A DNA stretch of 64,000 nt from an uncultured Thermoleophilia bacterium (GTDB taxonomy: Bacteria; Actinomycetota; Thermoleophilia; UBA2241). The notes under the pieces were generated by a model. It worked only from the letters and a program-made list of their open reading frames with translations. It did not search any database and was not told the origin of the DNA. Within the stretch, counting starts at the first letter, position 1; every line of letters begins with the position of its first letter. Shown here one piece after another: positions 1-64,000 of this stretch. Made by a program: the position numbers and the translations under genes. Location of the stretch: assembly GCA_963717965.1 (NCBI GenBank), contig CAVQXS010000004.1, positions 1,228 through 65,227 on the forward strand, written 5' to 3'.

Positions 1-249
1 CAGAAGGCCGCCGGAGAGGTTACCCTCGAAGCTGCCGTTGAGCTGATGGAGCAGCGGCATGTCGTGGAGCAGGGAGGCCACCGTGGCGGCGACCAGCGAC
101 GCGAGCACGAGCGCTACAGCGTCGGCAGCCACGGTCGCCCCGACGCGCAATGACGCTGCGCGCCGCGCCGGGTATACGGCCGCACCCCTGTCGCGGGCGC
201 CCGCAGCCGCGCGTCGCGCACGCTCTCCCCTCAGTGCATCCCCTGCCAT
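1..249 (-). CDS. N-terminal part of a membrane protein, possibly a polyprenyl glycosylphosphotransferase (sugar transferase); runs off the window edge
   Basis: Manual translation from ATG at 249: MAGDALRGERARR...VGATVAADAVALVLASLVAATVASLLHD, open to base 1. The 'D-xx-A-L' hydrophobic helix resembles the N-terminus of WcaJ-like transferases. Confidence 0.4.
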   Translation of the reverse strand, partial: MAGDALRGERARRAAAGARDRGAAVYPARRAASLRVGATVAADAVALVLASLVAATVASLLHDMPLLHQLNGSFEGNLSGGLL

Positions 250-433
250 GTCGTCTGTATCGGCAACACCTTTGGGATACACGAGCGGATAGTCGTTCAG
301 ACGCAGCACCACAGCCCCAGCCCCCAACGCCTCCCACGAGGCCTGTGAAAGTTGCCCGCTTTCGGTCCCAAGCCTACCCGCTGTGGAGACCTCGGGAACA
401 CCCCCGCCGTGACGGCGCCGTAGTCAGTTTTGA

Positions 434-1208
434 CTACAGGAGAACTTCAAACGCTTCGATGCCCGTCGCTCGACCGCCGACGGCGGAGATGAGCGTGGCG
501 TCGAGGCGCACCGGCCCGTCGGCGACCTCGAACGCCTGCGGCAGCTCGGTCGTGAAGCGTCGCATGATGATATCAGTACGCACGCCGATCACCGAGTCGC
601 GCGGTCCGGTCATGCCGACGTCGGTCATGTAGGCGGTGCCGCCGGGGAGCACGCGCGCGTCGCTCGTCTGCACGTGCGTGTGCGTGCCCAGGACGGCGGT
701 CACGCGCCCGTCCAGGTAGTGCCCCATGGCGACCTTCTCGCTGGTCGCCTCGGCGTGCAGGTCGACGACGATCGTCTCGGCGAGCTCCTGCGCCTCCTCG
801 ACCAGGCGGTCGACGATGCGGAACGGCGAGAGGCCGGAGTTCAGGAAGAGCTCGCCGGCGAGGTTGATCACCGCGACCTCGGAGCCGTCCGCGGCCGGCC
901 GCACCGTGAGGCCGCGGCCGGGCGCTCCCGGCGGGTAGTTGGCCGGCCGCACGATGCGCTCGTCCGTTGCCAGGAATGGATACACTTCCTTCTGCCGCCA
1001 GACGTGGTTGCCGGTGGTGATGACGTCGACGCCGCCGGCGAGCAGCTGCTTGGCGATCTTGGAGGTGATGCCGGCGCCGTTGGCGGCGTTCTCGCCGTTG
1101 GCGATCACGAAGTCGACGGCGCGCTCGTCCGTGAAAGCCCGGGAGCCAGCGCAGCAGCGCCTCCCGCCCGGGCTTCCCGAAGATGTCGGCGACGAAGAGG
1201 ATGTTCAT
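434..1208 (-). CDS. ymdB: TIGR00282/YmdB family metallophosphoesterase; one frameshift near 1135
   Basis: MNILFVADIFGKPGR N-terminus in one frame; IANGENAANG, TTGNH, HAEATSEK, GTHTHVQT and TDVGMTG motifs in the adjacent frame. Confidence 0.9.
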
Positions 1209-1214
1209 AGGCTC

Positions 1215-1220
1215 AGTCTA
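1215..1220 (-). promoter_or_regulatory. -10 box (TAGACT) of a leaderless ymdB transcript
   Basis: TAGACT lies 6 nt before ATG 1208, with no Shine-Dalgarno. Confidence 0.55.
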
Positions 1221-1746
1221 CCCGAGGGCCAGGGTGCGGCCATGACGCCCCGGGACCGCCGCCTGAGCGCGACGGCAGACACGACAGGATGCCCGACGCG
1301 TTCAAGTAGCCAGCCGAGACGACGCTTCCCGCCGCTTGTCCCGCCTCGATGCGACCGCTCGGTGGCCAGCCACGCTCAAAGCCGCGCGGGCCCAGCGTAG
1401 GGGGTGGAATCGGCCGCCGGAACACTGCCCTTGCGTCCGAAGGCCTCGCGTACAGTCGTGCCCAGGAGTATCGCTGGCCGCAGTGCGCTAAGCGGCAGAC
1501 TCCTTCAGAGAGGGAGGGGCGATCTGACAGCGGCGCCAGCCGGCACATGCTCGTGGCCGCACCGGACGCGGACGGTGTGCTGACGCCTTCTGCTACGGAT
1601 GCGCGCATCAAGGAGCGTGACTGAACGAGCACCGTGGATTCGCTACCCGTCCGGCGAAGACCTGCAGTACGCGTACTGACGTCAGCGCAGCTCGCGACCG
1701 GGATCCAGGGACTGGCCGTCTCGGCCCTCTGAAGGGGGTACTTCAA

Positions 1747-2379
1747 GTGAGGAAGAAGACTCTTATCATCATCATTGTGGTCGTCGCCATCGCGGCGATC
1801 GCTGCCGCCGGCGCCTTCGCGTGGTGGTCAAATACGGCAACCCTCCCGGACAACACGATCAGCACGGGCGGGATCCACCTGTCAGCCGGTGATTCGGCCA
1901 TGAACTTCACCGGCTTCATGCCTGGCTCCGCCCCACAGACGCAGTGGATGTGGGTGCGTAACGACGGCAGCCAGAACATCATGATGTACGCCTACGTCAG
2001 GGTCCAGGACGGTTGGGATCCTGCTGTCCTCAACTACGTCAACGCGAACATCACGCTTGCGCCCAGCGGCTGGCCGGGCAGCCCCACGGACCTCGCCAAC
2101 AGCCTTGGGGGCACGGCGGGCGGTGGGACCGGCGACTATCCGGTCTATAGCGGCGTCGTCGCCGACCTTCTTGGGGCGGCCAATGGCAAGCTGTACCTCA
2201 GGACGATCACGCCTGACGGAACGACGCAGACGCCGATGACTCCCGGCCAGTACGCACTGTACAAGGTCGTGCTGAGCCTCGACCAGAACACGCCCAACAG
2301 CTTCCAGGACCAGACCGTCAAGTGCGATATCGTGTTCGTTGGCGGCCAGGTCGAGTCAGGGCTGACTCTCGACTTCTGA
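1747..2379 (+). CDS. TasA/camelysin-like secreted protein with a SipW-class signal peptide
   Basis: Basic N-terminus, hydrophobic helix, then GAFAWWSNT...N.ISTGGI.L; PG, VRNDGS and N.FQDQ motifs typical of TasA/CalY-like proteins; GGGGG RBS-like run upstream. Confidence 0.7.
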   Translation: MRKKTLIIIIVVVAIAAIAAAGAFAWWSNTATLPDNTISTGGIHLSAGDSAMNFTGFMPGSAPQTQWMWVRNDGSQNIMMYAYVRVQDGWDPAVLNYVNANITLAPSGWPGSPTDLANSLGGTAGGGTGDYPVYSGVVADLLGAANGKLYLRTITPDGTTQTPMTPGQYALYKVVLSLDQNTPNSFQDQTVKCDIVFVGGQVESGLTLDF

Positions 2380-2460
2380 TCGCAGCTGACACCGGCGAGC
2401 GGCTGAGAGACTTTGGTCGCCGGAGACCAGCCGGGGCGGCGCGGGTCTGCGTCGTCTTCG

Positions 2461-2496
2461 CGGAGAGTCGGCGACTCCATCCTCGCCGACTCTCCG
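2461..2496 (+). terminator. Perfect 14-bp GC-rich hairpin downstream of the tasA-like gene (terminator or processing/stability element)
   Basis: CGGAGAGTCGGCGA-ctccatcc-TCGCCGACTCTCCG; no U-tract. Confidence 0.45.
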
Positions 2497-2647
2497 GCCG
2501 GCTACATCCGCGTGACGGAGAGCCGTGCCGGCCTGAAGGCATCGTGAGAAGGCTGAACACTCATATCGCAGCCCTCCCCGGAAGGAGGCGAATCGCCGCC
2601 ACCGCCTCTGCGCTGGTGGCGGTCGCCTGCGGGAAAGCGGGTGCCCT

Positions 2648-4339
2648 TTGAGGCGGGCGAAGTTCACCTTCGCGTGCTCGCGCTGCGACGCCGTCTTCGC
2701 CGACGCCGACGCCTTGAAGGCCCATGCGCTTGGTCACACCTTCCTTGAGGGCGGCGATAGCGAATGCGCCAACGCGCGGCTCACCGTGACGTTTGCATGC
2801 TCGCGCTGCGGCATGAGCTTCGGCGGCCGCGACGAGTTGAGGGAGCACGCTGTCGCGCACACAGTGCGGCACGCCGATCTGCCGAGTCCCGAGACCCACG
2901 ACGCACCGCGCCGAGCCGCCGGGGCCAGCCCGCGAGCCACGGGTCGCGCATCGTCCTCGTGCCCCCGGCGCTCGCGCTCGCCGTCGCCCCCGCTGCCGCG
3001 CTCGCTGCTCGCGCTCGCCGCGGACGCGGAGTCGCCAAAGCCGCTACTCTTCTGGCCGCCGCGGTGGCGCTGTCCTTGATCGTCGCGTTCGCTGCCGAAT
3101 GCTTGGTGGTTCGCGACACCGGTGGCCATTCCGGCCCAGGTCTCGATGGGGAACTGGGGGGATCACCTCACCTTCAGTCCCGGCTGCTCTCGCGCGATCC
3201 ACACGTCCGGTTCGGGCCGCAACCAGTCGGCGCCATCGCCTCAATCGATTCGCAGGGTAGTCTGTCGCTCGACTTCGGCGACGTTCGTAGCCCCGACTCG
3301 AGTAGCTGGAACGACGTCTTTCGCATGACTTCGAGCGCGCAGACGTCGCTCCAGATCGCCTTCACAACGAGCGGCGCCATTGCGCCCTTCATCCAGAGCG
3401 TCGCGTTCGTCAACGACGCGACGACGGCCACCTGGAGCCGAACAACACCAGGAGCGTCGCGGTGCGACTCCTCGTGCCGCAGAAGATCGCCGCCGATGCG
3501 TACACCGGCACGGTGACGGTGAGGGTCATCGGGAGCAGCGAGAGCTTCGCCGTCCCCCTGACGGTCGCGGTGCTCGGCAAGACACCCCACCCGTGGCCCT
3601 CCACTTCGCCGTCACCGAGTTGCAGCCCCAGCGCGTCACCGAGTTGCAGCCCCAGCGCGTCAGCGAGTTGCAGCCCCAGCGCGTCGCCAGTTGCAGCCCC
3701 AGCGCGTCGCCGAGTTGCAGCCCCAGCGCGTCGCCGAGTTGCAGCCCCAGCGCGTCGCCGAGTTGCAGCCCCAGCGCGTCGCCGAGTTGCAGCCCCAGCG
3801 CGTCGCCGAGTTGCAGCCCCAGCGCGTCACCGAGTTGCAGCCCCAGCGCGTCACCGAGTTGCAGCCCCAGTCCCCCACCGCCGCCGATACGGCTCTTCGA
3901 ATCTCATCCCCGGCCTGTCGACGATCCTGCCGAGGCCGGGCGCGCAGACGCCGCTGCGACCGTGGCCAGCCTGCAGGCCGACGGCACCATCAAGCTCGAC
4001 TTCGGCGAGGTGCCCCGTGCGCAGCGGACAACCTTCGACGACGTGGTGCGCATGACCTCGCGGGCCGGCCGCACCCCCAACGTGAGCCTCGCCATCTCGG
4101 GGCCAGCCGGCGCAGTCGTCCAGTGGGTCGGCTTCTGGGGGGGCAAGCATGAAAGCGACAGCGGCGGACTCACGCTGAAGGCAGGGCACACAGAGCAGCT
4201 TGCTTTCGGGCTCTACGCGCCTTCGAGCACTAACCCTGGAGAGCTGCAGGGCAGCCTGACGATCACAGCAAGGCTTGCCGACGGTCGTGTGCAGCAGCGC
4301 CAACTGCCCATCGTCATCGACGTCGTGACCGCGCACTGA
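2648..4339 (+). CDS. Multi-frameshifted gene: two C2H2 zinc fingers, TM/SipW-like signal segment, and two copies of a beta-rich extracellular domain separated by a (PSCSPSAS)n linker
   Basis: Pieces in ORFs 2648..3079, 2764..3516, 3122..3328, 3462..4055 and 3380..4339 join colinearly. The duplicated motif is ASIDSQGSLSLDFGDV...WNDVFRMTS / ASLQADGTIKLDFGEV...FDDVVRMTS. Confidence 0.6.
3615..3871 (+). repeat. 24-bp tandem repeat, 10 full units plus 1 partial, encoding PSCSPSAS
   Basis: Unit CCGAGTTGCAGCCCCAGCGCGTC(A/G); unit 4 (3687-3709) lacks one G, shifting the frame. Confidence 0.95.
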
Positions 4340-4488
4340 GCGGACGCCCGCACTCGGTTCGATCCTGACGGTTCGGCCTCGCTCGATCTGCTTCCGACAG
4401 TCCGACTGACACGGGCCCCGCCTGCGGCCCTTGGCCGGGAGGCTACGGTTGCCAGACCGCCGTCCTGGCGGTGCACTTCAGGGGTGAG

Positions 4489-4710
4489 ATGTCTGAGCCC
4501 GACTGCCCATACCTCACCTGCGAGAAGACGGCCTTCCGGGGGACCCTGGACCTGACGGCCGCACCCAGGCCCATGGTCGTCGTGAACTAGTACTGCGAGC
4601 ACCCGTTCCACGGCATCCGCCTGGACCTCGGGGACGCGCGCGCCGATGTGGAGCAGCACTGCGCGGCCTGCTCGCTGCCGCGGCCGCAGTCGGACGGGGA
4701 CGAGACGTAG
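4489..4710 (+). pseudogene. Small Cys/His-rich protein interrupted by an in-frame TAG
   Basis: GGGGTGAG then ATG 4489: MSEPDCPYLTCEK...VVVN*YCEHPFH...HCAACSLPRPQSDGDET*; internal TAG at 4588-4590. Confidence 0.45.
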
Positions 4711-4739
4711 GGAGGCCGGCCGCCCGGCCGGCCCGCGGC

Positions 4740-6281
4740 TCAGCCGCCGATCAGCAGCTTGAGCGCGCCCTGCGCCGCCTGCAGCAGCGGCTGGGGGAAC
4801 AGGCCCACGAGCACGACGCCGAGCGCGGCGATGGTGACGGCGGTGGCGACGCCCATGTTGGACGCGGCCGGCTCGGCCTCGACCTCGGCGCCCTCGGGCG
4901 CCTCGCGGAAGTACAGGTACCAGACGACGCGCAGGTAGTAGAACGCCGACACGGCGCTCATGATCACGGCGACGATGGCGAGCCAGGTGAGGTCGGCCTG
5001 GATGACCGCGGTGAAGAGGTAGAACTTGCCCCAGAAGCCCACGGTCGGCGGGATGCCGGTGAGCGAGATCATGAACAGCGTCATGAGGATGGCCGGCCAC
5101 GGCATGGTGCGGCCCAGGCCGGCCAGGCCCTCGAGCGAGTAGTCGTACCTGCGCTTGGCGCGGATCCAGATGAGCACGCCGAAGGCGCCGAGGTTCATGA
5201 GCGCGTAGGCGGCCAGGTAGAAGAGGATCGCGCTGATGCCGAGGGTCTCGCCGCTCTTGCCGGCGGCGATGACGCCCAGCGTGAGGTAGCCGGCGTGGGC
5301 GATGCTCGAGTAGGCGAGCATGCGCTTGAGGTTGCGCTGCGGCAGGGCGAGCACGTTCCCGACCACCATCGTGAGCACCGCGAGGATGATCATGACGTGG
5401 CCCCAGTCGGCCCAGGCGAGGCCGGCGGCCATGATGAAGAGCTTGGCGAAGCCGGCGAAGGCGGCGGCCTTGACGGCGGTGGCCATGAAGGCCGTGACCG
5501 GGGTGGGCGCCCCCTCGTAGACGTCGGGCGCCCAGCTGTGGAACGGCACCGCCGAGACCTTGAAGCCGAAGCCGGTGACGACGAGCGCGAAGGCGACGAC
5601 GAGGAAGCCGTCGGCGGCCAGGCCGGAGGCCTGCAGGACCGCGAGCCCCTTGGCGATGCCGGCGTAGCTCGTCTGCCCCGTCGCCGCGTAGAGCAGCGCG
5701 AGGCCGAAGGCGAGGATCGCCGAGGAGAAGGCGCCGGTGACGAAGTACTTGAGCGACGCCTCGGTCGAGCGCTCGTCGCGCCAGATGTAGCCGGCGAGGA
5801 TGTAGGTCGGCAGCGACATGAGCTCGAACGAGACGAAGAAGGCGATGACGTCGGTGCTCATCACCATGCCGATCATGCCGGTGACGACGAGCAGCAGCAG
5901 GCCGTAGAACTCGCCGCGGGCGGCGCCGCGCTCGGCCAGGTAGGCGTCGGAGAGCAGCACGGCGAGCACGCCGATGGCGGCGAACAGCACGACGGCGTAG
6001 AGCGCGTAGCGGTCGTGCCCGATCATCCCCGCGAAGCCGACGACGGCCTCGCGGCGGCCGAACACGAGCCCGCCGGAGAAGACCTTCCAGACGGCGAAGC
6101 CGGCGGTCCACTGGCCCCACTGGCCGACGGCGACGGCGGCGCCGGCGAGCAGGCCGGCGACGGCGATCCAGGCCAGCGCGCCCTTGCGCCTCAGGAACAG
6201 GTCGGCGACGAAGACGACGATCGCCGCGACGGCGATGACGACGCCCGGCAGGATCACGGTGATGGTGTTGTTCACGGGCAT
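4740..6281 (-). CDS. nuoN: NADH-quinone oxidoreductase subunit N
   Basis: EASLKYF, FKVSAVPFHSWAPDVYEGAPTPVTAF, KRMLAYSSIAHAGY. Confidence 0.95.
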   Translation of the reverse strand: MPVNNTITVILPGVVIAVAAIVVFVADLFLRRKGALAWIAVAGLLAGAAVAVGQWGQWTAGFAVWKVFSGGLVFGRREAVVGFAGMIGHDRYALYAVVLFAAIGVLAVLLSDAYLAERGAARGEFYGLLLLVVTGMIGMVMSTDVIAFFVSFELMSLPTYILAGYIWRDERSTEASLKYFVTGAFSSAILAFGLALLYAATGQTSYAGIAKGLAVLQASGLAADGFLVVAFALVVTGFGFKVSAVPFHSWAPDVYEGAPTPVTAFMATAVKAAAFAGFAKLFIMAAGLAWADWGHVMIILAVLTMVVGNVLALPQRNLKRMLAYSSIAHAGYLTLGVIAAGKSGETLGISAILFYLAAYALMNLGAFGVLIWIRAKRRYDYSLEGLAGLGRTMPWPAILMTLFMISLTGIPPTVGFWGKFYLFTAVIQADLTWLAIVAVIMSAVSAFYYLRVVWYLYFREAPEGAEVEAEPAASNMGVATAVTIAALGVVLVGLFPQPLLQAAQGALKLLIGG

Positions 6282-7874
6282 CTAGAACAGCCCCCTGGTG
6301 ACCTCGAAGAGCTGCGCCAGGCCGTGGACGGAGGCGCTCGCCTCCTGCATCGACGGGGTGACCCGCTGGAGGATCACCTGCACCGGCACGTGCAGGAACG
6401 CGAGGAAGGTCTGCGGGTAGACGCCCAGCCAGATGACGAAGACGACGAGCGGGACCAGCGAGGTGATCTCACGCGCGCTGAGGTCCTTGAGCGCGAACGA
6501 CGGCTTGACCTCGTCGTCGCCGCGGTCGTTGAACATCGTGCGCTGGAACATCCAGAGCAGGTAGGCGGCGGCGAGGATCACGCCGAGGGCGGCGACCGCC
6601 GCCATCCAGCGCGAGTACTCGAAGACGCCGAAGAGGCTGAGGAACTCGCCGACGAAGCCGCTCAGCCCGGGCAGGCCGAGGGAGCCGAAGGCGAAGAAGA
6701 GGAAGAAGCCGGCGAGCACCGGCAGCGGCTTCGCCAGCGAGCCCATGTCGGCGATCAGCCGCGTGTGCGTGCGCTCGTAGAGGAAGCCGACCATGAGGAA
6801 GAGGGCGCCCGTGAGGAAGCCGTGGCTGAGCATGACGAGGATGGCGCCCTCGATGCCGGCGGCGTTGCCGGCGACGGCGATGCCGGCGAAGATGCCGGCG
6901 GTGACGAAGCCCATGTGGCTCACGCTCGAGTAGGCGACGAGCTTCTTGAGGTCCTTCTGCATCAGCGAGACGAGCGCGCCGTAGACGATGGCGATCACCG
7001 AGAGCCCGACGACCCAGGGGACGAAGGTGACGGCGGCGTCCGGGAAGAAGGGCAGGCAGAAGCGCAGCATGCCGTAGCCGCCCATCTTCAGGAGGACGCC
7101 GGCCAGGATCACGGAGCCCGCCGTGGGCGCCTCGACGTGCGCGTCGGGGAGCCAGGTGTGCAGCGGGAACATCGGCACCTTGATGGCGAAGGCGACGAAG
7201 AAGGCGAGGAACGCCCAGAACTGCAGGTGGTACGAGTACACCGCCTTGCTCAGCGCCTGGATGTCGAAGGTGAGCGTCCCGGTCGCGTTCTTGACGTAGT
7301 ACACGACGACGATGATCGCCAGCAGCATGAGCAGGCTGCCGACGAGCGTGAACAGGAAGAACTTGATCGCCGCGTAGACGCGCCGCGGGCCGCCCCAGAC
7401 GCCGATGATGAAGTACATCGGGATGAGCATGGCCTCCCAGAACACGTAGAAGAGGAAGAGGTCGGTGGCGCAGAAGACGCCGACCATGCCCACCTCGAGC
7501 AGCAGCAGCGAGATGAAGAAGCCCATCTCGCGGTCCTTGACGTAGTTCCAGCTGGCGATGATGACGATCACGCCGAGCAGCGTGGTGAGGAAGACGAGCA
7601 GCGCGGCGATGCCGTCGACGCCCATGCCGTAGCGGATGTTGAGCGTCTTGATCCAGCTGATGTTCTCGGCGAACTGCATGCCCGGCAGCTTGGTCTTGAA
7701 GGCGAACAGCATCCACACCGAGAGCGCGAAGGCGGCCAGCGTGACGACCAGCGAGACGACCTTGTAGACGGCCGGCTTGCCGCGCCCGACGAGCAGGATG
7801 AGCAGCACGCCCGCCAGCGGCAGGAAGGTGATGACGGAGAGCAGCGGGAAGCCGATCTGGTCGCTCCAGCTCAT
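6282..7874 (-). CDS. nuoM: NADH-quinone oxidoreductase subunit M
   Basis: FYVFWEAMLIPMY, AIKVPMFPLHTWLPDAHVEAPTAGSVILAGVLLKMG. Confidence 0.95.
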   Translation of the reverse strand: MSWSDQIGFPLLSVITFLPLAGVLLILLVGRGKPAVYKVVSLVVTLAAFALSVWMLFAFKTKLPGMQFAENISWIKTLNIRYGMGVDGIAALLVFLTTLLGVIVIIASWNYVKDREMGFFISLLLLEVGMVGVFCATDLFLFYVFWEAMLIPMYFIIGVWGGPRRVYAAIKFFLFTLVGSLLMLLAIIVVVYYVKNATGTLTFDIQALSKAVYSYHLQFWAFLAFFVAFAIKVPMFPLHTWLPDAHVEAPTAGSVILAGVLLKMGGYGMLRFCLPFFPDAAVTFVPWVVGLSVIAIVYGALVSLMQKDLKKLVAYSSVSHMGFVTAGIFAGIAVAGNAAGIEGAILVMLSHGFLTGALFLMVGFLYERTHTRLIADMGSLAKPLPVLAGFFLFFAFGSLGLPGLSGFVGEFLSLFGVFEYSRWMAAVAALGVILAAAYLLWMFQRTMFNDRGDDEVKPSFALKDLSAREITSLVPLVVFVIWLGVYPQTFLAFLHVPVQVILQRVTPSMQEASASVHGLAQLFEVTRGLF

Positions 7875-7875
7875 G

Positions 7876-9792
7876 TCAGCTCCCCCACACCCAGGCGAGG
7901 ACGACGACGAGCACGAGCATGCCGCCGAAGACGTACATCGCGTAGTTCTGCACGCGGCCCGTCTGGATGGGCCGCAGGTGGTCGCCGAACCAGTCCCAGA
8001 GCCAGGCGACGCCGTTGACGGCGCCGTCGATGACGCGCGCGTCGACGAAGGTCCAGAGCCAGCTGGCGAAGCCGAGCGTGGCGCCCACGGGCACGACCGC
8101 GTAGAGGTCGTCCAGGTACACCTTGTTGAGGCTGACGCGGTAGACGCCCGGCAGGCGCTCGGCGAGGCGCCCGGGGGCGTCCGTCTGGCGCACGTAGAGC
8201 CACCAGGCGATGTACAGCCCGACGAGCACGGTGACGAGCGAGGCGAGCATCAGCAGGCCGCCCTCGCCGGCCCAGTGGAAGGCCTCGCCCTCGACGTCGA
8301 AGAACACCGGGTGCAGGAACTCGTGGATCCAGCCCTCCTCGGGCGGGAAGCCGACGACGATGCCGAGCAGCGTCGCCGGGATGGCGAGCAGCACGAGCGG
8401 CACGGTCATGATCGGCGGGGACTCGTGGATGTGCGCCTGGACCTCGGCGTCGGCGCGGTTCTCGCCCCAGAAGGTCATGAAGATGAGGCGGCCCATGTAG
8501 ATGGCGGTGAGCAGCACGGTGATCATCGCCACCGCCCAGACCACGTACTGGCCCTTGAGGAAGGTGGCGCCGACGATCTCGTCCTTGGCCCAGAAGCCGG
8601 CGAAGGGGATCATGCCGACCATGGAGAGGGCGCCGGCGAGCATCGTCCAGAAGGTGAGCGGGATCTTCTTGCGCAGCCCGCCCATCTTGCGCATGTCCTG
8701 CTCGCCGCCCATGGCGTGGATCACCGAGCCCGAGCAGAGGAAGAGGAGGCCCTTGAAGAAGCCGTGCGCGAACAGGTAGAAGATGCCGGCCACCCAGGCG
8801 CCCGCGCCGAGGGCGACGAACATGAAGCCCAGCGACGAGATGGTGGAGTAGGCGATCACCTTCTTGATGTCGTTCTGGGTGATCGCGATGTAGGCGGCGA
8901 GGATGGCCGTGAAGATGCCGACGATCATGACCACGGTCATCGCCGTGTCGCTCTGGATGAACAGCGGGTACGAGCGCGCCACCATGTAGACGCCGGCGTT
9001 GACCATGGTGGCGGCGTGGATCAGGGCGCTGACCGGGGTCGGGCCCTCCATGGCGTCCGGGAGCCACACGTGCAGCGGGAACTGCGCGCTCTTGCCGATC
9101 GCGCCGGTGAAGAGCAGCAGGCAGATCCAGGTCATGGTGCCGGCGGCGATGTCGCCCTTCTCCGCCGCCTCGAAGACGCCGGTGAACTGCAGCGTCCCGG
9201 TGACCACGAAGATGAGGAACATCGCCAGGGTGAAGCCGAAGTCGCCCACGCGGTTGACGATGAACGCCTTCTTGCCCGCCTGGCTGGCGCTCTTCTTGCG
9301 GAACCAGAAGCTGATCAGCAGGTAGGAGCAGAGGCCCACGCCCTCCCAGCCCAGGAACAGCAGCAGGTAGCTGTCGGCGAGGATGAGCACGAACATCGCG
9401 AACATGAACAGGTTGAGGTAGGCGAAGAAGCGGTAGTAGCCCTCGTCGCCGTGCATGTAGCCGATCGAGTAGTAGTGGACCAGCATGCCGATGACGCCGA
9501 CGACCAGCAGCATGACGCCGGTGAGCGTGTCGACCTGGAAGCCCCAGGGCACGGTGAACTGGCCGGCGGCGATCCAGGTGAAGGCGTTCCAGACGAAGGT
9601 CTCCTCCTGGTGACGGAAGGCCCACTCGAAGCCGTAGACGGAGAGCACGGCCGAGATGGTCACCATGGCCACGGGGAAGATGTGCGCGTGCTTGCCCCAG
9701 CGCTTGCCGAACAGCAGCGTCACGATGAAGCCGAGCAGCGGCAGCAGCGGGATCAGCGCGACGGCGATCTTCATGTAGTCGGTCCCCTCCAC
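7876..9792 (-). CDS. nuoL: NADH-quinone oxidoreductase subunit L
   Basis: GKSAQFPLHVWLPDAMEGPTPVSALIHAATMV and the C-terminal QTGRVQNY motif. Confidence 0.95.
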   Translation of the reverse strand: MEGTDYMKIAVALIPLLPLLGFIVTLLFGKRWGKHAHIFPVAMVTISAVLSVYGFEWAFRHQEETFVWNAFTWIAAGQFTVPWGFQVDTLTGVMLLVVGVIGMLVHYYSIGYMHGDEGYYRFFAYLNLFMFAMFVLILADSYLLLFLGWEGVGLCSYLLISFWFRKKSASQAGKKAFIVNRVGDFGFTLAMFLIFVVTGTLQFTGVFEAAEKGDIAAGTMTWICLLLFTGAIGKSAQFPLHVWLPDAMEGPTPVSALIHAATMVNAGVYMVARSYPLFIQSDTAMTVVMIVGIFTAILAAYIAITQNDIKKVIAYSTISSLGFMFVALGAGAWVAGIFYLFAHGFFKGLLFLCSGSVIHAMGGEQDMRKMGGLRKKIPLTFWTMLAGALSMVGMIPFAGFWAKDEIVGATFLKGQYVVWAVAMITVLLTAIYMGRLIFMTFWGENRADAEVQAHIHESPPIMTVPLVLLAIPATLLGIVVGFPPEEGWIHEFLHPVFFDVEGEAFHWAGEGGLLMLASLVTVLVGLYIAWWLYVRQTDAPGRLAERLPGVYRVSLNKVYLDDLYAVVPVGATLGFASWLWTFVDARVIDGAVNGVAWLWDWFGDHLRPIQTGRVQNYAMYVFGGMLVLVVVLAWVWGS

Positions 9793-9802
9793 GGTCCCCT
9801 CG

Positions 9803-10111
9803 TCAGCCCTTGAGCTCGTCGAAGGTGTCGGCCTGCACGGTGCGCTTGTTGCGGTAGTTGGCGATCACGATGGCGAGGCCGATGGTCACTTCGGCGGCGG
9901 CGATCACGATGATGAAGAGCGCGAAGAGCGTGCCCGCCCCCTTGGCGCCGCCACGGAAGTTGGCGGTCGCGACGAGGGCGATGTTGACGGCGTTGAGCAT
10001 GACCTCGAGGCTCATCACGACGAGGATGACGTTGCGCCGCGCGAGCACGCCGAAGGCGCCGATGCAGAAGAGCAGGAAGGCGAGCAGCAGCCACCAGTAG
10101 AGGGCGCTCAT
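9803..10111 (-). CDS. nuoK: NADH-quinone oxidoreductase subunit K
   Basis: RRNVILVVMSLEVMLNAVN, AAAEVTIGLAI; start taken at ATG 10111. Confidence 0.92.
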   Translation of the reverse strand: MSALYWWLLLAFLLFCIGAFGVLARRNVILVVMSLEVMLNAVNIALVATANFRGGAKGAGTLFALFIIVIAAAEVTIGLAIVIANYRNKRTVQADTFDELKG

Positions 10112-10163
10112 GACGCCTCGCCTTCCGGCGTACACGAGCGGGCCGCCGTAGGTAGACCGCTCA

Positions 10164-10673
10164 TCAGCGCTCCTTCTCGCGGGTCGCGAGCACGATCGCG
10201 CCGATCATCGCCGCGACGAGCACGAGCGAGACCAGCTCGAAGGGGAACACGTAGCGGTCGAAGATGAGCTTGGAGAGCTGGCGCAGGCCGGGCGTGAGCG
10301 ACTTGTCGCCGGCGGCGCCGATGTCGGCCGAGAGGGCGACGATGGCGAGCAGCGCGGCGCCGAAGAGCGCCACCACGGCGGCGATCGCCGTCTGGCGGTT
10401 GAAGAACAGGTCGTAGCCGCCGTGCTGCACCTCGGTGAGCATGATCGCGAAGATGATCACGATCGAGATGGCGCCGACGTAGACGAGGATCTGGATGATC
10501 GCCACCAGCGGCGCGTTGAGCAGGGCGTAGGCGAAGGCGACGCCGAGGAAGCAGAACACCATGGAGACGGCGGAGTACATGATCTTCTTGAACAGCACGA
10601 CGCCGAGGCCGCAGACGAGCACCCAGAAGGCGACGACGAGGAAGTACCAGAAGTGGAAGTCGCCGCCGGGCAT
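10164..10673 (-). CDS. nuoJ: NADH-quinone oxidoreductase subunit J
   Basis: QILVYVGAISIVIIFAIML and YVFPFELVSLVLVAAMIGAIVL; the ATG overlaps the upstream stop. Confidence 0.92.
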   Translation of the reverse strand: MPGGDFHFWYFLVVAFWVLVCGLGVVLFKKIMYSAVSMVFCFLGVAFAYALLNAPLVAIIQILVYVGAISIVIIFAIMLTEVQHGGYDLFFNRQTAIAAVVALFGAALLAIVALSADIGAAGDKSLTPGLRQLSKLIFDRYVFPFELVSLVLVAAMIGAIVLATREKER

Positions 10674-13147
10674 CAGGCCTGCTCCTCCGGGTCGTCGAGC
10701 GCGATCGGGTCGTCCTTCATCGGCTGCCAGACGTAGCCGAGGCCGAGCTCGGCGTCGCGCACGTGCGGGACGAGGTCCTTGACCGTCTCGTGCAGCGGGT
10801 CGACGGCGAGCGACTCGCGGATGTAGAGCGACTCGCGCGCCATCGTCGTGCGGCTGTAGCCGGCGAGCTCGAAGAAGTCGGTCTGCTCGAGCGCGTCGTA
10901 GGGGCAGACCTCGACGCACTCGCCGCAGAAGATGCAGCGGCTCTCGTCGAGGTCGTAGCTGCCGAGGATGCGCGGGTTGGTCTCGATCGAGCCGGTCGGG
11001 CAGGTCTCGGCGCACTTGCCGCAGCTCACGCAGCCGACCAGCTGCAGCGGCAGGTTGTCGGCGGTGCTGACGATGGTGTCGAAGCCGCGGTCCATGTTGT
11101 CGTAGCAGCTCGACCCGACCTCCATGCGGCAGACGCGCACGCAGCGGCCGCAATTGATGCAGCGGTTGGGCTCGCGCATGATGAAGTCGTGGCGGAAGTC
11201 GGCCGGGTAGTCGTGGGCGTCGCCGCCGTGGAAGCGGTTCTTGAAGACCTCGTACTCGATGCCGTAGCGCTGCAGGTCGCACTTGCCGCTGGCCGGGCAG
11301 TAGCAGTCGAGGCAGAGCTCGGCGCCGCGCACCGCTTCGTCTTCGCCGAAGCCGAGCTCGATCTGCTTGAAGTTCGTGCGCCGGTCCTCGGGCTCGAGCT
11401 TGGGCATCTCGGCCGGCGGGCTCGGGTGCGTCACGTCGGTGGTCATGTCGATGAACACCGGCGGGATCTCGGCCATGCGCGAGATGCGCGGGTCGAGGTC
11501 GGTCTTGGTGCTCAGCGCGGTGAAGAACGGCGTCGCCTTGAGCTCGGCGAGCGACTGCGAGACGTCCTGCATGTCGGCGCCGCGGAGGTAGGCGTCCATG
11601 CTCCAGGCGGCCTTCTTGCCCTGGGCGATGGCCTGGATCACGGTCTGCGCGCCGAGCACGGCGTCGCCGCCGGCGAACACGCGCGGGTCCTCGGTCTGGA
11701 AGGTCCAGTCGTCGACCTGGATGGTGCGCCACTTGGTGCGTTTGACGCCCTGCTCCTCGCTGGTGCCGTCGAGCTTGGGGTACTGGCCGATGGCGGTGAT
11801 CACCTGGTCGCACTCGACGACGAACTCGGAGCCCTCGATGGGCACGGGGCGGCGGCGGCCGGAGGCGTCGGGCTCGCCGAGCTCCATGCGCAGCATCTCG
11901 ATGCCGGTGACCTTGTTGCCCGCGTCGGTGAGCACCTTGACGGGCGCGCACAGCAGCTCGAGCTTGACGCCCTCCTCCTCGGCCTCGTCGACCTCGGTGA
12001 CATGAGCGGGCATCTCCTTGCGCGAGCGGCGGTAGAGACAGGTGACCTCGGCGGCGCCCTTGCGGAGGCTGGTGCGGCAGGCGTCCATGGCGGTGAAGCC
12101 GCCGCCGATGACGGTGACCTTGTCGCCGACGTGGACGCTGCCGGTGACCTCGAGCTCGCCGAGGAAGTCGACGGCGGTGACGACGCCGTCGGCGTCCTCG
12201 CCGGGGCAGCCCATGTCGTTGCTGTTGAAGGCGCCGAGGGCGAGGAAGACGACGTCGTACTCCTCGAGCAGGTCCTCGAGCTGGTAGTCGACGCCCAGGC
12301 GGCTGTTGACCTGGAGCTCGACGCCCATGCGCCAGAGCACGTTGATCTCCTTGTCGACCAGGTCGCGCGGCAGGCGGTAGCTCGGGATGCCGTAGCGCAG
12401 CATGCCGCCCGGCTTGGGCATGGCCTCGAAGATCTTGACCGCGTGCCCCTCGAGCCGCGCGTAGAAGGCGGCGGCCATGCCGGCAGGCCCGCCGCCGACG
12501 ATGGCGATCTTCTTGCCGGTGTCGGCCTTCGGCTCGACCGGCAGCAGCAGCTCGCCGGTCTGCTCCTCGTCGACCGTCTGGTCGGCCATGAAGCGGTGCA
12601 GCTGGCAGATGGTGATCGGGTGCTCGACCAGCTGCCGGCGGCACGGGCCCTCGCAGGGCCGCGGGCAGACGCGCCCGAGGATAGCCGGGAACGGCAGGTC
12701 CTCGCGCAGCTTGCGCACGCCGTTCTTGTAGTCCTTGTGGGCGATGTAGTCGAGGAACTGCGGGATCTTGATGTGCGTCGGGCAGGCGTCGCGGCAGGGC
12801 GGCGTGCAGAAGGAGTTGTGGTCGCTGAGCAGCAGCTCGAGGTAGAGGTGCCGCATGGCGCGGATCTTCTCGGTGTTGGTGTGCACGACCATGCCGTCGG
12901 AGACGGCCGCGGAGCAGCTCGGGACCAGCTTGCGCGCGCCCTCGACCTCGACGATGCACATGCGGCAGGCGGCGGTGGCCGGCAGGCGCGGCTCGTAGCA
13001 GAGCGTCGGGATGTGGATGCCGATGCGCTGCGCCGCGTCGAGGATCGTGTCGCCGCGCTCGCAGATCACGTCCTGACCGTCGACGGTCAGGGTGATCTGG
13101 CCGGGGCGCGGCGTCGTCTGCGGCACGTTCTCCACCGTCGTCGCCAT
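10673..13147 (-). CDS. NuoG-type Fe-S scaffold with an inserted GltD/NfnB-like FAD/NADP(H) oxidoreductase, fused to the C-terminal half of NuoI
   Basis: N-terminal 2Fe-2S domain (PTLCY...CRMCIVE...PSC); PPCRDACP/GRVCPRPCEGPC; GGGPAG, GGMLRYGIP, GGGFTAMD, YRRS, FAGGD; then CINCGRCVRVC, CVSCGKCAETCP and the NuoI-type YDLDESRCIFCGECVEVCPYDAL...FELA. Confidence 0.85.
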   Translation of the reverse strand: MATTVENVPQTTPRPGQITLTVDGQDVICERGDTILDAAQRIGIHIPTLCYEPRLPATAACRMCIVEVEGARKLVPSCSAAVSDGMVVHTNTEKIRAMRHLYLELLLSDHNSFCTPPCRDACPTHIKIPQFLDYIAHKDYKNGVRKLREDLPFPAILGRVCPRPCEGPCRRQLVEHPITICQLHRFMADQTVDEEQTGELLLPVEPKADTGKKIAIVGGGPAGMAAAFYARLEGHAVKIFEAMPKPGGMLRYGIPSYRLPRDLVDKEINVLWRMGVELQVNSRLGVDYQLEDLLEEYDVVFLALGAFNSNDMGCPGEDADGVVTAVDFLGELEVTGSVHVGDKVTVIGGGFTAMDACRTSLRKGAAEVTCLYRRSRKEMPAHVTEVDEAEEEGVKLELLCAPVKVLTDAGNKVTGIEMLRMELGEPDASGRRRPVPIEGSEFVVECDQVITAIGQYPKLDGTSEEQGVKRTKWRTIQVDDWTFQTEDPRVFAGGDAVLGAQTVIQAIAQGKKAAWSMDAYLRGADMQDVSQSLAELKATPFFTALSTKTDLDPRISRMAEIPPVFIDMTTDVTHPSPPAEMPKLEPEDRRTNFKQIELGFGEDEAVRGAELCLDCYCPASGKCDLQRYGIEYEVFKNRFHGGDAHDYPADFRHDFIMREPNRCINCGRCVRVCRMEVGSSCYDNMDRGFDTIVSTADNLPLQLVGCVSCGKCAETCPTGSIETNPRILGSYDLDESRCIFCGECVEVCPYDALEQTDFFELAGYSRTTMARESLYIRESLAVDPLHETVKDLVPHVRDAELGLGYVWQPMKDDPIALDDPEEQA

Positions 13148-13149
13148 GG

Positions 13150-15069
13150 TCAGGCCTCAGCCCCCTCGGCGGCCGCGCCGGCGACCGCCAGCTCGACGCC
13201 CGAGCGCACCTTGACGGCGTCGAACTTGCAGACCTGGCGGCAGGTGTCGCACTTGATGCAGTTGGCCACGTCGATGACGTGCAGCTGCTTCTTCTCGCCG
13301 CTGATGCACGAGGTGGGGCACTTCTTGGCGCACAGGGTGCAGCCGGTGCAGGCGTCGGCGTCGATGTAGTAGGTGATCAGCGCCTTGCACTTGCCCGCCG
13401 GGCAGCGCTTCTCGCGGATGTGCGCCTCGTACTCGCTGCGGAAGTACTTGATCGTCGTGAGCACGGGGTTCGGGGCGGTGCCGCCGAGCGCGCACAGCGA
13501 GCCGTCGATGATGTAGTGGCCCATCTCCTCGAGGAGCTCGATGTCGCCCTCGCGGCCTTCGCCCTCCTTGATGCGGTCGAGCGTCTCGAGCATGCGCTTG
13601 GTGCCGAGCCGGCAGGGGACGCACTTGCCGCAGCTCTCCTTCTGGGTGAAGTCGAGGAAGAAGCGCGCGAGGTCGACCATGCAGGTCTCTTCGTCGACCA
13701 CGACCATGCCGCCGGAGCCGACGATGGCGCCGGTCGCGGCGAGGCTCTCGTAGTCGACCGGCGTGTCGAGGAGCGAGGCGGGCACGCAGCCGCCGGAGGG
13801 GCCGCCGAGCTGGACGGCCTTGAACTTCTTGCCGTCCTTGATGCCGCCGCCGACGTCGAAGATGAGGTGCCGGAGGCTGGACCCCATCGGCACCTCGACG
13901 AGGCCGCCGTTGACGACCTTGCCGGCGAGGCTGAAGGCCTTGGTGCCGCGGCTGGTCTCGGCGCCGAGCGCGGAGTAGGCCTCGGCGCCGTGCTTGATGA
14001 TCCACGGGACGTTGGAGAACGTCTCGACGTTGTTGATGTTGGTCGGCTTGCCGTAGAGGCCCGACACCGCCGGGAACGGCGGCCGCGTGCGCGGCATGCC
14101 GCGCTTGCCCTCGATCGAGGCGATGAGCGCCGTCTCCTCGCCGCAGACGAAGGCGCCGGCGCCGAGCTTGAGGTGCACGTTGAACTCCCAGCCGGTGCCG
14201 AAGACGTCCTTGCCCAGGAAGCCGCGCTCCTCGGCGGCGGCGACCGCCATGGTGAGGCGCTTGACCGCCTGCGGGTACTCGGCGCGCACGTACACGTACC
14301 CCTCGTGCGCGCCGATCGCGTAGCTGCCGATGATCATGCCCTCGATGACGACGTGCGGGTCGCCCTCGAGGATCGAGCAGTCCATGAACGCGCCGGGGTC
14401 GCCCTCGTCGGCGTTGCAGATGAGGTACTTCTCGTCGCCCGGCGAGGCCGCGGCGAACTTCCACTTGACGCCGGTCGGGAAGCCGGCGCCGCCGCGGCCG
14501 CGGATGCCCGAGTCGGTGACGTGCTCGATGATCCACTCGGGCGTCTGCTCGGTGAGCGCCATGCGCGCCGCCTCGTAGCCGCCGACGGCGATGTACGCGT
14601 CGATGCTCTCCGGGTTGATGACGCCGACGTCGCGCAGGGCGATGCGCGTCTGCGCCTTGTAGAACCCGATGTCGTGCCAGTCGCGGATGCGCTCGCCGCT
14701 CTGCGCGTCCTTGTAGAGGAAGCGCTCGACCGGCGTGCCGCCCTTGAGGTGCTCCTCGACGACCTTGGCGACGTCCCTCGGCTTCAGGTGTCCGTAGAGG
14801 GTGTCGTCGCTGAGCACCACCACCGGGCTCATCGAGCAGAGCCCGTGGCAGCCGATGATGCTGACCTCGACGCTGTCGCCCAGCCCGGCCTCCTGGACCT
14901 CCTGGACGAAGGTGTCGAAGACGGCGAGCGAGCCGGCGAACATGCAGGCGGTGCCGGCGCACACCTTGACGGCGTAGCCGCCGCCGGGGCGCTCGGCCAC
15001 GCTGACGTTGCGGGCGTCCGTGTCCGGACGCGGTGTAGTCGTCTCTTCAGCCATGATCTCTCTGCTCAT
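13150..15069 (-). CDS. nuoF: HydB/BfuB-type NuoF (FMN/NADH subunit with N-terminal 2Fe-2S and C-terminal 2x[4Fe-4S])
   Basis: CAGTAC...CHGLC; RGRGGAGFPTG; NADEGDPGAFMD; GAFVCGEETAL; ESCGKCVPCR; HIREKRCPAGKC; CTGCTLCAKKCP and CIKCDTCRQVC. Confidence 0.92.
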   Translation of the reverse strand: MSREIMAEETTTPRPDTDARNVSVAERPGGGYAVKVCAGTACMFAGSLAVFDTFVQEVQEAGLGDSVEVSIIGCHGLCSMSPVVVLSDDTLYGHLKPRDVAKVVEEHLKGGTPVERFLYKDAQSGERIRDWHDIGFYKAQTRIALRDVGVINPESIDAYIAVGGYEAARMALTEQTPEWIIEHVTDSGIRGRGGAGFPTGVKWKFAAASPGDEKYLICNADEGDPGAFMDCSILEGDPHVVIEGMIIGSYAIGAHEGYVYVRAEYPQAVKRLTMAVAAAEERGFLGKDVFGTGWEFNVHLKLGAGAFVCGEETALIASIEGKRGMPRTRPPFPAVSGLYGKPTNINNVETFSNVPWIIKHGAEAYSALGAETSRGTKAFSLAGKVVNGGLVEVPMGSSLRHLIFDVGGGIKDGKKFKAVQLGGPSGGCVPASLLDTPVDYESLAATGAIVGSGGMVVVDEETCMVDLARFFLDFTQKESCGKCVPCRLGTKRMLETLDRIKEGEGREGDIELLEEMGHYIIDGSLCALGGTAPNPVLTTIKYFRSEYEAHIREKRCPAGKCKALITYYIDADACTGCTLCAKKCPTSCISGEKKQLHVIDVANCIKCDTCRQVCKFDAVKVRSGVELAVAGAAAEGAEA

Positions 15070-15827
15070 CCCTTCTGACCGCCGACCTCTTCCATGAGGT
15101 CGCGGATGATCTTGCGCGTGGCGTCAGGGGTGAGGCCGCCGTAGGTGTTCTCGCCGATGCGCATGACCGGAGCCTGCGAGCAGGCGCCCATGCAGGCGAC
15201 CGACGAGAGCGTGAACTTCATGTCGCTGGTCGTCTTGCCGTCGGCGACCCCGAGCTCCTCCTCCAAGGCCTCGGTGATCTGGACCGCCCCTGCGACGTGG
15301 CAGGCGGTGCCGTGGCAGACGTCGATGATGTGCTCGCCGACCGGCGAGAGCCGGAACTGGTTGTAGAAGCTCGAGACGCCGTAGATCTGGCTGAGCGAGA
15401 CGCCGGTCTGCAGGCTGATCTCCTGGAGGGCGATGCGCGGCAGGTAGCCGTACACCTCCTGGGCGTTCTGCAGCATGGCGATGAGGCCGGTGCCGTGCTC
15501 GTAGTAGTCGTCGAGCACCGGCTGCAGCGCCTTGAGGTCGATGCCCTGCTGGGCCGCGAGACGAGCTTCGCTGATCCGCGCGGCGTTGGGCACCGGCAGC
15601 GTGTACTTGCTCGTGTGGTTCACGCGGATCACCTGCACGGGGCAGTTGCTCTCGCAGAGCGTGCACGAGCGGCAGCGCGGCTCGCCGCTGGACGGGTCGA
15701 TGACCACGCGGAAGAGGCCGCGGCTGCGCGCCGGCAGCAGCTCGCGCTCCTCCGGGTACTGCACGGTGATCTTCTTCATGGGCAGGTGACGCAGCGTCTG
15801 GCGCATCGCCTTGAACATGCCGAGCAT
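15066..15827 (-). CDS. nuoE: Fusion of the N-terminal half of NuoI to a NuoE/HydC-type 2Fe-2S subunit
   Basis: TVQYPEE...RSRG...RCRSCTLCESNCPVQVI (NuoI N-half), then LQNAQEVYGYLP, VCHGTACH, VACMGACSQAP (NuoE). Confidence 0.85.
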   Translation of the reverse strand: MLGMFKAMRQTLRHLPMKKITVQYPEERELLPARSRGLFRVVIDPSSGEPRCRSCTLCESNCPVQVIRVNHTSKYTLPVPNAARISEARLAAQQGIDLKALQPVLDDYYEHGTGLIAMLQNAQEVYGYLPRIALQEISLQTGVSLSQIYGVSSFYNQFRLSPVGEHIIDVCHGTACHVAGAVQITEALEEELGVADGKTTSDMKFTLSSVACMGACSQAPVMRIGENTYGGLTPDATRKIIRDLMEEVGGQKG

Positions 15828-16948
15828 CAGGCGCTCACCACCGGCTGGCGCTCACGCTGCTTGCGCAGGCGGCGCTTGAGGAGCGGGTCGAAGAGCGCGA
15901 CGAAGGCGAAGAAGGCGATCCAGCTGAAGACCGCGAGGCCCCACTTCCAGCTGGGCACCCAGAGGATGATCGCCGCCGTGGCGAGGATGTTCACGAGCCC
16001 GAGCGGGATGAGGATCTTCCAGGCGAAGGCCATGAGCTGGTCGACCTGGAGGCGCGGCAGCGAGAGCCGGATCCAGACCAGCGCGAACACGAGCACGTAG
16101 GTCTTGGCGAGGAACCAGACGATGCCGATCCAGTCGACGCCCCAGAAGTCGATGGCGCCGGCGAACGGCCCCATCCAGCCGCCGAAGAAGAGCGTCACGG
16201 CGACCATCGACATGATCGTCATGCCGGCGTACTCGTTGAGGAAGAACATGCCGAAGCGCATGCCCGAGTACTCGGTGCCGTAGCCGGACACGAGCTCGGA
16301 CTCCGACTCGGGGAGGTCGAACGGGCCGCGGTTCAGCTCGGCGATGGAGGCGATGTAGAAGATGAGGAAGCTGAAGGGCGCGTAGAAGACGATCCACTCG
16401 TAGCCGGACTGGAAGGCGACGACGGCCTCGATGCGCAGCGACCCGACGACCATCGCCACGATGAGGAGGCCGAGGATCATCGGGATCTCGTAGCTGATCA
16501 TCTGGGCGGCGGCGCGCAGCGCCCCCACCAGCGAGTACTTGTTGCGCGACGACCAGCCGCCGAGGAGGATCGAGAGCGTCGTGAAGCTGGTGATCGCGAC
16601 GAGGAAGATGATGCCGACGTTGAGGCTGGTCGCCATGAGCCCGCCGGTGTAGGGGATCACCAGCTGGATGGCGACCGCGCCGATCATCACCGTGACCGGC
16701 GCGAGCGTGAACAGGAACGGGTCGGCGAGCAGCGGGCGGAAGTCCTCCTTGCCCATCATCTTGAAGGCGTCGGCGATGCTCTGCAGCACGCCGTGCGGCC
16801 CGGTGCGGTTGGGGCCGTGGCGGTCCTGCATGAACGCCAGGGCGCGGCGCTCGAAGACGATGTTGACGAGCGCCGCCACGAACACCACCGCGTAGGAGAT
16901 GACGACGAAGAGGATGGCCCGGAGGATGCCGACGATGATGTCCACCAT
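15827..16948 (-). CDS. nuoH: NADH-quinone oxidoreductase subunit H
   Basis: ERRALAFMQDRHGPNRTGP, RAAAQMISYEIP, AELNRGPFDLPESESELVSG. Confidence 0.95.
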   Translation of the reverse strand: MVDIIVGILRAILFVVISYAVVFVAALVNIVFERRALAFMQDRHGPNRTGPHGVLQSIADAFKMMGKEDFRPLLADPFLFTLAPVTVMIGAVAIQLVIPYTGGLMATSLNVGIIFLVAITSFTTLSILLGGWSSRNKYSLVGALRAAAQMISYEIPMILGLLIVAMVVGSLRIEAVVAFQSGYEWIVFYAPFSFLIFYIASIAELNRGPFDLPESESELVSGYGTEYSGMRFGMFFLNEYAGMTIMSMVAVTLFFGGWMGPFAGAIDFWGVDWIGIVWFLAKTYVLVFALVWIRLSLPRLQVDQLMAFAWKILIPLGLVNILATAAIILWVPSWKWGLAVFSWIAFFAFVALFDPLLKRRLRKQRERQPVVSA

Positions 16949-18162
16949 CAGCGGTCGATCCCTCCCAGCACGAGGTCGATGCTGCCCGAGATGGCCACGG
17001 CGTCGGCGATCTTGTTGCCGCTGAGGATCTTGGGGAACAGCTGCAGGTTGCAGAAGCAGGGGTCGCGGAACTTGAGCCGGTACGGGTACCGCGACCCGTC
17101 GCTCTCGATGTAGGTGCCGAACTCGCCGCGCGGGTTCTCCTGCCCGACGTAGCACGCGCCCGGGGGCGGCGTGATCACGTAGGGCGCGCGCAGCGAGCCC
17201 ACCTGGACGGGGCCCTTGGGCAGCATGTCGAGGCACTGCTCGATGATCTTGACGCTCTCGCGCATCTCGTCCATGCGCACGCGGTAGCGGTCGAAGATGT
17301 CGCCGTGCTGCTCGGTGACGACCTCGAAGTCGAGCTCCGGGTAGACCGAGTAGGGGCGCGAGCGGCGCAGGTCCAGCGCGACGCCGGAGGCGCGCGCGTT
17401 GGGGCCGGTGATGCCGTAGTCGACGACGTCCTGCTGGGTGATGACGCCCTTGCCCTGGGTGCGCTGCAGGAAGATGGCGTTGTGGTCGACGAGGGCCTCG
17501 TACTCCTTGATCATCTTCGGGAACTTCGAGATGTAGTCGCGGCACTTCTCGACCCAGCCGTCGGGCAGGTCGTAGCGCACGCCGCCGAAGCGGAAGTAGT
17601 TGAACATCATGCGCGCGCCGGTGAGCTCCTCCATCAGGTCGAGGATGGTCTCGCGGTCGCGGAACATGTAGAAGACCATCGCCGTGCCCAGCGGCGAGAG
17701 GTCGGCGGTGAAGGTGCCGACCGCCACGAGGTGGCTGGCGATGCGCATGAGCTCGCCGGTGATGACGCGGATGAACTCCGCCCGCCGCGTCACCTGGATG
17801 CCGGCGAGCTTCTCGACCGTCATCACGTAGGCCCACTCGCAGTTGATGCTGGCGACGTACTCGGTGCGGTCGACGATGGGGATGTACTGGAAGTAGGTGC
17901 GGCGCTCGGCGAGCTTCTCCTTGCAGCGGTGCAGGTAGCCGATCACCGGGATGACGTCCTTGACGAGCTCGCCGTCGAGCGTCACGACCAGCCGCAGCAC
18001 GCCGTGCGTGCTGGGGTGCTGCGGCCCCATGTTGACCACGACCTCGTTGAAGGCGAGGCCGTCGACGTCCGAGCCCTCGCCGCGCGCCGTCGACTCCTCG
18101 ATGCGGCGCAGCGCGAGCTTGACGGCCTCGTCCGGCTCGGGGCTCTCGAACTGGTCATACAT
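16948..18162 (-). CDS. nuoD: NADH-quinone oxidoreductase subunit D
   Basis: [27 protein letters not shown]-terminal [11 protein letters not shown]; no NiFe CxxC motifs. Confidence 0.93.
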
Positions 18163-18650
18163 GCGGGTGGTTCTCCGCGAGGTCGACGTAGTCTTTGCGC
18201 AGCGGGTGCCCGACGAAGTCGTCCTTGAGCAGGATGCGGCGCATGTCGGGGTGGCCGAGGTAGACGATGCCGACCATGTCCCAGGACTCGCGCTCGTGCC
18301 AGTCCGCGGCCGGCCAGACGCCGGTGACGGTGTCGACCTCGGGCTTCGCGCGCGGCAGGTCGACGTGCAGCTCGAGGTAGGTGTTCGTCTTCCACGAGTA
18401 GACGTGGTAGACGCTCTCGAGCGAGGTGCGGCGGTCGACGCCGGCGATCCAGTTGAGGGTCTCGTAGCCGGCGTCGGCGTCGGCCTTGAGGCGCGCGGCG
18501 ACGTCCTTGAGCTTCTCGCGCGCGCAGCGCGCGACGACGGTGTCCGGCTCCTGGATGCGCACGTCCGTGAGGTCGCCGGCGAAGCGCTCGGCGAGCAGCG
18601 TCGGCGATGGCGTCCATGCTCATGGGGTTGCTGCCGACGACGAGGCCCAT
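18155..18650 (-). CDS. nuoC: NADH-quinone oxidoreductase subunit C; frameshift near 18600
   Basis: [35 protein letters not shown]; the N-terminus [11 protein letters not shown] is in the adjacent frame. Confidence 0.85.
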
Positions 18651-18655
18651 CGCGC

Positions 18656-19248
18656 TCAGGCCTCTTCGGCCGGCGCGGCCGCGGGAGCCGCCTCCGTCGC
18701 CGGCGCGGCCGCCTCGGGGCCGCCGGCTTCTCGGGGACGAACTTGTGCTGCTGGATCTTGCCCTGCAGCTCCAGCAGCCCCTGGAAGAGCGCCTCGGGGC
18801 GCGGCGGGCAGCCGGGGATGTAGACGTCGACCGGCACGACCTTGTCGACGCCGTTGACGACGTTGTAGCCGTCGTAGAACGGGCCGCCGCTGGTGGCGCA
18901 GGCGCCCATGCTGATGACCCACTTGGGCTCCGACATCTGGTCGTAGAGGCGCTTGAGCACCGGCGCCATCTTCTCGTTGACGGTGCCGGCGACGATCATG
19001 AGGTCGCACTGGCGCGGCGTGGGGCGGAACACCTCCATGCCGTAGCGGGCGACGTCGAAGCGGGCGAAGCCGGAGCTGAGCATCTCGATGGCGCAGCAGG
19101 CGAGGCCGTAGGTGAACGGGAAGACCGAGTGCGAGCGCGCCCAGCTGAAGATGAAGTCGGCGGTGGTGGTGATGACGTTCGGCTCGCTGAAGTGCTCGAG
19201 CTTGGGGTACCGGAGGCCCTTGGCGCGCTCCGGCACGGACTCACTCAC
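18656..19248 (-). CDS. nuoB: NADH-quinone oxidoreductase subunit B; frameshift near 18735 in the C-terminal tail
   Basis: [34 protein letters not shown]; the GTG overlaps the nuoA stop. Confidence 0.9.
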
Positions 19249-19613
19249 GCCCACTCGAGGGCCCCCTTGCGCCAGGCGTAGAGCAGGCCGAAGGCGAGCA
19301 CGGCGATGAACACCAGCATCTCGATGAACCCGGCGGTGCCGAGGCTGCGGAAGACGATCGCCCACGGGAACAGGAAGGCCGCCTCCACGTCGAACACGAG
19401 GAACAGGAGGCCGAAGACGAAGTAGCGCACGGCGAACGGCTGCCACGGGTTGCCGACCGGCGGGATGCCGCACTCGTACGGCTGCAGCTTCTCGGGCGTG
19501 AGGTGGCTCGGATTGATGAGCTTGGAGAAGAGCAGGATGAGGACGACCAGCGCCGCGCCGGCGACGATGAACAGCCAGACATAGAGCCAGTCAGTGAGAT
19601 ATGCGTTCGTCAT
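19245..19613 (-). CDS. nuoA: NADH-quinone oxidoreductase subunit A
   Basis: [31 protein letters not shown]. Confidence 0.95.
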
Positions 19614-19884
19614 GAGATGAGTGAGACGCCCGCGCTCCCTTCCCCTGAGAGCCGCCCGGACGACTCGCGTACTCTACCAAAGCCGCTTCACCTCGTGCAA
19701 CTGGCGCGCAAACCGGTGGGGGTATCGGGCGATTCCGCCGCTGTGCAGGGGAATCGCCCCGGCGGTCGCCGGGTTGGCCAGGCGCGGCGAAGGGTTTGGA
19801 CGCACGAGAGGGGCCGCGTTGACCTGCGGCCCCGCTGCCCGTACGATGGAAGGGCACGATACCCCCGACCGAGGTGACCCCCCT

Positions 19885-20511
19885 GTGAACATCGGCCCCG
19901 CCGAGATCATCGTCGTCCTCATCATCGCCCTGCTCGTCTTCGGGCCCAGCCGGCTGCCGCAGATGGGCCGCTCGCTGGGCAAGGGCGTGCGCGAGTTCAA
20001 GAAGGCGGCCGACACCGCCAAGACCGAGCTCGGCCTCGGCGAGGTCACCGACCAGATCAACGAGGTCAAGTCGACGTTCACCGAGCCTCTCAAGGAGGTC
20101 ACGGGCACGTTCACCGATCCCATCAAGGAGGTCAAGGGGACGTTCGGCGAGCTCAAGTCGAGCGTCGACCTCAAAGCGGCGGTCGAGGCGCCGGTGGGAG
20201 CCAAGGACGCGGCGGCCGCAGCCGCCACGGCCGGAGCCGCCGCGGGCGCCGCCCTCGCGGGCGCGGGCGCAGGCGCGTCCGGCCCGGAGGCGCCGGAGGC
20301 ACCGGCTCCGCCGGAGGCGCCGGCCGCTCCCGAAGCCCCGCCGGTCGCGGCGGAGGCGCCGGCTGTGCCGGCCGCGCCGGAGGCACCGGCTGTGCCGGAA
20401 GCACCGGCCCAAGCGGCGGCCGCGGCCGCGGACGCCGCCGCGACCGAGCCCGCGGACGACGCCGTCTCCGCCGGCGCCGGGACCGCCGCCGGACCTTCGA
20501 CCGGAGCCTGA
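19885..20511 (+). CDS. tatA: TatA/TatB family translocase subunit with a long Ala/Pro/Glu tail
   Basis: GAGGTG RBS, GTG start, NIGPAEIIVVLIIALLVFGPSRLPQMGRSLGKGVREFKK. Confidence 0.85.
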   Translation: MNIGPAEIIVVLIIALLVFGPSRLPQMGRSLGKGVREFKKAADTAKTELGLGEVTDQINEVKSTFTEPLKEVTGTFTDPIKEVKGTFGELKSSVDLKAAVEAPVGAKDAAAAAATAGAAAGAALAGAGAGASGPEAPEAPAPPEAPAAPEAPPVAAEAPAVPAAPEAPAVPEAPAQAAAAAADAAATEPADDAVSAGAGTAAGPSTGA

Positions 20512-20515
20512 CCGC

Positions 20516-21319
20516 GTGGCGCTCACCGCCGAAGACCGTCTGACGCTGCTCGAACACCTCGACGAGCTGCGCAAGCGCCTGTTCGTCGGCATCCTGGCCG
20601 TGACCATCGGCGTGCTCGTCGCGGCGATCTTCAACGGCTTCATGTTCGAGGCGCTGCTCTACCCGCTGCGCCAGGTGAGCGGCCTGCCCGAGTCGGCCAC
20701 CAAGATCACCACGTTCAGCCCCGCCGAGCCGTTCATGGTCAGCCTCAAGGTGTGGGTCGTCGGCGGGCTCATCCTCGCGGCGCCGATCCTCATCTGGCAG
20801 CTGTGGGCCTTCCTCGCCCCGGCCTTCACCGAGGGCGAGAAGCGCTACTTCTACCCGGTGGTCTTCGCCTCGTCGGCGCTCTTCTTCTGCGGCATCCTGC
20901 TCGCCTACTTCCTCGTGCTGCCCAGGGGACTCTCCTTCCTGCTCACCTTCAGCGCCGGCTACTTCAACGTGCAGCTGCGCGCCAGCGACTACTTCACCTT
21001 CATGGCGCTCTTCATCCTCGCCTTCGGCGTGGTCTTCGAGCTCCCGGTCATCCTCGTGCTGCTGGCCAAGGTCGGGGTGATCGACGACAAGTTCCTGCGC
21101 AAGAACCGCCGCTGGGCGGTGCTCGTCCTCGCCTTCGCCGCCGCCGTGATCACGCCCAGCCAGGACGCCTTCTCCATGCTGGCGATGTTCGTGCCGCTGT
21201 TCGTCCTCTACGAGGCCTCGATCATCATCGCCCGCTTCGTGCAGCCGAAAGGGGAGTCCGCCCCCGCCGTGGAAGACTCCACCGGCGGCGACGACTCCAC
21301 CAGCCGCGCGCCTGCGTGA
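20516..21319 (+). CDS. tatC: Twin-arginine translocase subunit TatC
   Basis: LLEHLDELRKRL, QLWAFLAPA, FELP, AAVITPSQD, LYEASI. Confidence 0.95.
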   Translation: MALTAEDRLTLLEHLDELRKRLFVGILAVTIGVLVAAIFNGFMFEALLYPLRQVSGLPESATKITTFSPAEPFMVSLKVWVVGGLILAAPILIWQLWAFLAPAFTEGEKRYFYPVVFASSALFFCGILLAYFLVLPRGLSFLLTFSAGYFNVQLRASDYFTFMALFILAFGVVFELPVILVLLAKVGVIDDKFLRKNRRWAVLVLAFAAAVITPSQDAFSMLAMFVPLFVLYEASIIIARFVQPKGESAPAVEDSTGGDDSTSRAPA

Positions 21320-21366
21320 ACGAGGCCGGGGGCTGCCGCGTCCCCCGTCGGGTACAATGATGAGTC

Positions 21367-23505
21367 ATGGCTGACTACACGAGATACACCGCAGGGCCCG
21401 ACGACGTCCCGCGGCACAGGCGCGAACGGCGCAAGAAGCGCGCCAAGTCCACGAGCCGCAAGTGGCTGTGGGTCAAGCTCTTCGTCGTCGCCCTGCTGCT
21501 CGCCCTCATCGCCGGACTCGCGGTCGCCGCCGGAGCCATCTACGCCCTCTCGCGTGACCTCCCGTCGCTGAGCGATCTGGAGAGAAACCCCAGAGCCGTG
21601 AACACGGTCATCTACGACCGTCACGGCAAGCTGATCGCCGAGCTGCACGGGGCCGAGAACCGCGAGCTCGTGAAGAGCGGCAAGATTCCGCAGGTCATGA
21701 AAGAGGCGACGGTCGCCGTGGAGGACGAGCGCTTCTACGAGCACCACGGCGTCGACTACCAGAGCGTCGCCCGCGCGCTCATCCTCAACCTGCGCGCCGG
21801 CGGCGTCATCCAGGGCGGTTCCACGATCACCGAGCAGTACATCAAGAACGCCTACGTGGGCAGCGATCGCACCTACAAACGCAAGATCCGCGAGGCCGTC
21901 CTCGCCTGGCAACTCGAGGACAAGTGGTCCAAGGACAAGATCCTCACGGAGTACCTCAACACCGTGCCCTACGGCGCCGGCGCCTACGGCGTCCAGGCGG
22001 CGGCGCAGACGTACTTCCACAAGCCCATCTCGCAGATCAACACCCAAGAGGCTGCGCTGCTCGCGGCGCTGCCCAAGGCGCCCAGCGCCTTCAGCCCCAC
22101 CGTCGATCCCGCGCAGGCCCTCGTGCGCCGCAACATCGTGCTGCAACTGATGGCCGACCAGGGCTACATCACGCAGGAGCGCGCCGCGCAACTCCAGCTG
22201 AGGAAGCTCAAGGTCTACAAGCACCCGCCCGCCACCAACAACAACATGGCCGACTACTTCGTCGACTACGTGACCAAGCAGCTCACCAAGCGCTACGGCT
22301 CGCGCACGGTCTGGGAGGGCGGCCTCCGGGTCTACACGAGCATCGACATGGACTGGCAGAAGGAGGCCATCAAGATCGTCAAGGGCACGACCGGGCCGCT
22401 GGACTTCGGCTTCAAGCCCTCAGCGGCCCTCGTCGCCATCGACCCGGCCAACGGCTACATCCGCACCATGGTCGGCGGCATGGACTACAAGAAGAAGAAG
22501 TTCAACCTCGCCTGGCAGGCCAGGCGCCAGGCGGGCTCGGCGATGAAGCCGTTCGTGCTGGCCACAGGCGTCGAGCAGGGGATGAACCCCGACACGACCT
22601 ACTACTCGTCCAAGAGCCCGATCGTCCTCTCCATGGGCCTGTACGCCGAGCCGTGGGTCGTCAACGGTGACGGACCCGGCGGCCTGGAGAGCGTCTCCGC
22701 CGCCACGACGATCTCGGACAACGTGGTGTTCGCCCAGCTCAGCATCGACGTCGGCCCGGAGAACACCGTCAGGACGGCGCACCGGATGGGCATCACGAGC
22801 CCGCTGGACGCGGTGGCGTCGATCACCCTCGGCACGTCCGGCGTCACGCCGCTCGAGATGGCCGACGCCTACGCGACGCTCGCCGCGGGCGGCGTCCACC
22901 ACAAGCCGCAGGCGATCGTCAAGGTCGTGATGCGCAACGGCAGCGTCGACTGGAAGCCCAAGACCACCGGCAACCGCGCCATCCCGGCCGGCGTGGCCAG
23001 CGTCGTCACGCAGTGCCTCGAGCGTGTCGCCTCCGGGGGCACCGGCTCGGCCACCGGCGCGTACTTCCCCTACCCGCGCGCCGGCAAGACCGGCACCACG
23101 GAGAACGGCTGGGACGTCTGGTACGCCGGGTACACGCCGAAGCTCGCGGCGGCGGTCTGGATGGGAGACGCCGACAAGAACTCCCCCATGGACGGGGCCT
23201 ACGGCGGCACCTACTGCGCGCCGATGTGGGCGAAGTTCTTCGCGGCGGCGCTCAAGGACCAGGAGCACCCGAGCTTCAAGGACTACCCATGGGCGTTCGG
23301 CAACTGGCACGGCAAGCTGCAGGCGATGTCACCGTCGGCCTCGCCGTCGGGCAGCCCGAGCGCCAAGCCGAGCCCGGGCCCGACCAAGACGATCACCCCG
23401 GCGCCGCAGCCCACCCAGACGCCCCAGCCGACGCCGACGACGCCCAAGCCGACGCCAACGCCGACCAAGCCGACGCCGACCAGCACGCCCAGCGGCACGC
23501 CGTAG
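21367..23505 (+). CDS. Class A penicillin-binding protein (transglycosylase/transpeptidase) with a C-terminal P/T/S/K tail
   Basis: EDERFYEHHGVD, QGGSTITEQ, RKIRE, SAMK (SxxK), SDN and KTGT; TACAAT -10 box at 21353. Confidence 0.93.
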   Translation: MADYTRYTAGPDDVPRHRRERRKKRAKSTSRKWLWVKLFVVALLLALIAGLAVAAGAIYALSRDLPSLSDLERNPRAVNTVIYDRHGKLIAELHGAENRELVKSGKIPQVMKEATVAVEDERFYEHHGVDYQSVARALILNLRAGGVIQGGSTITEQYIKNAYVGSDRTYKRKIREAVLAWQLEDKWSKDKILTEYLNTVPYGAGAYGVQAAAQTYFHKPISQINTQEAALLAALPKAPSAFSPTVDPAQALVRRNIVLQLMADQGYITQERAAQLQLRKLKVYKHPPATNNNMADYFVDYVTKQLTKRYGSRTVWEGGLRVYTSIDMDWQKEAIKIVKGTTGPLDFGFKPSAALVAIDPANGYIRTMVGGMDYKKKKFNLAWQARRQAGSAMKPFVLATGVEQGMNPDTTYYSSKSPIVLSMGLYAEPWVVNGDGPGGLESVSAATTISDNVVFAQLSIDVGPENTVRTAHRMGITSPLDAVASITLGTSGVTPLEMADAYATLAAGGVHHKPQAIVKVVMRNGSVDWKPKTTGNRAIPAGVASVVTQCLERVASGGTGSATGAYFPYPRAGKTGTTENGWDVWYAGYTPKLAAAVWMGDADKNSPMDGAYGGTYCAPMWAKFFAAALKDQEHPSFKDYPWAFGNWHGKLQAMSPSASPSGSPSAKPSPGPTKTITPAPQPTQTPQPTPTTPKPTPTPTKPTPTSTPSGTP

Positions 23506-23896
23506 CAGGTGGTCGAGTCGGTCATGCCGGGGCGGCCTCACCACCGCCGGCGTCACGGCCGCGGGCACCGGCGGCGGCGGGTCGGAGTGGCCGGCGCGCT
23601 GATTGACTCGGTCGCCGACCTCCTCTTCTTCTGACGCTCTGACGCTCGCGGGAGGCGCGGCCGACGCAGCGGCACAGCGGCTAGCGCATCCCTCGCCCCG
23701 GGCACAACTCCGGACCGCGCCGAGACTGTCCGCCAAGGCGGTCCACCCGAAGGCACGCCGCCCTGATGCGTGCTACGTCGACTTCCCTCAGCGAGGTGTT
23801 GGCTGATTCAGCTCACGGCGGAGAGGCAGCAATGCCATCCGACCGGTACGCCCTGGGCATCAGGCTGCGGCGAACGGTCGTCGCTGCCGGCGACGC

Positions 23897-25114
23897 TCAG
23901 AGTCCGGCGAAGGCGTTCCACGCGGGCTTCTTCGTCTGATCGACGTAACGAAGACCGGTATAGAAGCCCTGGTAGTCGTCCCTCTTGCCCGAGGGAGAGA
24001 AGTCGTCCAGCAGGAACCACATGAGGAGCTTCACCTGCCGGTACCTGCCGGCGTAGGCGTACGCCCGCCGCAGATAGTCCGCCTGCTTGGTCGGGCTGAC
24101 GAACTGACCGCTGAACGACGCGCAGGCGGCCGTCTGGTAGCCGTACTCCGTGAGGTAGAACGGCTTCGTCGGGAAGATCTTGAGCAGCGTCCCGAGATTC
24201 TGCAGGGTCACGGTGGTCGTGGGGTCTCGCGGCGCCGCCTCGGGCCAGTTCTTGCTCGATGCGCCGGGAGTGTACGGGTGGTGGGAGTACGCGTCGAAGA
24301 GCCAACTGACACCGTGGGCCTTGATCTGGCGCGCGAAGCGCTGCGGCGACGTCATCGTCCGGCGGCTGGCCAAGGGGGCCGACGCCGCATAGCCCCGAGG
24401 CGACGTGCCGCCTGCGAGGCGTTTGGCGAGCGGGTCGCCCGCACGCGTGCCCGCCGAGAACCTGCGCAGCATCTTGATGTAGACGTGAGCACCGAAGTCC
24501 TTGTCGCCGGCCGTGCTCTGCGGATAGAGCGTGAGGTGCAGGTTCGGCTCGTTCCAGGCCTCGAAGCCCCAGACCTGGAGCCGAGACGCCATCTGGCGGC
24601 AGAACTCCTGGAAAGCGTCCAGCGTCGTCTTATCCGTCTTCATGGCGTAGCGGACGTTGTATCCCTTCTTCGGGAACGGGTTCTTGTACCAGAAGGCCGA
24701 ATTCGACGCCCACCGCGGCACATACGCATACGTGACGATGACCTTCAGCCCATTGGTCTTCGCCAGTGCGACCGCCTGGTCGACGCCCGCCAGGTACGCC
24801 TCGTCATAGACACCGCGCGTCGGCTCGGCCGCGGCCCATGAAACCACGAAGCGCACGTACGACGCCCCCAGCTGCGGCCCGATCTGATCGAGCGCCTCCC
24901 CCTGCACCGCAGCATTCATCCTTGCCCCGGGCTGGGTGAGCGTGGGATCGGCGATACCCTTTGCCACGGCGGCGCCGGCGACCCTCGGCACGGCACCCAC
25001 GACGACAAGCGTCAGGAGGAGGACCGAAACGGCAAGGGACGCGCGCCAAAAGCGCGCACCTGAGCATGCGTGAACCATGTCCTGAACATAGCGGAGGCGT
25101 CGCGAAGCCGTCAA
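23897..25114 (-). CDS. Secreted clan GH-A glycoside hydrolase (GH5/GH39-like)
   Basis: Signal peptide, WNEPN acid/base motif, SHHPY, LTEYGY nucleophile motif; the start may be ATG 25078. Confidence 0.75.
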   Translation of the reverse strand: MTASRRLRYVQDMVHACSGARFWRASLAVSVLLLTLVVVGAVPRVAGAAVAKGIADPTLTQPGARMNAAVQGEALDQIGPQLGASYVRFVVSWAAAEPTRGVYDEAYLAGVDQAVALAKTNGLKVIVTYAYVPRWASNSAFWYKNPFPKKGYNVRYAMKTDKTTLDAFQEFCRQMASRLQVWGFEAWNEPNLHLTLYPQSTAGDKDFGAHVYIKMLRRFSAGTRAGDPLAKRLAGGTSPRGYAASAPLASRRTMTSPQRFARQIKAHGVSWLFDAYSHHPYTPGASSKNWPEAAPRDPTTTVTLQNLGTLLKIFPTKPFYLTEYGYQTAACASFSGQFVSPTKQADYLRRAYAYAGRYRQVKLLMWFLLDDFSPSGKRDDYQGFYTGLRYVDQTKKPAWNAFAGL

Positions 25115-25294
25115 CCCGGGCGAGGAGCCGTCGGGAGGCCGAGAGCATCGGCCATGGAAGAGCCGGGCACTGCCTGGCCAGAGCGGATCTTCGGCATCCC
25201 TCGTGAACGCACCTCAAGGCCACCCGGTGGTCCCATCGCATATAATGACGCCCGTCAGGATTGCCCAAGAGACATGTGGCGGAGGGGGTCCGCG

Positions 25295-26767
25295 ATGCGC
25301 CAGGGGTCGGCGGTTCGCGAGGTGGTGCTGGATCGGGACGTTCGTGCGCCCGAGATGCTGTCTGCATCCACCGCCTCGCCGGGCTACCTCGTCAGGCGAT
25401 ACGCCAGTATCACCAGCCTGATGGTCATCGACATCGTGGCTCTGCTCGCGGCGACTGTGCTGGTGGACTACGTCGCCGTGCTTCTCCGCTCGCCCCGCGC
25501 CGACGTCTCCCCGGCCCTTCTTGCCGCCACCGCCGTGGCGCTCCTGACGATCCTTGCATTCAACGGCCTCTATAGGCTGCGTGAGGCGCGCCGCCTGCCC
25601 CGGCGCCGACGGCGCGCCGCCGTGTGGTTCGTCTGCCTGATGCTTCTCGCGACCGTGGTCGGCTTGGGGTCACCGGTCCACACCCCGGCGGTAGCCCTGC
25701 TCACCATCGCGTTGCTCGCTGCGGGGCGCGAGCTCTTCGACTTCGGCCTGCGCCTGTTGTTCGGTCTCAACCCCGACAGCCGCCGCACCATCCTTGTGGG
25801 CTCGGGGAAGGCTTGCGACGCGTACGCCGGCCAGAGGTGGCTGACGGCGCGTTACGGCCGCTCCAACGTGCTGGGCCTCGTAGGCGAAGTGCAGCCCTCG
25901 TTGGATTCCCCGGAAAGAGGCCTCCAGCCTCTGGGCGTCCTGCGTGATATCGACGGGATCGTGGATCTGTGGCGCCCGGACGAACTCGTTGTGGTCGATG
26001 AAGGCGTGGAGAAGGCCCATCTCGGCGATCTCGCCGACCTCTGCCGGCGCCGCAGGATGACTCTGAAGCTCATGGATCTCGAGATGCGGTTCGACGCCTC
26101 AGGCGTCTGCATGATCCCGAACCTCGATCAGGTGCTGTTCGTGGCCGCCTCGTCGAGGCCGAGCGGGGCGGCATGGGCGATCAAACGATGCACCGATGTC
26201 GTCGTCGCGGCGACGATCCTCGTTCTCGCCGCACCGCTGCTGGCCGCGATCGCGCTGGCCGTCAAGCTCACGTCGACCGGGCCGGTGTTCTACTCCGCGA
26301 AACGCGTCGGGCTGGGACAGCGCACGTTCATCTGCCACAAGTTCCGCACCATGTGTGCGGATGCCGAGCAGCGGCAGGCGGAGATGGAGGCCTTCAACGA
26401 GGCCGACGGCGCGATCTTCAAGATGCGCGACGATCCGCGCATCACGAGGATCGGTCGGTGGCTGCGTGCGACCAGCCTCGACGAACTGCCACAGCTGGTC
26501 AACGTATTGTGCGGAGACATGAGCATCATCGGCCCGCGGCCACTCCCCCTGCGCGACAACCAGGGGCTGGAGTCGTGGCACAAGCGACGCCATGTGGTCC
26601 TGCCCGGGTTGACCGGCCTCTGGCAGGTCAGCGGACGCAGCGACACGACGTTTGAGGAGATGATCCGTCTGGACCTCGACTACGTGGACACGTGGTCGCT
26701 CTGGCTGGACGTTTCGATAGCGTGGCGTACCCTGAAGACAGTACTGGGCGGCCGCGGCGCCCGCTAG
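25295..26767 (+). CDS. Polyprenyl-phosphate sugar-1-phosphate transferase (WcaJ/WsaP-like initiating GT)
   Basis: [41 protein letters not shown]; TATAAT at 25241 and GGAGG RBS. Confidence 0.9.
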
Positions 26768-26810
26768 GCCCGCGTCACGCGCGAATCATCGGCAAGATCG
26801 GGGGGCTGGA

Positions 26811-27871
<1,061 letters not shown>

Positions 27872-27884
<13 letters not shown>

Positions 27885-28831
27885 ACGTCATCGTCGTGAC
27901 GTTCAACAGCGCCGGGAGCGTCGAGGCGGCAATCGCCTCCGTGCTCTCCTCCTCGATGCTCACGAGGGTCGTCATCGTGGACAACGCGTCGCGCGACTCT
28001 TCGGCAACGACGGCTCGGAACGCGGGCGCACATGTAGTCCTCGAGAATGATCAGAACCGAGGATTCGCCCGCGCCGTGAACCAAGGTTTGGACAAGTGCT
28101 CATCCGACTGCGTGCTACTGCTCAACCCCGACGCTACGCTGACCGAAGCCAGCCTGGCCCGGATGCTCTTCACACTCCGCTCCGAAGCGGGCGCCGCTAT
28201 CGTGGCGCCTCTCCTGCAAGACGCAGCCGGCAACACCGAATCGGGCGCAGGGCGTTTCGCTACCCTGACCAGGCGAGTGGGATCGTGCCTGCCTGTCGTG
28301 GGCCGGGCCCCATACTTCAAGCCACAGTACAGCCTATCGGCGACGACACTCTCAACGGGGCGCCCGGTCGATGTCGACTACGCCTTCGGAGCGGCGCTGC
28401 TCCTCAAGCGCTCCTTCCTCCAGAGGACCGGAGGCTTGGATGAACGCTACTTCCTCTTCGCTGAGGACGAGGACATCTGCCGTCAAGCGCACGCATACGG
28501 TCACCGTGTGGTGCTCGACACCCGCGCCGTCGCGGGCCACATCGGTGGTGCGAGCTACAGTGACTCGGCTCGGATCAGCGCCCAGCGCCTCTTCTCGACC
28601 TATCGCCTGTTCGGCAAGTGGCGGGGCATGAGGGCGGCGAAGGCGTACCACCGAGGAATCGTGACCGCCTTCTGGCTGCGCGTGCAGGCAGCGCGAGCCC
28701 AGGGGTGTCCGGACGAGGCGGCGGCTGTTGAGCGCGCGAGTCTGTTGTTCGACGTCGCTGTCAGGTCCGACGTCGATCCCCTGTTGGCCGAGGCCGAGGC
28801 GGAGACCGCGCGTGCGAAAAGGCTCATCTAG
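27872..28831 (+). CDS. GT2 glycosyltransferase (rhamnosyltransferase-like)
   Basis: [33 protein letters not shown]. Confidence 0.85.
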
Positions 28832-28973
28832 TGTGCGCACGACGCCGGCCAGGCTGTCCACTATCCTCCTCTGGAATGGCTGCGATCCAGGCTGGTAGAC
28901 TGCGGCGGCGGATAGGGCAAGAGTTTGCGCCTCAGCCAGACTCACTCGATCCTGCCGCCCAGTCCCGATATCG

Positions 28974-30392
28974 ATGGGGAGCTCCGGTTTGACCACAACG
29001 GCACATGTCGACGAGAGCGCACGCGGCTGGCAGGTCATCTACAACCGCGTTCGCAGCCGCTGGAACATCCCGAACATCTACCTCGTAGTCGCCCTCGTTT
29101 GGGGCATCATGCTCGTCTTTCTCGTGCCGCCATTCCAGAACTTCGACGAGGCGGCGCACTTCTACAGGGTCTGGTCGTTCGCCGAGGGGAGCTGGAGTCT
29201 CGACACAAGCGGCAAAGCCATGCTTCCCAAGGGCGTGGCGGACCTCGAACGCCTCTTCCCGATCGTGCCTTTGGCAACAGGGCAAGCCAAGATGTCACCC
29301 CGCGATGCTGCAGGCCAGCTTTCCGCGCCGATCGGGGCCGACAAGGCATCCTCCACATCGTTTTCCGCGACGTATGGCCCGATAGGCTATGCGCCTCAGA
29401 TCGTGGGAGCCCTAGCCGTCCGCCTCGTCGGCCGCTCGCCGCTTTTGTCCCTCTACCTGGGCCGCCTGCTTAGTCTCGTGTGCGCCGCAGTACTCACGTT
29501 CTTCGCTCTGCGGCTCGTGCCGTACGGCAAGGCTGCGCTCTTCCTTCTCGCCCTTCTGCCCATGACCATGCTGCAAATGGCGAGCCTCAGCCCCGACGCC
29601 CTCACCGTGGCAGGCACTCTGTTCTTCGCGGCGCTCATACTGCACTTGACCTCCAGGGCTTGCCTCACGACGTGGGACTCGATCGCAGTGGTCGTTTCGG
29701 GCGTCCTTCTCCTCAACGCCAAGCCGGGGTATGCGGTCATCGCCCTGCTTGCCGTGGCGCTCAGGCCCGGTCAGTTCAGGAGTGCACTCCACTACGTGAT
29801 CACGGTGGGGGCCACCGTCGTCGGGTCGCTCTCTCTCGCTGTGGTCCTGATCTCGACAGCGCCGCAATCGCAGGTAGTGCTTGATCTGATGCTTGGAAGA
29901 GGGAACGGTGTGAACGCCGGCCGACAGATCAGCTTCGTCATCCGCCATCCGCTGTCGTTCCTGGCCGCAATCAAGGAAACCCTGGACACTCAAGGTCTCT
30001 TTCTCGCCAAGCTGATCGTGGGCGCGTTCGCGTGGGGCAACCTTCCGATCACTGACACAGTCGCACTTATCGCCGTTGCAGCGTTCGCTGCGATCATCTG
30101 CAGCCGCGGATCTGTCCGGCTCGAATGGTGGATACGCGGTCTGTTTCTCAGTGTAGGCGCGCTGGTCGCCTTGGTGACCTTTGCGGCCCTCTATGTGGGA
30201 TTCTCGGCGGTGGGCGCGCCTTCGGTGAACGGTCTGCAGGGTCGGTACTTTGTGCCGAGCCTTGCGCTCGTCATACTCGGCACCGCAGGGTTCCCTTACG
30301 GCAAGCGTTGGCTGACTCCCCTCGTCGTGGGCGTGCTTCTTCTCCTGCTCATTGCCTCGACGATCAACACTCTCGTCCAGTATTACTACTGA
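28974..30392 (+). CDS. DUF2142-like polytopic membrane protein (putative GT-C)
   Basis: PPFQNFDEAAHF, Y.PIGYAPQ, GLQGRYFVP; many TM segments. Confidence 0.7.
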   Translation: MGSSGLTTTAHVDESARGWQVIYNRVRSRWNIPNIYLVVALVWGIMLVFLVPPFQNFDEAAHFYRVWSFAEGSWSLDTSGKAMLPKGVADLERLFPIVPLATGQAKMSPRDAAGQLSAPIGADKASSTSFSATYGPIGYAPQIVGALAVRLVGRSPLLSLYLGRLLSLVCAAVLTFFALRLVPYGKAALFLLALLPMTMLQMASLSPDALTVAGTLFFAALILHLTSRACLTTWDSIAVVVSGVLLLNAKPGYAVIALLAVALRPGQFRSALHYVITVGATVVGSLSLAVVLISTAPQSQVVLDLMLGRGNGVNAGRQISFVIRHPLSFLAAIKETLDTQGLFLAKLIVGAFAWGNLPITDTVALIAVAAFAAIICSRGSVRLEWWIRGLFLSVGALVALVTFAALYVGFSAVGAPSVNGLQGRYFVPSLALVILGTAGFPYGKRWLTPLVVGVLLLLLIASTINTLVQYYY

Positions 30393-30467
30393 GCCCATGA
30401 CAATGACCATTCCAGGACGACAGCAGGGACGGCGGGCATCCATGCAGGCCTATGTCGGCGAGGACTC

Positions 30468-31806
30468 ATGAGTGCCGCCATCGCTCTGTTGAGGGCATTC
30501 GTCAACTCGCCGCGGGCCTTCATCGCGAAGGCGCGAGAGGTCGCCCAGCGGATGGAGCGTGGGGAGAGCTCCCTGGACGCGAGTGCTGGCCCTTGTCCCG
30601 TCCGCGACGACCTTCCGGGTCTTCAGTGGCGAAACGCCCGGGTGCTGGGGGGCGAGGCCACCCTTGACGTGATGGTGCCCGGGCTGCAGATGAAGCACCT
30701 CTCGGGTGGCCCGAACACCGCGCTCAATCTGACCTACCGACTGGCGGCGGCCGGGGTCCCTGTGCGCTTCGTGTCGACAGACCTTCCGCCAGATGGCGAA
30801 GAGGTGCTCCTGAGGCACTGTGCAGAGCTGACCAGGATCACGCAGCGGCCTGCGCATGTCAGCGTGGCCTCCATGCATGACCGGAGCAGAGTCCGCCCAT
30901 GTCGGTCGCTCGGACATGCTCCTGGCCACCGCCTGGTGGACGGCGCAATACTCGGCCCGTCTTCTGGACGACATTGATGCTGACGAGTTCATCTACATGA
31001 TCCAGGACTTCGAGCCGGGGTTCTACAAGTGGTCTACCGAGTACGCCTTGGCGATGGAGACCTACAACATGCGGATCCGCCCCGTGATCTGCGGAGAGCT
31101 CCTCGCAGAGTACCTTGCCGAGGCCAGGCTCGGCCGATTCGCCGACAAGGGGTTCGCGGAGTCGTCTCTGGTGTTCGAGCCGGCCATCGACCGGTCGCGA
31201 TTCCATCCAGCTGCCCGACGTGACCCGGATGGCCCGCATCGTCTGCTCTTCTACGCTCGTCCCGAAGCGCCACGGAACCTGTTCGAGATGGGCCTGCTGG
31301 CACTACGAGAGGTGGTCGATCGAGGCGCGGTCGCCGCAGCGGAATGGGACCTTTGGTTCATCGGGGGAGCCGTCCCGCCGCGTGATCTGGGGCGCGGCGT
31401 CGTCATCAGACAACACCCATGGCTTGACTACGACCGCTACGCGGCGCTTCTGCGGTCCTGCGATGTCGGCGTGTCGCTCATGCTCTCCCCGCACACCAGC
31501 TACCCCCCGCTGGAGATGGCGGCCTGCGGCGCCTCAGTGGTGACCAACACCTTTGCCAACAAGACGGCAGAGAGGTTGCGCAGCTACTCGCAGAACCTGC
31601 TGCCCGTCGAACCGACGGTCAGGTCGATCGCGGACGGGATAGCCGAAGCTGTGGCGCGGACGGCGGACGTCGCCGCACGCGAGCAGGGGAGCAACGTCAA
31701 GGTGCCCGCGACCTGGGAAGACTCCTTCAAACCCGTCATCCCGCACCTGGTGAACGTGTGGGAGACGCATGTCGGGCGGGCGGGCGCAGTCGGCACACCA
31801 CGGTGA
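30468..31806 (+). CDS. WsaF-like rhamnosyltransferase (GT4 fold); frameshift near 30880
   Basis: SGGPNTAL in the first frame; ATAWWTA, YMIQDFEPGFY, FYARP, SPHTSYPPLEMAACG in the second. Confidence 0.8.
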
Positions 31807-33590
31807 TGAGGGTGGCTCGTCACCGCGTCTTGCGCTCAACCGCTCTCTGGTGCCGAGGCAATCGCCTGGTGCACGCGCTCGTCCCGCACCGGTCGCGCGC
31901 CTGGCTGGCTGCGCAGCTCACCCCTCCCCCGCCCCACCAGACCGCCGCGGACGAATGGCAGCGCCGCCACGCAGTCGAGCGTGCGGCGTGTGCCAAGCCG
32001 GTCGAGGACTCGACCCTGCTGTCGTTCATCACACCGGTCTGGAACACGCCTGTCTCCTTCTTGCGGGAGCTGGCGGCGAGCGTCGCCGCTCAGGCGGAGC
32101 GACAGCCCCTGGAGTGGGTGGTGCTCGACAACGGATCGACCAGTGACGAGCTGATCGACTTCCTCGACCAGGACCTGTCCCGTCGCGATCACGTCGTCTT
32201 CTTTCGGTCGCCCGACAATCTGGGCATCATCGGCGGCACGCGCTTCTGTCTGGAGCGTGCGAACAACCGCTACGTCTTGCCACTTGACCACGACGATCGG
32301 CTGTACGAAGACGCAGCCATGATCATGGCGCAGGCGATCGTCCGGGAGGGCTATCCATCGGCACTGTACTCCGACGAAGACAAGCTGGTCGATGGCCGGC
32401 CATCACTGGCGTTCTTCAAGCCCGACTGGGATCCGGTCCTCTTCGTCGATCAGTGCTATACGGCTCACCTTTGCGCCGTGGACCGTCGGCTGGCTCTCGA
32501 CGTGGGCGCGTACACCGACCCCGCCTGCGAGGGAAGCCCGGACTGGGACTGCCTCATGCGTCTGGTGCTCGCAGGCCACAGTCCCATCCACGTGCCTGAG
32601 GTGATCTACAGTTGGCGGATGCACGAGCAGTCGACGGCCCTGGACATGACGTCCAAGTCGTACATCCACAGCTCGCAGCGCGCCGTCCTCGATCGCTTTG
32701 TCCAGGCGTTGCCGGCGCCGGAGCGCTTCGCGATCGAGCTCAGCCCCTTGTTTGACGGCACCCCCGACTGGTGGCTGCGCCGCCGGCATCTGGATCCCGT
32801 GCCCTTGGCGCTCGTCACACTCAGCGAAGACACGTCGTCGCACGAGCGATTCGTGGACGCGGGTGACTACCCCGTGACAGCGCGAGCCACCCTCCCCCTG
32901 AGCGCGCCGGCGGCGCGACTTGGCGACGTGCTGTCAGGAGTACCTCGCGATGACGCGATGATCTGCCTCGCCGTGGAGGATGTCGCCATCATGAACGCGG
33001 AGTGGGCGTGGGAGGCGCTCGGCATCATGGAGAGCTTTCCGGACACGGCAGTCGTCGGCGGCCGGTGCCTGGACAAGGACTCCCGCATCCTTGAGGCGGG
33101 GCAGTACTTCGGCTTCGGGTCGGGCTGCGACAGTCCCGATGTGGGTCGCCCGCTCAGCGATCCCGGCTACACGCTCTGGCTATGGAAACGCCACTGCGTG
33201 AGCGCGGTCTCGTCATGCCTCGTGGTGCTGAACGTCGGGTTCGTACGAGACTTGCTCGCGCACGGGCTGAACCCGGAGGCAAGCCTTGCCTTTCTGGGGG
33301 CTTGGGCCGGGGCACATGCGGCCCGACAGAGTCGCCGCGTGGTCTATTCACCCTTTGTCGCAGGGAGGCTCTCGGCGGGGCAACAACCGTCCCCCACACC
33401 GGCCGAGCAAGCAGCCTTCATCTCGGCGACCCGCGACTTGATCCCCGACACGCGCTACTATCCCGCGAACTTCGGGCTCGATCTGGCCACCAACTTCAGG
33501 CCGGTCGCAGCTGAGGTGCGACAGGCGCACATCGATGGGCTTCTGAGCCAGGCGTTCGCGTCGGAGATGGACGGCGGGCCCGCCGGATGA
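31806..33590 (+). CDS. GT2 glycosyltransferase (WsaE-like)
   Basis: PVWNTP, LDHDD, YSDEDKL, FFKPDWDP, YSWRMH. Confidence 0.8.
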   Translation: MRVARHRVLRSTALWCRGNRLVHALVPHRSRAWLAAQLTPPPPHQTAADEWQRRHAVERAACAKPVEDSTLLSFITPVWNTPVSFLRELAASVAAQAERQPLEWVVLDNGSTSDELIDFLDQDLSRRDHVVFFRSPDNLGIIGGTRFCLERANNRYVLPLDHDDRLYEDAAMIMAQAIVREGYPSALYSDEDKLVDGRPSLAFFKPDWDPVLFVDQCYTAHLCAVDRRLALDVGAYTDPACEGSPDWDCLMRLVLAGHSPIHVPEVIYSWRMHEQSTALDMTSKSYIHSSQRAVLDRFVQALPAPERFAIELSPLFDGTPDWWLRRRHLDPVPLALVTLSEDTSSHERFVDAGDYPVTARATLPLSAPAARLGDVLSGVPRDDAMICLAVEDVAIMNAEWAWEALGIMESFPDTAVVGGRCLDKDSRILEAGQYFGFGSGCDSPDVGRPLSDPGYTLWLWKRHCVSAVSSCLVVLNVGFVRDLLAHGLNPEASLAFLGAWAGAHAARQSRRVVYSPFVAGRLSAGQQPSPTPAEQAAFISATRDLIPDTRYYPANFGLDLATNFRPVAAEVRQAHIDGLLSQAFASEMDGGPAG

Positions 33591-35218
33591 AGGGCTGGCT
33601 TCGTCGCTTTCGCCGCCGCTCCCAAGCACAACCTCCCGCTCCCCACGGTCCCGCAGGCTACCCTGCGTGGCTTGAACGACGAATCGCCGAACGCTCCGAG
33701 CGGGCGCGGGCTCAAACCCCTCAGGACTTCCTCTCGATCCTCACGTGCATCTACGCCGGCTCCCCGGCTGCGTTCCTCGTAGAGACTGCGGAGTCCGTGC
33801 TCTCGCAGTCGCAGCCGGTCTTCGAATGGGTCGTGCTCGCCAACGGCCCGCTGGGGGACGACCTGGACTCTGCGCTTGCGGCGTTTGAAGCGGACTCTCG
33901 CGTCCGCGTACTCCGCTCACCCTGTAACGTGGGCATCATCCGCGGGCTCAGGCTCTGCCTGGAGGCCGCGCGAGGCGAGTACGTCTGTCCCCTGGATGGT
34001 GACGACCTCCTCACGCCGGATGCCGTGAGTCAGATCGCTGCGGCGATACTGGATGCGGGTCGTCCGGAGTTCCTCTACGGGGACGAGGACGCCTTGGTCC
34101 AAGGAAGTCCTTCCGCCCCCTACTTCCGACCGGATTGGGACCCGCTGCTCAACCTCTCATCCTCGTACATATGGCACCCCTCGGTGTTCAGAAGACAGAC
34201 CGCTCTCGCACTGGGCGTGTTCACGGACGCGGAGAGTGAGTTCTGCCAGGACTGGGACACGCTCTTCCGCTTCGTGGACGCTCACATCGTGCCGGTCCAC
34301 ATGCCTGAGGTGCTCTATCACTGGCGGGCTCATACCGGATCATCGACGCATCGCCCTGACCGCGATCAGGGCTCGCTGAAGTCTCAGAGGCACGTCCTTG
34401 AGACTCACCTCGAGAGAGTCGGCCGGGCTGAGAGCTTCGCCGTCGCGGAGTTCCCACTCGACCGCGGTCTTCCGGAGTGGTGGATCAGGCGTGCCAGACT
34501 CGAGACGCCCGTCATCGACGTCGTCGTCATGGGCGATCGCGAGGCGATCGTCGATCGGCCCACGGTGGACCTGCCCTTCGCTCGGCTGCATCAGTTCGAC
34601 AAGGCGGGAGGAACGGCAGGCCTTCGCAAGGTGATGGACCACTGCGACACGGACATGGTCGTGCTTCTGGATGCACGATCGACACCCATGCCGTACGAGT
34701 GGGCCTCAGAGGCACTGACGATCCTCGACCTGATGCCCGATGTCGACATCGTCGGAGGCCGCCTGATCGACGAGGCCGGCGCAGTGGTCGAAGGTGAGCT
34801 GGTGATCTCCGCCGACGGGCGCACCGCCTGCCCGGACAAAGGCCGGCAGGCCTCCGACGCAGGCTACTACTCTCTGTCTCTCAAGCCGCATCTTGCTGAC
34901 GGCGTGAGCGGTCGATTCTTCGCGGCGCGACGGATCCACCTGTCGGAGGCGTTGGACTGCCTGCCCGCCGAAGCGTCAATTCCTTGTCTCGGCGCGTGGC
35001 TGGGAGCATGGGCGGCGCGGGCCGGGCGTCAGGTCGCCTACACGCCGCTCATGACCGCGACCCTGGACCCGCACGACGAGGCGCACCTCGCCGCGGGGGC
35101 CACCGAACAGCGGGCGCTGGTGGACTTGATGCGCGGCTTCCCGCGGCCAGACCGGTGGACCTGGCGAGAGCAGTGTGCCAATCTCGGCGAAGGACGAGCG
35201 CTCGAGAGCTGCCACTGA
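33587..35218 (+). CDS. GT2 glycosyltransferase (WsaE-like, paralogue of the preceding gene)
   Basis: LDGDD, YGDED, FRPDWDP, QDWD, LYHWRAH. Confidence 0.8.
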   Translation: MKGWLRRFRRRSQAQPPAPHGPAGYPAWLERRIAERSERARAQTPQDFLSILTCIYAGSPAAFLVETAESVLSQSQPVFEWVVLANGPLGDDLDSALAAFEADSRVRVLRSPCNVGIIRGLRLCLEAARGEYVCPLDGDDLLTPDAVSQIAAAILDAGRPEFLYGDEDALVQGSPSAPYFRPDWDPLLNLSSSYIWHPSVFRRQTALALGVFTDAESEFCQDWDTLFRFVDAHIVPVHMPEVLYHWRAHTGSSTHRPDRDQGSLKSQRHVLETHLERVGRAESFAVAEFPLDRGLPEWWIRRARLETPVIDVVVMGDREAIVDRPTVDLPFARLHQFDKAGGTAGLRKVMDHCDTDMVVLLDARSTPMPYEWASEALTILDLMPDVDIVGGRLIDEAGAVVEGELVISADGRTACPDKGRQASDAGYYSLSLKPHLADGVSGRFFAARRIHLSEALDCLPAEASIPCLGAWLGAWAARAGRQVAYTPLMTATLDPHDEAHLAAGATEQRALVDLMRGFPRPDRWTWREQCANLGEGRALESCH

Positions 35219-35250
35219 AGCGGCGGGCCAAGCGCGGTCCGAGGAGGCGA

Positions 35251-36294
35251 TCAGCCGCCCTTCAGGAAGCGTTTCGCGCCGCGCAGCGGCTCCGTCAGTC
35301 GCCATGAGGCGCTGTGCTCAACCGCCTGTCTGACCGAATCCGCCTGGGCCAGCTGCTCCTGTACGCGCACGAGTCCCTGCTCCTTATCCACGATGATCGC
35401 ATCACGCTCTTCGATCAGCTGTCGAGCCTCGTCGGCTCGCGCAGCCTGCGCCGCCACTTCGTCCAGCAGCTGGCGCTTGGCCTCGTCTGCTCGCGCGGCC
35501 TGCGCGGCCACTTCGTCCAGCAGCTGGCGCTTGGCCTCTTCTGCTCGCGCGGTCAACGAGGCCACTTCCTCCTGCAGCTGCTCGTGTTCCTCCTGCAGCT
35601 GCTCGAGTCTGCCTTCTGCGGCGAGCAGACGCGACCTGACGCCGCCACCACTTACCTTGCGCAGGAATCCACCCGGATTGAACGACAAGAGCAGCTTCTC
35701 GCGCGAACGATCTACCAGGAAGTCTTCCGTTCCCGCAAGGAACAGTTGAACTGCCTCCATGGGGCCCCGTCCGAACGAGGAGGCTACCGGATGCCCGTTG
35801 ATGTTCGTGTCTTCGACGATCATGTAGCTGTCGGTCGTGACCAGATCCGCATACAGCTTCATCTCATCGAGGACATGCGTCATCGTGTGATCGGAGTCAA
35901 GGATGACCATGACGCAGCGCGCAGATTCGACGCGAGCGCGAACGTCGGCCAGGACGTCCGGTGACGTCGACGAGCCTGTCAGATAGGTGACGCGTGGATG
36001 CGGAGGTCGGACCGTCGGCGAGGAAGCCAGCGCTTCGATGTCCACGGTGATGACCTGGCCCTGTCCCAGGAGATCGCAGATGGACGCCATGAAGAGGGCG
36101 CTGCCCCCGAACCGAGTTCCCGTCTCGATGATGAAATCAGGCTTCAGCTCGGTGATGATCTCCTGGTAGATCCACAGATCGCAGGGGTATTTCTCGGCCT
36201 GGACACCGAGCCAGTACGTGGATGCCCATGTAGTGAGGGCCGAGTCATAGAAGAGCTTGTGGAACTCTTCGATGGTGGTCTGATCAGGCGTCAC
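35251..36294 (-). CDS. CmcI/rhamnosyl O-methyltransferase-family protein with a C-terminal coiled coil
   Basis: KYPCDLWIYQEI, IIETGTRFGGSAL, ILDSDH, VEDTN; heptad region ending S(A)SWRLTEPLR; the GTG overlaps the wzt stop. Confidence 0.8.
   Translation of the reverse strand: MTPDQTTIEEFHKLFYDSALTTWASTYWLGVQAEKYPCDLWIYQEIITELKPDFIIETGTRFGGSALFMASICDLLGQGQVITVDIEALASSPTVRPPHPRVTYLTGSSTSPDVLADVRARVESARCVMVILDSDHTMTHVLDEMKLYADLVTTDSYMIVEDTNINGHPVASSFGRGPMEAVQLFLAGTEDFLVDRSREKLLLSFNPGGFLRKVSGGGVRSRLLAAEGRLEQLQEEHEQLQEEVASLTARAEEAKRQLLDEVAAQAARADEAKRQLLDEVAAQAARADEARQLIEERDAIIVDKEQGLVRVQEQLAQADSVRQAVEHSASWRLTEPLRGAKRFLKGG
35426..35552 (-). repeat. 54-bp tandem duplication (about 2.3 copies) in the coiled coil, encoding EAKRQLLDEVAAQAARAD
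   Basis: Units 35426-35479 and 35480-35533 are near-identical, with a partial third unit. Confidence 0.85.
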
Positions 36295-37751
36295 GACTGC
36301 TCCTCCTCGAGCTGCTCCATGATGATGTTGATCATCGGGATGCCCACTAGCCCAGTGCACACGCTGGTGGAGTGCGACTTGAACAGCAGAGCTTCGTGCA
36401 TCCAGTGAAGCTGCACATTCTCGGCCTGTGTCCCCTCCGCCACAGACGCGCTGATGAAGTAGTCGCCGGCCGGAAGGATGGGCATGCGGAACTCGAAACA
36501 GGCCCTGAAGAGACTTCCGCCCGGGATCTCCGGCGGCGCCTGATGGTACGTCAGATAGGTGTTGTCCGAGAAGAGGATCTGGCCGAGGCGGTCCTTCACC
36601 ATGAACCCCAGGATCGGCTGATGGAGCGGGATGTGCGTCTCGGCTGTCACGATCACCATGACGCGCTCTCCTCCCACGATCCAGGACACACGCGCTCCCG
36701 TCGCAGAATCCGCAAGCTCGACGGCTCGCAGGTGCGCTCCGCCGGCCCCGAAAGCCTTCGAGGGGTCACCGAAGGAGAACACCTCGATGTCGTTGCGCAA
36801 CGGTGAGAGATTCACGTACTTGAGGCGCTGATCGACCACATCACCATCCGTATCCGCCATGGGCCTCGGTGGTGGCCTCAACACCGACCGCGGGGGCGCT
36901 GCGTCGACGGGCTGAAGCGCGCCGACGAGATCCTGCAGGTAGAGATCGCAGACATCCCGGGCGCTTCCGTCCGCCTTGATCGCCCCCTGCTCCAACAGTA
37001 TCGCTCGTTCGCATAGTCCCATGACTGCTCCCGTGTCATGACTCACGAACAGCAGGGAGCCTGATTCCCGAAAACGCCGCATGTACCGCAGGCACTTCTG
37101 CGTGAAGAAGGCGTCCCCCACCGCCAGCGCCTCGTCGACCACAAGGATCTCTGCATCCACGTGCGCGACCACGGCGAAGGCGAGGCGCACGAACATGCCG
37201 CTGGAGTACATCTTCACCGGCTGATCGATGTAGTCGCCGATGTCGGCGAAGGCCACGATCTCATCGTATCGGTCGTCGATCTCCTTACGGCTCAGCCCGA
37301 GAATCGACGCGTTCATGTAGACGTTGTCGCGGCCGCTGTACTCGGGATTGAAGCCGGATCCGAGCTCGAGGAGGGCGCTGATCCGACCCCGTGTGCTGAA
37401 GGAGCCGCTGGTCGGCGTGAGTGTGCCGCAGACCAACTGAAGCAAGGTGCTCTTACCGCTGCCGTTGCGACCGATGACTCCGAGGGTCTCCCCCTTATGC
37501 AGCGTGAAGCTGACGTCGCGAAGGGCCCAGAACTCCTTGTAGTAGATCTTCGGCTTGATCGGCAGCCAGCGTGCCGCGGCGTTGCGCACCGGGTGCCTGA
37601 GCCTGTCGCGCGGATTGTCCCACAGGAGATACGCCTTGCTGAGATTCTCAGCCACCACAGAAGGCTGGCCTGAACCTGCTTCATGCCGTTGCCCCTCCGG
37701 CTCCTGCTCCTTGTTCTGGTTCGTCGGCTCGGTCTCCACGGGCGAGCTCAC
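36291..37751 (-). CDS. wzt: Polysaccharide ABC exporter ATPase with a C-terminal carbohydrate-binding (Wzt_C) domain
   Basis: GRNGSGKST, YSSGMFVRLAFA, DEALAVGD, VSHD; ~150-aa C-terminal extension. Confidence 0.92.
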   Translation of the reverse strand: MSSPVETEPTNQNKEQEPEGQRHEAGSGQPSVVAENLSKAYLLWDNPRDRLRHPVRNAAARWLPIKPKIYYKEFWALRDVSFTLHKGETLGVIGRNGSGKSTLLQLVCGTLTPTSGSFSTRGRISALLELGSGFNPEYSGRDNVYMNASILGLSRKEIDDRYDEIVAFADIGDYIDQPVKMYSSGMFVRLAFAVVAHVDAEILVVDEALAVGDAFFTQKCLRYMRRFRESGSLLFVSHDTGAVMGLCERAILLEQGAIKADGSARDVCDLYLQDLVGALQPVDAAPPRSVLRPPPRPMADTDGDVVDQRLKYVNLSPLRNDIEVFSFGDPSKAFGAGGAHLRAVELADSATGARVSWIVGGERVMVIVTAETHIPLHQPILGFMVKDRLGQILFSDNTYLTYHQAPPEIPGGSLFRACFEFRMPILPAGDYFISASVAEGTQAENVQLHWMHEALLFKSHSTSVCTGLVGIPMINIIMEQLEEEQS

Positions 37752-38585
37752 CTACATCACGTCCGCGAATGCCTTCTTCGAGTGCATGAAGGCGTAGTAG
37801 CCGAGCAGCATCACGACGAGAGAGCCCGCGGTGACGGGCAGCCACCACGACCACATCGGCGGCATGCCCCACAAGAGGGTCCTACGGGCCGTGTCGAGGA
37901 TCGTCGTCAGCGGATTGAGCAGCATGACCTTGCGCAGGTAGGGGGGCACGGCCGACAGCGGGAAGAAGATGCCCGACAAGAAGAACAGCGCCTGCGTGGC
38001 GATCATGACCGGCTGGGTGAGGTCGCGGACGAAGACACCGAGCGACGCCAGCGCCCAGCCGAAGCCGAGCGTCAGGGCGCACAGAGGGAGCAGCGTCAGC
38101 GGGAACATCCAGAGCGTCGGCGAGACCCGGTGCTGCACGAAGATCGTGGCCGGCAAGAGGATCGCGAGACCGAACGCCGCGTTGATGAGACTCGACCCGA
38201 GGGCGGCAGCCGGCAGGATCTGGAGGGGGAAGATGACGCGCTTGACGTAGTTCGGATTGGACAGGATCAGGTCGCTCGCCCGCTGGACGCATTCCGCAAA
38301 GACGTTGAACATGATGAGCCCGCAGAAGAGATTGAGGATGAAGTCGGCGCCTGTACCCTGGTCGCCGCCCCAGCGGTTCTTGAAGATGACCCCAAAGACA
38401 AGCGTGTAGACGGCAAGCATCATCAGCGGGACGATGAACGACCAGACGATGCCGAGATACGACCCTTTGTAACGGAGCACCGCGTCACGCCACGCGAACT
38501 GACCGATAAGGCCACGATTGGCTGCCAGATCGCGGAGCATACGGACCGGGAGCGGGCCCCTCAAGGCGCTGTCATTTGCCTGCAT
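37752..38585 (-). CDS. wzm: Polysaccharide ABC exporter permease
   Basis: RYKGSYLGIVW, NPNYVKRVIFP, RDL, LNP, KKAFADVM; AGGAG RBS before ATG 38585. Confidence 0.9.
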   Translation of the reverse strand: MQANDSALRGPLPVRMLRDLAANRGLIGQFAWRDAVLRYKGSYLGIVWSFIVPLMMLAVYTLVFGVIFKNRWGGDQGTGADFILNLFCGLIMFNVFAECVQRASDLILSNPNYVKRVIFPLQILPAAALGSSLINAAFGLAILLPATIFVQHRVSPTLWMFPLTLLPLCALTLGFGWALASLGVFVRDLTQPVMIATQALFFLSGIFFPLSAVPPYLRKVMLLNPLTTILDTARRTLLWGMPPMWSWWLPVTAGSLVVMLLGYYAFMHSKKAFADVM

Positions 38586-38634
38586 CAGACTCCTGGGGAG
38601 AACGGCGGGACCGCTGTATGGTATCTCGTAGGCA

Positions 38635-39849
38635 TCACTCACCCAAACCCACGGTCTCGCCTCCTTCGCCTTGATCTGCGGTGGTGGCGGCACGGCGTCC
38701 CCGTAGCTTCCACAGGTGCCAAGCGACCCGTGAGCGCACGCTCCGGACCCGGGCGGCCACCCGGCCCACCGAGCGGGCGATGTCTCTGCTCTCGACAGGG
38801 TCATCGAGCAGCGCTGCATCCAGAGCGGCGGCCCAGTGTCTTTCGGCTACGCGCCAAATGTCGCGGCGCTCTCTCACAGCTGTCTGTTCCTCGCCGGCGA
38901 GACGCCACGTGCTATCCCATATCTGCTCCATCGCATCCGACCACGACTCATAGGTGTTGGCGGCGAGGCGGCCACACTTGAGATCACTGTCCGCATAGGG
39001 CGGCGCGTTGCTGTAGACGGCCGGATGGCCGAACCCACCGTACTCCACCATCTTCACATCCGACTTGCCGGCCACGAACTCCAGCGTGTCGGGATCCCCC
39101 CTGGTCTCCAGGGGCGCAGCAGCCAGCATCGCCGGCATGGCAGCCAGCATCGCGTGATAGCGGTCGGGCGGCATCTCGCCGGCGGCGACAACACCACGAA
39201 GGATGCGGGCAGCGACCGATGAGAGCTGCTCCAACGGCGGACCGAAGTAGCAGATCGGCAGGCGGTGTCTCGCGCTGAAATCCCCGATTGCAGCAAGGAC
39301 CTCCTCGGCGGACTGGGCCAGCGCCAGGCGATGCCCCTGCGTCAGCAGCATGGCGGTGGGCTTCTGAGGCTCTGCCCTGCGCTCCGACGGAAAGGCGGCG
39401 GCGTTCGGGCATACGACAAGTTTCCCGGTGACATCGAGCCCGGATCTCCGAGCCAGGAGACCTCCGAGGCGCGCGGACGTCACGGTCACTACGCGAGCCG
39501 CAGACAGGCTCTCGACCACGGGAGCCGAAGCTGGGAACTCCTCGGAGCGAAGATAGCCGGGGCGGCAGAGAAGATTGTCGTCGATGTCCAGCAGGAACCC
39601 GTGCGGCAGGAGGTCCACGAGTCGCCTCACGAGGTGCTCGTCGACTCCCCGCTGGATCCACACGACGTCGAAGCTACCGTGCCGAGGCAGGCCGGCGAGG
39701 GTGGCATCCGTGACCGTGTAGTCAGCGATACGCCCGATGCGTTTCAGCGCCGCGAGCGGCGCATGCACTCGCCAGAACGCCACGTAGCTCGTCGCGACAT
39801 CTGCGATGGCCAGCACGCGCGGCGCATCAGTTTGCCGGTCAGCCGCCAC
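38635..39849 (-). CDS. Putative GT-B glycosyltransferase-like protein
   Basis: WRVHAPL, IQRG, DIDDNL, KSDVKMVEYG, SNAPPY, as in DxDD/KSxxK glycosyltransferases. Confidence 0.55.
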   Translation of the reverse strand: MAADRQTDAPRVLAIADVATSYVAFWRVHAPLAALKRIGRIADYTVTDATLAGLPRHGSFDVVWIQRGVDEHLVRRLVDLLPHGFLLDIDDNLLCRPGYLRSEEFPASAPVVESLSAARVVTVTSARLGGLLARRSGLDVTGKLVVCPNAAAFPSERRAEPQKPTAMLLTQGHRLALAQSAEEVLAAIGDFSARHRLPICYFGPPLEQLSSVAARILRGVVAAGEMPPDRYHAMLAAMPAMLAAAPLETRGDPDTLEFVAGKSDVKMVEYGGFGHPAVYSNAPPYADSDLKCGRLAANTYESWSDAMEQIWDSTWRLAGEEQTAVRERRDIWRVAERHWAAALDAALLDDPVESRDIARSVGRVAARVRSVRSRVAWHLWKLRGRRAATTADQGEGGETVGLGE

Positions 39850-40172
39850 TGCTCGCCCACCGCCCGGACATCAAGAGAAGTAGCGCGCATGGCTTGGCGG
39901 AGCGCCTCTGTCGTTCATCACTCCCGGAATTGGCAGGAACATAGCCGACACCGACCTCGTCATACGTCCGTCCGTCCTGTCGGATGGGGCTGACTAACCT
40001 AGCTACCCGGCAGCGAGCATCACGTGCTCCATACAGGTTACGATCGGCATCAGTCCTCCACGATAATCGCCGTGCGTGCTCTCGGCTTGTCAGGCGTCAC
40101 GGCAGTGGGGGCCACCACATAGTCCCAGTTGCGACGGCGTCATTGCGAGTTGCAGTCGATACCCCGAGTCTT

Positions 40173-40922
40173 CTAGAAGCCAGCCCTCGCAAAGAGAAAG
40201 TCCGCCTGGACCGCCCGGCCGCGCCGGTCGTAGAACGGATTGTGGACTCCAGAGAGGCGGAACCCGCGGTCCCGTACCCATGAGACGAGCTCGTCTGCAA
40301 GCGGCTGACCCTCGTAGAGCTCCATAAAGGAGCCCTCGACAAGGATCGTGGCGAATCGCGGGAAGAACTCCTCACACCCCCTCAGCGCCTCTATCTCGTA
40401 GCCTTGGACATCCAGCTTCAGCATCGCTGGCGGTTCGACCTGCTCGGCAGACATGAACTCAGGCAACCGACCAACGCGGATTCTCGCGGTGGTCCTCTCT
40501 GCGGTGCCTCGGAACAAGGTCTCCTGCATAGGACTGATGGGCAGGAGTGAGGATGAATGGTCCCTCCTCGAAACGTGAATGATCGCCTCTCCGCTGTCGT
40601 CTCCGATTGCCGCACGGTGGAGTGTCACCCGTGGGTCTCGACCAAGTACTTGGTGGAAACGCCTCGCCGCGTCAACCAGCGGCTCGAACGATACGATCTG
40701 GGCGTCGGGGAGGCAGTGTCGCGTTGCCAAGGCGAATTGCCCGCGATTCGCGCCAATGTCCACGACGGTGCGATAGTCCATCATTCGAAGCGCTGGGGAG
40801 TTCTCAACCGCCGCGGCGCAGCCCTGACTCAGCAGAGCGGCGCGATACTGCGGGTCTGCAAGAAGCTCGATCAGCTTCATGGCACGATTCAGTTGCATGG
40901 CTCTGAGATCCCGGTTCGCCAC
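40173..40922 (-). CDS. FkbM-family SAM-dependent methyltransferase
   Basis: VDIGANRGQF, SFEP, KLDVQGYEIEALRG, QADFLF; start uncertain. Confidence 0.85.
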   Translation of the reverse strand: MANRDLRAMQLNRAMKLIELLADPQYRAALLSQGCAAAVENSPALRMMDYRTVVDIGANRGQFALATRHCLPDAQIVSFEPLVDAARRFHQVLGRDPRVTLHRAAIGDDSGEAIIHVSRRDHSSSLLPISPMQETLFRGTAERTTARIRVGRLPEFMSAEQVEPPAMLKLDVQGYEIEALRGCEEFFPRFATILVEGSFMELYEGQPLADELVSWVRDRGFRLSGVHNPFYDRRGRAVQADFLFARAGF

Positions 40923-41025
40923 ATGTTCCGCCTCTTGAGTCTCGCAGTTCGCACGAAGGCACGCGCAGGGCTCGCTCAACCTCTGCAGGTGGCGCGGCCC
41001 GACCCCCCCTGAGACAATCGACGGC

Positions 41026-41472
41026 ATGAACGATCACGCCGCCAGAATCTGGACCAAGTATCGGGAGCAAATCCTCTACCTAGTGGTAGGGGCCTGGAAC
41101 ATGCTCTTCGCCTACGCCGTCTTCTCGCTACTCTACTTCCTTCTGAATCGGCTTCTCCACCCCTCGGTCATCCTCCTGTTCGCCTACCTGATCTCATCGG
41201 TGAACGGATTCGTGGGCTTCCGGTACCTGGTGTTCAGGTCCGCCGGCCGTCCGGTAGCGGAGTACTTCAAGTACCAACTGGTCTACACGCCGCTGTTTCT
41301 TGTGAATGCTTTCGTGCTTCCTCTTGCGCTCAGCTACACCTCGATGAATGCATACGCGATTCAAGCCATCTTCTCTATCTTCGCGGTCATCGCCAGCTAC
41401 CTCGGCAACAAGTACTTCGCCTTTCGCAAGGTCGCCTCGACGTCGGCGAGCAGTGGCGATCCCGCGGAGTGA
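41026..41472 (+). CDS. GtrA-family flippase
   Basis: Four TM segments, YLVVGAWN, SYLGNKYFAF. Confidence 0.8.
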   Translation: MNDHAARIWTKYREQILYLVVGAWNMLFAYAVFSLLYFLLNRLLHPSVILLFAYLISSVNGFVGFRYLVFRSAGRPVAEYFKYQLVYTPLFLVNAFVLPLALSYTSMNAYAIQAIFSIFAVIASYLGNKYFAFRKVASTSASSGDPAE

Positions 41473-41479
41473 GCAGTGG

Positions 41480-42265
41480 CTAGCGGCCAATCGAGTTGAG
41501 GACGCGGTACGCGGCAACGGTGCGGGCTGCCTGCAGGCGGTGCAAGAACATCAGGAACCCGTGATGGTCGCCCGCGTGTCGTTCCGCCACCCGCAACTCC
41601 TCTTCGAACTGTTGGCGAAACCGGCTACCGCTCTTGCTCGACGCGTACCAGCGAAAGGACCCGAGGTACTCGGGGATGAACCGAGCAGGCCAGCGCTCTC
41701 CCAGACGTAACCAGTAGTCATAGTCCATCGCCAAGTGAAGGTCAGTGCGGAAGTCACCGACCGCCTCCCAAGCCGAGCGGCGCCAGAACACGCCCATCTG
41801 AGAGATCCAGTTCTCCACGAGAAGCTTCTCGAGCGTGAATCTTCTCATGCGCCAGTTCTTGTACGCAGTCACGAAGCGCCGGATCTCCTGGCCGCGCTCA
41901 TCGACGATCCGCACTCTCCCGTAGACCCACTGGGCCGGGGCCTCATTCCGGAAGACTTGCATGACGCGACGCAGTGCGCCCGGTTCGTAGGCGTCATCGC
42001 TGTTGAGCCAGCCGAGAACGCTCCCGGTCGACAAGCGAAGGCCATGATTCAGTGCATCAGATTGACCCTCGTCCTCTCGGCTCACCCATTTGATCGCCGA
42101 CCCGTAGCTCTCGAGAATCTCCCGGGTTCCGTCACTCGACCCGCCGTCCATGACGATGCACTCGAGCTCGAAGTCGCGTTCCTGTCTAAGGACTGAATCG
42201 ATGGCGATGCGCAGATAGGCCGCCTGGTTCAGAGTGGGCATGACCACCGATACGGAGTCAGCCAC
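41480..42265 (-). CDS. GT2 glycosyltransferase (WcaE-like)
   Basis: VVMPTLNQA, DGGSSDGT, GQSDALN, WLNSDD, MDYDYW. Confidence 0.85.
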   Translation of the reverse strand: MADSVSVVMPTLNQAAYLRIAIDSVLRQERDFELECIVMDGGSSDGTREILESYGSAIKWVSREDEGQSDALNHGLRLSTGSVLGWLNSDDAYEPGALRRVMQVFRNEAPAQWVYGRVRIVDERGQEIRRFVTAYKNWRMRRFTLEKLLVENWISQMGVFWRRSAWEAVGDFRTDLHLAMDYDYWLRLGERWPARFIPEYLGSFRWYASSKSGSRFRQQFEEELRVAERHAGDHHGFLMFLHRLQAARTVAAYRVLNSIGR

Positions 42266-43289
42266 TCTGCGCGCCGCGTGAATGCGCCCGACGGTTGTCG
42301 AGCCTCGCCAACTGCCGTGTCTCATCGGCGCCTGCGGAACTCTGTACCTCAAGCCCAAGAGCCTGCAGCAGCATCTGCGCCCCCAGGATGATCGGCACGA
42401 CCGCGATCATGACTGTACCGGCGGTAGCACGTGGCCCGTGACCGTCGACTCCACCCAGCGATACGCGCCGAAGATGACGCCGAAGAGGAAGAAGACGGCC
42501 CTCTGAACGTGAGCATGGCGATGAGGCCGAAGTCATTGACGACGTGGCGTTTGACGAACCGCCAGGCGAATCGGCGCAGCAGACGGAGGGGAAAGGTCCA
42601 CGCCACGCGGCCGATGCGCAGCGTCGATGACTCGTGAGCCGTAGAGAGCGGCGGTGCTCACGTCGACGACACGGGCATCGATGACGTTGAGGCGAATGAG
42701 CATGTCGTTCTCGAAGAAGTAGTCCTGCGCCAGGCCGTCGAGCTTGAGTCGAGCGAAGGGTCGCCGCCGTGACGGCGGTGAATCCGCACTGTGGGATCGA
42801 ACACGTGCCAGTAGCCACTCGCCACCTTCGTCAGGAACGAGAGCACGACGTTCCCGAACCAGCGGGGCGAGGCATGTCGGTGGGACGGCCGGAGCGACGG
42901 AAGCGGTTGCCCTTGATGTAGTCGGCCGGCCGCCGCTCAGATCGGGGCACCAGGAGGACCGCAAGCTCTCCCGCGTCCATCTGCTCGTCGGCGTCCATCT
43001 TGACGACGACATCGTAGCCGGCCTCGAGGGCGGCCCGTAGCCGGTGAACGCATGGCGGCGCCGACGCCCCGTTGGCCTCCCGATGGATGACCTGCACTCG
43101 GGGGTCCGGGAGGGCCCGAGCCACATCCAGCGTGTCATCGGTGCTGGCGTCGTCGACGATGTGATGCGGTCGATCCAGCCGGCAGACCAACGACGACGGC
43201 CGCCAGATGGCGGGACTCGTTGTGCGCGGGGAGGACCACAGCGACGCGCGCCGAAACCGAACGCCGAGTCTTCCGACGTCGGGCTCCAT
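42258..43289 (-). pseudogene. DPM1/GtrB-like GT2 with C-terminal TM segments, heavily frameshifted (pseudogene or poor sequence)
   Basis: Fragments IVDDASTD, VVVKMDADEQM, KGNRF, LTKVASGYW, YFFENDML and TAGTVMIAVVPIILGAQMLLQA lie in different frames. Confidence 0.7.
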
Positions 43290-43420
43290 CACCCCGTTCC
43301 GGCAGTTGATCAAGGCTCCCGGGCCTGCAGAGGCACGCTCATCTCGAGTCGCCGATATTACTGCGTTTAGGGGCTGCGTCGCTCACCTCGGCGAAGCAGC
43401 CCGAGCTCTAGGATGACTGC

Positions 43421-44674
43421 ATGAAGCGAGCGGAATCCCGGCGAAGCGTCCTCGTCGTCGCCCCCGAGTTGCCTCTTGAGCCGCTCACGGGCGCCCATAC
43501 ACGACCGCTGTCGATCGTCAGGGCGCTCCTGCGTCAGTACGACGTCACGGTCGTGGGCTCGGCGCCGCCGGCGGCCGACCTGTCGGCGCTGCAGAGCACC
43601 GGGGCGGCGATCAGGTCACTCGCTGCCGCCCCCTACGAACGCTCGATCGCCGGACGAGCTCTGGCCCGAGCGCGGCAGGCGGTCTCCCCCGTACCGTTCC
43701 TCAGCCGGAGCTACTTCGAGGGCATGGGCCGTGCGGTCCAGAAGGCTGTCGAGGACACCCGGCCGGACGCTCTCCATCTCGTCAGCATGTACTCGTGCTG
43801 GTATCGGGACGATCGGCTGCCGGCAGTGATCGACCTGCTGGACGTGGTCAGCGCTCTCTGCGACGCCGCCGCGATCAGTCGCCCCTGGCGGTACGGAGCG
43901 GCTCGCCTTCAGCGAAGGACATCCGCGGGGGTCGAGAGCCGGGAACTGACCAAGATGGCCGCCGTCATAGCCATCAACGACGAGGACGCGCGGCGACTGC
44001 GAGCACTCCAGATCGAGTCGACGGTCGTCCCGCTGGCCATGACTGTGCCGACGGACGCCGAGATCGAGGCCGATGGAGGCGGTGCGCGGGCAGCTGGGCC
44101 CCTCATGCGCCCGGTCCGAGCGGCGGGCGGCGATCATCCGCTCAGCCTCCTGTTCGTAGGGGACTTCCAGCACCATCCGAATCGCGCCGCGGCCGCGTTC
44201 ATCCGGCGCGAGCTCGTGCCTGAGCTGAAGCGCCGCGACCTGCGGTTCCGGCTGACAGTCGCGGGGCGCGGAGCCGCTCGGGTCCACGATGGCTCGCGGG
44301 ACGGAAGCGTCGAGTACCTCGGCGACGTGCCGGACATGGCTCCGCTGTATCGCGACGCCGACATCGTCCTCGTGCCCGTCCCGTTCGGCGGTGGGACGAA
44401 GAACAAGACGCTCGAGGCTATGGCCTGGGGCAAGCCGGTCGTCGGCACACCCCAGGCCTTCACGGGACTCAGCGTGTCCCAAGGGGTCGCGTTCCTCTCG
44501 GTCCCGCTTGACGGTGCGACGATGGCGGCCGCCGTGGAGCGCCTGGCGCGGCCCCACGTCCGCGCCTCCATGGGCGCCGCAGGCCGCGCCTACGTGCGGC
44601 GCCATCACACACAGGAGATCGTCGACGAGTGCGTCGCGGCCGTGTACGCGCGAGTCCTGGGCGCCGGCTCCTGA
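43421..44674 (+). CDS. GT4 glycosyltransferase
   Basis: FVGDFQHHPN, GGGTKNKTLEAMAWGKPVV; TAGGAT-N6-ATG leaderless start. Confidence 0.85.
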   Translation: MKRAESRRSVLVVAPELPLEPLTGAHTRPLSIVRALLRQYDVTVVGSAPPAADLSALQSTGAAIRSLAAAPYERSIAGRALARARQAVSPVPFLSRSYFEGMGRAVQKAVEDTRPDALHLVSMYSCWYRDDRLPAVIDLLDVVSALCDAAAISRPWRYGAARLQRRTSAGVESRELTKMAAVIAINDEDARRLRALQIESTVVPLAMTVPTDAEIEADGGGARAAGPLMRPVRAAGGDHPLSLLFVGDFQHHPNRAAAAFIRRELVPELKRRDLRFRLTVAGRGAARVHDGSRDGSVEYLGDVPDMAPLYRDADIVLVPVPFGGGTKNKTLEAMAWGKPVVGTPQAFTGLSVSQGVAFLSVPLDGATMAAAVERLARPHVRASMGAAGRAYVRRHHTQEIVDECVAAVYARVLGAGS

Positions 44675-44694
44675 CCGACTGTGCGATACTTCCG

Positions 44695-45423
44695 GGATTC
44701 CAGGAGGCCATCACGGACTACACACGACTTCGACGACTACTGGCGGGCCGCCGGGGCAGCGCTGAGCCTGATGCGCTCCGTGAGTGGGGCGGACAGGAGC
44801 TCGGCTCGCTTGCCTGGATGCTGGGCGGCCGGGTGCTGCGCGGGTCGCTGCTGCGTGCCCGCATGGGCCGGGCGGACGGACTGGTGTTCTGCGACCGGAA
44901 CGTCCGCGTCCTGCACGCCGGTCACGTGTCCTGCGGCCGCGATCTCAACCTCGAAGAGGGTTGCCAGATCGTGGGGTTGTCGCAGCGCGGCATCGTCTTC
45001 GGCGACCGCTGCACCGTCGGGCGCCAGGCGATGATCGCGCCGACCAACATCTTCGGCGGGGAGCCGGGTGAGGGACTCAAGGTGGGTGACAACTCCAACA
45101 TCGGGCACTTCGCGTTCGTGGGCTGCTCGGGCTACATCGAGATCGGGGACCGCGTGCTCATGGGTCCGCGGGTCACGCTGCTCGCCGAGAACCACAACTT
45201 CGACGACCTCTCGCGGGCGATCAAGGCGCAGGGCGTGGAGCGGCAGGCTATCGTCATCGGCGACGACTGCTGGCTCGGGGCTGGCTCCATCATCCTGGCC
45301 GGCGTGTCGCTCGGCGCCGGGTCCGTCGTCGCCGCCGGCGCCGTGGTCACGCGCGACGTTCCTCCCATGACGGTCGTCGCGGGCGTGCCCGCTCGCGTCG
45401 TGCGCGAGCGGGCGACTGCGTGA
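44695..45423 (+). CDS. Left-handed beta-helix O-acyltransferase; start uncertain
   Basis: Hexapeptide repeats, ENH, IGDDCWLGAG, GAVVTRDVP, AGVPARVV. Confidence 0.8.
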   Translation, partial: GFQEAITDYTRLRRLLAGRRGSAEPDALREWGGQELGSLAWMLGGRVLRGSLLRARMGRADGLVFCDRNVRVLHAGHVSCGRDLNLEEGCQIVGLSQRGIVFGDRCTVGRQAMIAPTNIFGGEPGEGLKVGDNSNIGHFAFVGCSGYIEIGDRVLMGPRVTLLAENHNFDDLSRAIKAQGVERQAIVIGDDCWLGAGSIILAGVSLGAGSVVAAGAVVTRDVPPMTVVAGVPARVVRERATA

Positions 45424-46634
45424 GGATCCTCCTCGTCAACAACGCGGTGCGGCAGGGCAGCGGCATCGACGCCTTCGTCGCCGTGGAGAAACGGCTTCTG
45501 ACAGCACGAGGTCACGATGTCGTCGTGTTCGAGCGCGACAATCACGAGTACGACCGCGCCGCGCCGTCGCGTCGCGCGGCGCTTCTCGCCTCATCACTCT
45601 ACTCGCTGCCCGTCCGGCGGGACCTGAGCCGTCTCCTTGCACGCGAGCGCGTCGACGTGGCGCACCTGCACAACCTCGTCCCTTTCGTGACGGGCGCGGC
45701 CTACGACGCCTGCCGCGTCCACGGAATCCCGACCGTCCAGCACCTGCACAACTACCGCGCCTTCTGCCTGTCGTCCTGGGACTTCCGCGACGAACGAGGT
45801 GCGACGACTGCGTGCGAGGACGGCGTTCGTAGCGTGTGCCGTCCATCGCTGCTACCGCGGCTCCCGACTGGCGAGCGCGGGCTGGCGGCGGCGCGCTGGA
45901 TCGACTGGTCGCGCGGTCGCCGGAGCGGCTACGCGGCCGATCTGTACATCGCCAACAGCAGGCACACCGCTGATGTGCATGCGGCGCACGGGCTGCCGCA
46001 GGAGCGCATCGAGGTGCTGCACAACCCTGCCGACGACCTCGCGGCGCTTCTCCCTGCCGCCGAGCCGCAGGAGCGGCCCGACGTGCACGGCGGCAGGCCG
46101 AAGCTCACCTTCGTCGGCTCGCTGATCCGCACCAAAGGCCCGTCGGTCGCCCTCGATCTCGCGGCGGCGCTCCCTGACTTCGACGTGCACCTCATCGGCA
46201 CGGGCGACGAGGAGTCCGTGCTCCGAGATGCGGCCCGCCGGCGCCGGCTCCGGAACGTCACGTTCCATGGCCTGCTCCGCGACCGCGACAAAGCGGCCAC
46301 CTGGGCCGGAGGCTTCCTCACCGTGGTGCCCTCGCTCTGGGACGAGCCGTTCGGGCTCGTCGTGCCGGAGAGCTACTCGCTCGGCGTGCCGGTGCTGGCC
46401 ACGGTAGCGGGCGGCCTGGCTGAAACGGTGGCCGACGGCGAGACGGGGCTGCGCCTCGACCCCCACGACGTTGAGGGTGCGGCGGCCAGGGTCCGCGAGC
46501 TGTGGCGCGACGATGGCCGGTACCGGCGCATGCGCGCCGCCGCACGGGCGGCCTACGAGGCGCGCTTCACCGAGTCCGTGTTCGCGCCTCGGCTGGAGGA
46601 CCTGCTGCGGCGAGCAGCCGGAGCCTGCTCGTGA
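45420..46634 (+). CDS. GT4 glycosyltransferase; compensating frameshifts around 45790-45880
   Basis: RILLVNN, HLHN, HNYRAFC, PSLWDEPFGLV; the Cys motif CAVHRCYRGS is displaced into another frame. Confidence 0.8.
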   Translation: MRILLVNNAVRQGSGIDAFVAVEKRLLTARGHDVVVFERDNHEYDRAAPSRRAALLASSLYSLPVRRDLSRLLARERVDVAHLHNLVPFVTGAAYDACRVHGIPTVQHLHNYRAFCLSSWDFRDERGATTACEDGVRSVCRPSLLPRLPTGERGLAAARWIDWSRGRRSGYAADLYIANSRHTADVHAAHGLPQERIEVLHNPADDLAALLPAAEPQERPDVHGGRPKLTFVGSLIRTKGPSVALDLAAALPDFDVHLIGTGDEESVLRDAARRRRLRNVTFHGLLRDRDKAATWAGGFLTVVPSLWDEPFGLVVPESYSLGVPVLATVAGGLAETVADGETGLRLDPHDVEGAAARVRELWRDDGRYRRMRAAARAAYEARFTESVFAPRLEDLLRRAAGACS

Positions 46635-47737
46635 AGCTCGCACTCGTAGGTACCCGGGGCGTGCCGGCCGCCTACAGCGGCTTCGAGACGGCAGTGGAGA
46701 ACATCGGCCGGCGCCTCGCCGCGCGCGGTCACGACGTCACCGTCTACTGCCGGCCGCACATGGTCCAGGGGCGCTATGACCGCTACGAGGGCATGCGCCT
46801 CGTGTACCTGCCCACCGTGCGCAGCAAGCATCTCGACACGTTCGTCCACAGCTTCATCTCGACGATGCACATGGCGCTCTTCGTCCGGCCGGACGCCGCG
46901 TTCTACTTCATCGCCGGCAACAGCCCGTTCGCGCTGCTCTCCCGCCTGCTCGGCATCCCCAGCATCCTGAACGTGGACGGCCTGGACTCGCGGCGCGCCA
47001 AGTGGTCCGGCTCCGCCAAGTACTACCTGCGCTGGGCCGAACGGAACTCGCCGCGCTTCGCCACACGGGTCATCACCGACTCAAGGGAGCTTCAGCGGGT
47101 GTATCGCGAGGAGCACGGCGCCGAGACGACGTTCATCCCCTACGGCGCCGATATCCCCGAGACCAGAGCAGTGGATCAGTTGGAGCGGCTCGGCTTGAGC
47201 CCACGCGGCTACGTGTTGTTCGTCGGCCGGCTGGTGCCCGAGAACAACGCCCACGTCCTCCTGGAGGCGTTCGAGGGCCTCGCCACCGATCTGAAGCTCG
47301 TCATCGTGGGCGACGCGCCCTACGCGGATGCCTACCGGGAGTCGCTGATGGCGTCACGCGACCCACGCGTCCTGTACACCGGCTACGTCTTCGGCGACGG
47401 CTATCACCAGCTCGCCCGCAACGCAGCCGTGTTCGTGGTCGCTACAGAGGTGGGCGGCACACATCCCGTGCTCATCGAGGCGATGGCCGCGGGCAACTGC
47501 GTGGTCGTCAACGACCACGAGCCCAACCTCGAGGTGGTCGGCGACGCCGGCGTCTCCTATCGCGGCGCCGGCGGCGCGCAGGCGCTGCGCCTCGTGCTGC
47601 AGGAGCTGCTCGGCGACCCAGGTCGAATGGACGCGCTGCGGGCGACCGCGGCGGCGCGGGCCAAGGCGCTGTTCTCGTGGGACGCCGTCACCGACGCCTA
47701 CGAGAAGCTGGCGGAGAGTCTGACGCGCCGGCGCTGA
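46631..47737 (+). CDS. GT4 glycosyltransferase (DUF1972-type)
   Basis: GTRGVPAAYSGFET, NVDGLD, GRLVPENN, EVGGTHPVLIEAM. Confidence 0.88.
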   Translation: MKLALVGTRGVPAAYSGFETAVENIGRRLAARGHDVTVYCRPHMVQGRYDRYEGMRLVYLPTVRSKHLDTFVHSFISTMHMALFVRPDAAFYFIAGNSPFALLSRLLGIPSILNVDGLDSRRAKWSGSAKYYLRWAERNSPRFATRVITDSRELQRVYREEHGAETTFIPYGADIPETRAVDQLERLGLSPRGYVLFVGRLVPENNAHVLLEAFEGLATDLKLVIVGDAPYADAYRESLMASRDPRVLYTGYVFGDGYHQLARNAAVFVVATEVGGTHPVLIEAMAAGNCVVVNDHEPNLEVVGDAGVSYRGAGGAQALRLVLQELLGDPGRMDALRATAAARAKALFSWDAVTDAYEKLAESLTRRR

Positions 47738-47787
47738 GAGGCCGCAGGACGTCACACCCGGTCCGGCGGCTCCGGGGACGAGGCCTG

Positions 47788-49737
47788 CTACAGGCCGCCG
47801 AGCATGTGGCGGGTGCCGGGATGCATCGGGTTGAGCTCGAGTGCCTTGAGATACCACAGTCGGGCCGTGGCCGGGTCCTGGAACCACTCGAGCTGCAGGT
47901 TGCCCATCTGATAGTACGGCTCGTAGTTGGCCGGCTGCAGCCGTACCGCCTTGTCCAGCGTGGCCGCCGCGGCCCGCGGGTCGCCGCTCTGAGCCTGCGC
48001 CGCAGCCAGCGTCAGGAGCGGGTCGACCGCCAGCGGGTCGAGAGCCGCCGCGCGCCGAGCGCTCGACTCGGCCGAGGCGACCTGTCCGCGGCTCAGCCGG
48101 TCCTGAGCCTGCGCCGTCGACCGCTCGGCGAGGTACGGCAGCGCCCAGCACACGACCGCGAACAGGACCACCCCCGTGGCCAGCAGACGCCATCCCCGGC
48201 TCGGGGCGATCGCGACGGTCGCGGGCGCCGCGGATGTCGCGGCCGGCGCGGTCCCGGCCGGGCCGGCGGCGGCGCGGCCGGCCCGGGCGGACCCCCGCGC
48301 CGCGGCCGCCCGCTCGCGCACGTAGGCCGCGCACACGCCGGCGAGCACGACGAAGGCGAGGCCGATCGCGACCATGTCCCAGTCCCAGTCGAACGAGATG
48401 TGGACGACGAACGCGGCCACCGCGGCCTGGCACGCCGCGAGCAGCGCACGATGGGGATCGTGGCGGTCTCGCAGCACGCGGCCGAAGGCCGCGACGACGA
48501 GACCGCCGATCGCGACGACGAAGAGGACCAGGCCGACGATCCCGAGCTCGGACAGCACGTTGAGCCACTGGCTGTGACTGTGCTTCACGGTCAGGGTGTT
48601 CGTACGGTACAGCTCGTCGGTGAGGCGGAACGTGCCCGCGCCGGTGCCCGTGATGACGTGGTGAGCGAAGCCGCGCAGAGCCTCGCGGTACCAGGGAAGG
48701 CGGCCGCTGGTGCCGAGCGAGGTGAGCCGCTGCGCGTCGTTGTTGGGGCCCGACGGGGAGAGGGCGGCGTGGTAACGCGCGGAGAACCACTCCGCGCCGC
48801 CGTGCTGGGATATGTAGACGGAGCCGGCGGCAAGCGGCACGACGACGAGCACGGCCACCACGGCGATCCCGACGACGCGGGCCTGCCGTGGCGACAGCTT
48901 CACCCGCCGCTCCGCGTGTGAGACCAGGACCTGCGCGGCGAAGGCGACGGCCAGCGCCACAACGAACCAAAGGGCCAGCGTATGGCCCTGCGCCGCCCGC
49001 AGGCGGTCGTCGGTCGTCACGCTGAACAGCGTGTGCCCTCCGCGAAGTCCGAGCAAGACCGCGGCCGTGATCACCACTGGGATGGCCAGGGACGTGAGCG
49101 CGCTCAGGCGACGCGTCGTGAGCGCGAAGTAGACAAGCAGCGCGGCGGCGAGCGCCACGTACCCGCCGCGTGAGAACGTGAAGAAGAAGGTGAAGACGAG
49201 CAACACCAGCGCACTCGCCGCCAACCCACGGACCACGAGCCTCGTCCCGCTCCGAGACGCAACCACGAGGAAGACGGGGAGCCCCATGACGATCAGGGCC
49301 GCGAGCACGTTCCAGTAGCCGATGGGCGCTCTAAGCCGTGCGAACACGTGAGCGTCGGCGACCACGTCCGGGGCGATCTTGCCGAGGAAGGCATAGGCCG
49401 AGACGACAACGACGACGAGCCCGAACCCGTAGGCCGTGAGGCGAAGCTGGGCCGGCCCGCCGGACAGCAGCCCGACCGCGACCATCACCAACAGATAGAG
49501 GAGGAGGACGTCGAACGACAGCCAGGAGAGGTCGGGGCCTGACGACCAGAGGACGGAGAGGCCCGTCCAGACCACGAACGCGGTGAAGGCGACCAAGGCG
49601 ATGAGGTACGGACGCGAGGGACGTGCGAGGGACCGAGCGCGCCAGACCGCCACCAGGGAGAGCGCCGCCAGCACGAAGAGGACCGGAGCGGTGCGCTGGA
49701 GGATGTACCCGCCGGAGAGGAAGCTCAGTACCGTCAC
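47788..49737 (-). CDS. O-antigen ligase / oligosaccharyltransferase-family membrane protein with a C-terminal TPR
   Basis: RLRAPIGYWN, TFSRGG, GTGAGTF, HSHS.WL..LSELG.VG; TPR-like helices at the C-terminus. Confidence 0.85.
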   Translation of the reverse strand: MTVLSFLSGGYILQRTAPVLFVLAALSLVAVWRARSLARPSRPYLIALVAFTAFVVWTGLSVLWSSGPDLSWLSFDVLLLYLLVMVAVGLLSGGPAQLRLTAYGFGLVVVVVSAYAFLGKIAPDVVADAHVFARLRAPIGYWNVLAALIVMGLPVFLVVASRSGTRLVVRGLAASALVLLVFTFFFTFSRGGYVALAAALLVYFALTTRRLSALTSLAIPVVITAAVLLGLRGGHTLFSVTTDDRLRAAQGHTLALWFVVALAVAFAAQVLVSHAERRVKLSPRQARVVGIAVVAVLVVVPLAAGSVYISQHGGAEWFSARYHAALSPSGPNNDAQRLTSLGTSGRLPWYREALRGFAHHVITGTGAGTFRLTDELYRTNTLTVKHSHSQWLNVLSELGIVGLVLFVVAIGGLVVAAFGRVLRDRHDPHRALLAACQAAVAAFVVHISFDWDWDMVAIGLAFVVLAGVCAAYVRERAAAARGSARAGRAAAGPAGTAPAATSAAPATVAIAPSRGWRLLATGVVLFAVVCWALPYLAERSTAQAQDRLSRGQVASAESSARRAAALDPLAVDPLLTLAAAQAQSGDPRAAAATLDKAVRLQPANYEPYYQMGNLQLEWFQDPATARLWYLKALELNPMHPGTRHMLGGL

Positions 49738-49914
49738 GGTCGCGAGCAGCGCTGCAAGGCACGAGGCGGCGAACGCATCTCGAGCGGGCGAGACAGGCTC
49801 CAGGTGCAGCGGGTGACTCCTTGCTCGCAGTTCCCGGGGGGACCGGCCGACGGGGAACGAGTATACTGGATGACTGAACGCAACGACGGCGAGTGAGCAG
49901 GAGGGGTCGGCAGC

Positions 49915-50478
49915 ATGAAGCGAGCAGCGTCAGCGATCCTCCTCATGCTCCTGCTGGTCACCGCCGGCGTCATCACATCCGCCGTGTCCGCCGGGCCGCC
50001 CACCGGGATCCTCGGCGACGCGTCCGACGGGGTCATCAACGGTTCGTACAGCGCGTCTCAAGTGCGCGCCGCCTTGGCCGCCGTTCGCGGCGACCCGGCC
50101 TACATGCAGTACAGCGACATCGAGGGCGTGCTGGTCAACTACCTGGCCTCCCTCACGGGGGCCGGCGGCCAGGGAGCGACCGCGAGCGGAGGCGGCGGCT
50201 CGGCAGGCGGTCAGACGACGTCTGGCCAGAGCGGCTCGGCCAGCCAGACCGCGACGTCGGGCGGCGCCGGCCAGGGGGAGTCGAACGGCTCGCCGGGCAG
50301 TCTCGCGTCGCCTGCCGGCGGGACCGCGAGCGGCGCTCAGGTCCCCGGCGCATCCGTCCCCGTCGTCACCGCGTGGGATCGCGCCAAGGTGAGACTGGCG
50401 GCCGTGCCGTGGCTCTTCGCCGTTGCCGCGATCGGCTTCGCCGCCGTCGCCGTGCTGCTCCGCCGTCGCGCGCACTGA
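49915..50478 (+). CDS. Secreted protein with a Gly/Ser/Thr-rich linker and a C-terminal membrane anchor
   Basis: GGAGG RBS, signal peptide, low-complexity linker, hydrophobic helix followed by RRR. Confidence 0.65.
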   Translation: MKRAASAILLMLLLVTAGVITSAVSAGPPTGILGDASDGVINGSYSASQVRAALAAVRGDPAYMQYSDIEGVLVNYLASLTGAGGQGATASGGGGSAGGQTTSGQSGSASQTATSGGAGQGESNGSPGSLASPAGGTASGAQVPGASVPVVTAWDRAKVRLAAVPWLFAVAAIGFAAVAVLLRRRAH

Positions 50479-50515
50479 CGCCCGGACGAGGCCCCCCCCA
50501 CATCACGCCCTCCCT

Positions 50516-51817
50516 CTACACCACGCCGCGCGCCCCGGGCGACGCGCTGGTGAAGCAGATCGCCAGGTAGAGCATGAGCACGAACGACAGAGAGGCCAGG
50601 ACCCAGAAGAGCTTGGTCCGCTTCTCCAGAGCGATCGCCAGCCCCATGAACAGCGGGAAGACGACGAGCGCGAAACGATGGTACGAGTAGAGCGGCACGA
50701 GACGCGAGGGCTCGAGCAGCGGTACCAGCAGGGCCAGCGCGCAGTACACGCCGTACGGCAGCCGCAGCCGCCGGAACACCAGGACCAGGCAGAACGCGGC
50801 GATCACCAGCGCACCGAATGGAAGCAGCGTGCGCGCGAAGAGGACCTCGAGCCGCTCCCCGGGCAGGAGACCTGAAGGGAACAGCGACAGGTCGCGGGAG
50901 ATGGCGCCGATCCCCCTCACCGCGGCACGCGCGCCCCTCCACACGTCGACCCACGGCCAGGTCGTGTAGCGGTGCCAGTAGGTCCGCTGCACCTCGATGA
51001 AACGGGTCGGGTCCCCGAGCTTCGCCCAGAGGTAGGCCATGTAGGCGACCAGACCGGCCGGCACGAGCAACAGCCACGCGACCCGGAGGTCGTCGGGCCG
51101 GGACAACGACGGGCGACGCGTCGCCCAGCCTTGCTCGTCCGCGAAGATGAGCAACAGCGGCACGATGAGAACGATGCCGCTACTCCGCGTCAGCGTGGCC
51201 AGGAACCCCGCGATGCAGGCTACCACCCACTGCCGCCGCCGGGCGAAGTAGAACGCCGCGACGGTGAGGAGCAGGAACAGCGACTCGCTGTAGACCGCGC
51301 TGAAGACGAACGCCGTGGGGAACACGGAGATCAGCACGACGGCGCGGGCCGCCGCCCGGCGACTCGCCTCCGCCGCCGTGAGGCGGAACAGCAGCACCAT
51401 CGCCCACGTGTAGCACACCAGCGAGACGGCCAGGCCGGCCAGCCAGTAGTTGCCCAGCGTGAAGATACTCGTGACCCTCACCAACAGAGGGTAGAGAGGG
51501 AAGAACGCAGGACGTCCCGGACTGCCGCCGTAGCCCTCGCGAGCGATGTGAACGAACCAGCCCGCGTCCTTGCGCATCCAGGGGACCTGCAGCAGTCGTC
51601 TCAGCATCCCCCCGGCGTGGTCCCCGTACCGATACGCGACGTAGGCGCCGGCGATGACCGCGACGAGGACGGCGACGCGAGTGACCGCCGCGGCGATCGC
51701 GGCCTCGCCCGCGTACGAGAGGAGGCGTCCGTCGTCGCGCTTCCTGCTCCCCGGTGGCGAGCCGCGTCGATCCGTACCCTGTGAGGACGCTTCGCCTTGC
51801 GGGACCGACGAGGTCAC
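50516..51817 (-). CDS. PIG-V/Mannosyl_trans2-family GT-C mannosyltransferase
   Basis: W..KDAGWF..IA..GY, AFFPLYP, FPTAFVFSAVYSESLFL; GGAGG RBS before GTG 51817. Confidence 0.82.
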   Translation of the reverse strand: MTSSVPQGEASSQGTDRRGSPPGSRKRDDGRLLSYAGEAAIAAAVTRVAVLVAVIAGAYVAYRYGDHAGGMLRRLLQVPWMRKDAGWFVHIAREGYGGSPGRPAFFPLYPLLVRVTSIFTLGNYWLAGLAVSLVCYTWAMVLLFRLTAAEASRRAAARAVVLISVFPTAFVFSAVYSESLFLLLTVAAFYFARRRQWVVACIAGFLATLTRSSGIVLIVPLLLIFADEQGWATRRPSLSRPDDLRVAWLLLVPAGLVAYMAYLWAKLGDPTRFIEVQRTYWHRYTTWPWVDVWRGARAAVRGIGAISRDLSLFPSGLLPGERLEVLFARTLLPFGALVIAAFCLVLVFRRLRLPYGVYCALALLVPLLEPSRLVPLYSYHRFALVVFPLFMGLAIALEKRTKLFWVLASLSFVLMLYLAICFTSASPGARGVV

Positions 51818-51845
51818 GGAACCTCCGCGAACGGCGCCCTCACGC

Positions 51846-52454
51846 TCACCAGGTCTCGTACCGGTCTGAGCCCTTGCGGTACTCCTTGACCCGTTCACCG
51901 AGGCCGTCGGCGATCGTCATGATGCGGCACGACATCTCGAGCACGCTGGTGAGCTGGTAGGCCTCCTCGAGCAGGTGGCCGATGGCGAAGGGCCCGTGGC
52001 CGCGGAGCATCACGACGTCGTACTCCTTGAGCCAGGTCGGGAGCAGCTCGGCGACTTCCTTCGAGCCGGCGGTGAGCTCGGTGTGCACCACCGGCACCTT
52101 GTGCAGCAGGTAGGACCCCTCGCTGTCGATGGGGACGATCTCGTCGCCCATGAGCGAGCGGGCGATCGCGTAGGGCGGGTGCGTGTGCACGATCGCCTGC
52201 GCGGCCGTGCCCTGGTAGATCGCCCGGTGCACGTTGATCTCGGTGCTGGCGAGCATGACGTTGGCGTCGTTGTCGTCGAGGCCCGTTGCGATGATGTCAC
52301 GCTCCTCGAGACGGGCGAGCATCGACCCGCGGCGGGTGATCAGGATGCGGTCGCCCATGCGCACGCTCATGTTGCCGCCGTGCGAGCTGATGACGCCGGC
52401 GACGAAGAGGTCCCGGCCGATGGCCTGGAACTGCTCGAGGAAGGCCGCGCTCAC
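51846..52454 (-). CDS. Class II aldolase/adducin-family protein
   Basis: GGNMSVR, STEINVH, HTHP, RGHG. Confidence 0.88.
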   Translation of the reverse strand: MSAAFLEQFQAIGRDLFVAGVISSHGGNMSVRMGDRILITRRGSMLARLEERDIIATGLDDNDANVMLASTEINVHRAIYQGTAAQAIVHTHPPYAIARSLMGDEIVPIDSEGSYLLHKVPVVHTELTAGSKEVAELLPTWLKEYDVVMLRGHGPFAIGHLLEEAYQLTSVLEMSCRIMTIADGLGERVKEYRKGSDRYETW

Positions 52455-54420
52455 GGCGTGGCCGTCCCACCGGACGGCGCGGCTGCGGCGCCGCCACGGC
52501 CGCGGCGACGCCCGCGGCGGCGTCTGTGGCGCCGGCCGCGGCTGCCGCTTCTCGCAGCCCGAGCCGCTCGAGCTTGGCCGGCGAGGGCACGCCGCCCCCG
52601 TCCCAGCCGCGCGAGATGTAGTACTCGTCGAGCATCGGCGGCAAGTCTACGACCTGGCCGGCGGACGGCCCGGCCGGCACGGGCTCGTGCAGGAGCCGGG
52701 CCGGCAGCGTGTCGTCGGCGCGCGTGAACCCGGCGGCGAGGTTGAAGAGGCGCTCGGCGTTCCAGATGCGCTCGCCCATCACCAGCAGCTCCTGCGGCTC
52801 CACCGGCTCGCCCCACACGGCGCTGAGCAGGCGGGCGTAGTAGTCCTCCTTCATCGCGAAGGCGGTGAACTTGCACACGCTGAGCGAGTCGAGCACGGCG
52901 TTCAGGTTCTGCATGTTGATGAGCAGGCCGGCCTTGCCCAGCGTGGCGAAGCGGTCGACCATCTTGGGCACGCCGAGGATCTCGGGGCCGAGCATGTTGG
53001 CGCGCAGGTGGCAGCCGCCGCGGTTGCTGGTCGCGTAGGCGAGGCCCTGGCCCTTCATGCCGCGCGGGTCGTAGGCCGGCAGCTCGAGACGCTTGACGCT
53101 CATCGAGAGCTCGGGGCGGCCGTGCAGGGCGGCGAAGCGCGCCGAGCCGAGCCCGAGCTCGGCGCCGAGGCCGTCGCCGGCGGCGGTCGCCTCGGCCAGC
53201 GCGACGATCGCGCGCGCGTCGCCGAAGCGCGGGCCGCCGGGCAGCAGGCCCTCCTCGGCGAGCTCCATGGCGCAGGCGACGGTGACGCCCATCGTGATCG
53301 TGTCCATGCCGGCGCGGTTGCAGGCGTAGTTCGCCTGCACGATCGCCGTCAGGTCGCCGACGCCGCACTCGGCGCCGAAGGCCCAGATGCTCTCGTACTC
53401 GGGGCCTTCGCCGCTCTCCCCGCCGGCGGTCGAGCGCCGGGCGCAGCCGATCATGCAGCCGCGGCAGGCGGAGCGGCGCTGCACGTGATCGCGCTTCAGC
53501 GCCTCGCCGGAGATGGCCGCGGCGCCCTCGAACCGGCTCTCGCGGTGGTTGCGCGTGGGCAGCGCGCCGGCCTGGTCGAGCACGTTGACCAGCACCGAGG
53601 TGCCGAACTCGGGCAGCGCCGTCGAGGTGATCGGGTTGGCCTTGAGCAGCTTCTCCGCCTCGTAGACGATGAACTCGAGGCGCTCGGGGTCAGCGACCGG
53701 CGGCCGGCGGTCGCCGTGCCCGTGCACGACCAGCGCCTTGAGCCGCTTGGCGCCCATCACGGCGCCGAGGCCGCCGCGCCCGATGGAGCGGCCGCGGTTG
53801 TTGACGATGCTGGCGAAGAGCACGCCGCGCTCCCCGGCCGGGCCGATGACGGCGGCCTCGGACCTCGGGTGGAGGTCGCGCAGGCGCTCGAGCGACGCCG
53901 GCACGTCCAGGCCCCAGAGGCCGGCGGCGGGGCGCAGCAGCGCGCCGCCGGCGCCCTCGAGGGGCTCGGCGGCCAGACCGGCGGCGGCCGGCGAAGCGGC
54001 GGCCGGCGCAGCCTCGCCGGCGCCGTCCAGGCCGATGGTGACGTACCCCGGCTCGTCGAGCGCGCCGGTGACGACGAGGTAGTCCCAGCCGAGGCGCCGC
54101 AGGGCGTTGCCCCAGTTGCCGCCGGAGTTGCCGTCGAAGACGGTGCCGGTGAGCGGCGAACGGCTGGTGACGCTGTAGCGGCCGCTGGCCGGGGCGCCGG
54201 TCCCCGTCAGGGGGCCCGGCGCGAAGATCAGCAGGTTCTCCGGCGCGAGCGGCTCCACCTCGAACAGCCGCTCGCGGAGCGCGAGGTACGCGCCCAGCCC
54301 GCGTCCGCCGAGGTAGGCGCGCGCGACGTCCGCCGGCAGCTCTTCCCCGCTGCAGGTCCGGCGGGAGAGGTCGAGGCGCAGGCCGCGGAGCGGCCGCAGG
54401 ACTGAAGCGGAGGACGTCAC
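52451..54420 (-). CDS. aor: Tungsten-type aldehyde:ferredoxin oxidoreductase; probable frameshift in the Ala-rich tail
   Basis: YLGGRGLG, SPLTG, GRGGLGAVMGAKRLK, CRGCMIGC, GPEYES, GMDTI, YDPRG, RGGCH; TATACT-N6-GTG leaderless start. Confidence 0.88.
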
Positions 54421-54446
54421 TCCGCAAGTATAGACGCTCCCCGACG

Positions 54447-55523
54447 CTAGCCGCGCGCGGGCGCCGGCCCGGCCAGCTCCCGCCAGGCGCCGAGCGTCAT
54501 GCCCCACTCGGCGAGCCGCGACCCGTAGCACTCGCGCGGCCCGAGCGACCTCATGCCGAGCTTCTCGAGGACGCGCAGCGAGGCGTCGTTGGCGGGGTCG
54601 GCGACGGCCTCGACCCGGGGAAGGAGGAGGCCGGCGAACGCCCAGCGCAGGACGGCGCGCGCCGCCTCGGTCGCGTACCCGCGACCCCAGGCGGCGCGCG
54701 CGAACGTGTACGTGAGCTCGACGTCCGGGCCGGCCTCCAGGATCTGCAGGCCGGCCTCGCCGACGAGCCGCCCGGAGTCCCGCTCCGCCACGGCCAGCGG
54801 GCCGTAGCCGTGCAGCGCCCAGTGCCTCTCGGCCGTGGCCTGCGACGCCGCGAGCTGCGCCGCGTCGAGCGGCGCCCGCTCGGCGCCGACGAAGCGCATC
54901 ACCTCGGGGTCGCCGAACACCTCGAGCAGCGGCTCGAGGTCGGCCGCCGCGAGGCGGCGCAGCTCGAGCCGCTCCGTCCGCAGCGGCGGCGTCGCGGCCG
55001 CCCGCTCCTCCCGCCAGGCCGGCGCCGGCAACGCGTACTTGGCCCACGTCGTGCCCCAGTACTCGGCCGCGCCCAGCGGGCGCAGCCCGAGCTTCCGGAG
55101 GACGCCGACCGAGCCGCGGTTCTCCTCCCGGGCGATGGCGACGATGCGCTCCAGCCCGGCCTCCTCGAAGCCGTAGGCGAGCGCCGCGGCGCCGGCCTCG
55201 ATCGCGTACCCCCTTCCCCACGACGACGGCTCCAGCGCATAGGTGAGCTCGACCTCGGGACCGCCGTCGAGCGGCTGGAGGCCGGCGATGCCGACCAGGC
55301 GGTCGCCGGCGCGCTCGCCCACGCGCCACGGCGCGTAGCCGAGGCGGCGCTGCATACCTTCGAGACGCGCCGCCCAGTCGGCGGCCTCCGCGAGGTCGCC
55401 CGGGGGCGGACTGTTCCAGTAGCGCATCACCGCCGGCGCCCCGAACACGGCGAGCACGTCCGGCCCGTCGGCCGCCGTGAGCGGCCGGATGCTCAGCCTC
55501 GCGGTGTGCAGCGGGAACGGCGT
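54447..55523 (-). CDS. Tandem two-domain RimJ/RimL-type GNAT acetyltransferase
   Basis: Duplicated LxTxRL...WGRGYA.EA...N..S..VL.KLG; the first domain extends to an ACG codon at 55523. Confidence 0.8.
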   Translation of the reverse strand, partial: TPFPLHTARLSIRPLTAADGPDVLAVFGAPAVMRYWNSPPPGDLAEAADWAARLEGMQRRLGYAPWRVGERAGDRLVGIAGLQPLDGGPEVELTYALEPSSWGRGYAIEAGAAALAYGFEEAGLERIVAIAREENRGSVGVLRKLGLRPLGAAEYWGTTWAKYALPAPAWREERAAATPPLRTERLELRRLAAADLEPLLEVFGDPEVMRFVGAERAPLDAAQLAASQATAERHWALHGYGPLAVAERDSGRLVGEAGLQILEAGPDVELTYTFARAAWGRGYATEAARAVLRWAFAGLLLPRVEAVADPANDASLRVLEKLGMRSLGPRECYGSRLAEWGMTLGAWRELAGPAPARG

Positions 55524-55524
55524 G

Positions 55525-56925
55525 CTACAGCGCCTTGCGCTTGTCGACGACGCGCACGGCCTTGCCCTCGGAGCGCTGGATGGCCTTGGGCTCCTTGAGC
55601 TTCACCGCGACCTGGATGTTGAGCACGTTGTAGATCTGCGCCTGCACCGCGCGCTGGAAGCGCTCGAGGTCGCCCATCGTCTCGGCGAAGAGGTCCTCGC
55701 CGACCTCGACCCAGACCTCGATGACGTCGAGGTAGCCCTTGCGGTCGACGAGGATCTGGTAGTGCGGCTCGATCGAGGGGATGCTCATCAGCACCTCTTC
55801 GATCTGGCTGGGGAACACGTTGACGCCCCGGATGATGAGCATGTCGTCGCTGCGCCCGATCGGCTTGCTCATGCGCGCCGAGGTGCGGCCGCAGGCGCAG
55901 GGATCCGAGGTGAGGCTGCAGAGGTCGCGTGTGCGGTAGCGGATGAGCGGCTGGGCCTCGCGGGAGAGGGTCGTGAAGACGAGCTCCCCGACCTCGCCCT
56001 CGGGCAGCGGCCGCAGCGTGTCCGGGTCGATGATCTCGGCCAGGTAGTGGTCCTCGTTGACGTGCATGCCCGCCTTGCAGAGACACTCGTAGGCCACGCC
56101 CGGGCCGCCCATCTCGGACAGCCCGTAGATGTCGAGGGCGTGCTCCCCGAGCCCCGCCTCGATCTGCAGGCGCAGCTCGTTGGTCCACGGCTCGGCGCCG
56201 TGGAAGCCGACGCGGATCGGCAGGTCCTCCGGCCGCAGGCCGCGGTCGCGGGCGGCGTCGGCCAGGTACATGGCGTAGGAAGGCGTGCAGCTCAGGGCCG
56301 TGGCGCCGAAGTCGCGCATGATCTTGAGCTGCCGCTCCGTGTTGCCGCCGGAGATGGGCACGACGGTGCAGCCCAGGCGCTCGGCGCCGAGGTGCAGGCC
56401 GAGCCCGCCGGTGAAGAGCCCGTAGCCGAAGGCGTTCTGCAGGAGGTCGCCCGGATGCACGCCGCCGGCGGCGAGGGTCCGGGCGATCAGGTCCGCCCAC
56501 ACGTCGAGGTCGCCGCGCGTGTACCCGACGGTCGTCGGGTTGCCGGTCGTGCCGGAGCTGGCGTGCACGCGCACCACCTTGTCGCGCGGCCGCGCGAACA
56601 TCCCGAACGGGTAGTGGTCGCGCAGGTCGATCTTGGTGGTGAAGGGCAGGTCGGCGACGTCGCCGTGGCAGGTCACGTCGCCGGGCTCGAGGCCGAGCTC
56701 GTCCATCCTCTTGCGGTAGAAGGGGACGTTCTCGCGGGCGTTCTCGAGCGTCGCCCGCAGCCGCTGCAGCTGCAGCTCGCCGAGCTGCGGCGTGGGCAGC
56801 GTCTCCGCGGCCGGCTGCCAGTACAGACCGCCGGCCGCGTCCGCGGTGAGGTGTTCCGCGTGCGCGGCGTTGAGCGGTGCGCCTTCGGCGCCCCGCTCGA
56901 TACCTTCCCTACGGTGGGTATTCAC
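55525..56925 (-). CDS. paaK: Phenylacetate-CoA ligase
   Basis: HASSGTTG, FGYGLFTGGLG, DIYGLSE, RYRTRD, IIRGVNVFPSQIE, EGKAVRV. Confidence 0.92.
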   Translation of the reverse strand: MNTHRREGIERGAEGAPLNAAHAEHLTADAAGGLYWQPAAETLPTPQLGELQLQRLRATLENARENVPFYRKRMDELGLEPGDVTCHGDVADLPFTTKIDLRDHYPFGMFARPRDKVVRVHASSGTTGNPTTVGYTRGDLDVWADLIARTLAAGGVHPGDLLQNAFGYGLFTGGLGLHLGAERLGCTVVPISGGNTERQLKIMRDFGATALSCTPSYAMYLADAARDRGLRPEDLPIRVGFHGAEPWTNELRLQIEAGLGEHALDIYGLSEMGGPGVAYECLCKAGMHVNEDHYLAEIIDPDTLRPLPEGEVGELVFTTLSREAQPLIRYRTRDLCSLTSDPCACGRTSARMSKPIGRSDDMLIIRGVNVFPSQIEEVLMSIPSIEPHYQILVDRKGYLDVIEVWVEVGEDLFAETMGDLERFQRAVQAQIYNVLNIQVAVKLKEPKAIQRSEGKAVRVVDKRKAL

Positions 56926-57335
56926 AGGGCCCTCACCTCATCGTCGGAGAGGAGCTTCACCCTGCCGCCGAGCAGCTCCACGGCGCGGTCGATGTCGCGC
57001 ACGGCGAAGCAGATGTTCGAGAAGGAGATGCTGTAGAGATAGTCGATCGAGACGCCGGCGGCGGCGAGCTGGTCGAGCACCTCGGCGAGCCCGCCCGGCC
57101 GGTCCTCGACGCCGACGCAGAGGACCTGCGAGAAGTGCGTCGTGAACCCGGCGTCGTGCAGCAGCGTGCGTGCCCGTTCCGGTTCGGTGACGATCAGCCG
57201 GACGATGCCGTACTCGGCCGCCTCCGTGGTGGAGAAGCCGCGGATGTTGATGCCGGCCTTGCCGACGATGTCGGCGACCTCGGCCAGCCGGCCGCTGCGG
57301 TTCTCGAGAAACACGGTGAGCTGCGTGACCTTCAC
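56922..57335 (-). CDS. Tandem ACT-domain protein
   Basis: QLTVFLENRSGRL, GINIR, EDRPGGLA. Confidence 0.88.
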   Translation of the reverse strand: MKVTQLTVFLENRSGRLAEVADIVGKAGINIRGFSTTEAAEYGIVRLIVTEPERARTLLHDAGFTTHFSQVLCVGVEDRPGGLAEVLDQLAAAGVSIDYLYSISFSNICFAVRDIDRAVELLGGRVKLLSDDEVRAL

Positions 57336-57928
57336 GACACGACCTCCTGGCTGGCGACTGCGGCGCGCCCGAGCGCGAACGCGCGCAGATTGACGTCGAG
57401 GATCTTCGCCGGCACCGCGGCCTCGAGGCCGCGCCGCCACTGCTCTTCCGTGAAGGCGAGGACGGTGGAGGCGGCGCCGAGCAGCGCGACGTTGACGGCG
57501 CGCAGCGAGCCGGCCTCCCGGGCGATCGCCTCGGCGTCGACGGCGAGGAGGCGCACGCCGCGCCGCGCGGCCGCCCCCGCGAGGTCCTCCGGGTACTCCT
57601 CCTCGCGGCGCAGCACGCTCCCCGGCGTGATCCGCGTCGTGTGGGCGCAGACCATCGTGCCGCGGGCGCTGAGCAGGCCGAGGCCGCGGATGCCCTCGAG
57701 GAGCTCGGTGGCCACGACGACGTCGGCGTGCGGCGCGACCGGCGACCACACGTGCTCGCCGAAGCGGACCGTGCTGAGCACGCTGCCGCCCCGCTGCGCC
57801 ATGCCCTTGATCTCGCTGGACTTGACCTCGAGCCCGGCGCCGGCCGCGGTCTCCGCGACGATGGCGGCGGCCAGCAGGATGCCCTGGCCGCCGACCCCGA
57901 CGAGCGAGACCGTGATCGTCCCGTTCAC
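57332..57928 (-). CDS. iorB: Indolepyruvate:ferredoxin oxidoreductase beta subunit
   Basis: GVGGQG, GMAQRGGSV, NVALLGA, NLRAFALG. Confidence 0.88.
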   Translation of the reverse strand: MNGTITVSLVGVGGQGILLAAAIVAETAAGAGLEVKSSEIKGMAQRGGSVLSTVRFGEHVWSPVAPHADVVVATELLEGIRGLGLLSARGTMVCAHTTRITPGSVLRREEEYPEDLAGAAARRGVRLLAVDAEAIAREAGSLRAVNVALLGAASTVLAFTEEQWRRGLEAAVPAKILDVNLRAFALGRAAVASQEVVS

Positions 57929-59715
57929 CTCGAGTCCTCGGCGGCGCCGGCGTAGCTCAGGGAGCCGCGCCGGCACACTTCGATGCACAGGCCGCAGCCG
58001 GTGCAGGTCTCGGCGATCGACATCGCGACCTCGCCGGGGGCCATCGCCGGGCAGCCCAGGTCGACGCAGACGCCGCAGAGGTTGCAGCGCTCCTCGTCGA
58101 CCACCACCTCGCCCGGCTTCTCGCGCGTCATCAGCACGCACGGCGCGAGCGCGACGATCACGCCCAGGCCCGGCGCCTTGGCCTCTTCCTTGATGGCCGC
58201 GTCGAGCGCCTTGTAGTCGGTCGCGTCGACGGTGACGCAGCGCACGCCGATGCCCTCGCAGACCTTCTGGATGTCGACCGACGGACCCTGGCTGCGGTCC
58301 GCACGCAGCCCTGTCCCGGGGTGCCCCTGGTGACCGGTCATCGCGGTCGTGCGGTTGTCGAGGACGACGACCATCCCCTCGACCGCGTTGTAGAAGGCGT
58401 CGATCAGCGGTGTGACGCCGGAGTGGAAGAAGGTTGAGTCGCCGATCACGGCCACGGCCGCCTTGCGCCCCAGGGCCTTGTTGAAGCCGGCCATCATGCC
58501 GACGCTGGCGCCCATGCAGAGGCAGCTGTCGAGCGCCAGCAGCGGCGGCAGCGCGCCCAGCGCGTAGCAGCCGATGTCGCCCATGGGGGCGAGCTTGCGG
58601 CGCCGCAGCGCCGAGTACACGGAGCGGTGCGAGCAGCCGGGGCAGAGCACCGGCGGCCGCACGGGCAGGCCGGCCGCCGGCTTCGGCGGGCTCGAGATGC
58701 GCGGCGCCGGCGGCACGACCGGACGCCGGCGCCGCGGCGGCTTGGCCAGCACGTGCTTCTCGAGCGCACGGAAGACGATCTCCTGGTCCAGCTCGCCGTC
58801 GGCGGGGATCGCCGCCTTGCCGATCACCGGGAGGCCGAGCGCCCGCACCTGCTCCTCGAAGAACGGGTCGAGCTCCTCGACCACGGCGACGCGCGAGACG
58901 TGCTCGTACAGGCGCGTGACCTTCGCGTAGGGCAGCGGGTGCGAGAGGCCGAGCTTGAGGAACCACGCCTTGGGAAACGCCTCGCGCGCATACGCGTAGG
59001 CGACGCCCGAGGCGATGATGCCGAAGTCGGCGGAGCCCGCCTCCAGGACGTTGAGCGGGCTCTCCTCGGCGCGCCGGCGAAGCTTCTCCAGACGCTCGAG
59101 GACGAGCCTGTTCCGCTGTCGCGCGTACTGCGGGACCATGACGTACTTGCTGATGTCCCGCGCGTACTCGCGCGGCTCCAGCGCGACCGGCACGCGCGGC
59201 AGCACCTGGCCGCGCCCGTGGGAGATGCGCGTCGTGGTGCGCAGGAGCACGGGCGTGTCGAACTCCTCCGAGAGGGCGAAGGCCTCGGCGACGTAGTCGT
59301 AGGCCTCCTGGCTGTCCGAGGGCTCCAGCATCGGCACCTTGGCGAACTTCGCGAAGGTGCGGTTGTCCTGCTCGTTCTGCGACGAGTGCATGCCGGGATC
59401 GTCGGCGCTGACGATGACGAGGCCGGCGTTGATGCCGGTGAGCGACAGGGTCATGAACGGGTCGGCGGCCACGTTGAGGCCGACGTGCTTCATCGTCACG
59501 AGGCTGCGCACGCCGGCCAGCGACGCACCGACCGCCGTCTCGAGCGCCACCTTCTCGTTGACGCACCACTCGCTGTGGATGCCCTCGAGCGCCGCCGTCG
59601 TCTCGATGATCTCCGTGGACGGGGTGCCGGGGTAGCCGCAGGCGAAACCGGCCCCGGCGCGCACCGCGCCGTGAGCGATCGCCTCGTTACCGGAGAAGAA
59701 GAGCTGGCGTTCCAC
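57925..59715 (-). CDS. iorA: Indolepyruvate:ferredoxin oxidoreductase alpha subunit
   Basis: GYPGTPSTEI, NEKVALE, MKHVGLNVAAD, SSQNEQD, CPGCSHR, GDSTFFHSG and C-terminal 2x[4Fe-4S]; TATAAT at 59730-59725. Confidence 0.93.
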   Translation of the reverse strand: MERQLFFSGNEAIAHGAVRAGAGFACGYPGTPSTEIIETTAALEGIHSEWCVNEKVALETAVGASLAGVRSLVTMKHVGLNVAADPFMTLSLTGINAGLVIVSADDPGMHSSQNEQDNRTFAKFAKVPMLEPSDSQEAYDYVAEAFALSEEFDTPVLLRTTTRISHGRGQVLPRVPVALEPREYARDISKYVMVPQYARQRNRLVLERLEKLRRRAEESPLNVLEAGSADFGIIASGVAYAYAREAFPKAWFLKLGLSHPLPYAKVTRLYEHVSRVAVVEELDPFFEEQVRALGLPVIGKAAIPADGELDQEIVFRALEKHVLAKPPRRRRPVVPPAPRISSPPKPAAGLPVRPPVLCPGCSHRSVYSALRRRKLAPMGDIGCYALGALPPLLALDSCLCMGASVGMMAGFNKALGRKAAVAVIGDSTFFHSGVTPLIDAFYNAVEGMVVVLDNRTTAMTGHQGHPGTGLRADRSQGPSVDIQKVCEGIGVRCVTVDATDYKALDAAIKEEAKAPGLGVIVALAPCVLMTREKPGEVVVDEERCNLCGVCVDLGCPAMAPGEVAMSIAETCTGCGLCIEVCRRGSLSYAGAAEDSR

Positions 59716-59886
59716 GGGGGACCGATTATAGCCGAGGCGCGAACGATCGCCAGCCTCCGCGGCCGCCGGCCGGGCAGCGAGCGGGGGCGCAGGGCCGCGA
59801 GCGGGGCGGCCGCGGGGCCGTGAGCGACAGGTGCGGCGGGCGTCTGAGCGACGGGTGCGGCGGGAGGTATGGCGTCCTTCGCTCGT

Positions 59887-59996
59887 GGTGCCGCCGACGG
59901 TACCGCCGGCGGTGCCGGGTGGTACCGGACTCGGTACCGTGCGCGGTACCGTCCGCGGTGCTTCGCGGTACCGTTCGTGGGGTCATCCGTGGTACC
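59887..59996. repeat. Array of GGTACC/GGTGCC hexamers at 10-12-bp spacing
   Basis: GGTACC at 59899, 59921, 59933, 59945, 59967 and 59991; GGTGCC at 59887 and 59911; GGTGCT at 59957. Confidence 0.8.
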
Positions 59997-60068
59997 GGCT
60001 CGGCAGAGAGCAACGTCTGGCGTGGGCCGCAGCTCCTCGGACCCTCAACCCAAACCCTTAACTTGACC

Positions 60069-60097
60069 TTGAAGGATTCGCGATCTCCTGTCAGAAT
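60069..60097 (+). promoter_or_regulatory. Sigma70-type promoter TTGAAG-N17-CAGAAT with extended -10 TG
   Basis: Spacing counted directly; upstream of the 60154 gene. Confidence 0.45.
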
Positions 60098-60153
60098 AGT
60101 CACGGCATGCAGCGCGCACCCTTCACGCCTCGCATGACTCGGACGGCCTTCGC

Positions 60154-61149
60154 GTGAGCCGTCCTTCTCGCAGACGCCGGAACCCGGCGCTCCTGCGAGC
60201 TCGCTACCGGACCCTCTTCTTCCTGCTCCTCACCGCGCTCGCCCTGGCGCTGGGGTATCGGGCCGCGGCCGCTCCGGCGCTCGCCGGCGCGCTCATCGGC
60301 CTGTACTCGGTCAGGGTCGCGCGCGCGCGCCCGGGCGAGCTCGCGCACACCTTCGTCGTCCTCGACTGGCTGCTCCTCGGCCTCGCGCTGGCTCTCTCCG
60401 GCGGCGCGGAGAGCTGGCTGCTCGGCGCCGTGCCGCTGATGGCGATGGGACAGCTCGCCGGTGCGCCGCGCGGCGAGTGGCCCTATCTCGTCGGGCCCGC
60501 CCTCGGGCTGATCGTCGTGCTCGCCATCGCCGACCCGTCGCTCGGCGGCAGCCGCGTGGGGGGCGTCGCCAAAGTCGTCGTGCTGGTCGCCGGCGGCTGC
60601 GTCGCGGCGACCAGGCTCTCGCGCCGGCCAGCCGCGCACCGGCGGCGGCCTCACGCCCCCAAGGTCGATGTGGGCACGGGTCTCTCGACCGGCGCATGCC
60701 TGCCGGGGTTCCTCGAGGACGCGACAGCGGCCGCGCTCGCGGAGCACCGGCCGCTCAGCGTCGTCTATCTGCGGCTGGAGCACTACGAGGACAGCCGCAA
60801 CTTCCTCGGCGCCCAGGGCAGCGACGAGCTGGTCCGCGCGGTCGCCCGGCGCGCGGAACGGCGGCTCTGCGCCGACGGTCGCGCCTTCCGCGTGCGTCCC
60901 GACGGCTTCGTGCTCGTCCTCCCCGGCCTCTCGCTCGCGGAGGCCAGGCAGACCGCCGCCGACCTCGCGCACGAGGTCGGCACGAGCCTCATCGGCGGGC
61001 GCCGGCAGACGCTCGCCACCGGCGCCTCCTCGTTCCCGACGGTCCGTGACGTCGAGGCTCTCCTCGCCGCCGCCCGCGACGAGGCGCTGCCCGCCGCCGC
61101 GGCGGCGGAGGTGGCCGCCACCGTCGTCCCGCTCGCAGCCGCGCAGTGA
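60154..61149 (+). CDS. Membrane protein with a degenerate GGDEF domain
   Basis: Several TM segments, then D..TGL, LSVVYL...G.QGSDELVR, RVRPDGFVLVLP (in place of GGDEF), GASSFP, LLAAA. Confidence 0.7.
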   Translation: MSRPSRRRRNPALLRARYRTLFFLLLTALALALGYRAAAAPALAGALIGLYSVRVARARPGELAHTFVVLDWLLLGLALALSGGAESWLLGAVPLMAMGQLAGAPRGEWPYLVGPALGLIVVLAIADPSLGGSRVGGVAKVVVLVAGGCVAATRLSRRPAAHRRRPHAPKVDVGTGLSTGACLPGFLEDATAAALAEHRPLSVVYLRLEHYEDSRNFLGAQGSDELVRAVARRAERRLCADGRAFRVRPDGFVLVLPGLSLAEARQTAADLAHEVGTSLIGGRRQTLATGASSFPTVRDVEALLAAARDEALPAAAAAEVAATVVPLAAAQ

Positions 61150-61210
61150 CCGGGCGGGCCGTGACGGCCCGCGTCTTGCCACTCCCGATGCGCCTCGCTA
61201 GTCTTCGGCT

Positions 61211-61507
61211 GTGGAGATCGACATCGCCAGCCAGCAGGTCACCGAGGGCGTCGCCGTACAGGTCGTGGTCCGGCTCTCCGGGCGCGAGACCAGCCGGCTG
61301 TTCGTGAGCGGCGACAGTCTGATCCAGCTCCCCCTCGAGGGAGCGCTCCCCGACCCCGACGGGTCCCCCCTCCCCCGCGCCGGCATCTTCCTCAGCGAGC
61401 TCGCCGGCAAGCGGGACGGCCTCACCCGTACGTTCACCGGAGCCGAGGCCGCCGAGGCCTTCGCGGCCGCGGTGCGCAGCCAACTCGAGACCGCCTTGGA
61501 GGCGTGA
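61211..61507 (+). CDS. Hypothetical protein
   Basis: TAGTCT-N6-GTG leaderless start, coding-type codon bias, stop overlaps the next start. Confidence 0.6.
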   Translation: MEIDIASQQVTEGVAVQVVVRLSGRETSRLFVSGDSLIQLPLEGALPDPDGSPLPRAGIFLSELAGKRDGLTRTFTGAEAAEAFAAAVRSQLETALEA

Positions 61508-61848
61508 TGACCGACCAGGCCGATATCCTCGCCGCCCAGCTCGCCCCCTACCGGGAGTCGCCCGGGATCCTCGCCGCCCTGCTCATCTCCCACGACGGCT
61601 TCGTCGTCGCAGCCGACGCCGATCCCAGCCTCGACGCCGGCGCCGTCGCCGCCCAGGTGGCCGGCGTCATCGACGTCGGCGCGCGGCTCGCCGCGGAGCT
61701 GGCCCAGCCCGAGGCGAAGTACATCTCCGTGGAGTTCGACGGCCTCAACGTCGTGCTCGCCCCCTTCGGCGGCGAGCTCATGCTCGTGCTCGTGGGCCTG
61801 CCCAGCGCCCTCGCCTGCGAGTACCGACTGATCAAGCCCGGCGCCTGA
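61504..61848 (+). CDS. Roadblock/LC7 (MglB-like) protein
   Basis: PGILAALLISHDGFVVAA...VAA...LA..E.DG..V pattern. Confidence 0.8.
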   Translation: MMTDQADILAAQLAPYRESPGILAALLISHDGFVVAADADPSLDAGAVAAQVAGVIDVGARLAAELAQPEAKYISVEFDGLNVVLAPFGGELMLVLVGLPSALACEYRLIKPGA

Positions 61849-61892
61849 CCGCCCGGCCGGCGCAGCCGGCCAGACCGACCAAGGAGACTCTC

Positions 61893-62486
61893 ATGGAAGA
61901 CGCGGTCGAACAGCTCGACAAGCTGGCGCGGAGTGTCGGTGAGTGCATCCGCTGCGACGAGCTCGTGGCGAACCGCCTCCGCGCCGTCCCCGGAGGCGGC
62001 CACCCGCACTGCGCGGTCATGCTCGTCTCCCTCGCGACCGACCCGCACGACGAGGATGACGGCAGGGTCGCCGGCGAGGCGCTGCTCGCCGAGCTCGCCG
62101 AGTTCATGCCGGCCCTCCTCGAGAGCCGCGACCAGGTCTACGTGACGGCGCTCGCGAAGTGCGTGCCGCGCAGCGACTGCGCCGTGCGCGGCCCGAGCGC
62201 CCAGGAGCTCGACAACTGCTTCCCGTACCTCTCCAAGGAGCTGACCATCACCACGCCGCACTACGTGCTCACGGTCGGCGAGGAGACCACCCGGTACCTG
62301 CTCGGCAAGCTCTTCAAGGGCCGGCCCTACGAGCCCGGCGACTCGCTCGAGCTCAAGCTCTTCGACAACCCGGCGTTCAAGATCGTCCCGGTGGCGACGC
62401 CGGCCGAGCTGCGCGAGCGCGACCCGAAGGCGCGCAAGGAGTACATGGAACGCCTGCGCGCGCTCGCGCAGGTGATGGGCCTCTAG
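61893..62486 (+). CDS. Family 4 uracil-DNA glycosylase-like protein with altered catalytic motifs
   Basis: CIRC, KCVP and NCFPYL retain the 4Fe-4S ligands; GEAPG is replaced by SLATD and HPAA by TPAE; AAGGAG RBS. Confidence 0.75.
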   Translation: MEDAVEQLDKLARSVGECIRCDELVANRLRAVPGGGHPHCAVMLVSLATDPHDEDDGRVAGEALLAELAEFMPALLESRDQVYVTALAKCVPRSDCAVRGPSAQELDNCFPYLSKELTITTPHYVLTVGEETTRYLLGKLFKGRPYEPGDSLELKLFDNPAFKIVPVATPAELRERDPKARKEYMERLRALAQVMGL

Positions 62487-62522
62487 AAGACCGCTCGGCG
62501 GCCGCTCGGCTCGCGGCCGGGG

Positions 62523-63413
62523 TCAGGGCACGAGCACGCGCAGCGCGCGCGGCACGACCCGGCACTCCATGGGCAGCTTGCCGGCCATCTCGCCGTCGGT
62601 CTGGACGAGCACTTCCTTGCCGTCTTCGACGGTGGCGATGGACGCGCGCTCCGTGCGGAAGTACTCGACCTTGGGATGCTTGATGTGGGCGTTGATGAGC
62701 GCGGCGGTCCAGTACCAGGCGGTGCTGAGGAACGACTTGTCCGTGAGCACGCAGACGTCCAGCAGGCCGTCGCGCATGTCGGCGAGCGGGGTGATGCCGA
62801 ACGCGCCGCCGTAGTTCGAGGAGTTCCCAAAGACGGCGAAGTAGCCCTCCACCGTGCGCTCATCGCTGATCACCCGGATGAGCGCCTCCTCGCGCGTGAG
62901 GTAGTTGGCGAAGCCCTGCACCGCGAAGGCCGCCTCTTTGAGCGCCTTCTTCATCGTCGGGTTGAGCGAGGCCACGACGGCCGCGTCCATGCCGACCCCC
63001 GCCATGAGCCCGAAGTAGCGCTCGCCGGCGAGGCCGAGGTCGATCCACGAGATCGTCCCCGACCCCAGGAGGCGGACCGCGTCCGGAGGGTCGAGCGGGA
63101 TGCCGAGCTCCATGGCCAGGACGTTCACCGTGCCGGTGGGGACGATGGCCAGCGGCGTCTCGCTGCCGGCGAGGCCGTTGATGATCTCGTTGACGGTGCC
63201 GTCGCCGCCGACGGCGCAGACCACGTCGAACCCCGCGACGACCGCCTCGCGCGCGAGCCACGTCGCGTCGCCCGGCGCCTCGGTCTGGAGCTCCTCGACC
63301 TCGTACCCGAGGCCGCGGAGCGCGGCGAAGATGAGCGGCAGGTCGCGCCGGTACCCCCCGCCGCCCGAGTGCGGGTTGAAGATGCCGGCGAGCCGGCGGC
63401 CGGCCACCGTCAC
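62523..63413 (-). CDS. Diacylglycerol/lipid kinase family protein (YegS/BmrU)
   Basis: NPHSG, GGDGTVNE, PTGTVNVLA, DGLLD, QTDGE. Confidence 0.9.
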   Translation of the reverse strand: MTVAGRRLAGIFNPHSGGGGYRRDLPLIFAALRGLGYEVEELQTEAPGDATWLAREAVVAGFDVVCAVGGDGTVNEIINGLAGSETPLAIVPTGTVNVLAMELGIPLDPPDAVRLLGSGTISWIDLGLAGERYFGLMAGVGMDAAVVASLNPTMKKALKEAAFAVQGFANYLTREEALIRVISDERTVEGYFAVFGNSSNYGGAFGITPLADMRDGLLDVCVLTDKSFLSTAWYWTAALINAHIKHPKVEYFRTERASIATVEDGKEVLVQTDGEMAGKLPMECRVVPRALRVLVP

Positions 63414-64000
63414 GCCAGGGCCTCCTGCGCATCCGTCGAGAGGCGAAGGACGCGGGCGTAGCCGGCCGCGCGCGCGAGCTCGGCGGCGCGCGCGAACCCG
63501 TGGCCGACGTCGCCGGGCTTGTGCGCGTCCGAGCCGAGCACCAGCGGGATGCCGAGGCCCTGCGCCTCGGCGAGCAGCGCCGGGCCGGGGAAGGCCTCGG
63601 CGACCGGCTTGCGCAGCCCGCCGGTGTTGAGCTCGATGGCCATGCCGGCCGCCGCCACGGCGCGCAGCGCCGCGGACGCGGCGGCCGCGACCGCCTCCTC
63701 GTCCTCCGGCGGCCCGAACTTCTTGGCGTGGTCGAGGTGGCCGATGATGGTGAAGAGGCCGCTCTCCGCGGCCTGCCTCGCGAGCCCCAGGCTCTCCAGG
63801 TGGATGCGGTCGAGCCCGTATTCGGCGAGCCGGCCCGCCATCTCCGGATGGTCGAAGCCGAAGCGGTCGCCGACGATGTGCACGGAGCCGATCACGTACT
63901 CGAAGGGGTACCCGCCGAGCACCTCGGCGGTGCTGCTCCAGCGTCTCGGGGATGAAGTCGGCCTCGATGCCCAGCAGGATGCGCAGGTCGGCGGCGTACT
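63410..64000 (-). CDS. HisJ-family PHP phosphatase (histidinol-phosphatase-like); 5' end outside the window, frameshift near 63930
   Basis: LGIEADF, IGSVH, GHLD, ELNTGG, LGSDAH. Confidence 0.8.
   Translation of the reverse strand, partial: STPPTCASCWASRPTSSPRRWSSTAEVLGGYPFEYVIGSVHIVGDRFGFDHPEMAGRLAEYGLDRIHLESLGLARQAAESGLFTIIGHLDHAKKFGPPEDEEAVAAAASAALRAVAAAGMAIELNTGGLRKPVAEAFPGPALLAEAQGLGIPLVLGSDAHKPGDVGHGFARAAELARAAGYARVLRLSTDAQEALA

Follow-up and report, generated by a model that had tools for sequence, protein, structure and literature searches.

A surface protein with two C2H2 zinc fingers encoded next to a TasA-like fibre gene in a soil actinobacterium

In Bacillus subtilis, the accessory protein TapA (YqxM) is encoded together with the fibre subunit TasA. 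According to PMC10151520, its post-signal segment is homologous to the donor strand of the subunit and it starts the fibre rather than extending it; the same source describes TapA as SipW-dependent and membrane-associated, with a complete Ig fold, and states that it donates its own N-terminus. Donor-strand exchange is presented as the assembly principle of TasA in PMC9674648. Ros/MucR, the known C2H2 family of bacteria, is described in PMC9779718 as a regulator of alpha-proteobacteria that is soluble and has a single divergent zinc finger.

The window, a stretch of 64,000 nucleotides from a soil actinobacterium, contains a gene for a surface protein with two C2H2 fingers (2648-4339, + strand), which adjoins a gene for a TasA-like fibre subunit. 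The features are as follows:

1747..2379, + strand: gene of the TasA-like fibre subunit, 210 aa, with a signal helix and the motif AFA/WWSNTATLPDNTISTGG (ORF list)
2648..2920, + strand: cytoplasmic N-terminus with TTG start at 2648, frame 2 (ORF list and Pfam)
2669-2737, + strand: finger 1, FACSRCDAVFADADALKAHALGH, frame 2, in the ORF from TTG 2648
2792-2860, + strand: finger 2, FACSRCGMSFGGRDELREHAVAH, frame 2, in the ORF from TTG 2648
2921..3096, + strand: linker, basic stretch ARARRGRG and membrane helix, frame 1 (tblastn of the intact ORF of the relative G023)
about 3031-3096, + strand: hydrophobic membrane helix, frame 1
3097..3232, + strand: post-membrane segment NAWWFATPVAIPAQVSMGNWGDHLTFSPG..., frame 2 (tblastn of G023 and 25 homologues)
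3235-3593, + strand: beta-sandwich domain A, frame 1 (3235-3423), then frame 0 (3426-3593)
3610..3870, + strand: tandem 24-nt unit, 10.9 copies, coding for (SPSCSPSA)n (Tandem Repeats Finder and sequence)
3890..4339, + strand: beta-sandwich domain B, frame 0 at about 3900-3956 and frame 2 at 3959-4336, stop codon 4337-4339

The linker RIVLVPPALA in the region 2921..3096 resembles the family motif PRV..P.ELS, and the frame-0 part of domain B, IPGLSTILP, resembles the family's PGLS.VLP. The (SPSCSPSA)n repeat is a stalk or spacer, and homologues have SPSP/TCSP spacers at the equivalent position. Most relatives have a Pro/Ser-rich stalk and a hydrophobic C-terminus; behind domain B of the window copy there is neither a PS-rich tail nor a C-terminal anchor.

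In gene order, the finger protein and its neighbour agree with TapA and TasA; as there, the post-membrane strands of the two are homologous, and models give a complete sandwich and a strand docking that passes. Unlike TapA, the finger protein has a cytoplasmic part of about 100-190 residues, which includes the C2H2 fingers, before the membrane helix, its family has one to four A domains followed by a B domain, in many members with a stalk and a hydrophobic C-terminal end, and the gene of the peptidase is mostly located elsewhere in the genome. The likeness to TapA is one of architecture and model.

One gene, interrupted by frame breaks

The zinc fingers and the secreted part belong to one gene. 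This fusion had been proposed in a preliminary description of the locus, which made it depend on a frameshift near 2920 being an error, and it is borne out by relatives that read fingers, helix and extracellular domains as one ORF. Such a reading of 601-878 aa is found in five genomes (G023, G403, G183, G240 and G373): in G023, the intact ORF comprises 561 aa from a GTG start and matches the fingers, the helix and both domains, and the open frames in the other four have 850, 878, 700 and 626 aa, respectively. Database searches gave 25 homologues at E <= 3e-33, and relatives were found in 22 out of the class's 401 genomes; the family does not extend beyond Thermoleophilia-like Actinomycetota. 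Most of the aligned members keep fingers, with zf-C2H2 in 15 of 22 (E <= 0.01). The family anatomy consists of one or two fingers with a conserved linker, a basic stretch, one membrane helix, a post-membrane strand and ectodomains, that is, complete Ig-like A domains and then the B domain. In the literature covered, which does not include subscription journals, no description of a fusion of C2H2 fingers with bacterial membrane proteins was found.

The frameshift near 2920 is real, inasmuch as the short-read contig of a relative is one G longer at this site, but it is not the sole break. The window copy has at least seven one-base frame breaks, at about 2921, 3097, 3233, 3423, 3688, 3900 and 3956. 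They were located by a GC3 frame plot, by tblastn of the intact G023 relative and by tblastn of the 25 homologues together with G023; identical frame boundaries were obtained from all 25 homologues and the G023 relative. Short-read contigs of relatives (88-99% alike, four runs, X1-X4) have a compensating base at six of the seven sites; they cover the window gene in parts, and the uncovered parts are uninformative. The breaks are:

GGGG run 2921-2924, + strand: break 1; the X4 contig has an additional G behind 2920
3097, + strand: break 2, an extra G; in the X1 contigs ...GCTGCC joins 3098 directly
3232/3233, + strand: break 3; X4 has an additional C behind 3232
about 3423, + strand: break 4; X2 and X3 have an additional G behind 3422, X4 behind 3425
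about 3688, + strand: break 5, from frame 0 to frame 2; one repeat unit reads ccag, the others ccgag
3900, + strand: break 6; the X2 contig is one base shorter
3956, + strand: break 7; the X2 contig has an additional C behind 3956

Taken literally, the ORF list shows 2648-3079, 2764-3516, 3462-4055 and 3380-4339 apart and would describe two or more separate genes, a small soluble zinc-finger protein (2648-3079, 143 aa) and, behind it, secreted proteins with genes of their own. This is highly improbable: the listed ORFs overlap in different frames, none of them covers more than part of a domain, the 25 homologues and the G023 relative span every boundary, and intact fusions exist in the five genomes mentioned above. 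Programmed frameshifting is implausible because the relatives read straight through. That the gene has truly decayed to a pseudogene in this strain, inactivated by slippage mutations, with the family functional elsewhere, appears somewhat unlikely to us, although the density of the breaks speaks for it: at least seven indels are found inside about 1.1 kb, compared to one certain (in ymdB) and two possible ones in the other ~60 kb, which is far from uniform, and nuoN, nuoM and nuoL, which adjoin the gene, have uninterrupted frames, as does the majority of the other genes in the window. Each of the seven alters the length of a short run, a change that natural slippage also makes, and no public sequencing run contains more than 0.11 of the words of the region. 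Against decay, GC3 is still 0.8-0.95 in every local frame of the split gene, and all segments are 41-63% identical to relatives and, apart from the one-base shifts, free of stops, deletions and insertions. The one-base shifts sum to zero, and therefore the start frame is also the end frame. Moreover, ymdB, a conserved gene of the same window, is likewise frameshifted. Among the ten genomes in which the family gene was followed through, the family profile lies in one frame in five and the gene is split over frames in the other five, including four other MAGs; in one of these, a sibling MAG, the identical G is missing in each of three repeats of the gene, which looks systematic. We regard it as likely that the indels of the window are consensus errors rather than signs of decay.

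Ectodomains, post-membrane segment and the TasA-like neighbour

As stated in the preliminary description, two G.L.LDFG...DV.RMTS domains are present (3235-3593 and about 3890-4336), and they match each other with 32% identity (E 2.2e-6). Domain A is 41-63% identical to the 25 homologues and the G023 relative, and the AF2 model of the homologue P0013 predicts it as a complete sandwich (pLDDT > 90). The Pfam families found among 22 members are Glyco_hydro_123_N_2 (13) and NPCBM_assoc (8); Peptidase_M73 was found in none of the 22. With a two-domain model, Foldseek returned CEP192 SPD-2, the CfaB pilin, RbmA and WxLIP at a query TM of <= 0.20, and a search of the ESM Atlas gave no usable match. 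As judged from the models, the folds are generic Ig/ASH-like tandem sandwiches, unlike the TasA jellyroll, and no specific function follows from them.

The hydrophobic helix after the fingers is present in frame 1 (about 3031-3096), and the AWWF...SMGNW segment follows in frame 2 (3101-3232). Here, the residues R-D-T, given in brackets in the earlier reconstruction, came from the wrong frame; the supported reading is AWWFATPVAIPAQVSMGNWGDHLTFSPG, which rests on homology (tblastn of the G023 ORF). The segment AWWF...VSMGNWG is similar to AFAWWSNT...ISTGG in the protein encoded upstream (1747-2379). In the family, the consensus just outside the membrane is A-x-A/[WYA][WF][TS]..S...STGTWG, a homologue of the segment with which the mature TasA-like subunit encoded upstream begins, and the order of helix, A-x-A and an aromatic-aromatic-Ser/Thr motif is seen in the window copy and in eight relatives. 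Within genomes, the second mature residue of the TasA-like neighbour agrees with that of the finger protein in six out of seven cases (W/W in four, F/F in two). A paralogue without fingers has an ordinary N-terminal signal ending in ...NAYFTD, followed by the same domain A. The post-membrane segment (3097..3232) is, from its sequence, a candidate for both a SipW-type cleavage region and a donor strand.

Assignment to the SipW-cognate signal class TIGR04088 failed: the upstream TasA-like protein reached 17.9 bits at a cut-off of 19, and none of 22 members of the finger family matched at E <= 0.1. In the finger protein, the motif is internal, not N-terminal, which counts, together with the missed cut-off, against the fibre reading favoured below. 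A SipW-type peptidase is encoded in the same genome (G000; TIGR02228, 66 bits versus a cut-off of 51.85), on contig 13 beside three TasA-like genes. Its gene is on another contig than the family gene in G000, G023, G183 and G310; only in the locus L025 are the two adjacent, and there the peptidase (59.7 bits) is encoded inside the operon.

A TasA-like gene is located directly upstream of the family gene in all nine assessable loci. The upstream protein of the window (1747..2379) matches Peptidase_M73 (PF12389) with 14.6 bits, compared to a cut-off of 22.5 (E 0.029), and over its N-terminal 72 residues only. With its low-confidence AF2 model (pLDDT 54.8, pTM 0.50), Foldseek gave the TasA fibre 8aur_A as best and sole match at E <= 1e-3 (1.7e-4, TM 0.39/0.36); CanA is at ranks 3 and 47 of the matches. 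Comparable known systems are the TasA/camelysin fibres and the archaeal TasA-like pili; the predicted TasA-like assignment is based on this poor model and on HMM matches below threshold.

A complex was modelled from the TasA-like core (residues 41-226) and the ectodomain (108-268) of G023. The score was 0.72 (runs 0.72, 0.69 and 0.80), and the best of three controls scored 0.00; of the solved complexes, 116 of 157 reach the mark used, and of the mismatched pairs 2 of 215, counts that are approximate here because the alignments were our own. In the predicted interface, residues 109-125 of the partner face residues 208-223 and 45-67 of the TasA-like protein, with at least 80% of the contacts common to the runs and a partner pLDDT of at least 88. 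Because the subunit's own homologous strand had been removed, the model argues for compatibility of the post-membrane strand with the subunit, not for specificity, and the score may have been passed because the predictor had learned the solved TasA fibre. The docked strand would fit a TapA-like fibre initiator or anchor. The earlier idea of a TapA-like accessory protein gains support from the strict synteny, from the likeness of the post-signal segments within genomes and from the complex model that passed its controls.

The fingers, their other hosts and their possible role

In bacteria, classical C2H2 fingers are rare. Both fingers named in the preliminary description fit F-x-C-x2-C-x3-F-x5-L-x2-H-x3-H, lie in frame 2 and exceed the Pfam cut-offs, with 33.2 bits for zf-C2H2_4 (cut-off 27) and 32.7 bits for zf-C2H2 (cut-off 25.2), each on two stretches (hmmscan). 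Among solved structures, the nearest in sequence are C2H2 arrays of eukaryotic or designed origin: Aart (1.1e-14), ZBTB24 (8.2e-10), CTCF and ZNF568. In the AF2 model of P0013, a prediction on a relative and not on the window copy, both fingers are beta-beta-alpha with pLDDT 81-85 (finger 1, strands 8-9 and 16-17, helix 20-30; finger 2, strands 49-50 and 57-58, helix 61-70). Exact spacing, HMM scores and predicted fold are those of classical eukaryotic C2H2 fingers (PF00096/PF13894); unlike these, however, the fingers are on a membrane protein and do not form a TGEKP-linked array. In the window copy, 18 residues separate the last His of finger 1 from the Phe of finger 2, no TGEKP linker is found between them, and the pair is not a eukaryote-style tandem array. 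Ros/MucR was not matched in the Pfam output for the window ORF and 22 members. In 2689-2794, six of the nine listed substitutions relative to the relatives' contigs are at third codon positions. Eukaryotic contamination is excluded by a GC content of 68%, by bacterial synteny and by the relatives in 22 of the 401 genomes of the class. Within the genome itself (G000), the PF13894 scan revealed no further finger and the profile of the finger module found this gene alone.

The module, consisting of a finger and the linker W..P..PRV..P.ELS, is present on the TasA-fibre accessory protein, LepB-type signal peptidases, DUF5317 and a large polytopic protein. The finger alone, without the linker, is found on a SipW-type signal peptidase, so far in one genome only; the SipW peptidase of G310 has no finger. 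Peptidases with a finger are encoded at 4009-4839 of L025 and at 5965-6813 of L031. Searched against 1.84 billion representatives, the module profile gave 1984 matches at E <= 1e-3, mostly many-finger proteins at profile positions 1-23 only, and the whole module was matched by 10 of the best 150. The module looks like a general cytoplasmic tag rather than a fibre-specific DNA reader, and its spread over signal peptidases, DUF5317 and further membrane proteins argues against a DNA-binding readout that is specific to the fibre.

This bears on a different role, that of a sensor or regulator which is tethered to the membrane and not cleaved, as in the ToxR/CadC or anti-sigma kind, or which is cut by signal peptidase at site 1 and then releases its fingers by intramembrane proteolysis. 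In the tethered form, the Ig-like ectodomain would sense an external cue, and DNA or a factor in the cytoplasm would be bound by the fingers. The topology, a cytoplasmic zinc domain followed by one helix and an ectodomain, suits such a role, and in many members the helix of the finger is rich in Arg (RW.LRAH), which makes binding of nucleic acids or lipids possible. At the helix positions which we take to be the base-reading ones, however, the window copy has Asp, Ala, Glu or Gly, and the family has D/N, an invariant Trp, R/G and A/E; one finger is enough in 4 of the 15 finger-bearing members, the spacer of about 18 residues is variable across the family and TGEKP is absent. The presence of the module on enzymes, signal peptidase I among them, speaks against a regulator as well. 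A site-1 cut by signal peptidase is reported for the anti-sigma factors RsiV and RsiP (PMC4183432, PMC8844934), with which the finger protein shares the type-II topology, an effector domain on the cytoplasmic side and a potential signal-peptidase site immediately beyond the helix. Unlike RsiV and RsiP, it has no sigma gene nearby and no anti-sigma domain, and its ectodomain is like that of a fibre accessory protein: no sigma gene is among the 59 ORF pieces scanned in the window, no regulator gene is beside the finger gene, and zf-HC2 or another anti-sigma family is absent from the Pfam matches of the window ORF and 22 members. Altogether, we consider a sensor or regulator unlikely.

With slightly better than even confidence, we favour a type-II (N-in) envelope protein that serves as TapA-like starter or anchor of the fibre, has a cytoplasmic finger handle and owes its indels in the window to consensus errors. 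A SipW-type signal peptidase would probably cut after A-x-A and thereby free the post-membrane strand. The freed segment would most likely be donated as a strand to the first TasA-like subunit and complete its fold, and we infer that the finger protein would initiate the fibre, anchor it or do both, in the role that TapA has for TasA. The finger module would most likely be a handle for protein contacts or for regulation on the cytoplasmic side of the membrane, and not for sequence-specific reading of DNA.

A finger-bearing SipW-type peptidase shares one operon with a putative substrate that has the module ahead of its signal-anchor. One could speculate that the C2H2 finger serves the lineage as a tag by which envelope-biogenesis proteins dock or signal in the cytoplasm, that finger contacts pair the peptidase with its substrate and that the cut is a secretion-coupled signal for fibre initiation; we consider this distinctly improbable. 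If it were true, contacts between fingers, or of fingers with a shared partner, could bring the peptidase to the substrate, and the cut that frees the donor strand outside would simultaneously leave a zinc-finger fragment behind in the cell or set one free there.

Repeat-bearing surface genes can be badly frame-broken in MAGs of few contigs, and annotation would miss such an architecture entirely. To our knowledge, TasA-type matrices of Actinomycetota have been little studied, and the finger protein would add a TapA-like fibre initiator, as predicted from the models, to this phylum. The bacterial C2H2 fingers described here are a conserved module on the cytoplasmic ends of surface-building membrane proteins and not a stray transcription factor, and they offer a testable case for the role of a eukaryote-type finger that is fixed to a bacterial membrane.

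The finger gene, a fusion of zinc fingers and an ectodomain

The genome assembly (G000; 2.65 Mb, 13 contigs, 68% GC) carries the window on its contig 4. An ORF that starts there from TTG 2648 on the forward strand encodes two stretches with exact classical C2H2 spacing (2669-2737 and 2792-2860), as the preliminary description had claimed, and both Pfam models exceed their curated cut-offs (zf-C2H2_4, 33.2 versus 27 bits; zf-C2H2, 32.7 versus 25.2 bits). The solved sequences nearest to the fingers are classical eukaryotic or designed ones, e.g. Aart, ZBTB24, CTCF and ZNF568. 3' of the fingers, the GC3 coding signal switches frame several times. The pieces were located by tblastn with an intact relative and 25 database homologues, with identical placement every time.

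Pieces of the finger gene in the window
to about 2920, forward strand, frame 2: fingers
about 2921-3096, forward strand, frame 1: linker, basic stretch, membrane helix
3098-3232, forward strand, frame 2: post-helix segment, NAWWFATPVAIPAQVSMGNWGDHLTFSPG...
3235-3423, forward strand, frame 1: domain A, first part
3426 to about 3688, forward strand, frame 0: domain A, second part, and start of the SPSCSPSA repeats
about 3689-3899, forward strand, frame 2: remaining SPSCSPSA repeats
3900-3956, forward strand, frame 0: IPGLSTILP
3959-4336, forward strand, frame 2: domain B

The 24-nt repeat array has 10.9 copies (3610-3870), and one unit visibly lacks a G. The window copy stops directly after domain B. 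Many family members (P0004-P0007, P0012 and others) have a Pro/Ser-rich stalk and then a hydrophobic C-terminal end; one subgroup has RRRKRST behind this, resembling a C-terminal membrane anchor without LPXTG motif.

The fusion of fingers, helix and ectodomain is real. That it is one gene is borne out by the 25 homologues and by a single 561-aa ORF in G023, a genome of the same genus, in which one finger, linker, helix, ASA with the candidate cut behind it, WFTASATT..STGTWGNYLSF, domain A, a TCSP spacer, domain B and a Pro/Ser tail follow each other. The homologues were found at E ≤ 3e-33 in a collection of 5.8 billion proteins and all come from MAGs or metagenomes. They keep the fingers: zf-C2H2 is matched in 15 of 22 aligned members, with two fingers in 11 and one in 4 by alignment. 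Of the seven finger-less members, five start at or beside the helix or post-helix motif and one inside the linker, so these look like truncated gene calls. Across the class, the family profile matches 22 of 401 sampled genomes, 17 of these in the window's own family of genomes; relatives are recorded as uncultured Thermoleophilia or Actinomycetes bacteria. The gene was followed through in ten genomes and is in one frame in five (G023, G403, G183, G240, G373).

Frame breaks in the window copy

The window copy has at least seven one-base shifts with a net sum of zero. A frameshift near 2920 had been proposed before; that break is supported by a contig from metagenome run X4, but tblastn and GC3 do not leave it the sole one. 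Short-read contigs of close relatives, from four metagenome runs (X1-X4) and 88-99% alike, show a single-base difference from the window at six of the seven sites predicted; each public run contains at most 0.11 of the region's words.

One-base differences in contigs of relatives
2920, GGGG run: additional G behind (X4)
3097: G absent, the loose end ...GCTGCC joining 3098 directly (X1)
3232: additional C behind (X4)
3422 / 3425: additional G behind (X2 and X3 / X4)
3900: one base fewer (X2)
3956: additional C behind (X2)

We consider it probable that the breaks are consensus errors. A true pseudogene would account for their high concentration, seven in 1.1 kb, whereas the other 60 kb have one certain break and two possible ones. 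However, six of the nine listed substitutions between the finger region and the relatives' contigs fall in third codon positions, which indicates that purifying selection has acted on the finger region between these strains. The conserved ymdB (437-1208, reverse strand) is likewise frameshifted, near 1133: its start from ATG 1208, MNILFVADIFGKPGREALLRWLPGF, is in one frame and the remainder in another (Pfam YmdB positions 18-251, 308.8 bits), which points to indels introduced by the assembly or, alternatively, to a second broken gene. Also against a pseudogene, the finger gene is split over frames in five of the ten genomes followed, window included, and in the sibling MAG G245 (L027, 6469-7400) each of three near-identical domain-A repeats is broken by loss of the same G, TTGGAC being read as TTGAC. 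The pattern suggests that the consensus errs systematically in this sequence context. We regard a true pseudogene as the less likely reading.

Other genes of the window deserve mention. Within a nuo gene row (10676-15851, reverse strand), an 827-aa protein combining Fer2_4, Fer4_20, Pyr_redox_2 and 4Fe-4S domains adjoins a 657-aa NuoF-like protein that has additional ferredoxin domains; as an electron-input module, the pair is unusual for a complex I operon. A large surface-polysaccharide cluster (25064-51916) encodes Bac_transf, an epimerase, several GT2/GT4, DUF2142, WsaF, a Wzt/Wzm ABC exporter, an FkbM methyltransferase, GtrA and Wzy_C-TPR; WsaF (30393-31803) and a GT2 (42834-43382) are perhaps frame-broken as well.

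The TasA-like neighbour and the post-helix strand

The upstream gene (1747-2379) encodes a signal helix, then AFA with the candidate cut behind it and WWSNTATLPDNTISTGG. A SipW-type signal had been suggested, but the protein stays below the curated models (TIGR04088, 17.9 versus 19 bits; Peptidase_M73, 14.6 versus 22.5 bits). Its AF2 model is poor (pLDDT 54.8); Foldseek gives one match at E ≤ 1e-3, the TasA fibre 8aur_A, and archaeal CanA appears at ranks 3 and 47. A TasA-like gene lies directly upstream of the finger gene in all nine loci with upstream DNA available (window, G023, G240/L025, G403, G183, G054, G310, G245, G295); one further locus reaches the contig edge and is outside this count. 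Within a genome, the first residues after A-x-A are alike in the TasA-like and the finger protein: WW/WW in the window, G403 and G054, AF/WF in G023, YF/WF in G240, YY/YF in G183 and FW/WW in G245. Because the genomes are related, this agreement is a hint and carries no statistic. Since a finger-less paralogue in locus L025 has an ordinary N-terminal signal ending NAYFTD before the same domain A, the post-helix motif of the finger proteins is the counterpart of a normal signal-peptide cleavage region.

The SipW-type peptidase of G000 (TIGR02228, 66 bits versus a cut-off of 51.85) is encoded on contig 13, in the genome's canonical cluster (L023, 8900-14312). This comprises a first TasA-like gene, the 186-aa peptidase, a further two TasA-like genes and a 981-aa protein built from Ig-like repeats; apart from the peptidase, every member has the same signal type. 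In G023, G183 and G310, the peptidase likewise lies on contigs other than that of the finger gene.

An AF2 model of the homologue P0013 (568 aa; 24-row alignment) has two beta-beta-alpha fingers (pLDDT 81-85), a disordered linker, a helix (123-150), AWWTTSASISA in a low-confidence stretch and two confident sandwiches (pLDDT > 90). Both sandwiches are of a generic Ig/ASH-like type; family members match Glyco_hydro_123_N_2 (13/22), NPCBM_assoc (8/22) and WxLIP_PGBD (6/22) in Pfam, and Foldseek returned CEP192, CfaB pilin, RbmA and WxLIP, all at low TM. For the intact G023 pair, the TasA-like core (41-226), its groove opened by removing its own, homologous N-terminal strand, was modelled with ectodomain 108-268. 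The complex scored 0.72 (runs 0.72, 0.69, 0.80) versus 0.00 for the best of three controls, at least 80% of contacts agreed and partner pLDDT was at least 88. Of the solved complexes, 116 of 157 reach this mark, as do 2 of 215 mismatched pairs; with our own alignments these counts hold roughly. The pass may reflect likeness, since a TasA fibre structure is already solved, and the groove opened beforehand is a further reservation. Partner residues 109-125 run along subunit residues 208-223 and 45-67, a predicted donor-strand geometry, and the model supports docking of the post-helix strand on the TasA-like subunit.

A travelling finger module and comparison with known systems

Loci that match finger and linker alone encode other membrane proteins of related Actinomycetota MAGs. 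In the alignment, the module starts with a finger, usually F.C[ST][HR]CGA.F..RW.LRAHL.EH, and continues with W..P..(K/R).RV..(V/I)P.ELS.R.

Hosts of the module
L031 (5965-6813): LepB-type signal peptidase I, module at N-terminus (Peptidase_S26, 158 bits; TIGR02227, 147 versus cut-off 47)
L033 (2840-3409): LepB-type signal peptidase I by close likeness to L031, module at N-terminus
L028 (5344-6177), L032 (5302-6186), P0061: DUF5317, module at C-terminus
P0057: 858-aa polytopic protein, module at N-terminus (zf-C2H2_4, 36.1 bits)
P0089: 258-aa multi-helix protein, module at N-terminus
L025 (4009-4839): SipW-type peptidase (TIGR02228, 59.7 bits), finger only, within the C-terminal tail (hhalign 95.4%, E 1.7e-8, 23 columns)

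At L025, the finger-tailed peptidase, a TasA-like gene and the finger protein share one operon. Ten of the best 150 matches among 1.84 billion representatives cover the whole module; the rest are many-finger proteins matching the finger alone. A search of G000 gave no second carrier besides the finger gene. The module is always terminal, before the first or after the last predicted membrane helix. The basic stretch before the helix points to a cytoplasmic location in the finger family, and the same would be expected for the other hosts from the usual topology of such proteins. At what we take to be the Zif268-type base-reading positions, family fingers have D/N, an invariant Trp, R/G and A/E, and the window fingers acidic or small residues; because of these residues, we read the module as a putative handle for cytoplasmic interaction or regulation and not as a DNA reader. 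The finger helix is, however, Arg-rich in many members and could allow binding of nucleic acids or lipids. Four same-genus genomes (G022, G019, G015, G002; loci L013, L015, L016, L017) encode small free-standing proteins (open frames, 114-154 aa) in which a pair of C2H2 fingers precedes GHP.EWDK; G015 has four copies. These would be a second, soluble use of classical fingers in the genus.

The fingers are truly classical, yet they form no array of the eukaryotic kind, and the protein is not of the Ros/MucR kind. RsiV and RsiP are anti-sigma factors cut by signal peptidase; the finger protein has a similar topology but neither a sigma partner nor an anti-sigma domain. By their thresholds, the system falls outside the curated SipW-signal and camelysin families. 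A literature search outside subscription journals turned up neither signal peptidases nor TasA-associated proteins described as bearing C2H2 fingers. In PMC10151520, TapA is described as SipW-dependent and membrane-associated; it has a complete Ig fold of its own and provides TasA with its N-terminus. The modelled docking agrees with this behaviour, and by analogy the finger protein may work like TapA and TasA with SipW. We rate it as a TapA-like accessory with a lineage-specific zinc-finger tag common to the secretion machinery.

Follow-up and report, generated by a model that had tools for sequence, protein, structure and literature searches.

The closest structurally solved relatives of the module described here are the Nfn-Bfu/StnABC enzymes, soluble heterotrimers represented by Caldicellulosiruptor NfnABC (9BOV) and by the enzymes from Thermococcus sibiricus (9N5U) and Sporomusa ovata (8OH5). 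Their BfuB subunit contains a thioredoxin-like Cys4 site, FMN, the B1 cluster, a Cys3His site and a C-terminal 2×[4Fe–4S] domain, BfuA contains a GltD/NfnL-like FAD domain after a [2Fe–2S] domain, and BfuC contains a [2Fe–2S] domain; the module in this study shares all of these elements. That a Bfu module may sit on complex I has been proposed before. Schut et al. (2022, PMC9304861) predicted a Nuo-Bfu class of 14 subunits (A–N) in Geobacter, Deferribacteres, Planctomycetes and Nitrospirae, in which BfuABC stands in the place of NuoEFG as the NADH module, and proposed that NADH and reduced ferredoxin are confurcated onto menaquinone while protons are pumped. The same paper describes Mbh-Bfu/Por-Bfu in Dehalococcoides, and Mbx-like operons carry a GltD-like flavoprotein in place of NuoI (Degli Esposti 2015, PMC4758237).

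The window analysed here, 64,000 nucleotides from an uncultured Thermoleophilia bacterium, contains a 13-gene nuo operon on the minus strand (4740–19613) that encloses a three-protein module (10673–15827, minus strand). The gene order is nuoA-B-C-D-H-[I(N)-bfuC]-bfuB-[bfuA-I(C)]-J-K-L-M-N, with a Bfu-type B subunit where NuoF would stand. All 11 conserved complex I core subunits (NuoA, B, C, D, H, I, J, K, L, M and N) are represented, NuoI only as two halves and nuoB and nuoC with frameshifts in the assembly. The module is preceded by nuoA (19245–19613; Pfam Oxidored_q4, 5.4e-38), nuoB for the N2 cluster subunit (18656–19248; Oxidored_q6, 4.7e-29), nuoC (18155–18623; NCBIfam NuoC_fam, 9.2e-35), a short FpoD-like nuoD (16948–18162; NCBIfam NuoD models, 1e-137 to 1e-141; FpoD, 1.2e-116) and nuoH (15827–16951; Pfam NADHdh, 1e-109; start taken from the translation). 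It is followed by nuoJ (10164–10673; Oxidored_q3, 3.7e-31), nuoK (9803–10135; Oxidored_q2, 5.6e-27), nuoL (7876–9792; Proton_antipo_M, 6.2e-86; Proton_antipo_N, 2.6e-20), nuoM (6282–7874; Proton_antipo_M, 6.5e-78) and nuoN (4740–6281; Proton_antipo_M, 1.3e-71), all likewise on the minus strand. Both the membrane arm and the Q module have homologues in the canonical 14-subunit complex I (T. thermophilus Nqo and a complete canonical 14-gene nuo operon on contig C12 of the same genome), with 40–47% identity to the C12 copies.

NuoD, by its motifs, is of the quinone type and lacks the complete NiFe Cys set: it carries HPSTH where hydrogenases have the N-terminal Cys pair, and Pfam NiFeSe_Hases gave no match to it. 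The sequence-only reading had noted HPSTH correctly but had also stated that no NiFe ligands remain; two vestigial Cys at former NiFe-ligand positions, in HRCKEK and DPCFC, are in fact retained, as they are across 44 compared orthologues.

By sequence comparison, P0003 (15066–15827, minus strand; 253 aa), P0002 (13150–15069, minus strand; 639 aa) and P0001 (10673–13147, minus strand; 824 aa) have their best solved relatives, along almost the entire chain, in the C, B and A subunits of NfnABC/StnABC, respectively. P0002 was placed relative to BfuB and canonical NuoF by its bit scores against PDB chains and by a tree of paralogues from the same genome. In PDB phmmer searches, residues 34–621 match NfnB/StnB/HydB chains at 650–800 bits (9bov_B, 1.6e-239), whereas canonical Nqo1/NuoF matches only residues 148–555, at ~380–400 bits. 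Pfam assigns 2Fe-2S_thioredx (26–106), Complex1_51K (2.4e-47), NADH_4Fe-4S (2.3e-33) and a Fer4 dicluster (567–620), and the sequence reads as an N-terminal [2Fe–2S] domain, an FMN/NADH site, the B1 cluster, a Cys3His site and a C-terminal 2×[4Fe–4S] domain. As in other Bfu proteins, additional sites B2–B5 (the Cys3His site, the C-terminal 2×[4Fe–4S] and the N-terminal thioredoxin-like Cys4 site) are present beside FMN and the N3-type cluster. The 20 ligand residues (C37/C42/C74/C78, C463/H550/C556/C561, C480/C483/C486/C526, C574–C584 and C604–C614) are each kept in 38–39 of 39 orthologues of 49–92% identity. The earlier description of this subunit as HydB/BfuB-like with an N-terminal 2Fe-2S domain therefore holds, since DEGDPGAFMD, CMVD...HIREKRCPAGKC and the C-terminal 2× CxxCxxCxxxC are all found in the translation and the N-terminal domain is the one that Pfam detects.

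P0001 is arranged as a [2Fe–2S] domain, an inserted GltD/NfnL-like domain, further [4Fe–4S] motifs and the C-terminal half of NuoI (~724–790). Its Pfam domains are Fer2_4, Fer4_20 (6.6e-23), Pyr_redox_2 (4.7e-34), Fer4_Nqo3 and a Fer4 dicluster, and PDB phmmer matches it to 9bov_A (1.8e-191, residues 19–744), 8oh5_C (8.6e-167) and 9n5u_A (1.2e-158). The GltD/NfnL-like domain, which occupies the same spot as in the soluble enzymes, contains 2×[4Fe–4S], FAD and a predicted NADPH motif, as is characteristic of the Nfn-Bfu/Stn type. The motif GGGFTAMD...YRRS, together with the Pfam and 9bov_A matches, bears out the claim of a full GltD/NfnB-like FAD domain in the third subunit. The Cys motifs are invariant in 24/24 orthologues; the NADPH motif is intact in P0001 and in 18 of the 24 but degenerate in six deeper lineages, so an NADPH port would not be universal. 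The alignment to 9bov_A (1,178 aa) ends at residue 698 of that chain, and P0001 lacks the NuoG/Fdh-like C-terminal domain; unlike in the solved enzymes, the shared part stops at ~residue 720 and the remainder is NuoI-like. In an AlphaFold2 model of P0001, pLDDT is below 50 from residue 561 onward. The domain composition and matches support placing the three predicted subunits in the Bfu family, more precisely in its GltD-bearing Nfn/Stn kind.

P0003 supplies the other half of NuoI. Residues 1–76 correspond to the N-terminal half, with its first CxxCxxCxxxCP motif, and residues ~92–250 to a NuoE/BfuC homologue with the [2Fe–2S] domain expected of BfuC (Pfam 2Fe-2S_thioredx, 2.5e-46); residues 92–248 match NfnC chains at 159–166 bits (1.3e-47) and E. 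coli NuoE at ~91 bits. C171, C176, C212 and C216 are invariant in all 26 compared. The two NuoI matches are complementary: positions 3–66 of the 121 in NCBIfam TIGR01971 match P0003 residues 9–74 (5.2e-13), and positions 69–114 match P0001 residues 724–769 (2.7e-15). A phmmer search with the canonical NuoI of this genome as query gives the same picture, and hhalign against 30 canonical NuoI sequences aligns P0003 residues 1–72 to NuoI 47–117 (probability 99.2) and also recovers the C-terminal half in P0001 (probability 99.0). The operon contains no separate nuoI, and none could fit between 16951 and 10673, where each gene touches or overlaps the next. As read from the genes, then, the C-B-A cassette sits inside nuoI, with the NuoI halves fused to BfuC and BfuA. 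In canonical complex I, by contrast, NuoG, NuoE and NuoI are separate, unsplit proteins. The fusion of the NuoI halves to BfuC and BfuA would physically commit the three Bfu subunits to the complex I core; the sequence-only reading, which had proposed a module wired to a quinone reductase, gains here evidence that it did not contain. P0001 residues 706–748 alone resemble a two-motif ferredoxin, and the four Cys motifs may therefore pair otherwise than as one N6a/N6b domain built from both halves.

Gene order and fusions are conserved within one uncultured Thermoleophilia family. Of 47 loci that span 15 kb or more, 46 share the order, the exception being a GltD-only match, and the fused I(N)-BfuC protein starts with MLG... 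in 46/46. Across a sample of the whole class, the best match reaches E ≤ 1e-100 in 64 of the 79 family genomes, a level that none of 321 genomes from other families reaches (best, 9.8e-58). Five of five congeners that are 97–100% complete encode a single complex-I NuoD, adjoining the fusion gene, and a second complex I was not found in any of them; canonical NuoI was found in 0/6 genomes of the genus and 2/10 of the family. Contigs from two RNA-library runs of two studies cover all 30 operon bins at ≥90% identity, a weak hint of expression, as the libraries may contain DNA and the contigs come from relatives. A second cluster in relatives combines Por, Bfu and six Mbh/Nuo-like genes; it shows half-ferredoxin fusions of the same sort and lacks a free NuoI/HycF.

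These data bear on whether the operon encodes one intact complex. It could be a decaying pseudogene cluster whose role passed to the canonical nuo operon on C12, which is present and complete, and two apparent 1-base frame shifts do lie within ~120 bases of each other. The nuoB frame has no stop as assembled, an apparent indel near 18712 shifting it off the TGA at 18656, at the equivalent of which relatives stop in frame; in nuoC, one extra base near 18600 parts the ATG (18623) from the main frame (18155–18562). That base, however, is missing in all six aligned relatives and in contigs of runs X15 and X16, frame shifts also break BfuB paralogues on C10, C2 and C3, as indel errors would, and the remaining 11 operon genes are intact with GC3 of 0.95–1.0, so that decay is very improbable. 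Even less credible is an operon for two enzymes, with NfnABC as a soluble unit beside an 11-subunit complex I. The contiguous C-B-A block does resemble the soluble enzymes, but NuoI exists only as halves fused to BfuC and BfuA, BfuA lacks the Fdh-like C-terminal domain seen in 9bov_A and 8oh5_C, and a free, complete NuoI was found in none of six genomes of the genus.

We consider it probable that the operon encodes a respiratory complex I with an Nfn/Stn-type Bfu cassette inside nuoI, through which NADH, ferredoxin and NADPH feed a menaquinone-reducing proton pump. A core of the 11-subunit type (A, B, C, D, H, I, J, K, L, M, N) would have taken up the C-B-A cassette, and the NuoI halves would reassemble into the N6a/N6b ferredoxin domain, tethering the flavoprotein module to NuoB/NuoD as an anchor in place of the missing NuoG C-terminal domain. 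BfuB would take electrons from NADH at its FMN and from reduced ferredoxin at its C-terminal 2×[4Fe–4S] domain, and BfuA from NADPH at the FAD of its GltD-like domain; the electrons would then pass along the BfuA clusters, split NuoI and N2 to reach menaquinone, and quinone reduction would drive proton pumping by NuoH/L/M/N. In the likeliest mode, as proposed for Nuo-Bfu, NADH and reduced ferredoxin would confurcate onto a mid-potential BfuA branch, with NADP+/NADPH as a second port on that branch, and the complex would either respire NADH, NADPH and ferredoxin electrons or run the Nfn reaction. Bifurcation or confurcation, donor use and quinone reduction are in this case predictions from gene content. 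The genome encodes four POR-type loci, that is, ferredoxin-producing 2-oxoacid oxidoreductases, and a futalosine-pathway MqnA/D gene, which answers the earlier call for a check on menaquinone synthesis.

By established redox potentials, menaquinone is a more than sufficient acceptor for NADH or NADPH, far better than their oxidation requires, and with such a sink on the BfuA branch either donor alone could reduce quinone without confurcation. The complex might thus be a non-bifurcating, multi-donor NAD(P)H:menaquinone oxidoreductase, in which the canonical chain FMN–N3–N1b–...–N2 has equivalents in the module and core, the Bfu-specific parts serve structure alone or are left over from an ancestor, and ferredoxin plays no part as a substrate. 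We regard this as rather unlikely, given the near-invariance of the 20 ligand residues of the Bfu-specific sites and the statement of Schut et al. (2022, PMC9304861) that characterised non-bifurcating homologues lack these clusters. Rnf, which could oxidise the ferredoxin reduced by the POR-type enzymes, was not found in the genome, nor was PntB; this counts for little because the genome is only 80.9% complete. Both complex I and Nfn/Stn enzymes are reversible, and the aerobic oxidases of the genome (cytochrome bd and two COX1 loci) could build a proton-motive force, which with menaquinol might reduce NAD+, NADP+ and/or ferredoxin for biosynthesis. A mainly reverse role is nonetheless improbable, because the five near-complete congeners, in which no other complex I was found, would need forward NADH oxidation, and the genome has fermentative sources of reduced ferredoxin.

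The complex favoured here, with its cassette-bearing pump, differs from each described system. The Nfn-Bfu/StnABC enzymes are soluble, whereas the module genes here lie between nuoH and nuoJ and BfuC bears the NuoI N-terminal half. From Nuo-Bfu the complex is set apart by its 13 genes, by a cassette placed within nuoI, by a BfuA of the Nfn type that binds NADPH and by a host from the Thermoleophilia; judged by architecture only, its origin would be independent of the Geobacter Nuo-Bfu. The text of PMC9304861 does not contain the terms fused, fusion, split, NuoI, GltD or Actinobacteria, although its supplementary tables might list such operons, and we found no published description of a variant that joins a split NuoI to an A subunit of the NADPH-binding Nfn type. 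The Mbx-like and Mbh-Bfu/Por-Bfu systems, as described in the papers cited above, similarly place a GltD-type flavoprotein or Bfu module on a complex-I-like core at the NuoI position, but the core here is the full quinone type (NuoA–N, HPSTH NuoD) and NuoI is split, not replaced.

Bfu modules as confurcating input heads on complex I have so far been a purely genomic proposal. The division of a core subunit between two Bfu subunits is unusually direct sequence evidence that such a module is part of the pump, and the lineage, in which the module gains an NADPH site and several near-complete genomes encode no other complex I, lends itself to a test by purification or cryo-EM. That three genes were inserted in frame, as a cassette, into a gene for a ferredoxin fold is an unusual evolutionary event, and suggests a route for N-module swaps onto the 11-subunit core. 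A more speculative and rather doubtful extension is a four-substrate redox hub, in which the only complex I of the genus couples, via split NuoI, the pools of NADH, NADPH, ferredoxin and menaquinone to one another and to the proton-motive force. The genus in question is actinobacterial and widespread in soil and sediment. If true, such a hub would permit a force-assisted or force-yielding Nfn reaction and the sharing of electrons between respiration and NADPH supply. The operon suggests that, in a soil actinobacterium, the usual NADH-oxidising head of complex I has been replaced by an NfnABC/StnABC-type module, through which three donors could feed one pump.

The putative input module lies within a compact nuo operon on the minus strand (4740–19613), in which adjacent genes either abut or share a few bases. 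Its genes were named by Pfam and NCBIfam profile matches, and run nuoA (19245–19613), nuoB (about 18656–19248), nuoC (18155–18623), nuoD (16948–18162), nuoH (15827–16951), the three input-module genes P0003 (15066–15827), P0002 (13150–15069) and P0001 (10673–13147), nuoJ (10164–10673), nuoK (9803–10135), nuoL (7876–9792), nuoM (6282–7874) and nuoN (4740–6281). The flanking genes are unrelated, with tatC and a class A PBP gene upstream on the opposite strand and a YmdB-like gene downstream. The G+C content of the window is 0.64–0.74; a large cell-envelope polysaccharide island at 23897–52454 (glycosyltransferases, a Wzm/Wzt ABC exporter, a Wzy_C ligase and DUF2142) has a lower GC3 (0.73–0.88) than the nuo genes (0.95–1.0).

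No nuoI gene is present between nuoH and nuoJ. Instead, the NuoI profile TIGR01971 (121 positions) matches two separate proteins: positions 3–66 correspond to residues 9–74 of P0003 (5.2e-13), and positions 69–114 to residues 724–769 of P0001 (2.7e-15). The canonical NuoI encoded elsewhere in the genome, on contig C12, aligns to residues 13–76 of P0003 and 706–772 of P0001. Profile–profile comparison with 30 canonical NuoI sequences of the class paired residues 1–72 of P0003 with NuoI 47–117 (probability 99.2, E 5e-20) and residues 702–770 of P0001 with NuoI 93–168 (probability 99.0, E 9e-18), and NDUFS8/NuoI chains in the PDB match residues 4–70 of P0003 and the C-terminal 109 residues of P0001 through the corresponding halves. 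Because free nuoI is absent and P0003 and P0001 carry complementary NuoI halves, the gene order reads as A-B-C-D-H-[I(N)-C]-B-[A-I(C)]-J-K-L-M-N, as in an 11-subunit core whose nuoI is interrupted in frame, between its two Cys motifs, by a C-B-A cassette. The sequence-only reading had not seen this split. Motifs of the type CxxCxxCxxxC(P) occur three times in P0001 after the GltD domain and once in P0003; those at P0001 663 and 706 pair with each other by NfnA homology, which would leave the motif at 738 to pair with that of P0003.

The three proteins of the module resemble subunits of bifurcating enzymes. P0002 (639 amino acids) comprises a thioredoxin-like domain, a 51K FMN domain, an N3-type cluster domain and a C-terminal Fer4 dicluster. 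Searched against all PDB chains, its residues 34–621 align with bifurcating-enzyme B subunits (9bov_B, 800 bits; 7t2r_B, 796; 9n5u_B, 793; 8oh5_B, 787; 7q4v_B, 769; 8a6t_B, 723; 7p5h_B, 652), and matches to the non-bifurcating FdsB, Nqo1 and NuoF are limited to residues about 132–556 at 380–430 bits. The entries 9BOV and 9BP5 are NfnABC of Caldicellulosiruptor (PMC11829005), the source of the cluster names used here. The ligands of B5 (C37, C42, C74, C78), B2 (C463, H550, C556, C561), B1 (C480, C483, C486, C526) and B3/B4 (C574–C584, C604–C614) are each kept in 38–39 of 39 orthologues. These full-length matches, domains and ligands uphold the earlier assignment of the NuoF homologue as HydB/BfuB-like. 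In a quick tree of the genome's own B-subunit paralogues, which has long branches and an incomplete thorough search, the Nuo-linked, C10-type and Por/Mbh-linked proteins form one group (SH-aLRT 92), with the genome's canonical NuoF far away.

P0001 (824 amino acids) matches NfnA/StnA chains (9bov_A, residues 19–744, 1.8e-191; 8oh5_C, 8.6e-167; 9n5u_A, 1.2e-158) and shares with them a GltD/NfnL-like domain inserted after the [2Fe-2S] domain. The GltD/NfnB-like FAD domain and NADP(H)-type GGGFTAMD...YRRS site proposed for the third subunit were thus borne out in P0001. All 24 orthologues preserve the FAD motif and every Cys motif; the NADPH motif is intact in 18 of these 24, degenerate in six deeper lineages and partly so in locus L055. 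When the orthologues are aligned over P0001 residues 340–385, L053, L039, L060, L059, L062 and L068 keep the FAD motif, but their NAD(P)H Rossmann motif is degenerate, as is the Arg pair of YRRS; these lineages may have lost the NADPH port. An AlphaFold2 model of P0001 built with 24 close orthologues (mean pLDDT 60.1) is confident only in the [2Fe-2S] and GltD domains, with residues 561–824 below 50. Residues 92–248 of P0003 match NfnC chains best (159–166 bits; NuoE, about 91 bits).

As assembled, two genes of the operon are disturbed by two apparent 1-base frame shifts within 18560–18740: nuoB lacks a stop and reads through its expected TGA (18656), and the ATG (18623) and body of nuoC are in different frames. 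An extra base near 18600 is absent from 6/6 aligned relatives and from contigs of two RNA-library runs (X15 and X16), and further genes of the same assembly are frameshifted too. We read the shifts as probable assembly indels. A single NuoBCD fusion ORF at 16948–19473 was ruled out, as its central part is a meaningless out-of-frame translation and NuoC is encoded in a different frame. The NuoD protein is a short, FpoD-like form, and two of its Cys residues (in HRCKEK and DPCFC) are kept across 44 orthologues and absent from the genome's canonical NuoD. NuoD proteins in which the first and third ligands of the NiFe cluster persist have been described from ancestral nuo operons (Degli Esposti 2015, PMC4758237).

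The source genome, 2.65 Mb in 13 contigs at 80.9% completeness, has in addition a canonical nuo operon of 14 genes (contig C12, 133305–148325), whose NuoI is intact and whose NuoF is 454 residues long. Canonical NuoI was found elsewhere in 0/6 genomes of the genus and 2/10 of the family, and in all five congeners that are 97–100% complete the single complex-I NuoD adjoins the fusion gene. The canonical operon is an exception in the lineage, and may have been acquired recently or reflect a binning artefact.

The wider genome encodes several other Bfu-type B subunits, four POR-type loci, [FeFe]-hydrogenase matches, one [NiFe] hydrogenase, two COX1 loci and cytochrome bd; Rnf and PntB were not found in the 80.9% recovered. 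For menaquinone, the quinone named in the sequence-only reading, an MqnA/D gene is present as a single PF02621 match; a search of this incomplete genome for MenA (TIGR00751) found none, so the putative use of menaquinone stands on that one match. Within the window, an indolepyruvate/2-oxoacid:ferredoxin oxidoreductase-like gene (POR_N, TPP_enzyme_C and Fer4) lies beside a phenylacetate-CoA-ligase-like gene at 55525–59715 and is a predicted local source of reduced ferredoxin. The closest BfuB paralogue (76% identity) belongs to a BfuB–BfuC pair without BfuA on contig C10 (517855–524048); this BfuB is frameshifted in the assembly, and the pair adjoins ORFs that, judged only by their N-termini, read as folD, fchA and fhs, which hints at a link to C1-folate metabolism.

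A scan of genome contigs returned 71 loci at 58–96% identity, and two additional GltD-only matches. By record title, 70 of the 71 are uncultured Thermoleophilia, Actinomycetota or Actinomycetes MAGs and one (L026) is from Deltaproteobacteria; the sources are soils, peat, lake sediment, permafrost and anaerobic reactors. Of the 47 loci that span 15 kb or more, 46 keep the detected genes in the same order, and all 46 fusion-gene orthologues open with the NuoI N-terminus. Among 401 sampled genomes of the class, the best match reached E ≤ 1e-100 in 64/79 genomes of family f1, that of the source genome, plus the window's own genome, and in 0 genomes of other families (best, 9.8e-58); the sample includes an unpublished genome of family f3 (G344) that matches through the NuoE part alone and carries no claim. 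The order UBA2241 is named after MAG UBA2241 (locus L012) and is known only as poorly characterised MAGs, from thawing permafrost and from lake hypolimnia (PMC7438021).

Among the best 150 matches in a 50%-clustered global library, full-length fused representatives were limited to family f1, P0129 and one distant protein, P0128. P0128 (251 amino acids, low G+C, 42% identity) likewise joins NuoI(N) to BfuC and comes from one 11.9-kb Logan contig; a search of metagenome contigs for its relatives gave one 43%-identity fragment and nothing more. P0129 is part of another cluster, present in relatives (G014, loci L084 and L086; G044, locus L085) and ordered porG-porD-porA-[half-ferredoxin-BfuC]-BfuB-[BfuA(GltD)-PorB]-NuoL-like-NuoH-like-x-NuoN-like-NuoCD/NiFe-like-NuoB-like. 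It combines Por and Bfu genes with six Mbh/Nuo-like membrane and Q-module genes. Free NuoI/HycF is absent from this cluster in G014 and G044, and a search of the window's genome did not find the cluster.

Schut et al. (2022, PMC9304861) predicted the classes Nuo-Bfu, Mbh-Bfu and Por-Bfu. Nfn-Bfu is a characterised enzyme. Our literature searches found no paper on a split NuoI, on a nuo operon with a Bfu module of the Nfn type, or on such a module inside nuoI in Thermoleophilia.

The cofactor-binding sequence features and the NuoI-half fusions are seen directly, and they suggest how the complex might operate. The NuoI halves would form N6a/N6b and anchor the Bfu module to complex I. Bifurcation by Nfn-Bfu is described as gated by a mobile C-terminal domain of NfnC (PMC12018979); because the NuoI half is fused to the opposite, N-terminal end of BfuC, it need not hinder such movement. 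NADH would enter at FMN, reduced ferredoxin at the C-terminal clusters of BfuB and NADPH at FAD, and electrons would pass through N2 to menaquinone with proton pumping. These donors could simply enter in parallel, or be coupled by confurcation onto menaquinone, as proposed for Nuo-Bfu (PMC9304861); the present evidence fits either and does not distinguish between them. The NADP(H) port would bring in the Nfn reaction as well.

Follow-up and report, generated by a model that had tools for sequence, protein, structure and literature searches.

How does a complex I receive its electrons when its operon lacks both an ordinary input module and an intact nuoI? The question was raised by a window of 64 kb (the whole stretch of DNA analyzed here) from a draft genome (13 contigs, 81% complete), whose split-NuoI operon is shared by a group of actinobacteria known from soil and sediment without cultivation. 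All genes of the set lie on the minus strand, in the order nuoA-B-C-D-H-P1-P2-P3-J-K-L-M-N, P1 to P3 being three inserted genes (Table 1). Gene coordinates confirmed the order nuoABCD-H-X-JKLMN read in the initial annotation, with no nuoE, nuoF or nuoG between nuoD and nuoH and no stand-alone nuoI in the operon. The genes from nuoH to nuoJ are translationally coupled: nuoH/P1 and P3/nuoJ overlap in a TGATG, P1/P2 in an ATGA, and P2 and P3 are separated by 2 nt.

Table 1. Genes and domains of the split-NuoI operon (positions in the window; residue numbers refer to the proteins P1 and P3)
Feature	Position	Strand	Basis
nuoA, B, C, D, H block upstream of the inserted module	15827-19613	-	
nuoA	19245-19613	-	
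nuoB	~18733-19245	-	
nuoC	18155-18562	-	
nuoD	16948-18162	-	
nuoH	15827-16948	-	
P1: NuoI N-half + NuoE/BfuC-like [2Fe-2S] protein, 253 aa	15066-15827	-	
P1 1-75: NuoI N-half	15603-15827	-	TIGR01971, hhalign
P1 cluster motif C52-x2-C55-x2-C58-x3-C62-P63	15639-15674	-	
P1 ~100-245: NuoE/BfuC domain	15093-15530	-	NF005722, PF01257
P2: NuoF/BfuB(HydB)-like flavoprotein, 639 aa	13150-15069	-	
P3: StnC/NfnA-like subunit ending in NuoI C-half, 824 aa	10673-13147	-	
P3 17-92: [2Fe-2S] NuoG/HydA-type N-terminal domain	12872-13099	-	PF13510 at 17-92
P3 ~114-525: GltD/NfnB-like FAD + NAD(P)H domain, two [4Fe-4S] sites	11573-12808	-	PF14691 114-194, PF07992 213-510
P3 ~655-722: HydA/NuoG-type dicluster domain, motif A C663, motif B C706	10982-11185	-	9bov_A, PF22117
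P3 723-790: NuoI C-half, ending in NuoI-type tail	10778-10981	-	TIGR01971, NF004537
P3 motif C738-x2-C741-x2-C744-x3-C748-P749	10901-10936	-	
nuoJ, K, L, M, N block downstream of the inserted module	4740-10673	-	
nuoJ	10164-10673	-	
nuoK	9803-10135	-	
nuoL	7876-9792	-	
nuoM	6282-7874	-	
nuoN	4740-6281	-	

Profile searches place the missing NuoI at the two ends of the inserted module. The NCBIfam NuoI profile TIGR01971 (121 positions) matches P1 residues 9-74 with its positions 3-66 (E 5.2e-13, 48.7 bits) and P3 residues 724-769 with its positions 69-114 (E 2.7e-15, 56 bits); neither score reaches the whole-protein threshold (113 bits), nor would halves be expected to. These are the two complementary partial matches anticipated in the initial annotation, whose coordinates for the halves (15827-15620 and 10980-10673) were also right. 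An hhalign comparison of 9 intact family NuoI with the P1 family pairs NuoI columns 2-71 with P1 2-72 (probability 97.6%), and NF004537 (NuoI) matches P3 726-790. On solved chains the halves map without overlap: P1 and P3 cover, respectively, 30-95 and 107-154 of 5xtb_B, 23-88 and 99-147 of 7ar7_I, and 42-105 and 117-164 of 8b9z_I; the C-half aligns with solved NuoI/NdhI/NDUFS8 chains over single stretches of 40-55 residues. By these alignments, nuoI is divided exactly between its two cluster motifs. Relative to NuoI/Nqo9/NDUFS8 (TYKY; 2x[4Fe-4S], clusters N6a and N6b), the N-terminal segment and the first motif are thus found in P1, the second motif and the tail in P3, and the split genes keep their place between nuoH and nuoJ; the two halves, however, are ~4.6 kb apart, each is fused to another redox protein, and the ~11-residue hairpin between them is replaced by a whole input module. 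The fusions are in frame, as previously proposed. In P1 the partner is a NuoE-like domain (NF005722 at 100-243, 145 bits, above cut-off; PF01257 at 104-244) with [2Fe-2S] cysteines C171, C176, C212 and C216, whose closest solved relatives are NfnC (9n5u_C, 9bov_C) and StnA (8oh5_A).

The inserted genes were initially described as a three-gene flavin/Fe-S module with NuoE and NuoG/GltD proteins. Three genes are indeed present; they do not, however, make up a classical NuoE/F/G set. Since NfnABC/Stn chains are the closest solved relatives and P2 carries BfuB-type extra clusters, the module is assigned by sequence to the Nfn/Stn-type Bfu enzymes, with a HydBC-like core and an Nfn/Stn-type third subunit. 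P2 starts with a thioredoxin-like 2Fe-2S domain (PF01257, 26-106), continues with the FMN/NADH motifs (PF01512, 184-355; GRGGAGF at 191, GAGAFVCGEE at 303) and an N3-type cluster (PF10589, 466-550; CGKCVPC at 480), and ends in a 2x[4Fe-4S] ferredoxin (Fer4, 567-620; Cys motifs at 574 and 604); such an N-terminal 2Fe-2S domain and C-terminal dicluster are typical for BfuB. P3 is composed of a 2Fe-2S domain, a GltD domain, a HydA/NuoG-type dicluster domain (PF22117 Fer4_Nqo3 at 655-720, under cut-off) and the NuoI C-half. It is covered by NF009454 over residues 17-674 and by 9bov_A over 19-744; 8oh5_C and 9n5u_A are further solved relatives. Its GltD/NfnB-like domain sits as an insert within the NuoG-like domain, bordered by H110-x3-C-x3-C-x3-CP and C612-x2-C-x-C-x5-C, two junction motifs which PMC7483475 describes for Stn/Nso. 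As far as the published descriptions go (PDB 9bov, 8oh5, 9n5u; PMC11829005, PMC10482914, PMC7483475), the bifurcating transhydrogenase NfnABC/StnABC has three like subunits with the same domain order, including GltD within the NuoG/HydA-type domain. It differs in that StnC ends in an inactive FdhF-like domain (683-1172), which is absent in P3 and replaced there by the NuoI C-half; in addition, the BfuC here bears the NuoI N-half, and the position of the genes within a nuo operon implies that the enzyme is membrane-bound and has menaquinone as a partner.

The draft state of the source genome could suggest that assembly or binning joined unrelated genes. The same joints are nevertheless found in 21 independently assembled relatives' loci, ~120 full-length P1 homologues occur among the matches listed, and contigs from two DNA runs of different studies bridge the joints, as do contigs from two RNA libraries (the latter not being proof of transcription). 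The loci of the relatives and the independent DNA contigs contradict an artefact, to which we give practically no credence; the misassembly envisaged in the initial annotation was not borne out. The layout recurs in 21/21 loci, the order A-B-C-D-H-P1-P2-P3-J-K-L-M being present in 15/15 loci and in 6/6 further, more distant ones (in one of which P2/P3 are rearranged). All 4+1 motif residues are invariant in each half, cysteines included (N-half, 15/15 sequences; C-half, 14/14), and the median dN/dS of the N-half (0.23) and of the C-half (0.24) is lower than that of the linker (0.68). These values indicate conservation of the split arrangement by purifying selection. One relative (L087) keeps both NuoI halves although P2 has lost its detectable FMN domain and P3 its NADPH subdomain, so the flavin sites are not essential in every version.

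On its contig C12 the same genome also has a second nuo operon, canonical and complete, with an intact NuoI (156 bits) and nuoA/B/C/D/H at 37-56% identity to those of the split operon. Among the matches listed in a six-frame search of the whole genome, profile positions below 15 were reached only by P1 and by one intact NuoI on another contig. The halves might then be remnants in a decaying or accessory operon, the complex being served by the normal NuoI of the second one. Yet an intact NuoI over cut-off was found in just 17 of 41 family genomes and, among the 19 of high quality (>=90% complete, <=5% contaminated), in 5; the other 14, one of them a one-contig genome, have the halves only. Most loci are also without stops or frameshifts. 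Genomes with the halves as sole NuoI contradict a decaying operon, which we consider very improbable: the intact copy foreseen as a possible objection does exist, but erosion of the halves is not what the relatives show.

The most likely arrangement is that NuoI is reassembled in trans from the P1 head and the P3 end. The complementary mapping on NDUFS8, the co-occurrence of the halves, purifying selection and a weak pass in complex prediction all point to it. The NuoI-specific N-terminus and first motif of P1 would combine with the second motif and NuoI tail of P3 in one 2x[4Fe-4S] domain, N6a and N6b each being ligated by three cysteines of one chain and a fourth from its partner. Prediction with P1 1-95, P3 640-824 and four 4Fe-4S clusters scored 0.53 in each of 3 runs (contact agreement at least 62%, partner pLDDT at least 54), versus 0.00 for the top of 3 controls. 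In calibration the mark was reached by 58/80 solved complexes and 2/110 mismatched pairs, scores <=0.60 that reached it comprising just 7 of the 80 solved complexes and both passing mismatches; the P1/P3 runs, unlike the calibration set, had their own alignments and riding ligands, and NuoI has been solved many times, so that the pass may echo likeness to the intact fold. The pass is a weak one, and the prediction gave no contacts, a point against the trans reading.

Another wiring has to be weighed, as the motif count made initially (one polypeptide with one motif, the other with three) was correct: the CxxCxxCxxxC(P) motif occurs once in P1, at C52, and three times in P3, at C663, C706 and C738 (A, B and C). 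Motifs B and C could by themselves make up a full NuoI-like 2x[4Fe-4S] domain in cis; that of P1 would pair with motif A or hold a cluster at some other interface. P3 would then carry essentially all NuoI function, with P1 only docking. BLASTP aligns intact NuoI with P3 706-773, hhalign pairs NuoI 49-123 with P3 704-771 (probability 98.7%), both NuoI motifs falling on B and C, Pfam Fer4_7 spans P3 706-752 as a single dicluster domain, and polyferredoxin chains align over B and C, which are spaced as in an ordinary cis ferredoxin (22 residues, against 20 in P2's own). Generic ferredoxin motifs, however, align with one another anyway. Motifs A and B, with a 33-residue insert, align jointly with chains of NfnA, StnC and HydA, in which the pair makes up one domain (a single block against NfnA 9bov_A 553-698), and likeness to NfnA stops at the start of the NuoI half; by this comparison A and B belong together. 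The cis wiring would also leave the NuoI-specific 50-residue head of P1 without a second motif. Among the paralogous modules of the genome the N-terminal motif and the third motif are both present or both absent: in all four other NuoG/HydA-type dicluster proteins (one on C11, two on C2, a second on C4) no further motif follows B, the NuoE-like proteins examined (C11, C2, C3, C12) have no N-terminal Cys motif, and both occur together only in the complex-I cassette and in a pyruvate:ferredoxin oxidoreductase (PFOR) cassette. We therefore judge the cis wiring improbable. The trans-ligation of N6a/N6b suggested in the initial annotation appears the most economical reading, drawn from indirect support: the complementary halves and the prediction pass favor it, the B + C alignment does not.

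The PFOR cassette bears on the origin of the split. It is a paralogue of the complex-I cassette, its ferredoxin split in the same way, and is encoded beside the PFOR gamma, delta and alpha genes in these Thermoleophilia; its GltD-containing BfuA continues, after the NuoI-like half motif, into a terminal PFOR beta (TPP) domain, and its BfuC bears the matching half. A soluble Bfu enzyme already possessing a ferredoxin split between BfuC head and BfuA tail may have joined an 11-gene nuo operon and displaced nuoI, with no cassette landing inside it; the present-day anatomy would be the same. Besides the homologous halves, this agrees with the distribution among the matches listed (PFOR cassette in families f1 and f4, complex-I form in f1 only) and with a mobile NuoF-like gene: in a careful tree, its 14 complex-I copies fall either with the PFOR type (4) or with a third soluble type (10), pointing to exchange between paralogous modules. 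Against it, the P1 head matches NuoI from the second residue, pre-motif segment included, whereas the more degenerate PFOR head aligns only from P1 residue 26; the cassette lies exactly at nuoI's place between nuoH and nuoJ; and in a quick, unrooted tree the P3 proteins separate cleanly by cassette, with a long branch between the two clades and neither nested in the other. Recruitment of a ready-split enzyme thus seems rather unlikely. The putative gain of the module by an 11-subunit complex I through insertion into nuoI, as first proposed, fits the gene order, less well the PFOR split cassette and the NuoF-like gene exchange.

Complex I with Bfu input is, as a class, not new. Schut et al. 2022 (PMC9304861) predicted Nuo-Bfu, a complex I with BfuABC input, from genomes of Geobacter, Deferribacteres, Planctomycetes and Nitrospirae. 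Their account shares with ours a BfuBC-type bifurcating input, genes in the middle of the nuo cluster and menaquinone as proposed partner; it differs in describing 14 subunits A-N, presumably with a separate NuoI, and a BfuA that is not presented as Nfn/GltD-type, and neither "NuoI" nor "Actinobacteria" occurs in its main text. The Por-Bfu enzyme predicted there for Dehalococcoidia and syntrophs is likewise PFOR-linked, with four separate Por subunits in the main text where the Thermoleophilia cassette has PFOR beta fused to BfuA. Neither a split NuoI nor a complex I bearing an Nfn-type module turned up in our literature search; the initial annotation knew of no described example, which our search bears out for the split and not for the Bfu-linked class.

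The electron path can be proposed by comparison with Csac NfnABC, for which PMC11829005 gives FAD-A7-A6-A3-A2-A1-[B1-FMN-C1]-B3-B4, overflow going to A4/A5. In the complex considered here, NuoA, B, C, D, H and J-N provide an ordinary membrane arm and quinone module, and the input module consists of the BfuC/NuoE-like P1, the BfuB/HydB-like P2 with FMN and an NADH site, and P3, a StnC-type BfuA in which GltD is the FAD/NADPH domain. The third subunit of soluble NfnABC has a dicluster domain that leads to the inactive FdhF-like domain. As the NuoI half takes this position in P3, the side branch may lead to N6a/N6b, N2 and menaquinone. Judging from motifs, electrons of NADH and/or NADPH would reach menaquinone with proton pumping, reduced ferredoxin being a possible additional donor through the C-terminal clusters of P2; bifurcation or confurcation may be involved. 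The rebuilt NuoI domain would be both the wire to N2 in NuoB and a covalent tie of the input module to the quinone module. We estimate at roughly 0.75 the probability that this is a working complex I variant of uncultured Thermoleophilia with a split NuoI and an Nfn/Stn-type input, in which a core electron-wire protein of complex I is likely rebuilt from two different polypeptides.

The nuo operon of the window contains 13 genes, three of which (P1, P2 and P3, see table) carry a redox module together with the two halves of NuoI. Unlike the canonical 14-subunit complex I, which has NuoEFG between nuoD and nuoH and a separate nuoI, this operon has no E, F or G gene between nuoD and nuoH and no stand-alone nuoI. 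In the window and in its relatives, the split halves occupy the usual place of nuoI, between nuoH and nuoJ. Gene junctions (TGATG, ATGA, a 2-nt gap and TGATG) follow the pattern of translationally coupled genes. Gene calls and profile matches agree with the operon and coordinates described in the initial annotation, and scanning of both fusions with the NuoI model TIGR01971 gave the complementary partial matches that it had anticipated (48.7 bits for P1 and 56 bits for P3, each under the whole-protein cut-off of 113.05 bits).

Coordinates of the nuo operon of the window and of related loci (G000, draft genome holding the window; L numbers, loci of relatives unless assigned to G000)
Feature	Location	Strand	Length	Description
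nuo operon	window	-	13 genes	order nuoA-B-C-D-H-P1-P2-P3-J-K-L-M-N
P1	window 15066-15827	-	253 aa	NuoI N-half fused to NuoE/BfuC-like part; TIGR01971 positions 3-66 matched by residues 9-74; NuoE equivalog by residues 100-243
P2	window 13150-15069	-		NuoF/BfuB-like gene of the complex-I cassette
P3	window 10673-13147	-	824 aa	StnC/NfnA-like, NuoI C-half at the end; TIGR01971 positions 69-114 matched by residues 724-769; NF004537 (NuoI equivalog) by residues 726-790
Repeat-rich frame	window 3380-4339	+		open frame with a long run of Ser/Pro/Ala/Cys-rich short repeats (from the ORF list)
Canonical nuo operon	G000 contig C12, ~133300-148325 (L001)			second nuo operon of G000
PFOR-type fusion gene	G000 contig C7:3-1637 (L004)			truncated end of the gene, at the contig start
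PFOR cassette	L021 3958-11489			example
PFOR cassette	L023 3503-11588			example
Divergent module	L087 6001-10273			variant of the complex-I cassette
P2 and P3 in one frame	L035 4555-8976		1473 aa	single open frame
NuoF/BfuB genes cited for non-monophyly	window 13150-15069; L031, L032, L033, L086; G000 C10:518052-520486

The two CxxCxxCxxxCP motifs that a NuoI carries in one polypeptide are here divided between P1, which has one (C52-P63), and P3, which has three, designated A, B and C (starting at C663, C706 and C738); the counterpart of the P1 motif is C738-P749. NuoI-specific segments beyond the motifs are also present, namely the N-terminal stretch with YPEE and RxRG and the C-terminal tail. 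The NuoI-specific head was located in P1 with an hhalign probability of 97.6%, and solved NuoI chains matched the C-half over 40-55 residues. On the same solved NDUFS8/NuoI chains the two halves cover separate stretches, and the roughly 11 residues left between them fall at the hairpin that joins the motifs.

In the 2x[4Fe-4S] ferredoxin fold each cluster is ligated by three cysteines of one motif and one of the other. Since NuoI is split between its motifs, both clusters would be inter-subunit. Judged from sequence and modelling, the P1 motif most likely pairs with motif C of P3, giving a NuoI fold in trans. Motifs A and B form a single conserved block common to NfnA, StnC and HydA. In G000 the third motif behind B and the N-terminal motif on a NuoE-like protein co-occur in the complex-I cassette and in a second, PFOR-linked cassette; neither was seen in the remaining four dicluster proteins or in four further NuoE-like proteins that were examined. 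Pairs N-C and A-B along a virtual chain N...A-B-C would form what we take to be the nested topology of four-cluster DmsB/NarH-type proteins. With lower probability, motifs B and C of P3 may instead pair in cis as one ferredoxin domain: their spacing of 22 residues fits such a domain, and an intact NuoI aligns across both of them (BLASTP, hhalign), an alignment that is however indecisive because ferredoxin motifs align with one another. Pairing in trans received weak support from complex prediction. P1 residues 1-95 and P3 residues 640-824 were modelled together with four clusters and scored 0.53 in all three runs against 0.00 for the best of three controls; the output listed no individual contacts. 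Contact agreement between runs was at least 62% and partner pLDDT at least 54. In calibration, 58 of 80 solved complexes passed the mark, as did 2 of 110 mismatched pairs; of those that passed, only 7 of the 80 complexes but both mismatches did so with a score of 0.60 or less. The predictions differ from this calibration by their own alignments and riding ligands, and the model may remember solved NuoI structures. The putative rebuilt domain would bind N6a/N6b and transfer electrons to N2.

The distribution of the split form among genomes was analyzed. The best 120 of 1119 matches to P1 are 66-93% identical and nearly all 250-253 aa long, and carriers of P1 homologues in public records are uncultured Thermoleophilia or Actinomycetota metagenome-assembled genomes (MAGs). 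Among the matches listed from 151 sampled genomes of the class, those including the NuoI head came from 25 of 26 genomes of the window's family and from no other family. The initial annotation had suggested a search for the same split in related genomes; the full gene order was kept in 15/15 loci of relatives and in 6/6 further, more distant loci, one of the latter having a rearranged module and another frameshift-like breaks. Two short contigs with a Thermoleophilia-type gene, L043 (3780 nt, 92% identity) and L092 (2037 nt, 71% identity), are filed under a Deltaproteobacteria and a Vicinamibacteria MAG respectively, probably through binning errors. Misassembly at the junctions, which the initial annotation had kept in view, is contradicted by contigs bridging the joints from two DNA runs of different studies and from two RNA libraries, whose contigs span the stretch and are not taken as proof of transcription. 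One contig of run X1 joins position 10505 to 16016, skipping 5510 bases; the joint, which would fuse mid-nuoJ to mid-nuoH and has only 27 letters on its shorter side, was deemed unreliable. The motif cysteines and proline are invariant in both the N-half (n=15 sequences) and the C-half (n=14 sequences). Median pairwise dN/dS, estimated by Nei-Gojobori with our own script and with synonymous rates that are rough at 71% G+C, was 0.23 for the N-half and 0.24 for the C-half; the linker that follows the N-half reached 0.68, and values for the remaining redox domains were 0.15-0.35. The split arrangement is not an artefact.

Intact NuoI was then considered. G000 contains a second, canonical nuo operon with an intact NuoI (217 aa, 156 bits) and separate NuoE (163 aa) and NuoF (454 aa); its subunits are 33-56% identical to those of the window. 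Only 17 of 41 family genomes have an intact NuoI above the cut-off. Restricting the count to the 19 genomes with completeness of 90% or more and contamination of 5% or less leaves 5 with an intact NuoI; the remaining 14, one of them a one-contig genome, show two half matches only. Most of these organisms therefore have NuoI in the split form alone. This removes the objection that an intact nuoI might persist elsewhere while the halves erode in relatives.

To characterize the inserted module, its domains were compared with those of bifurcating enzymes of the HydBC-like Bfu family (subunits BfuA, BfuB and BfuC). P2 adds two domains to a NuoF homologue, a thioredoxin-like 2Fe-2S domain at the N-terminus and a 2x[4Fe-4S] ferredoxin at the C-terminus (Pfam, motifs); this composition is that of HydB/BfuB and not of classical NuoF. 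It has the BfuB-type FMN/NADH site and extra domains, and P1 has the BfuC-type [2Fe-2S] site. P3 combines a 2Fe-2S domain of the NuoG/HydA type with a GltD/NfnB-type FAD-NAD(P)H domain, which carries two clusters, and with a dicluster domain of the HydA type. The GltD domain is inserted into the NuoG/HydA-type domain, and at the junctions P3 has the motifs HxxxCxxxCxxxCP and CxxCxCxxxxxC, which the sections of PMC7483475 available to us report for Nso/Stn. The best solved relatives of P3 are third subunits of NfnABC/Stn transhydrogenases (9bov_A over residues 19-744, then 8oh5_C and 9n5u_A), and those of the NuoE part of P1 are the corresponding small subunits (BfuC chains). Composition of P2, domains and motifs of P3 and solved relatives thus identify the module, at the level of sequence, as an Nfn/Stn-type member of the Bfu family and not NuoEFG. 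The GltD-in-NuoG/HydA layout is shared with Nfn-Bfu/StnABC; the similarity to NfnA stops just past motif B, where NfnA continues into an FdhF-like domain whereas P3 continues into the NuoI half. The 9bov_A alignment halts at position 698 of 1178 and P3 ends 80 residues on; the FdhF/molybdopterin-like C-terminal domain of StnABC is absent from P3, which has no molybdopterin-family Pfam match. The predicted Nuo-Bfu enzyme, in which BfuABC takes the place of NuoEFG, differs in having 14 separate subunits A-N, compared with 13 genes, a NuoI that is not separate and an Nfn-type BfuA in the window. The 2.65-Mb draft G000 is unusually rich in Bfu-type modules, with at least six NuoF-like genes and several HydA-/Fdh-like dicluster proteins (contigs C2, C3, C10, C11, C12 and C4).

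Variants of the cassette were also observed. In the divergent relative L087 both NuoI halves are intact, no FMN domain could be detected in the NuoF-like protein (461 aa), and a 2x[4Fe-4S] ferredoxin takes the place of the NADPH subdomain in the P3-like protein. The single frame holding P2 and P3 in locus L035 may reflect either a natural BfuB::BfuA fusion or a stop codon that was missed. The same NuoI-head::NuoE architecture was found in a protein of a low-G+C lineage (P0124, 251 aa, 42% identity). This lineage is rare; P0270 is the only relative of P0124 in the protein search, and two metagenome scans gave no match to it.

The PFOR-linked cassette forms a paralogous operon in relatives, seen in 14 loci (L105 repeats a place already counted, another locus is a fragment and a third ends before the last gene); its three genes come after those for PFOR gamma, delta and alpha. 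The first gene (257-278 aa) has a half-ferredoxin head and a NuoE domain, the second is a BfuB of 637 aa, and the third (~1060 aa, 2Fe-2S/GltD) is P3-like through the third motif and then continues into a TPP (PFOR beta) domain. The PFOR head aligns with P1 only from residue 26 onwards and resembles a NuoI head that has degenerated. A quick unrooted tree separated P3 of the complex-I and PFOR cassettes into two clean groups (18 and 7 rows). In a careful tree the complex-I NuoF-like gene was not monophyletic: 10 of its 14 copies had as sister group a third BfuBC type, which is soluble and adjoins folate-pathway genes (folD- and fhs-like), and the other 4 grouped with the PFOR type, one of them within the PFOR clade. 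These groupings suggest that the NuoF/BfuB gene was exchanged between paralogous modules; dating of the cassette by this gene failed for that reason. The cassette may have been inserted into nuoI, which would fit both the order of the genes and the better preservation of the NuoI head in the complex-I form; recruitment of an already split module into the nuo operon is a less likely alternative.

A working scheme can be proposed from the NfnABC of Csac, for which the available sections of PMC11829005 describe an electron path FAD-A7-A6-A3-A2-A1 to [B1-FMN-C1], then to B3/B4 and the ferredoxin site, with A4 and A5 taking the overflow. According to the accessible portion of PMC10482914, StnC has an inactive FdhF-like domain. 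As this domain is replaced by a NuoI half in P3, the side branch from the dicluster domain may reach N6a/N6b, then N2 and finally menaquinone. Actinobacteria use menaquinone as their quinone. The predicted activity is oxidation of NADH and/or NADPH, possibly with reduced ferredoxin as a further donor, coupled to proton pumping. Extended further, the scheme gives a four-way proton-pumping membrane hub, in which a bifurcating Bfu core hard-wired through a two-polypeptide NuoI would couple the pools of NADH, NADPH, ferredoxin and menaquinone to one another and to the proton motive force, and which many anaerobic Thermoleophilia would have as their only complex I; we give this about three chances in ten. 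Such a hub might confurcate NADH and reduced ferredoxin to menaquinone, or spend the proton gradient to reduce ferredoxin or NADP+.

Nuo-Bfu, Por-Bfu and Nfn-Bfu enzymes were predicted by Schut et al. 2022 (PMC9304861), whose Nuo-Bfu, according to the main text, is a 14-subunit form from other phyla; neither 'NuoI' nor 'Actinobacteria' occurs in the main text as available. A split NuoI is not described in the accessible parts of PMC4758237, PMC4453560, PMC9304861 and PMC9326234, and the supplement of PMC9304861 (Bfu clades, gene clusters) may bear on novelty. Like the initial annotation, which knew of no described example, we met neither a split NuoI nor an Nfn-type module on complex I in the main texts of the literature searched. 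The combination therefore appears to be unreported, a Bfu-linked complex I having already been predicted.

Few core subunits of complex I are as conserved as NuoI. If its halves assemble in trans, they would constitute a natural experiment on the fission tolerance of Fe-S ferredoxin folds, and a case of a respiratory complex capturing an electron-input module through gene insertion and in-frame fusion. This would be a rare natural 2x[4Fe-4S] ferredoxin fold with both clusters ligated 3+1 across a subunit interface. The predicted, uncharacterised class of Bfu-linked complex I would gain a version covalently tied to the quinone module, a tie which makes physical coupling less doubtful than for mere operon neighbours, and complex I would gain a predicted NADPH site. 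Most genomes of this lineage, which is widespread in soil and sediment, have no other complex I, and the form thus bears on the energy conservation of these uncultured actinobacteria.
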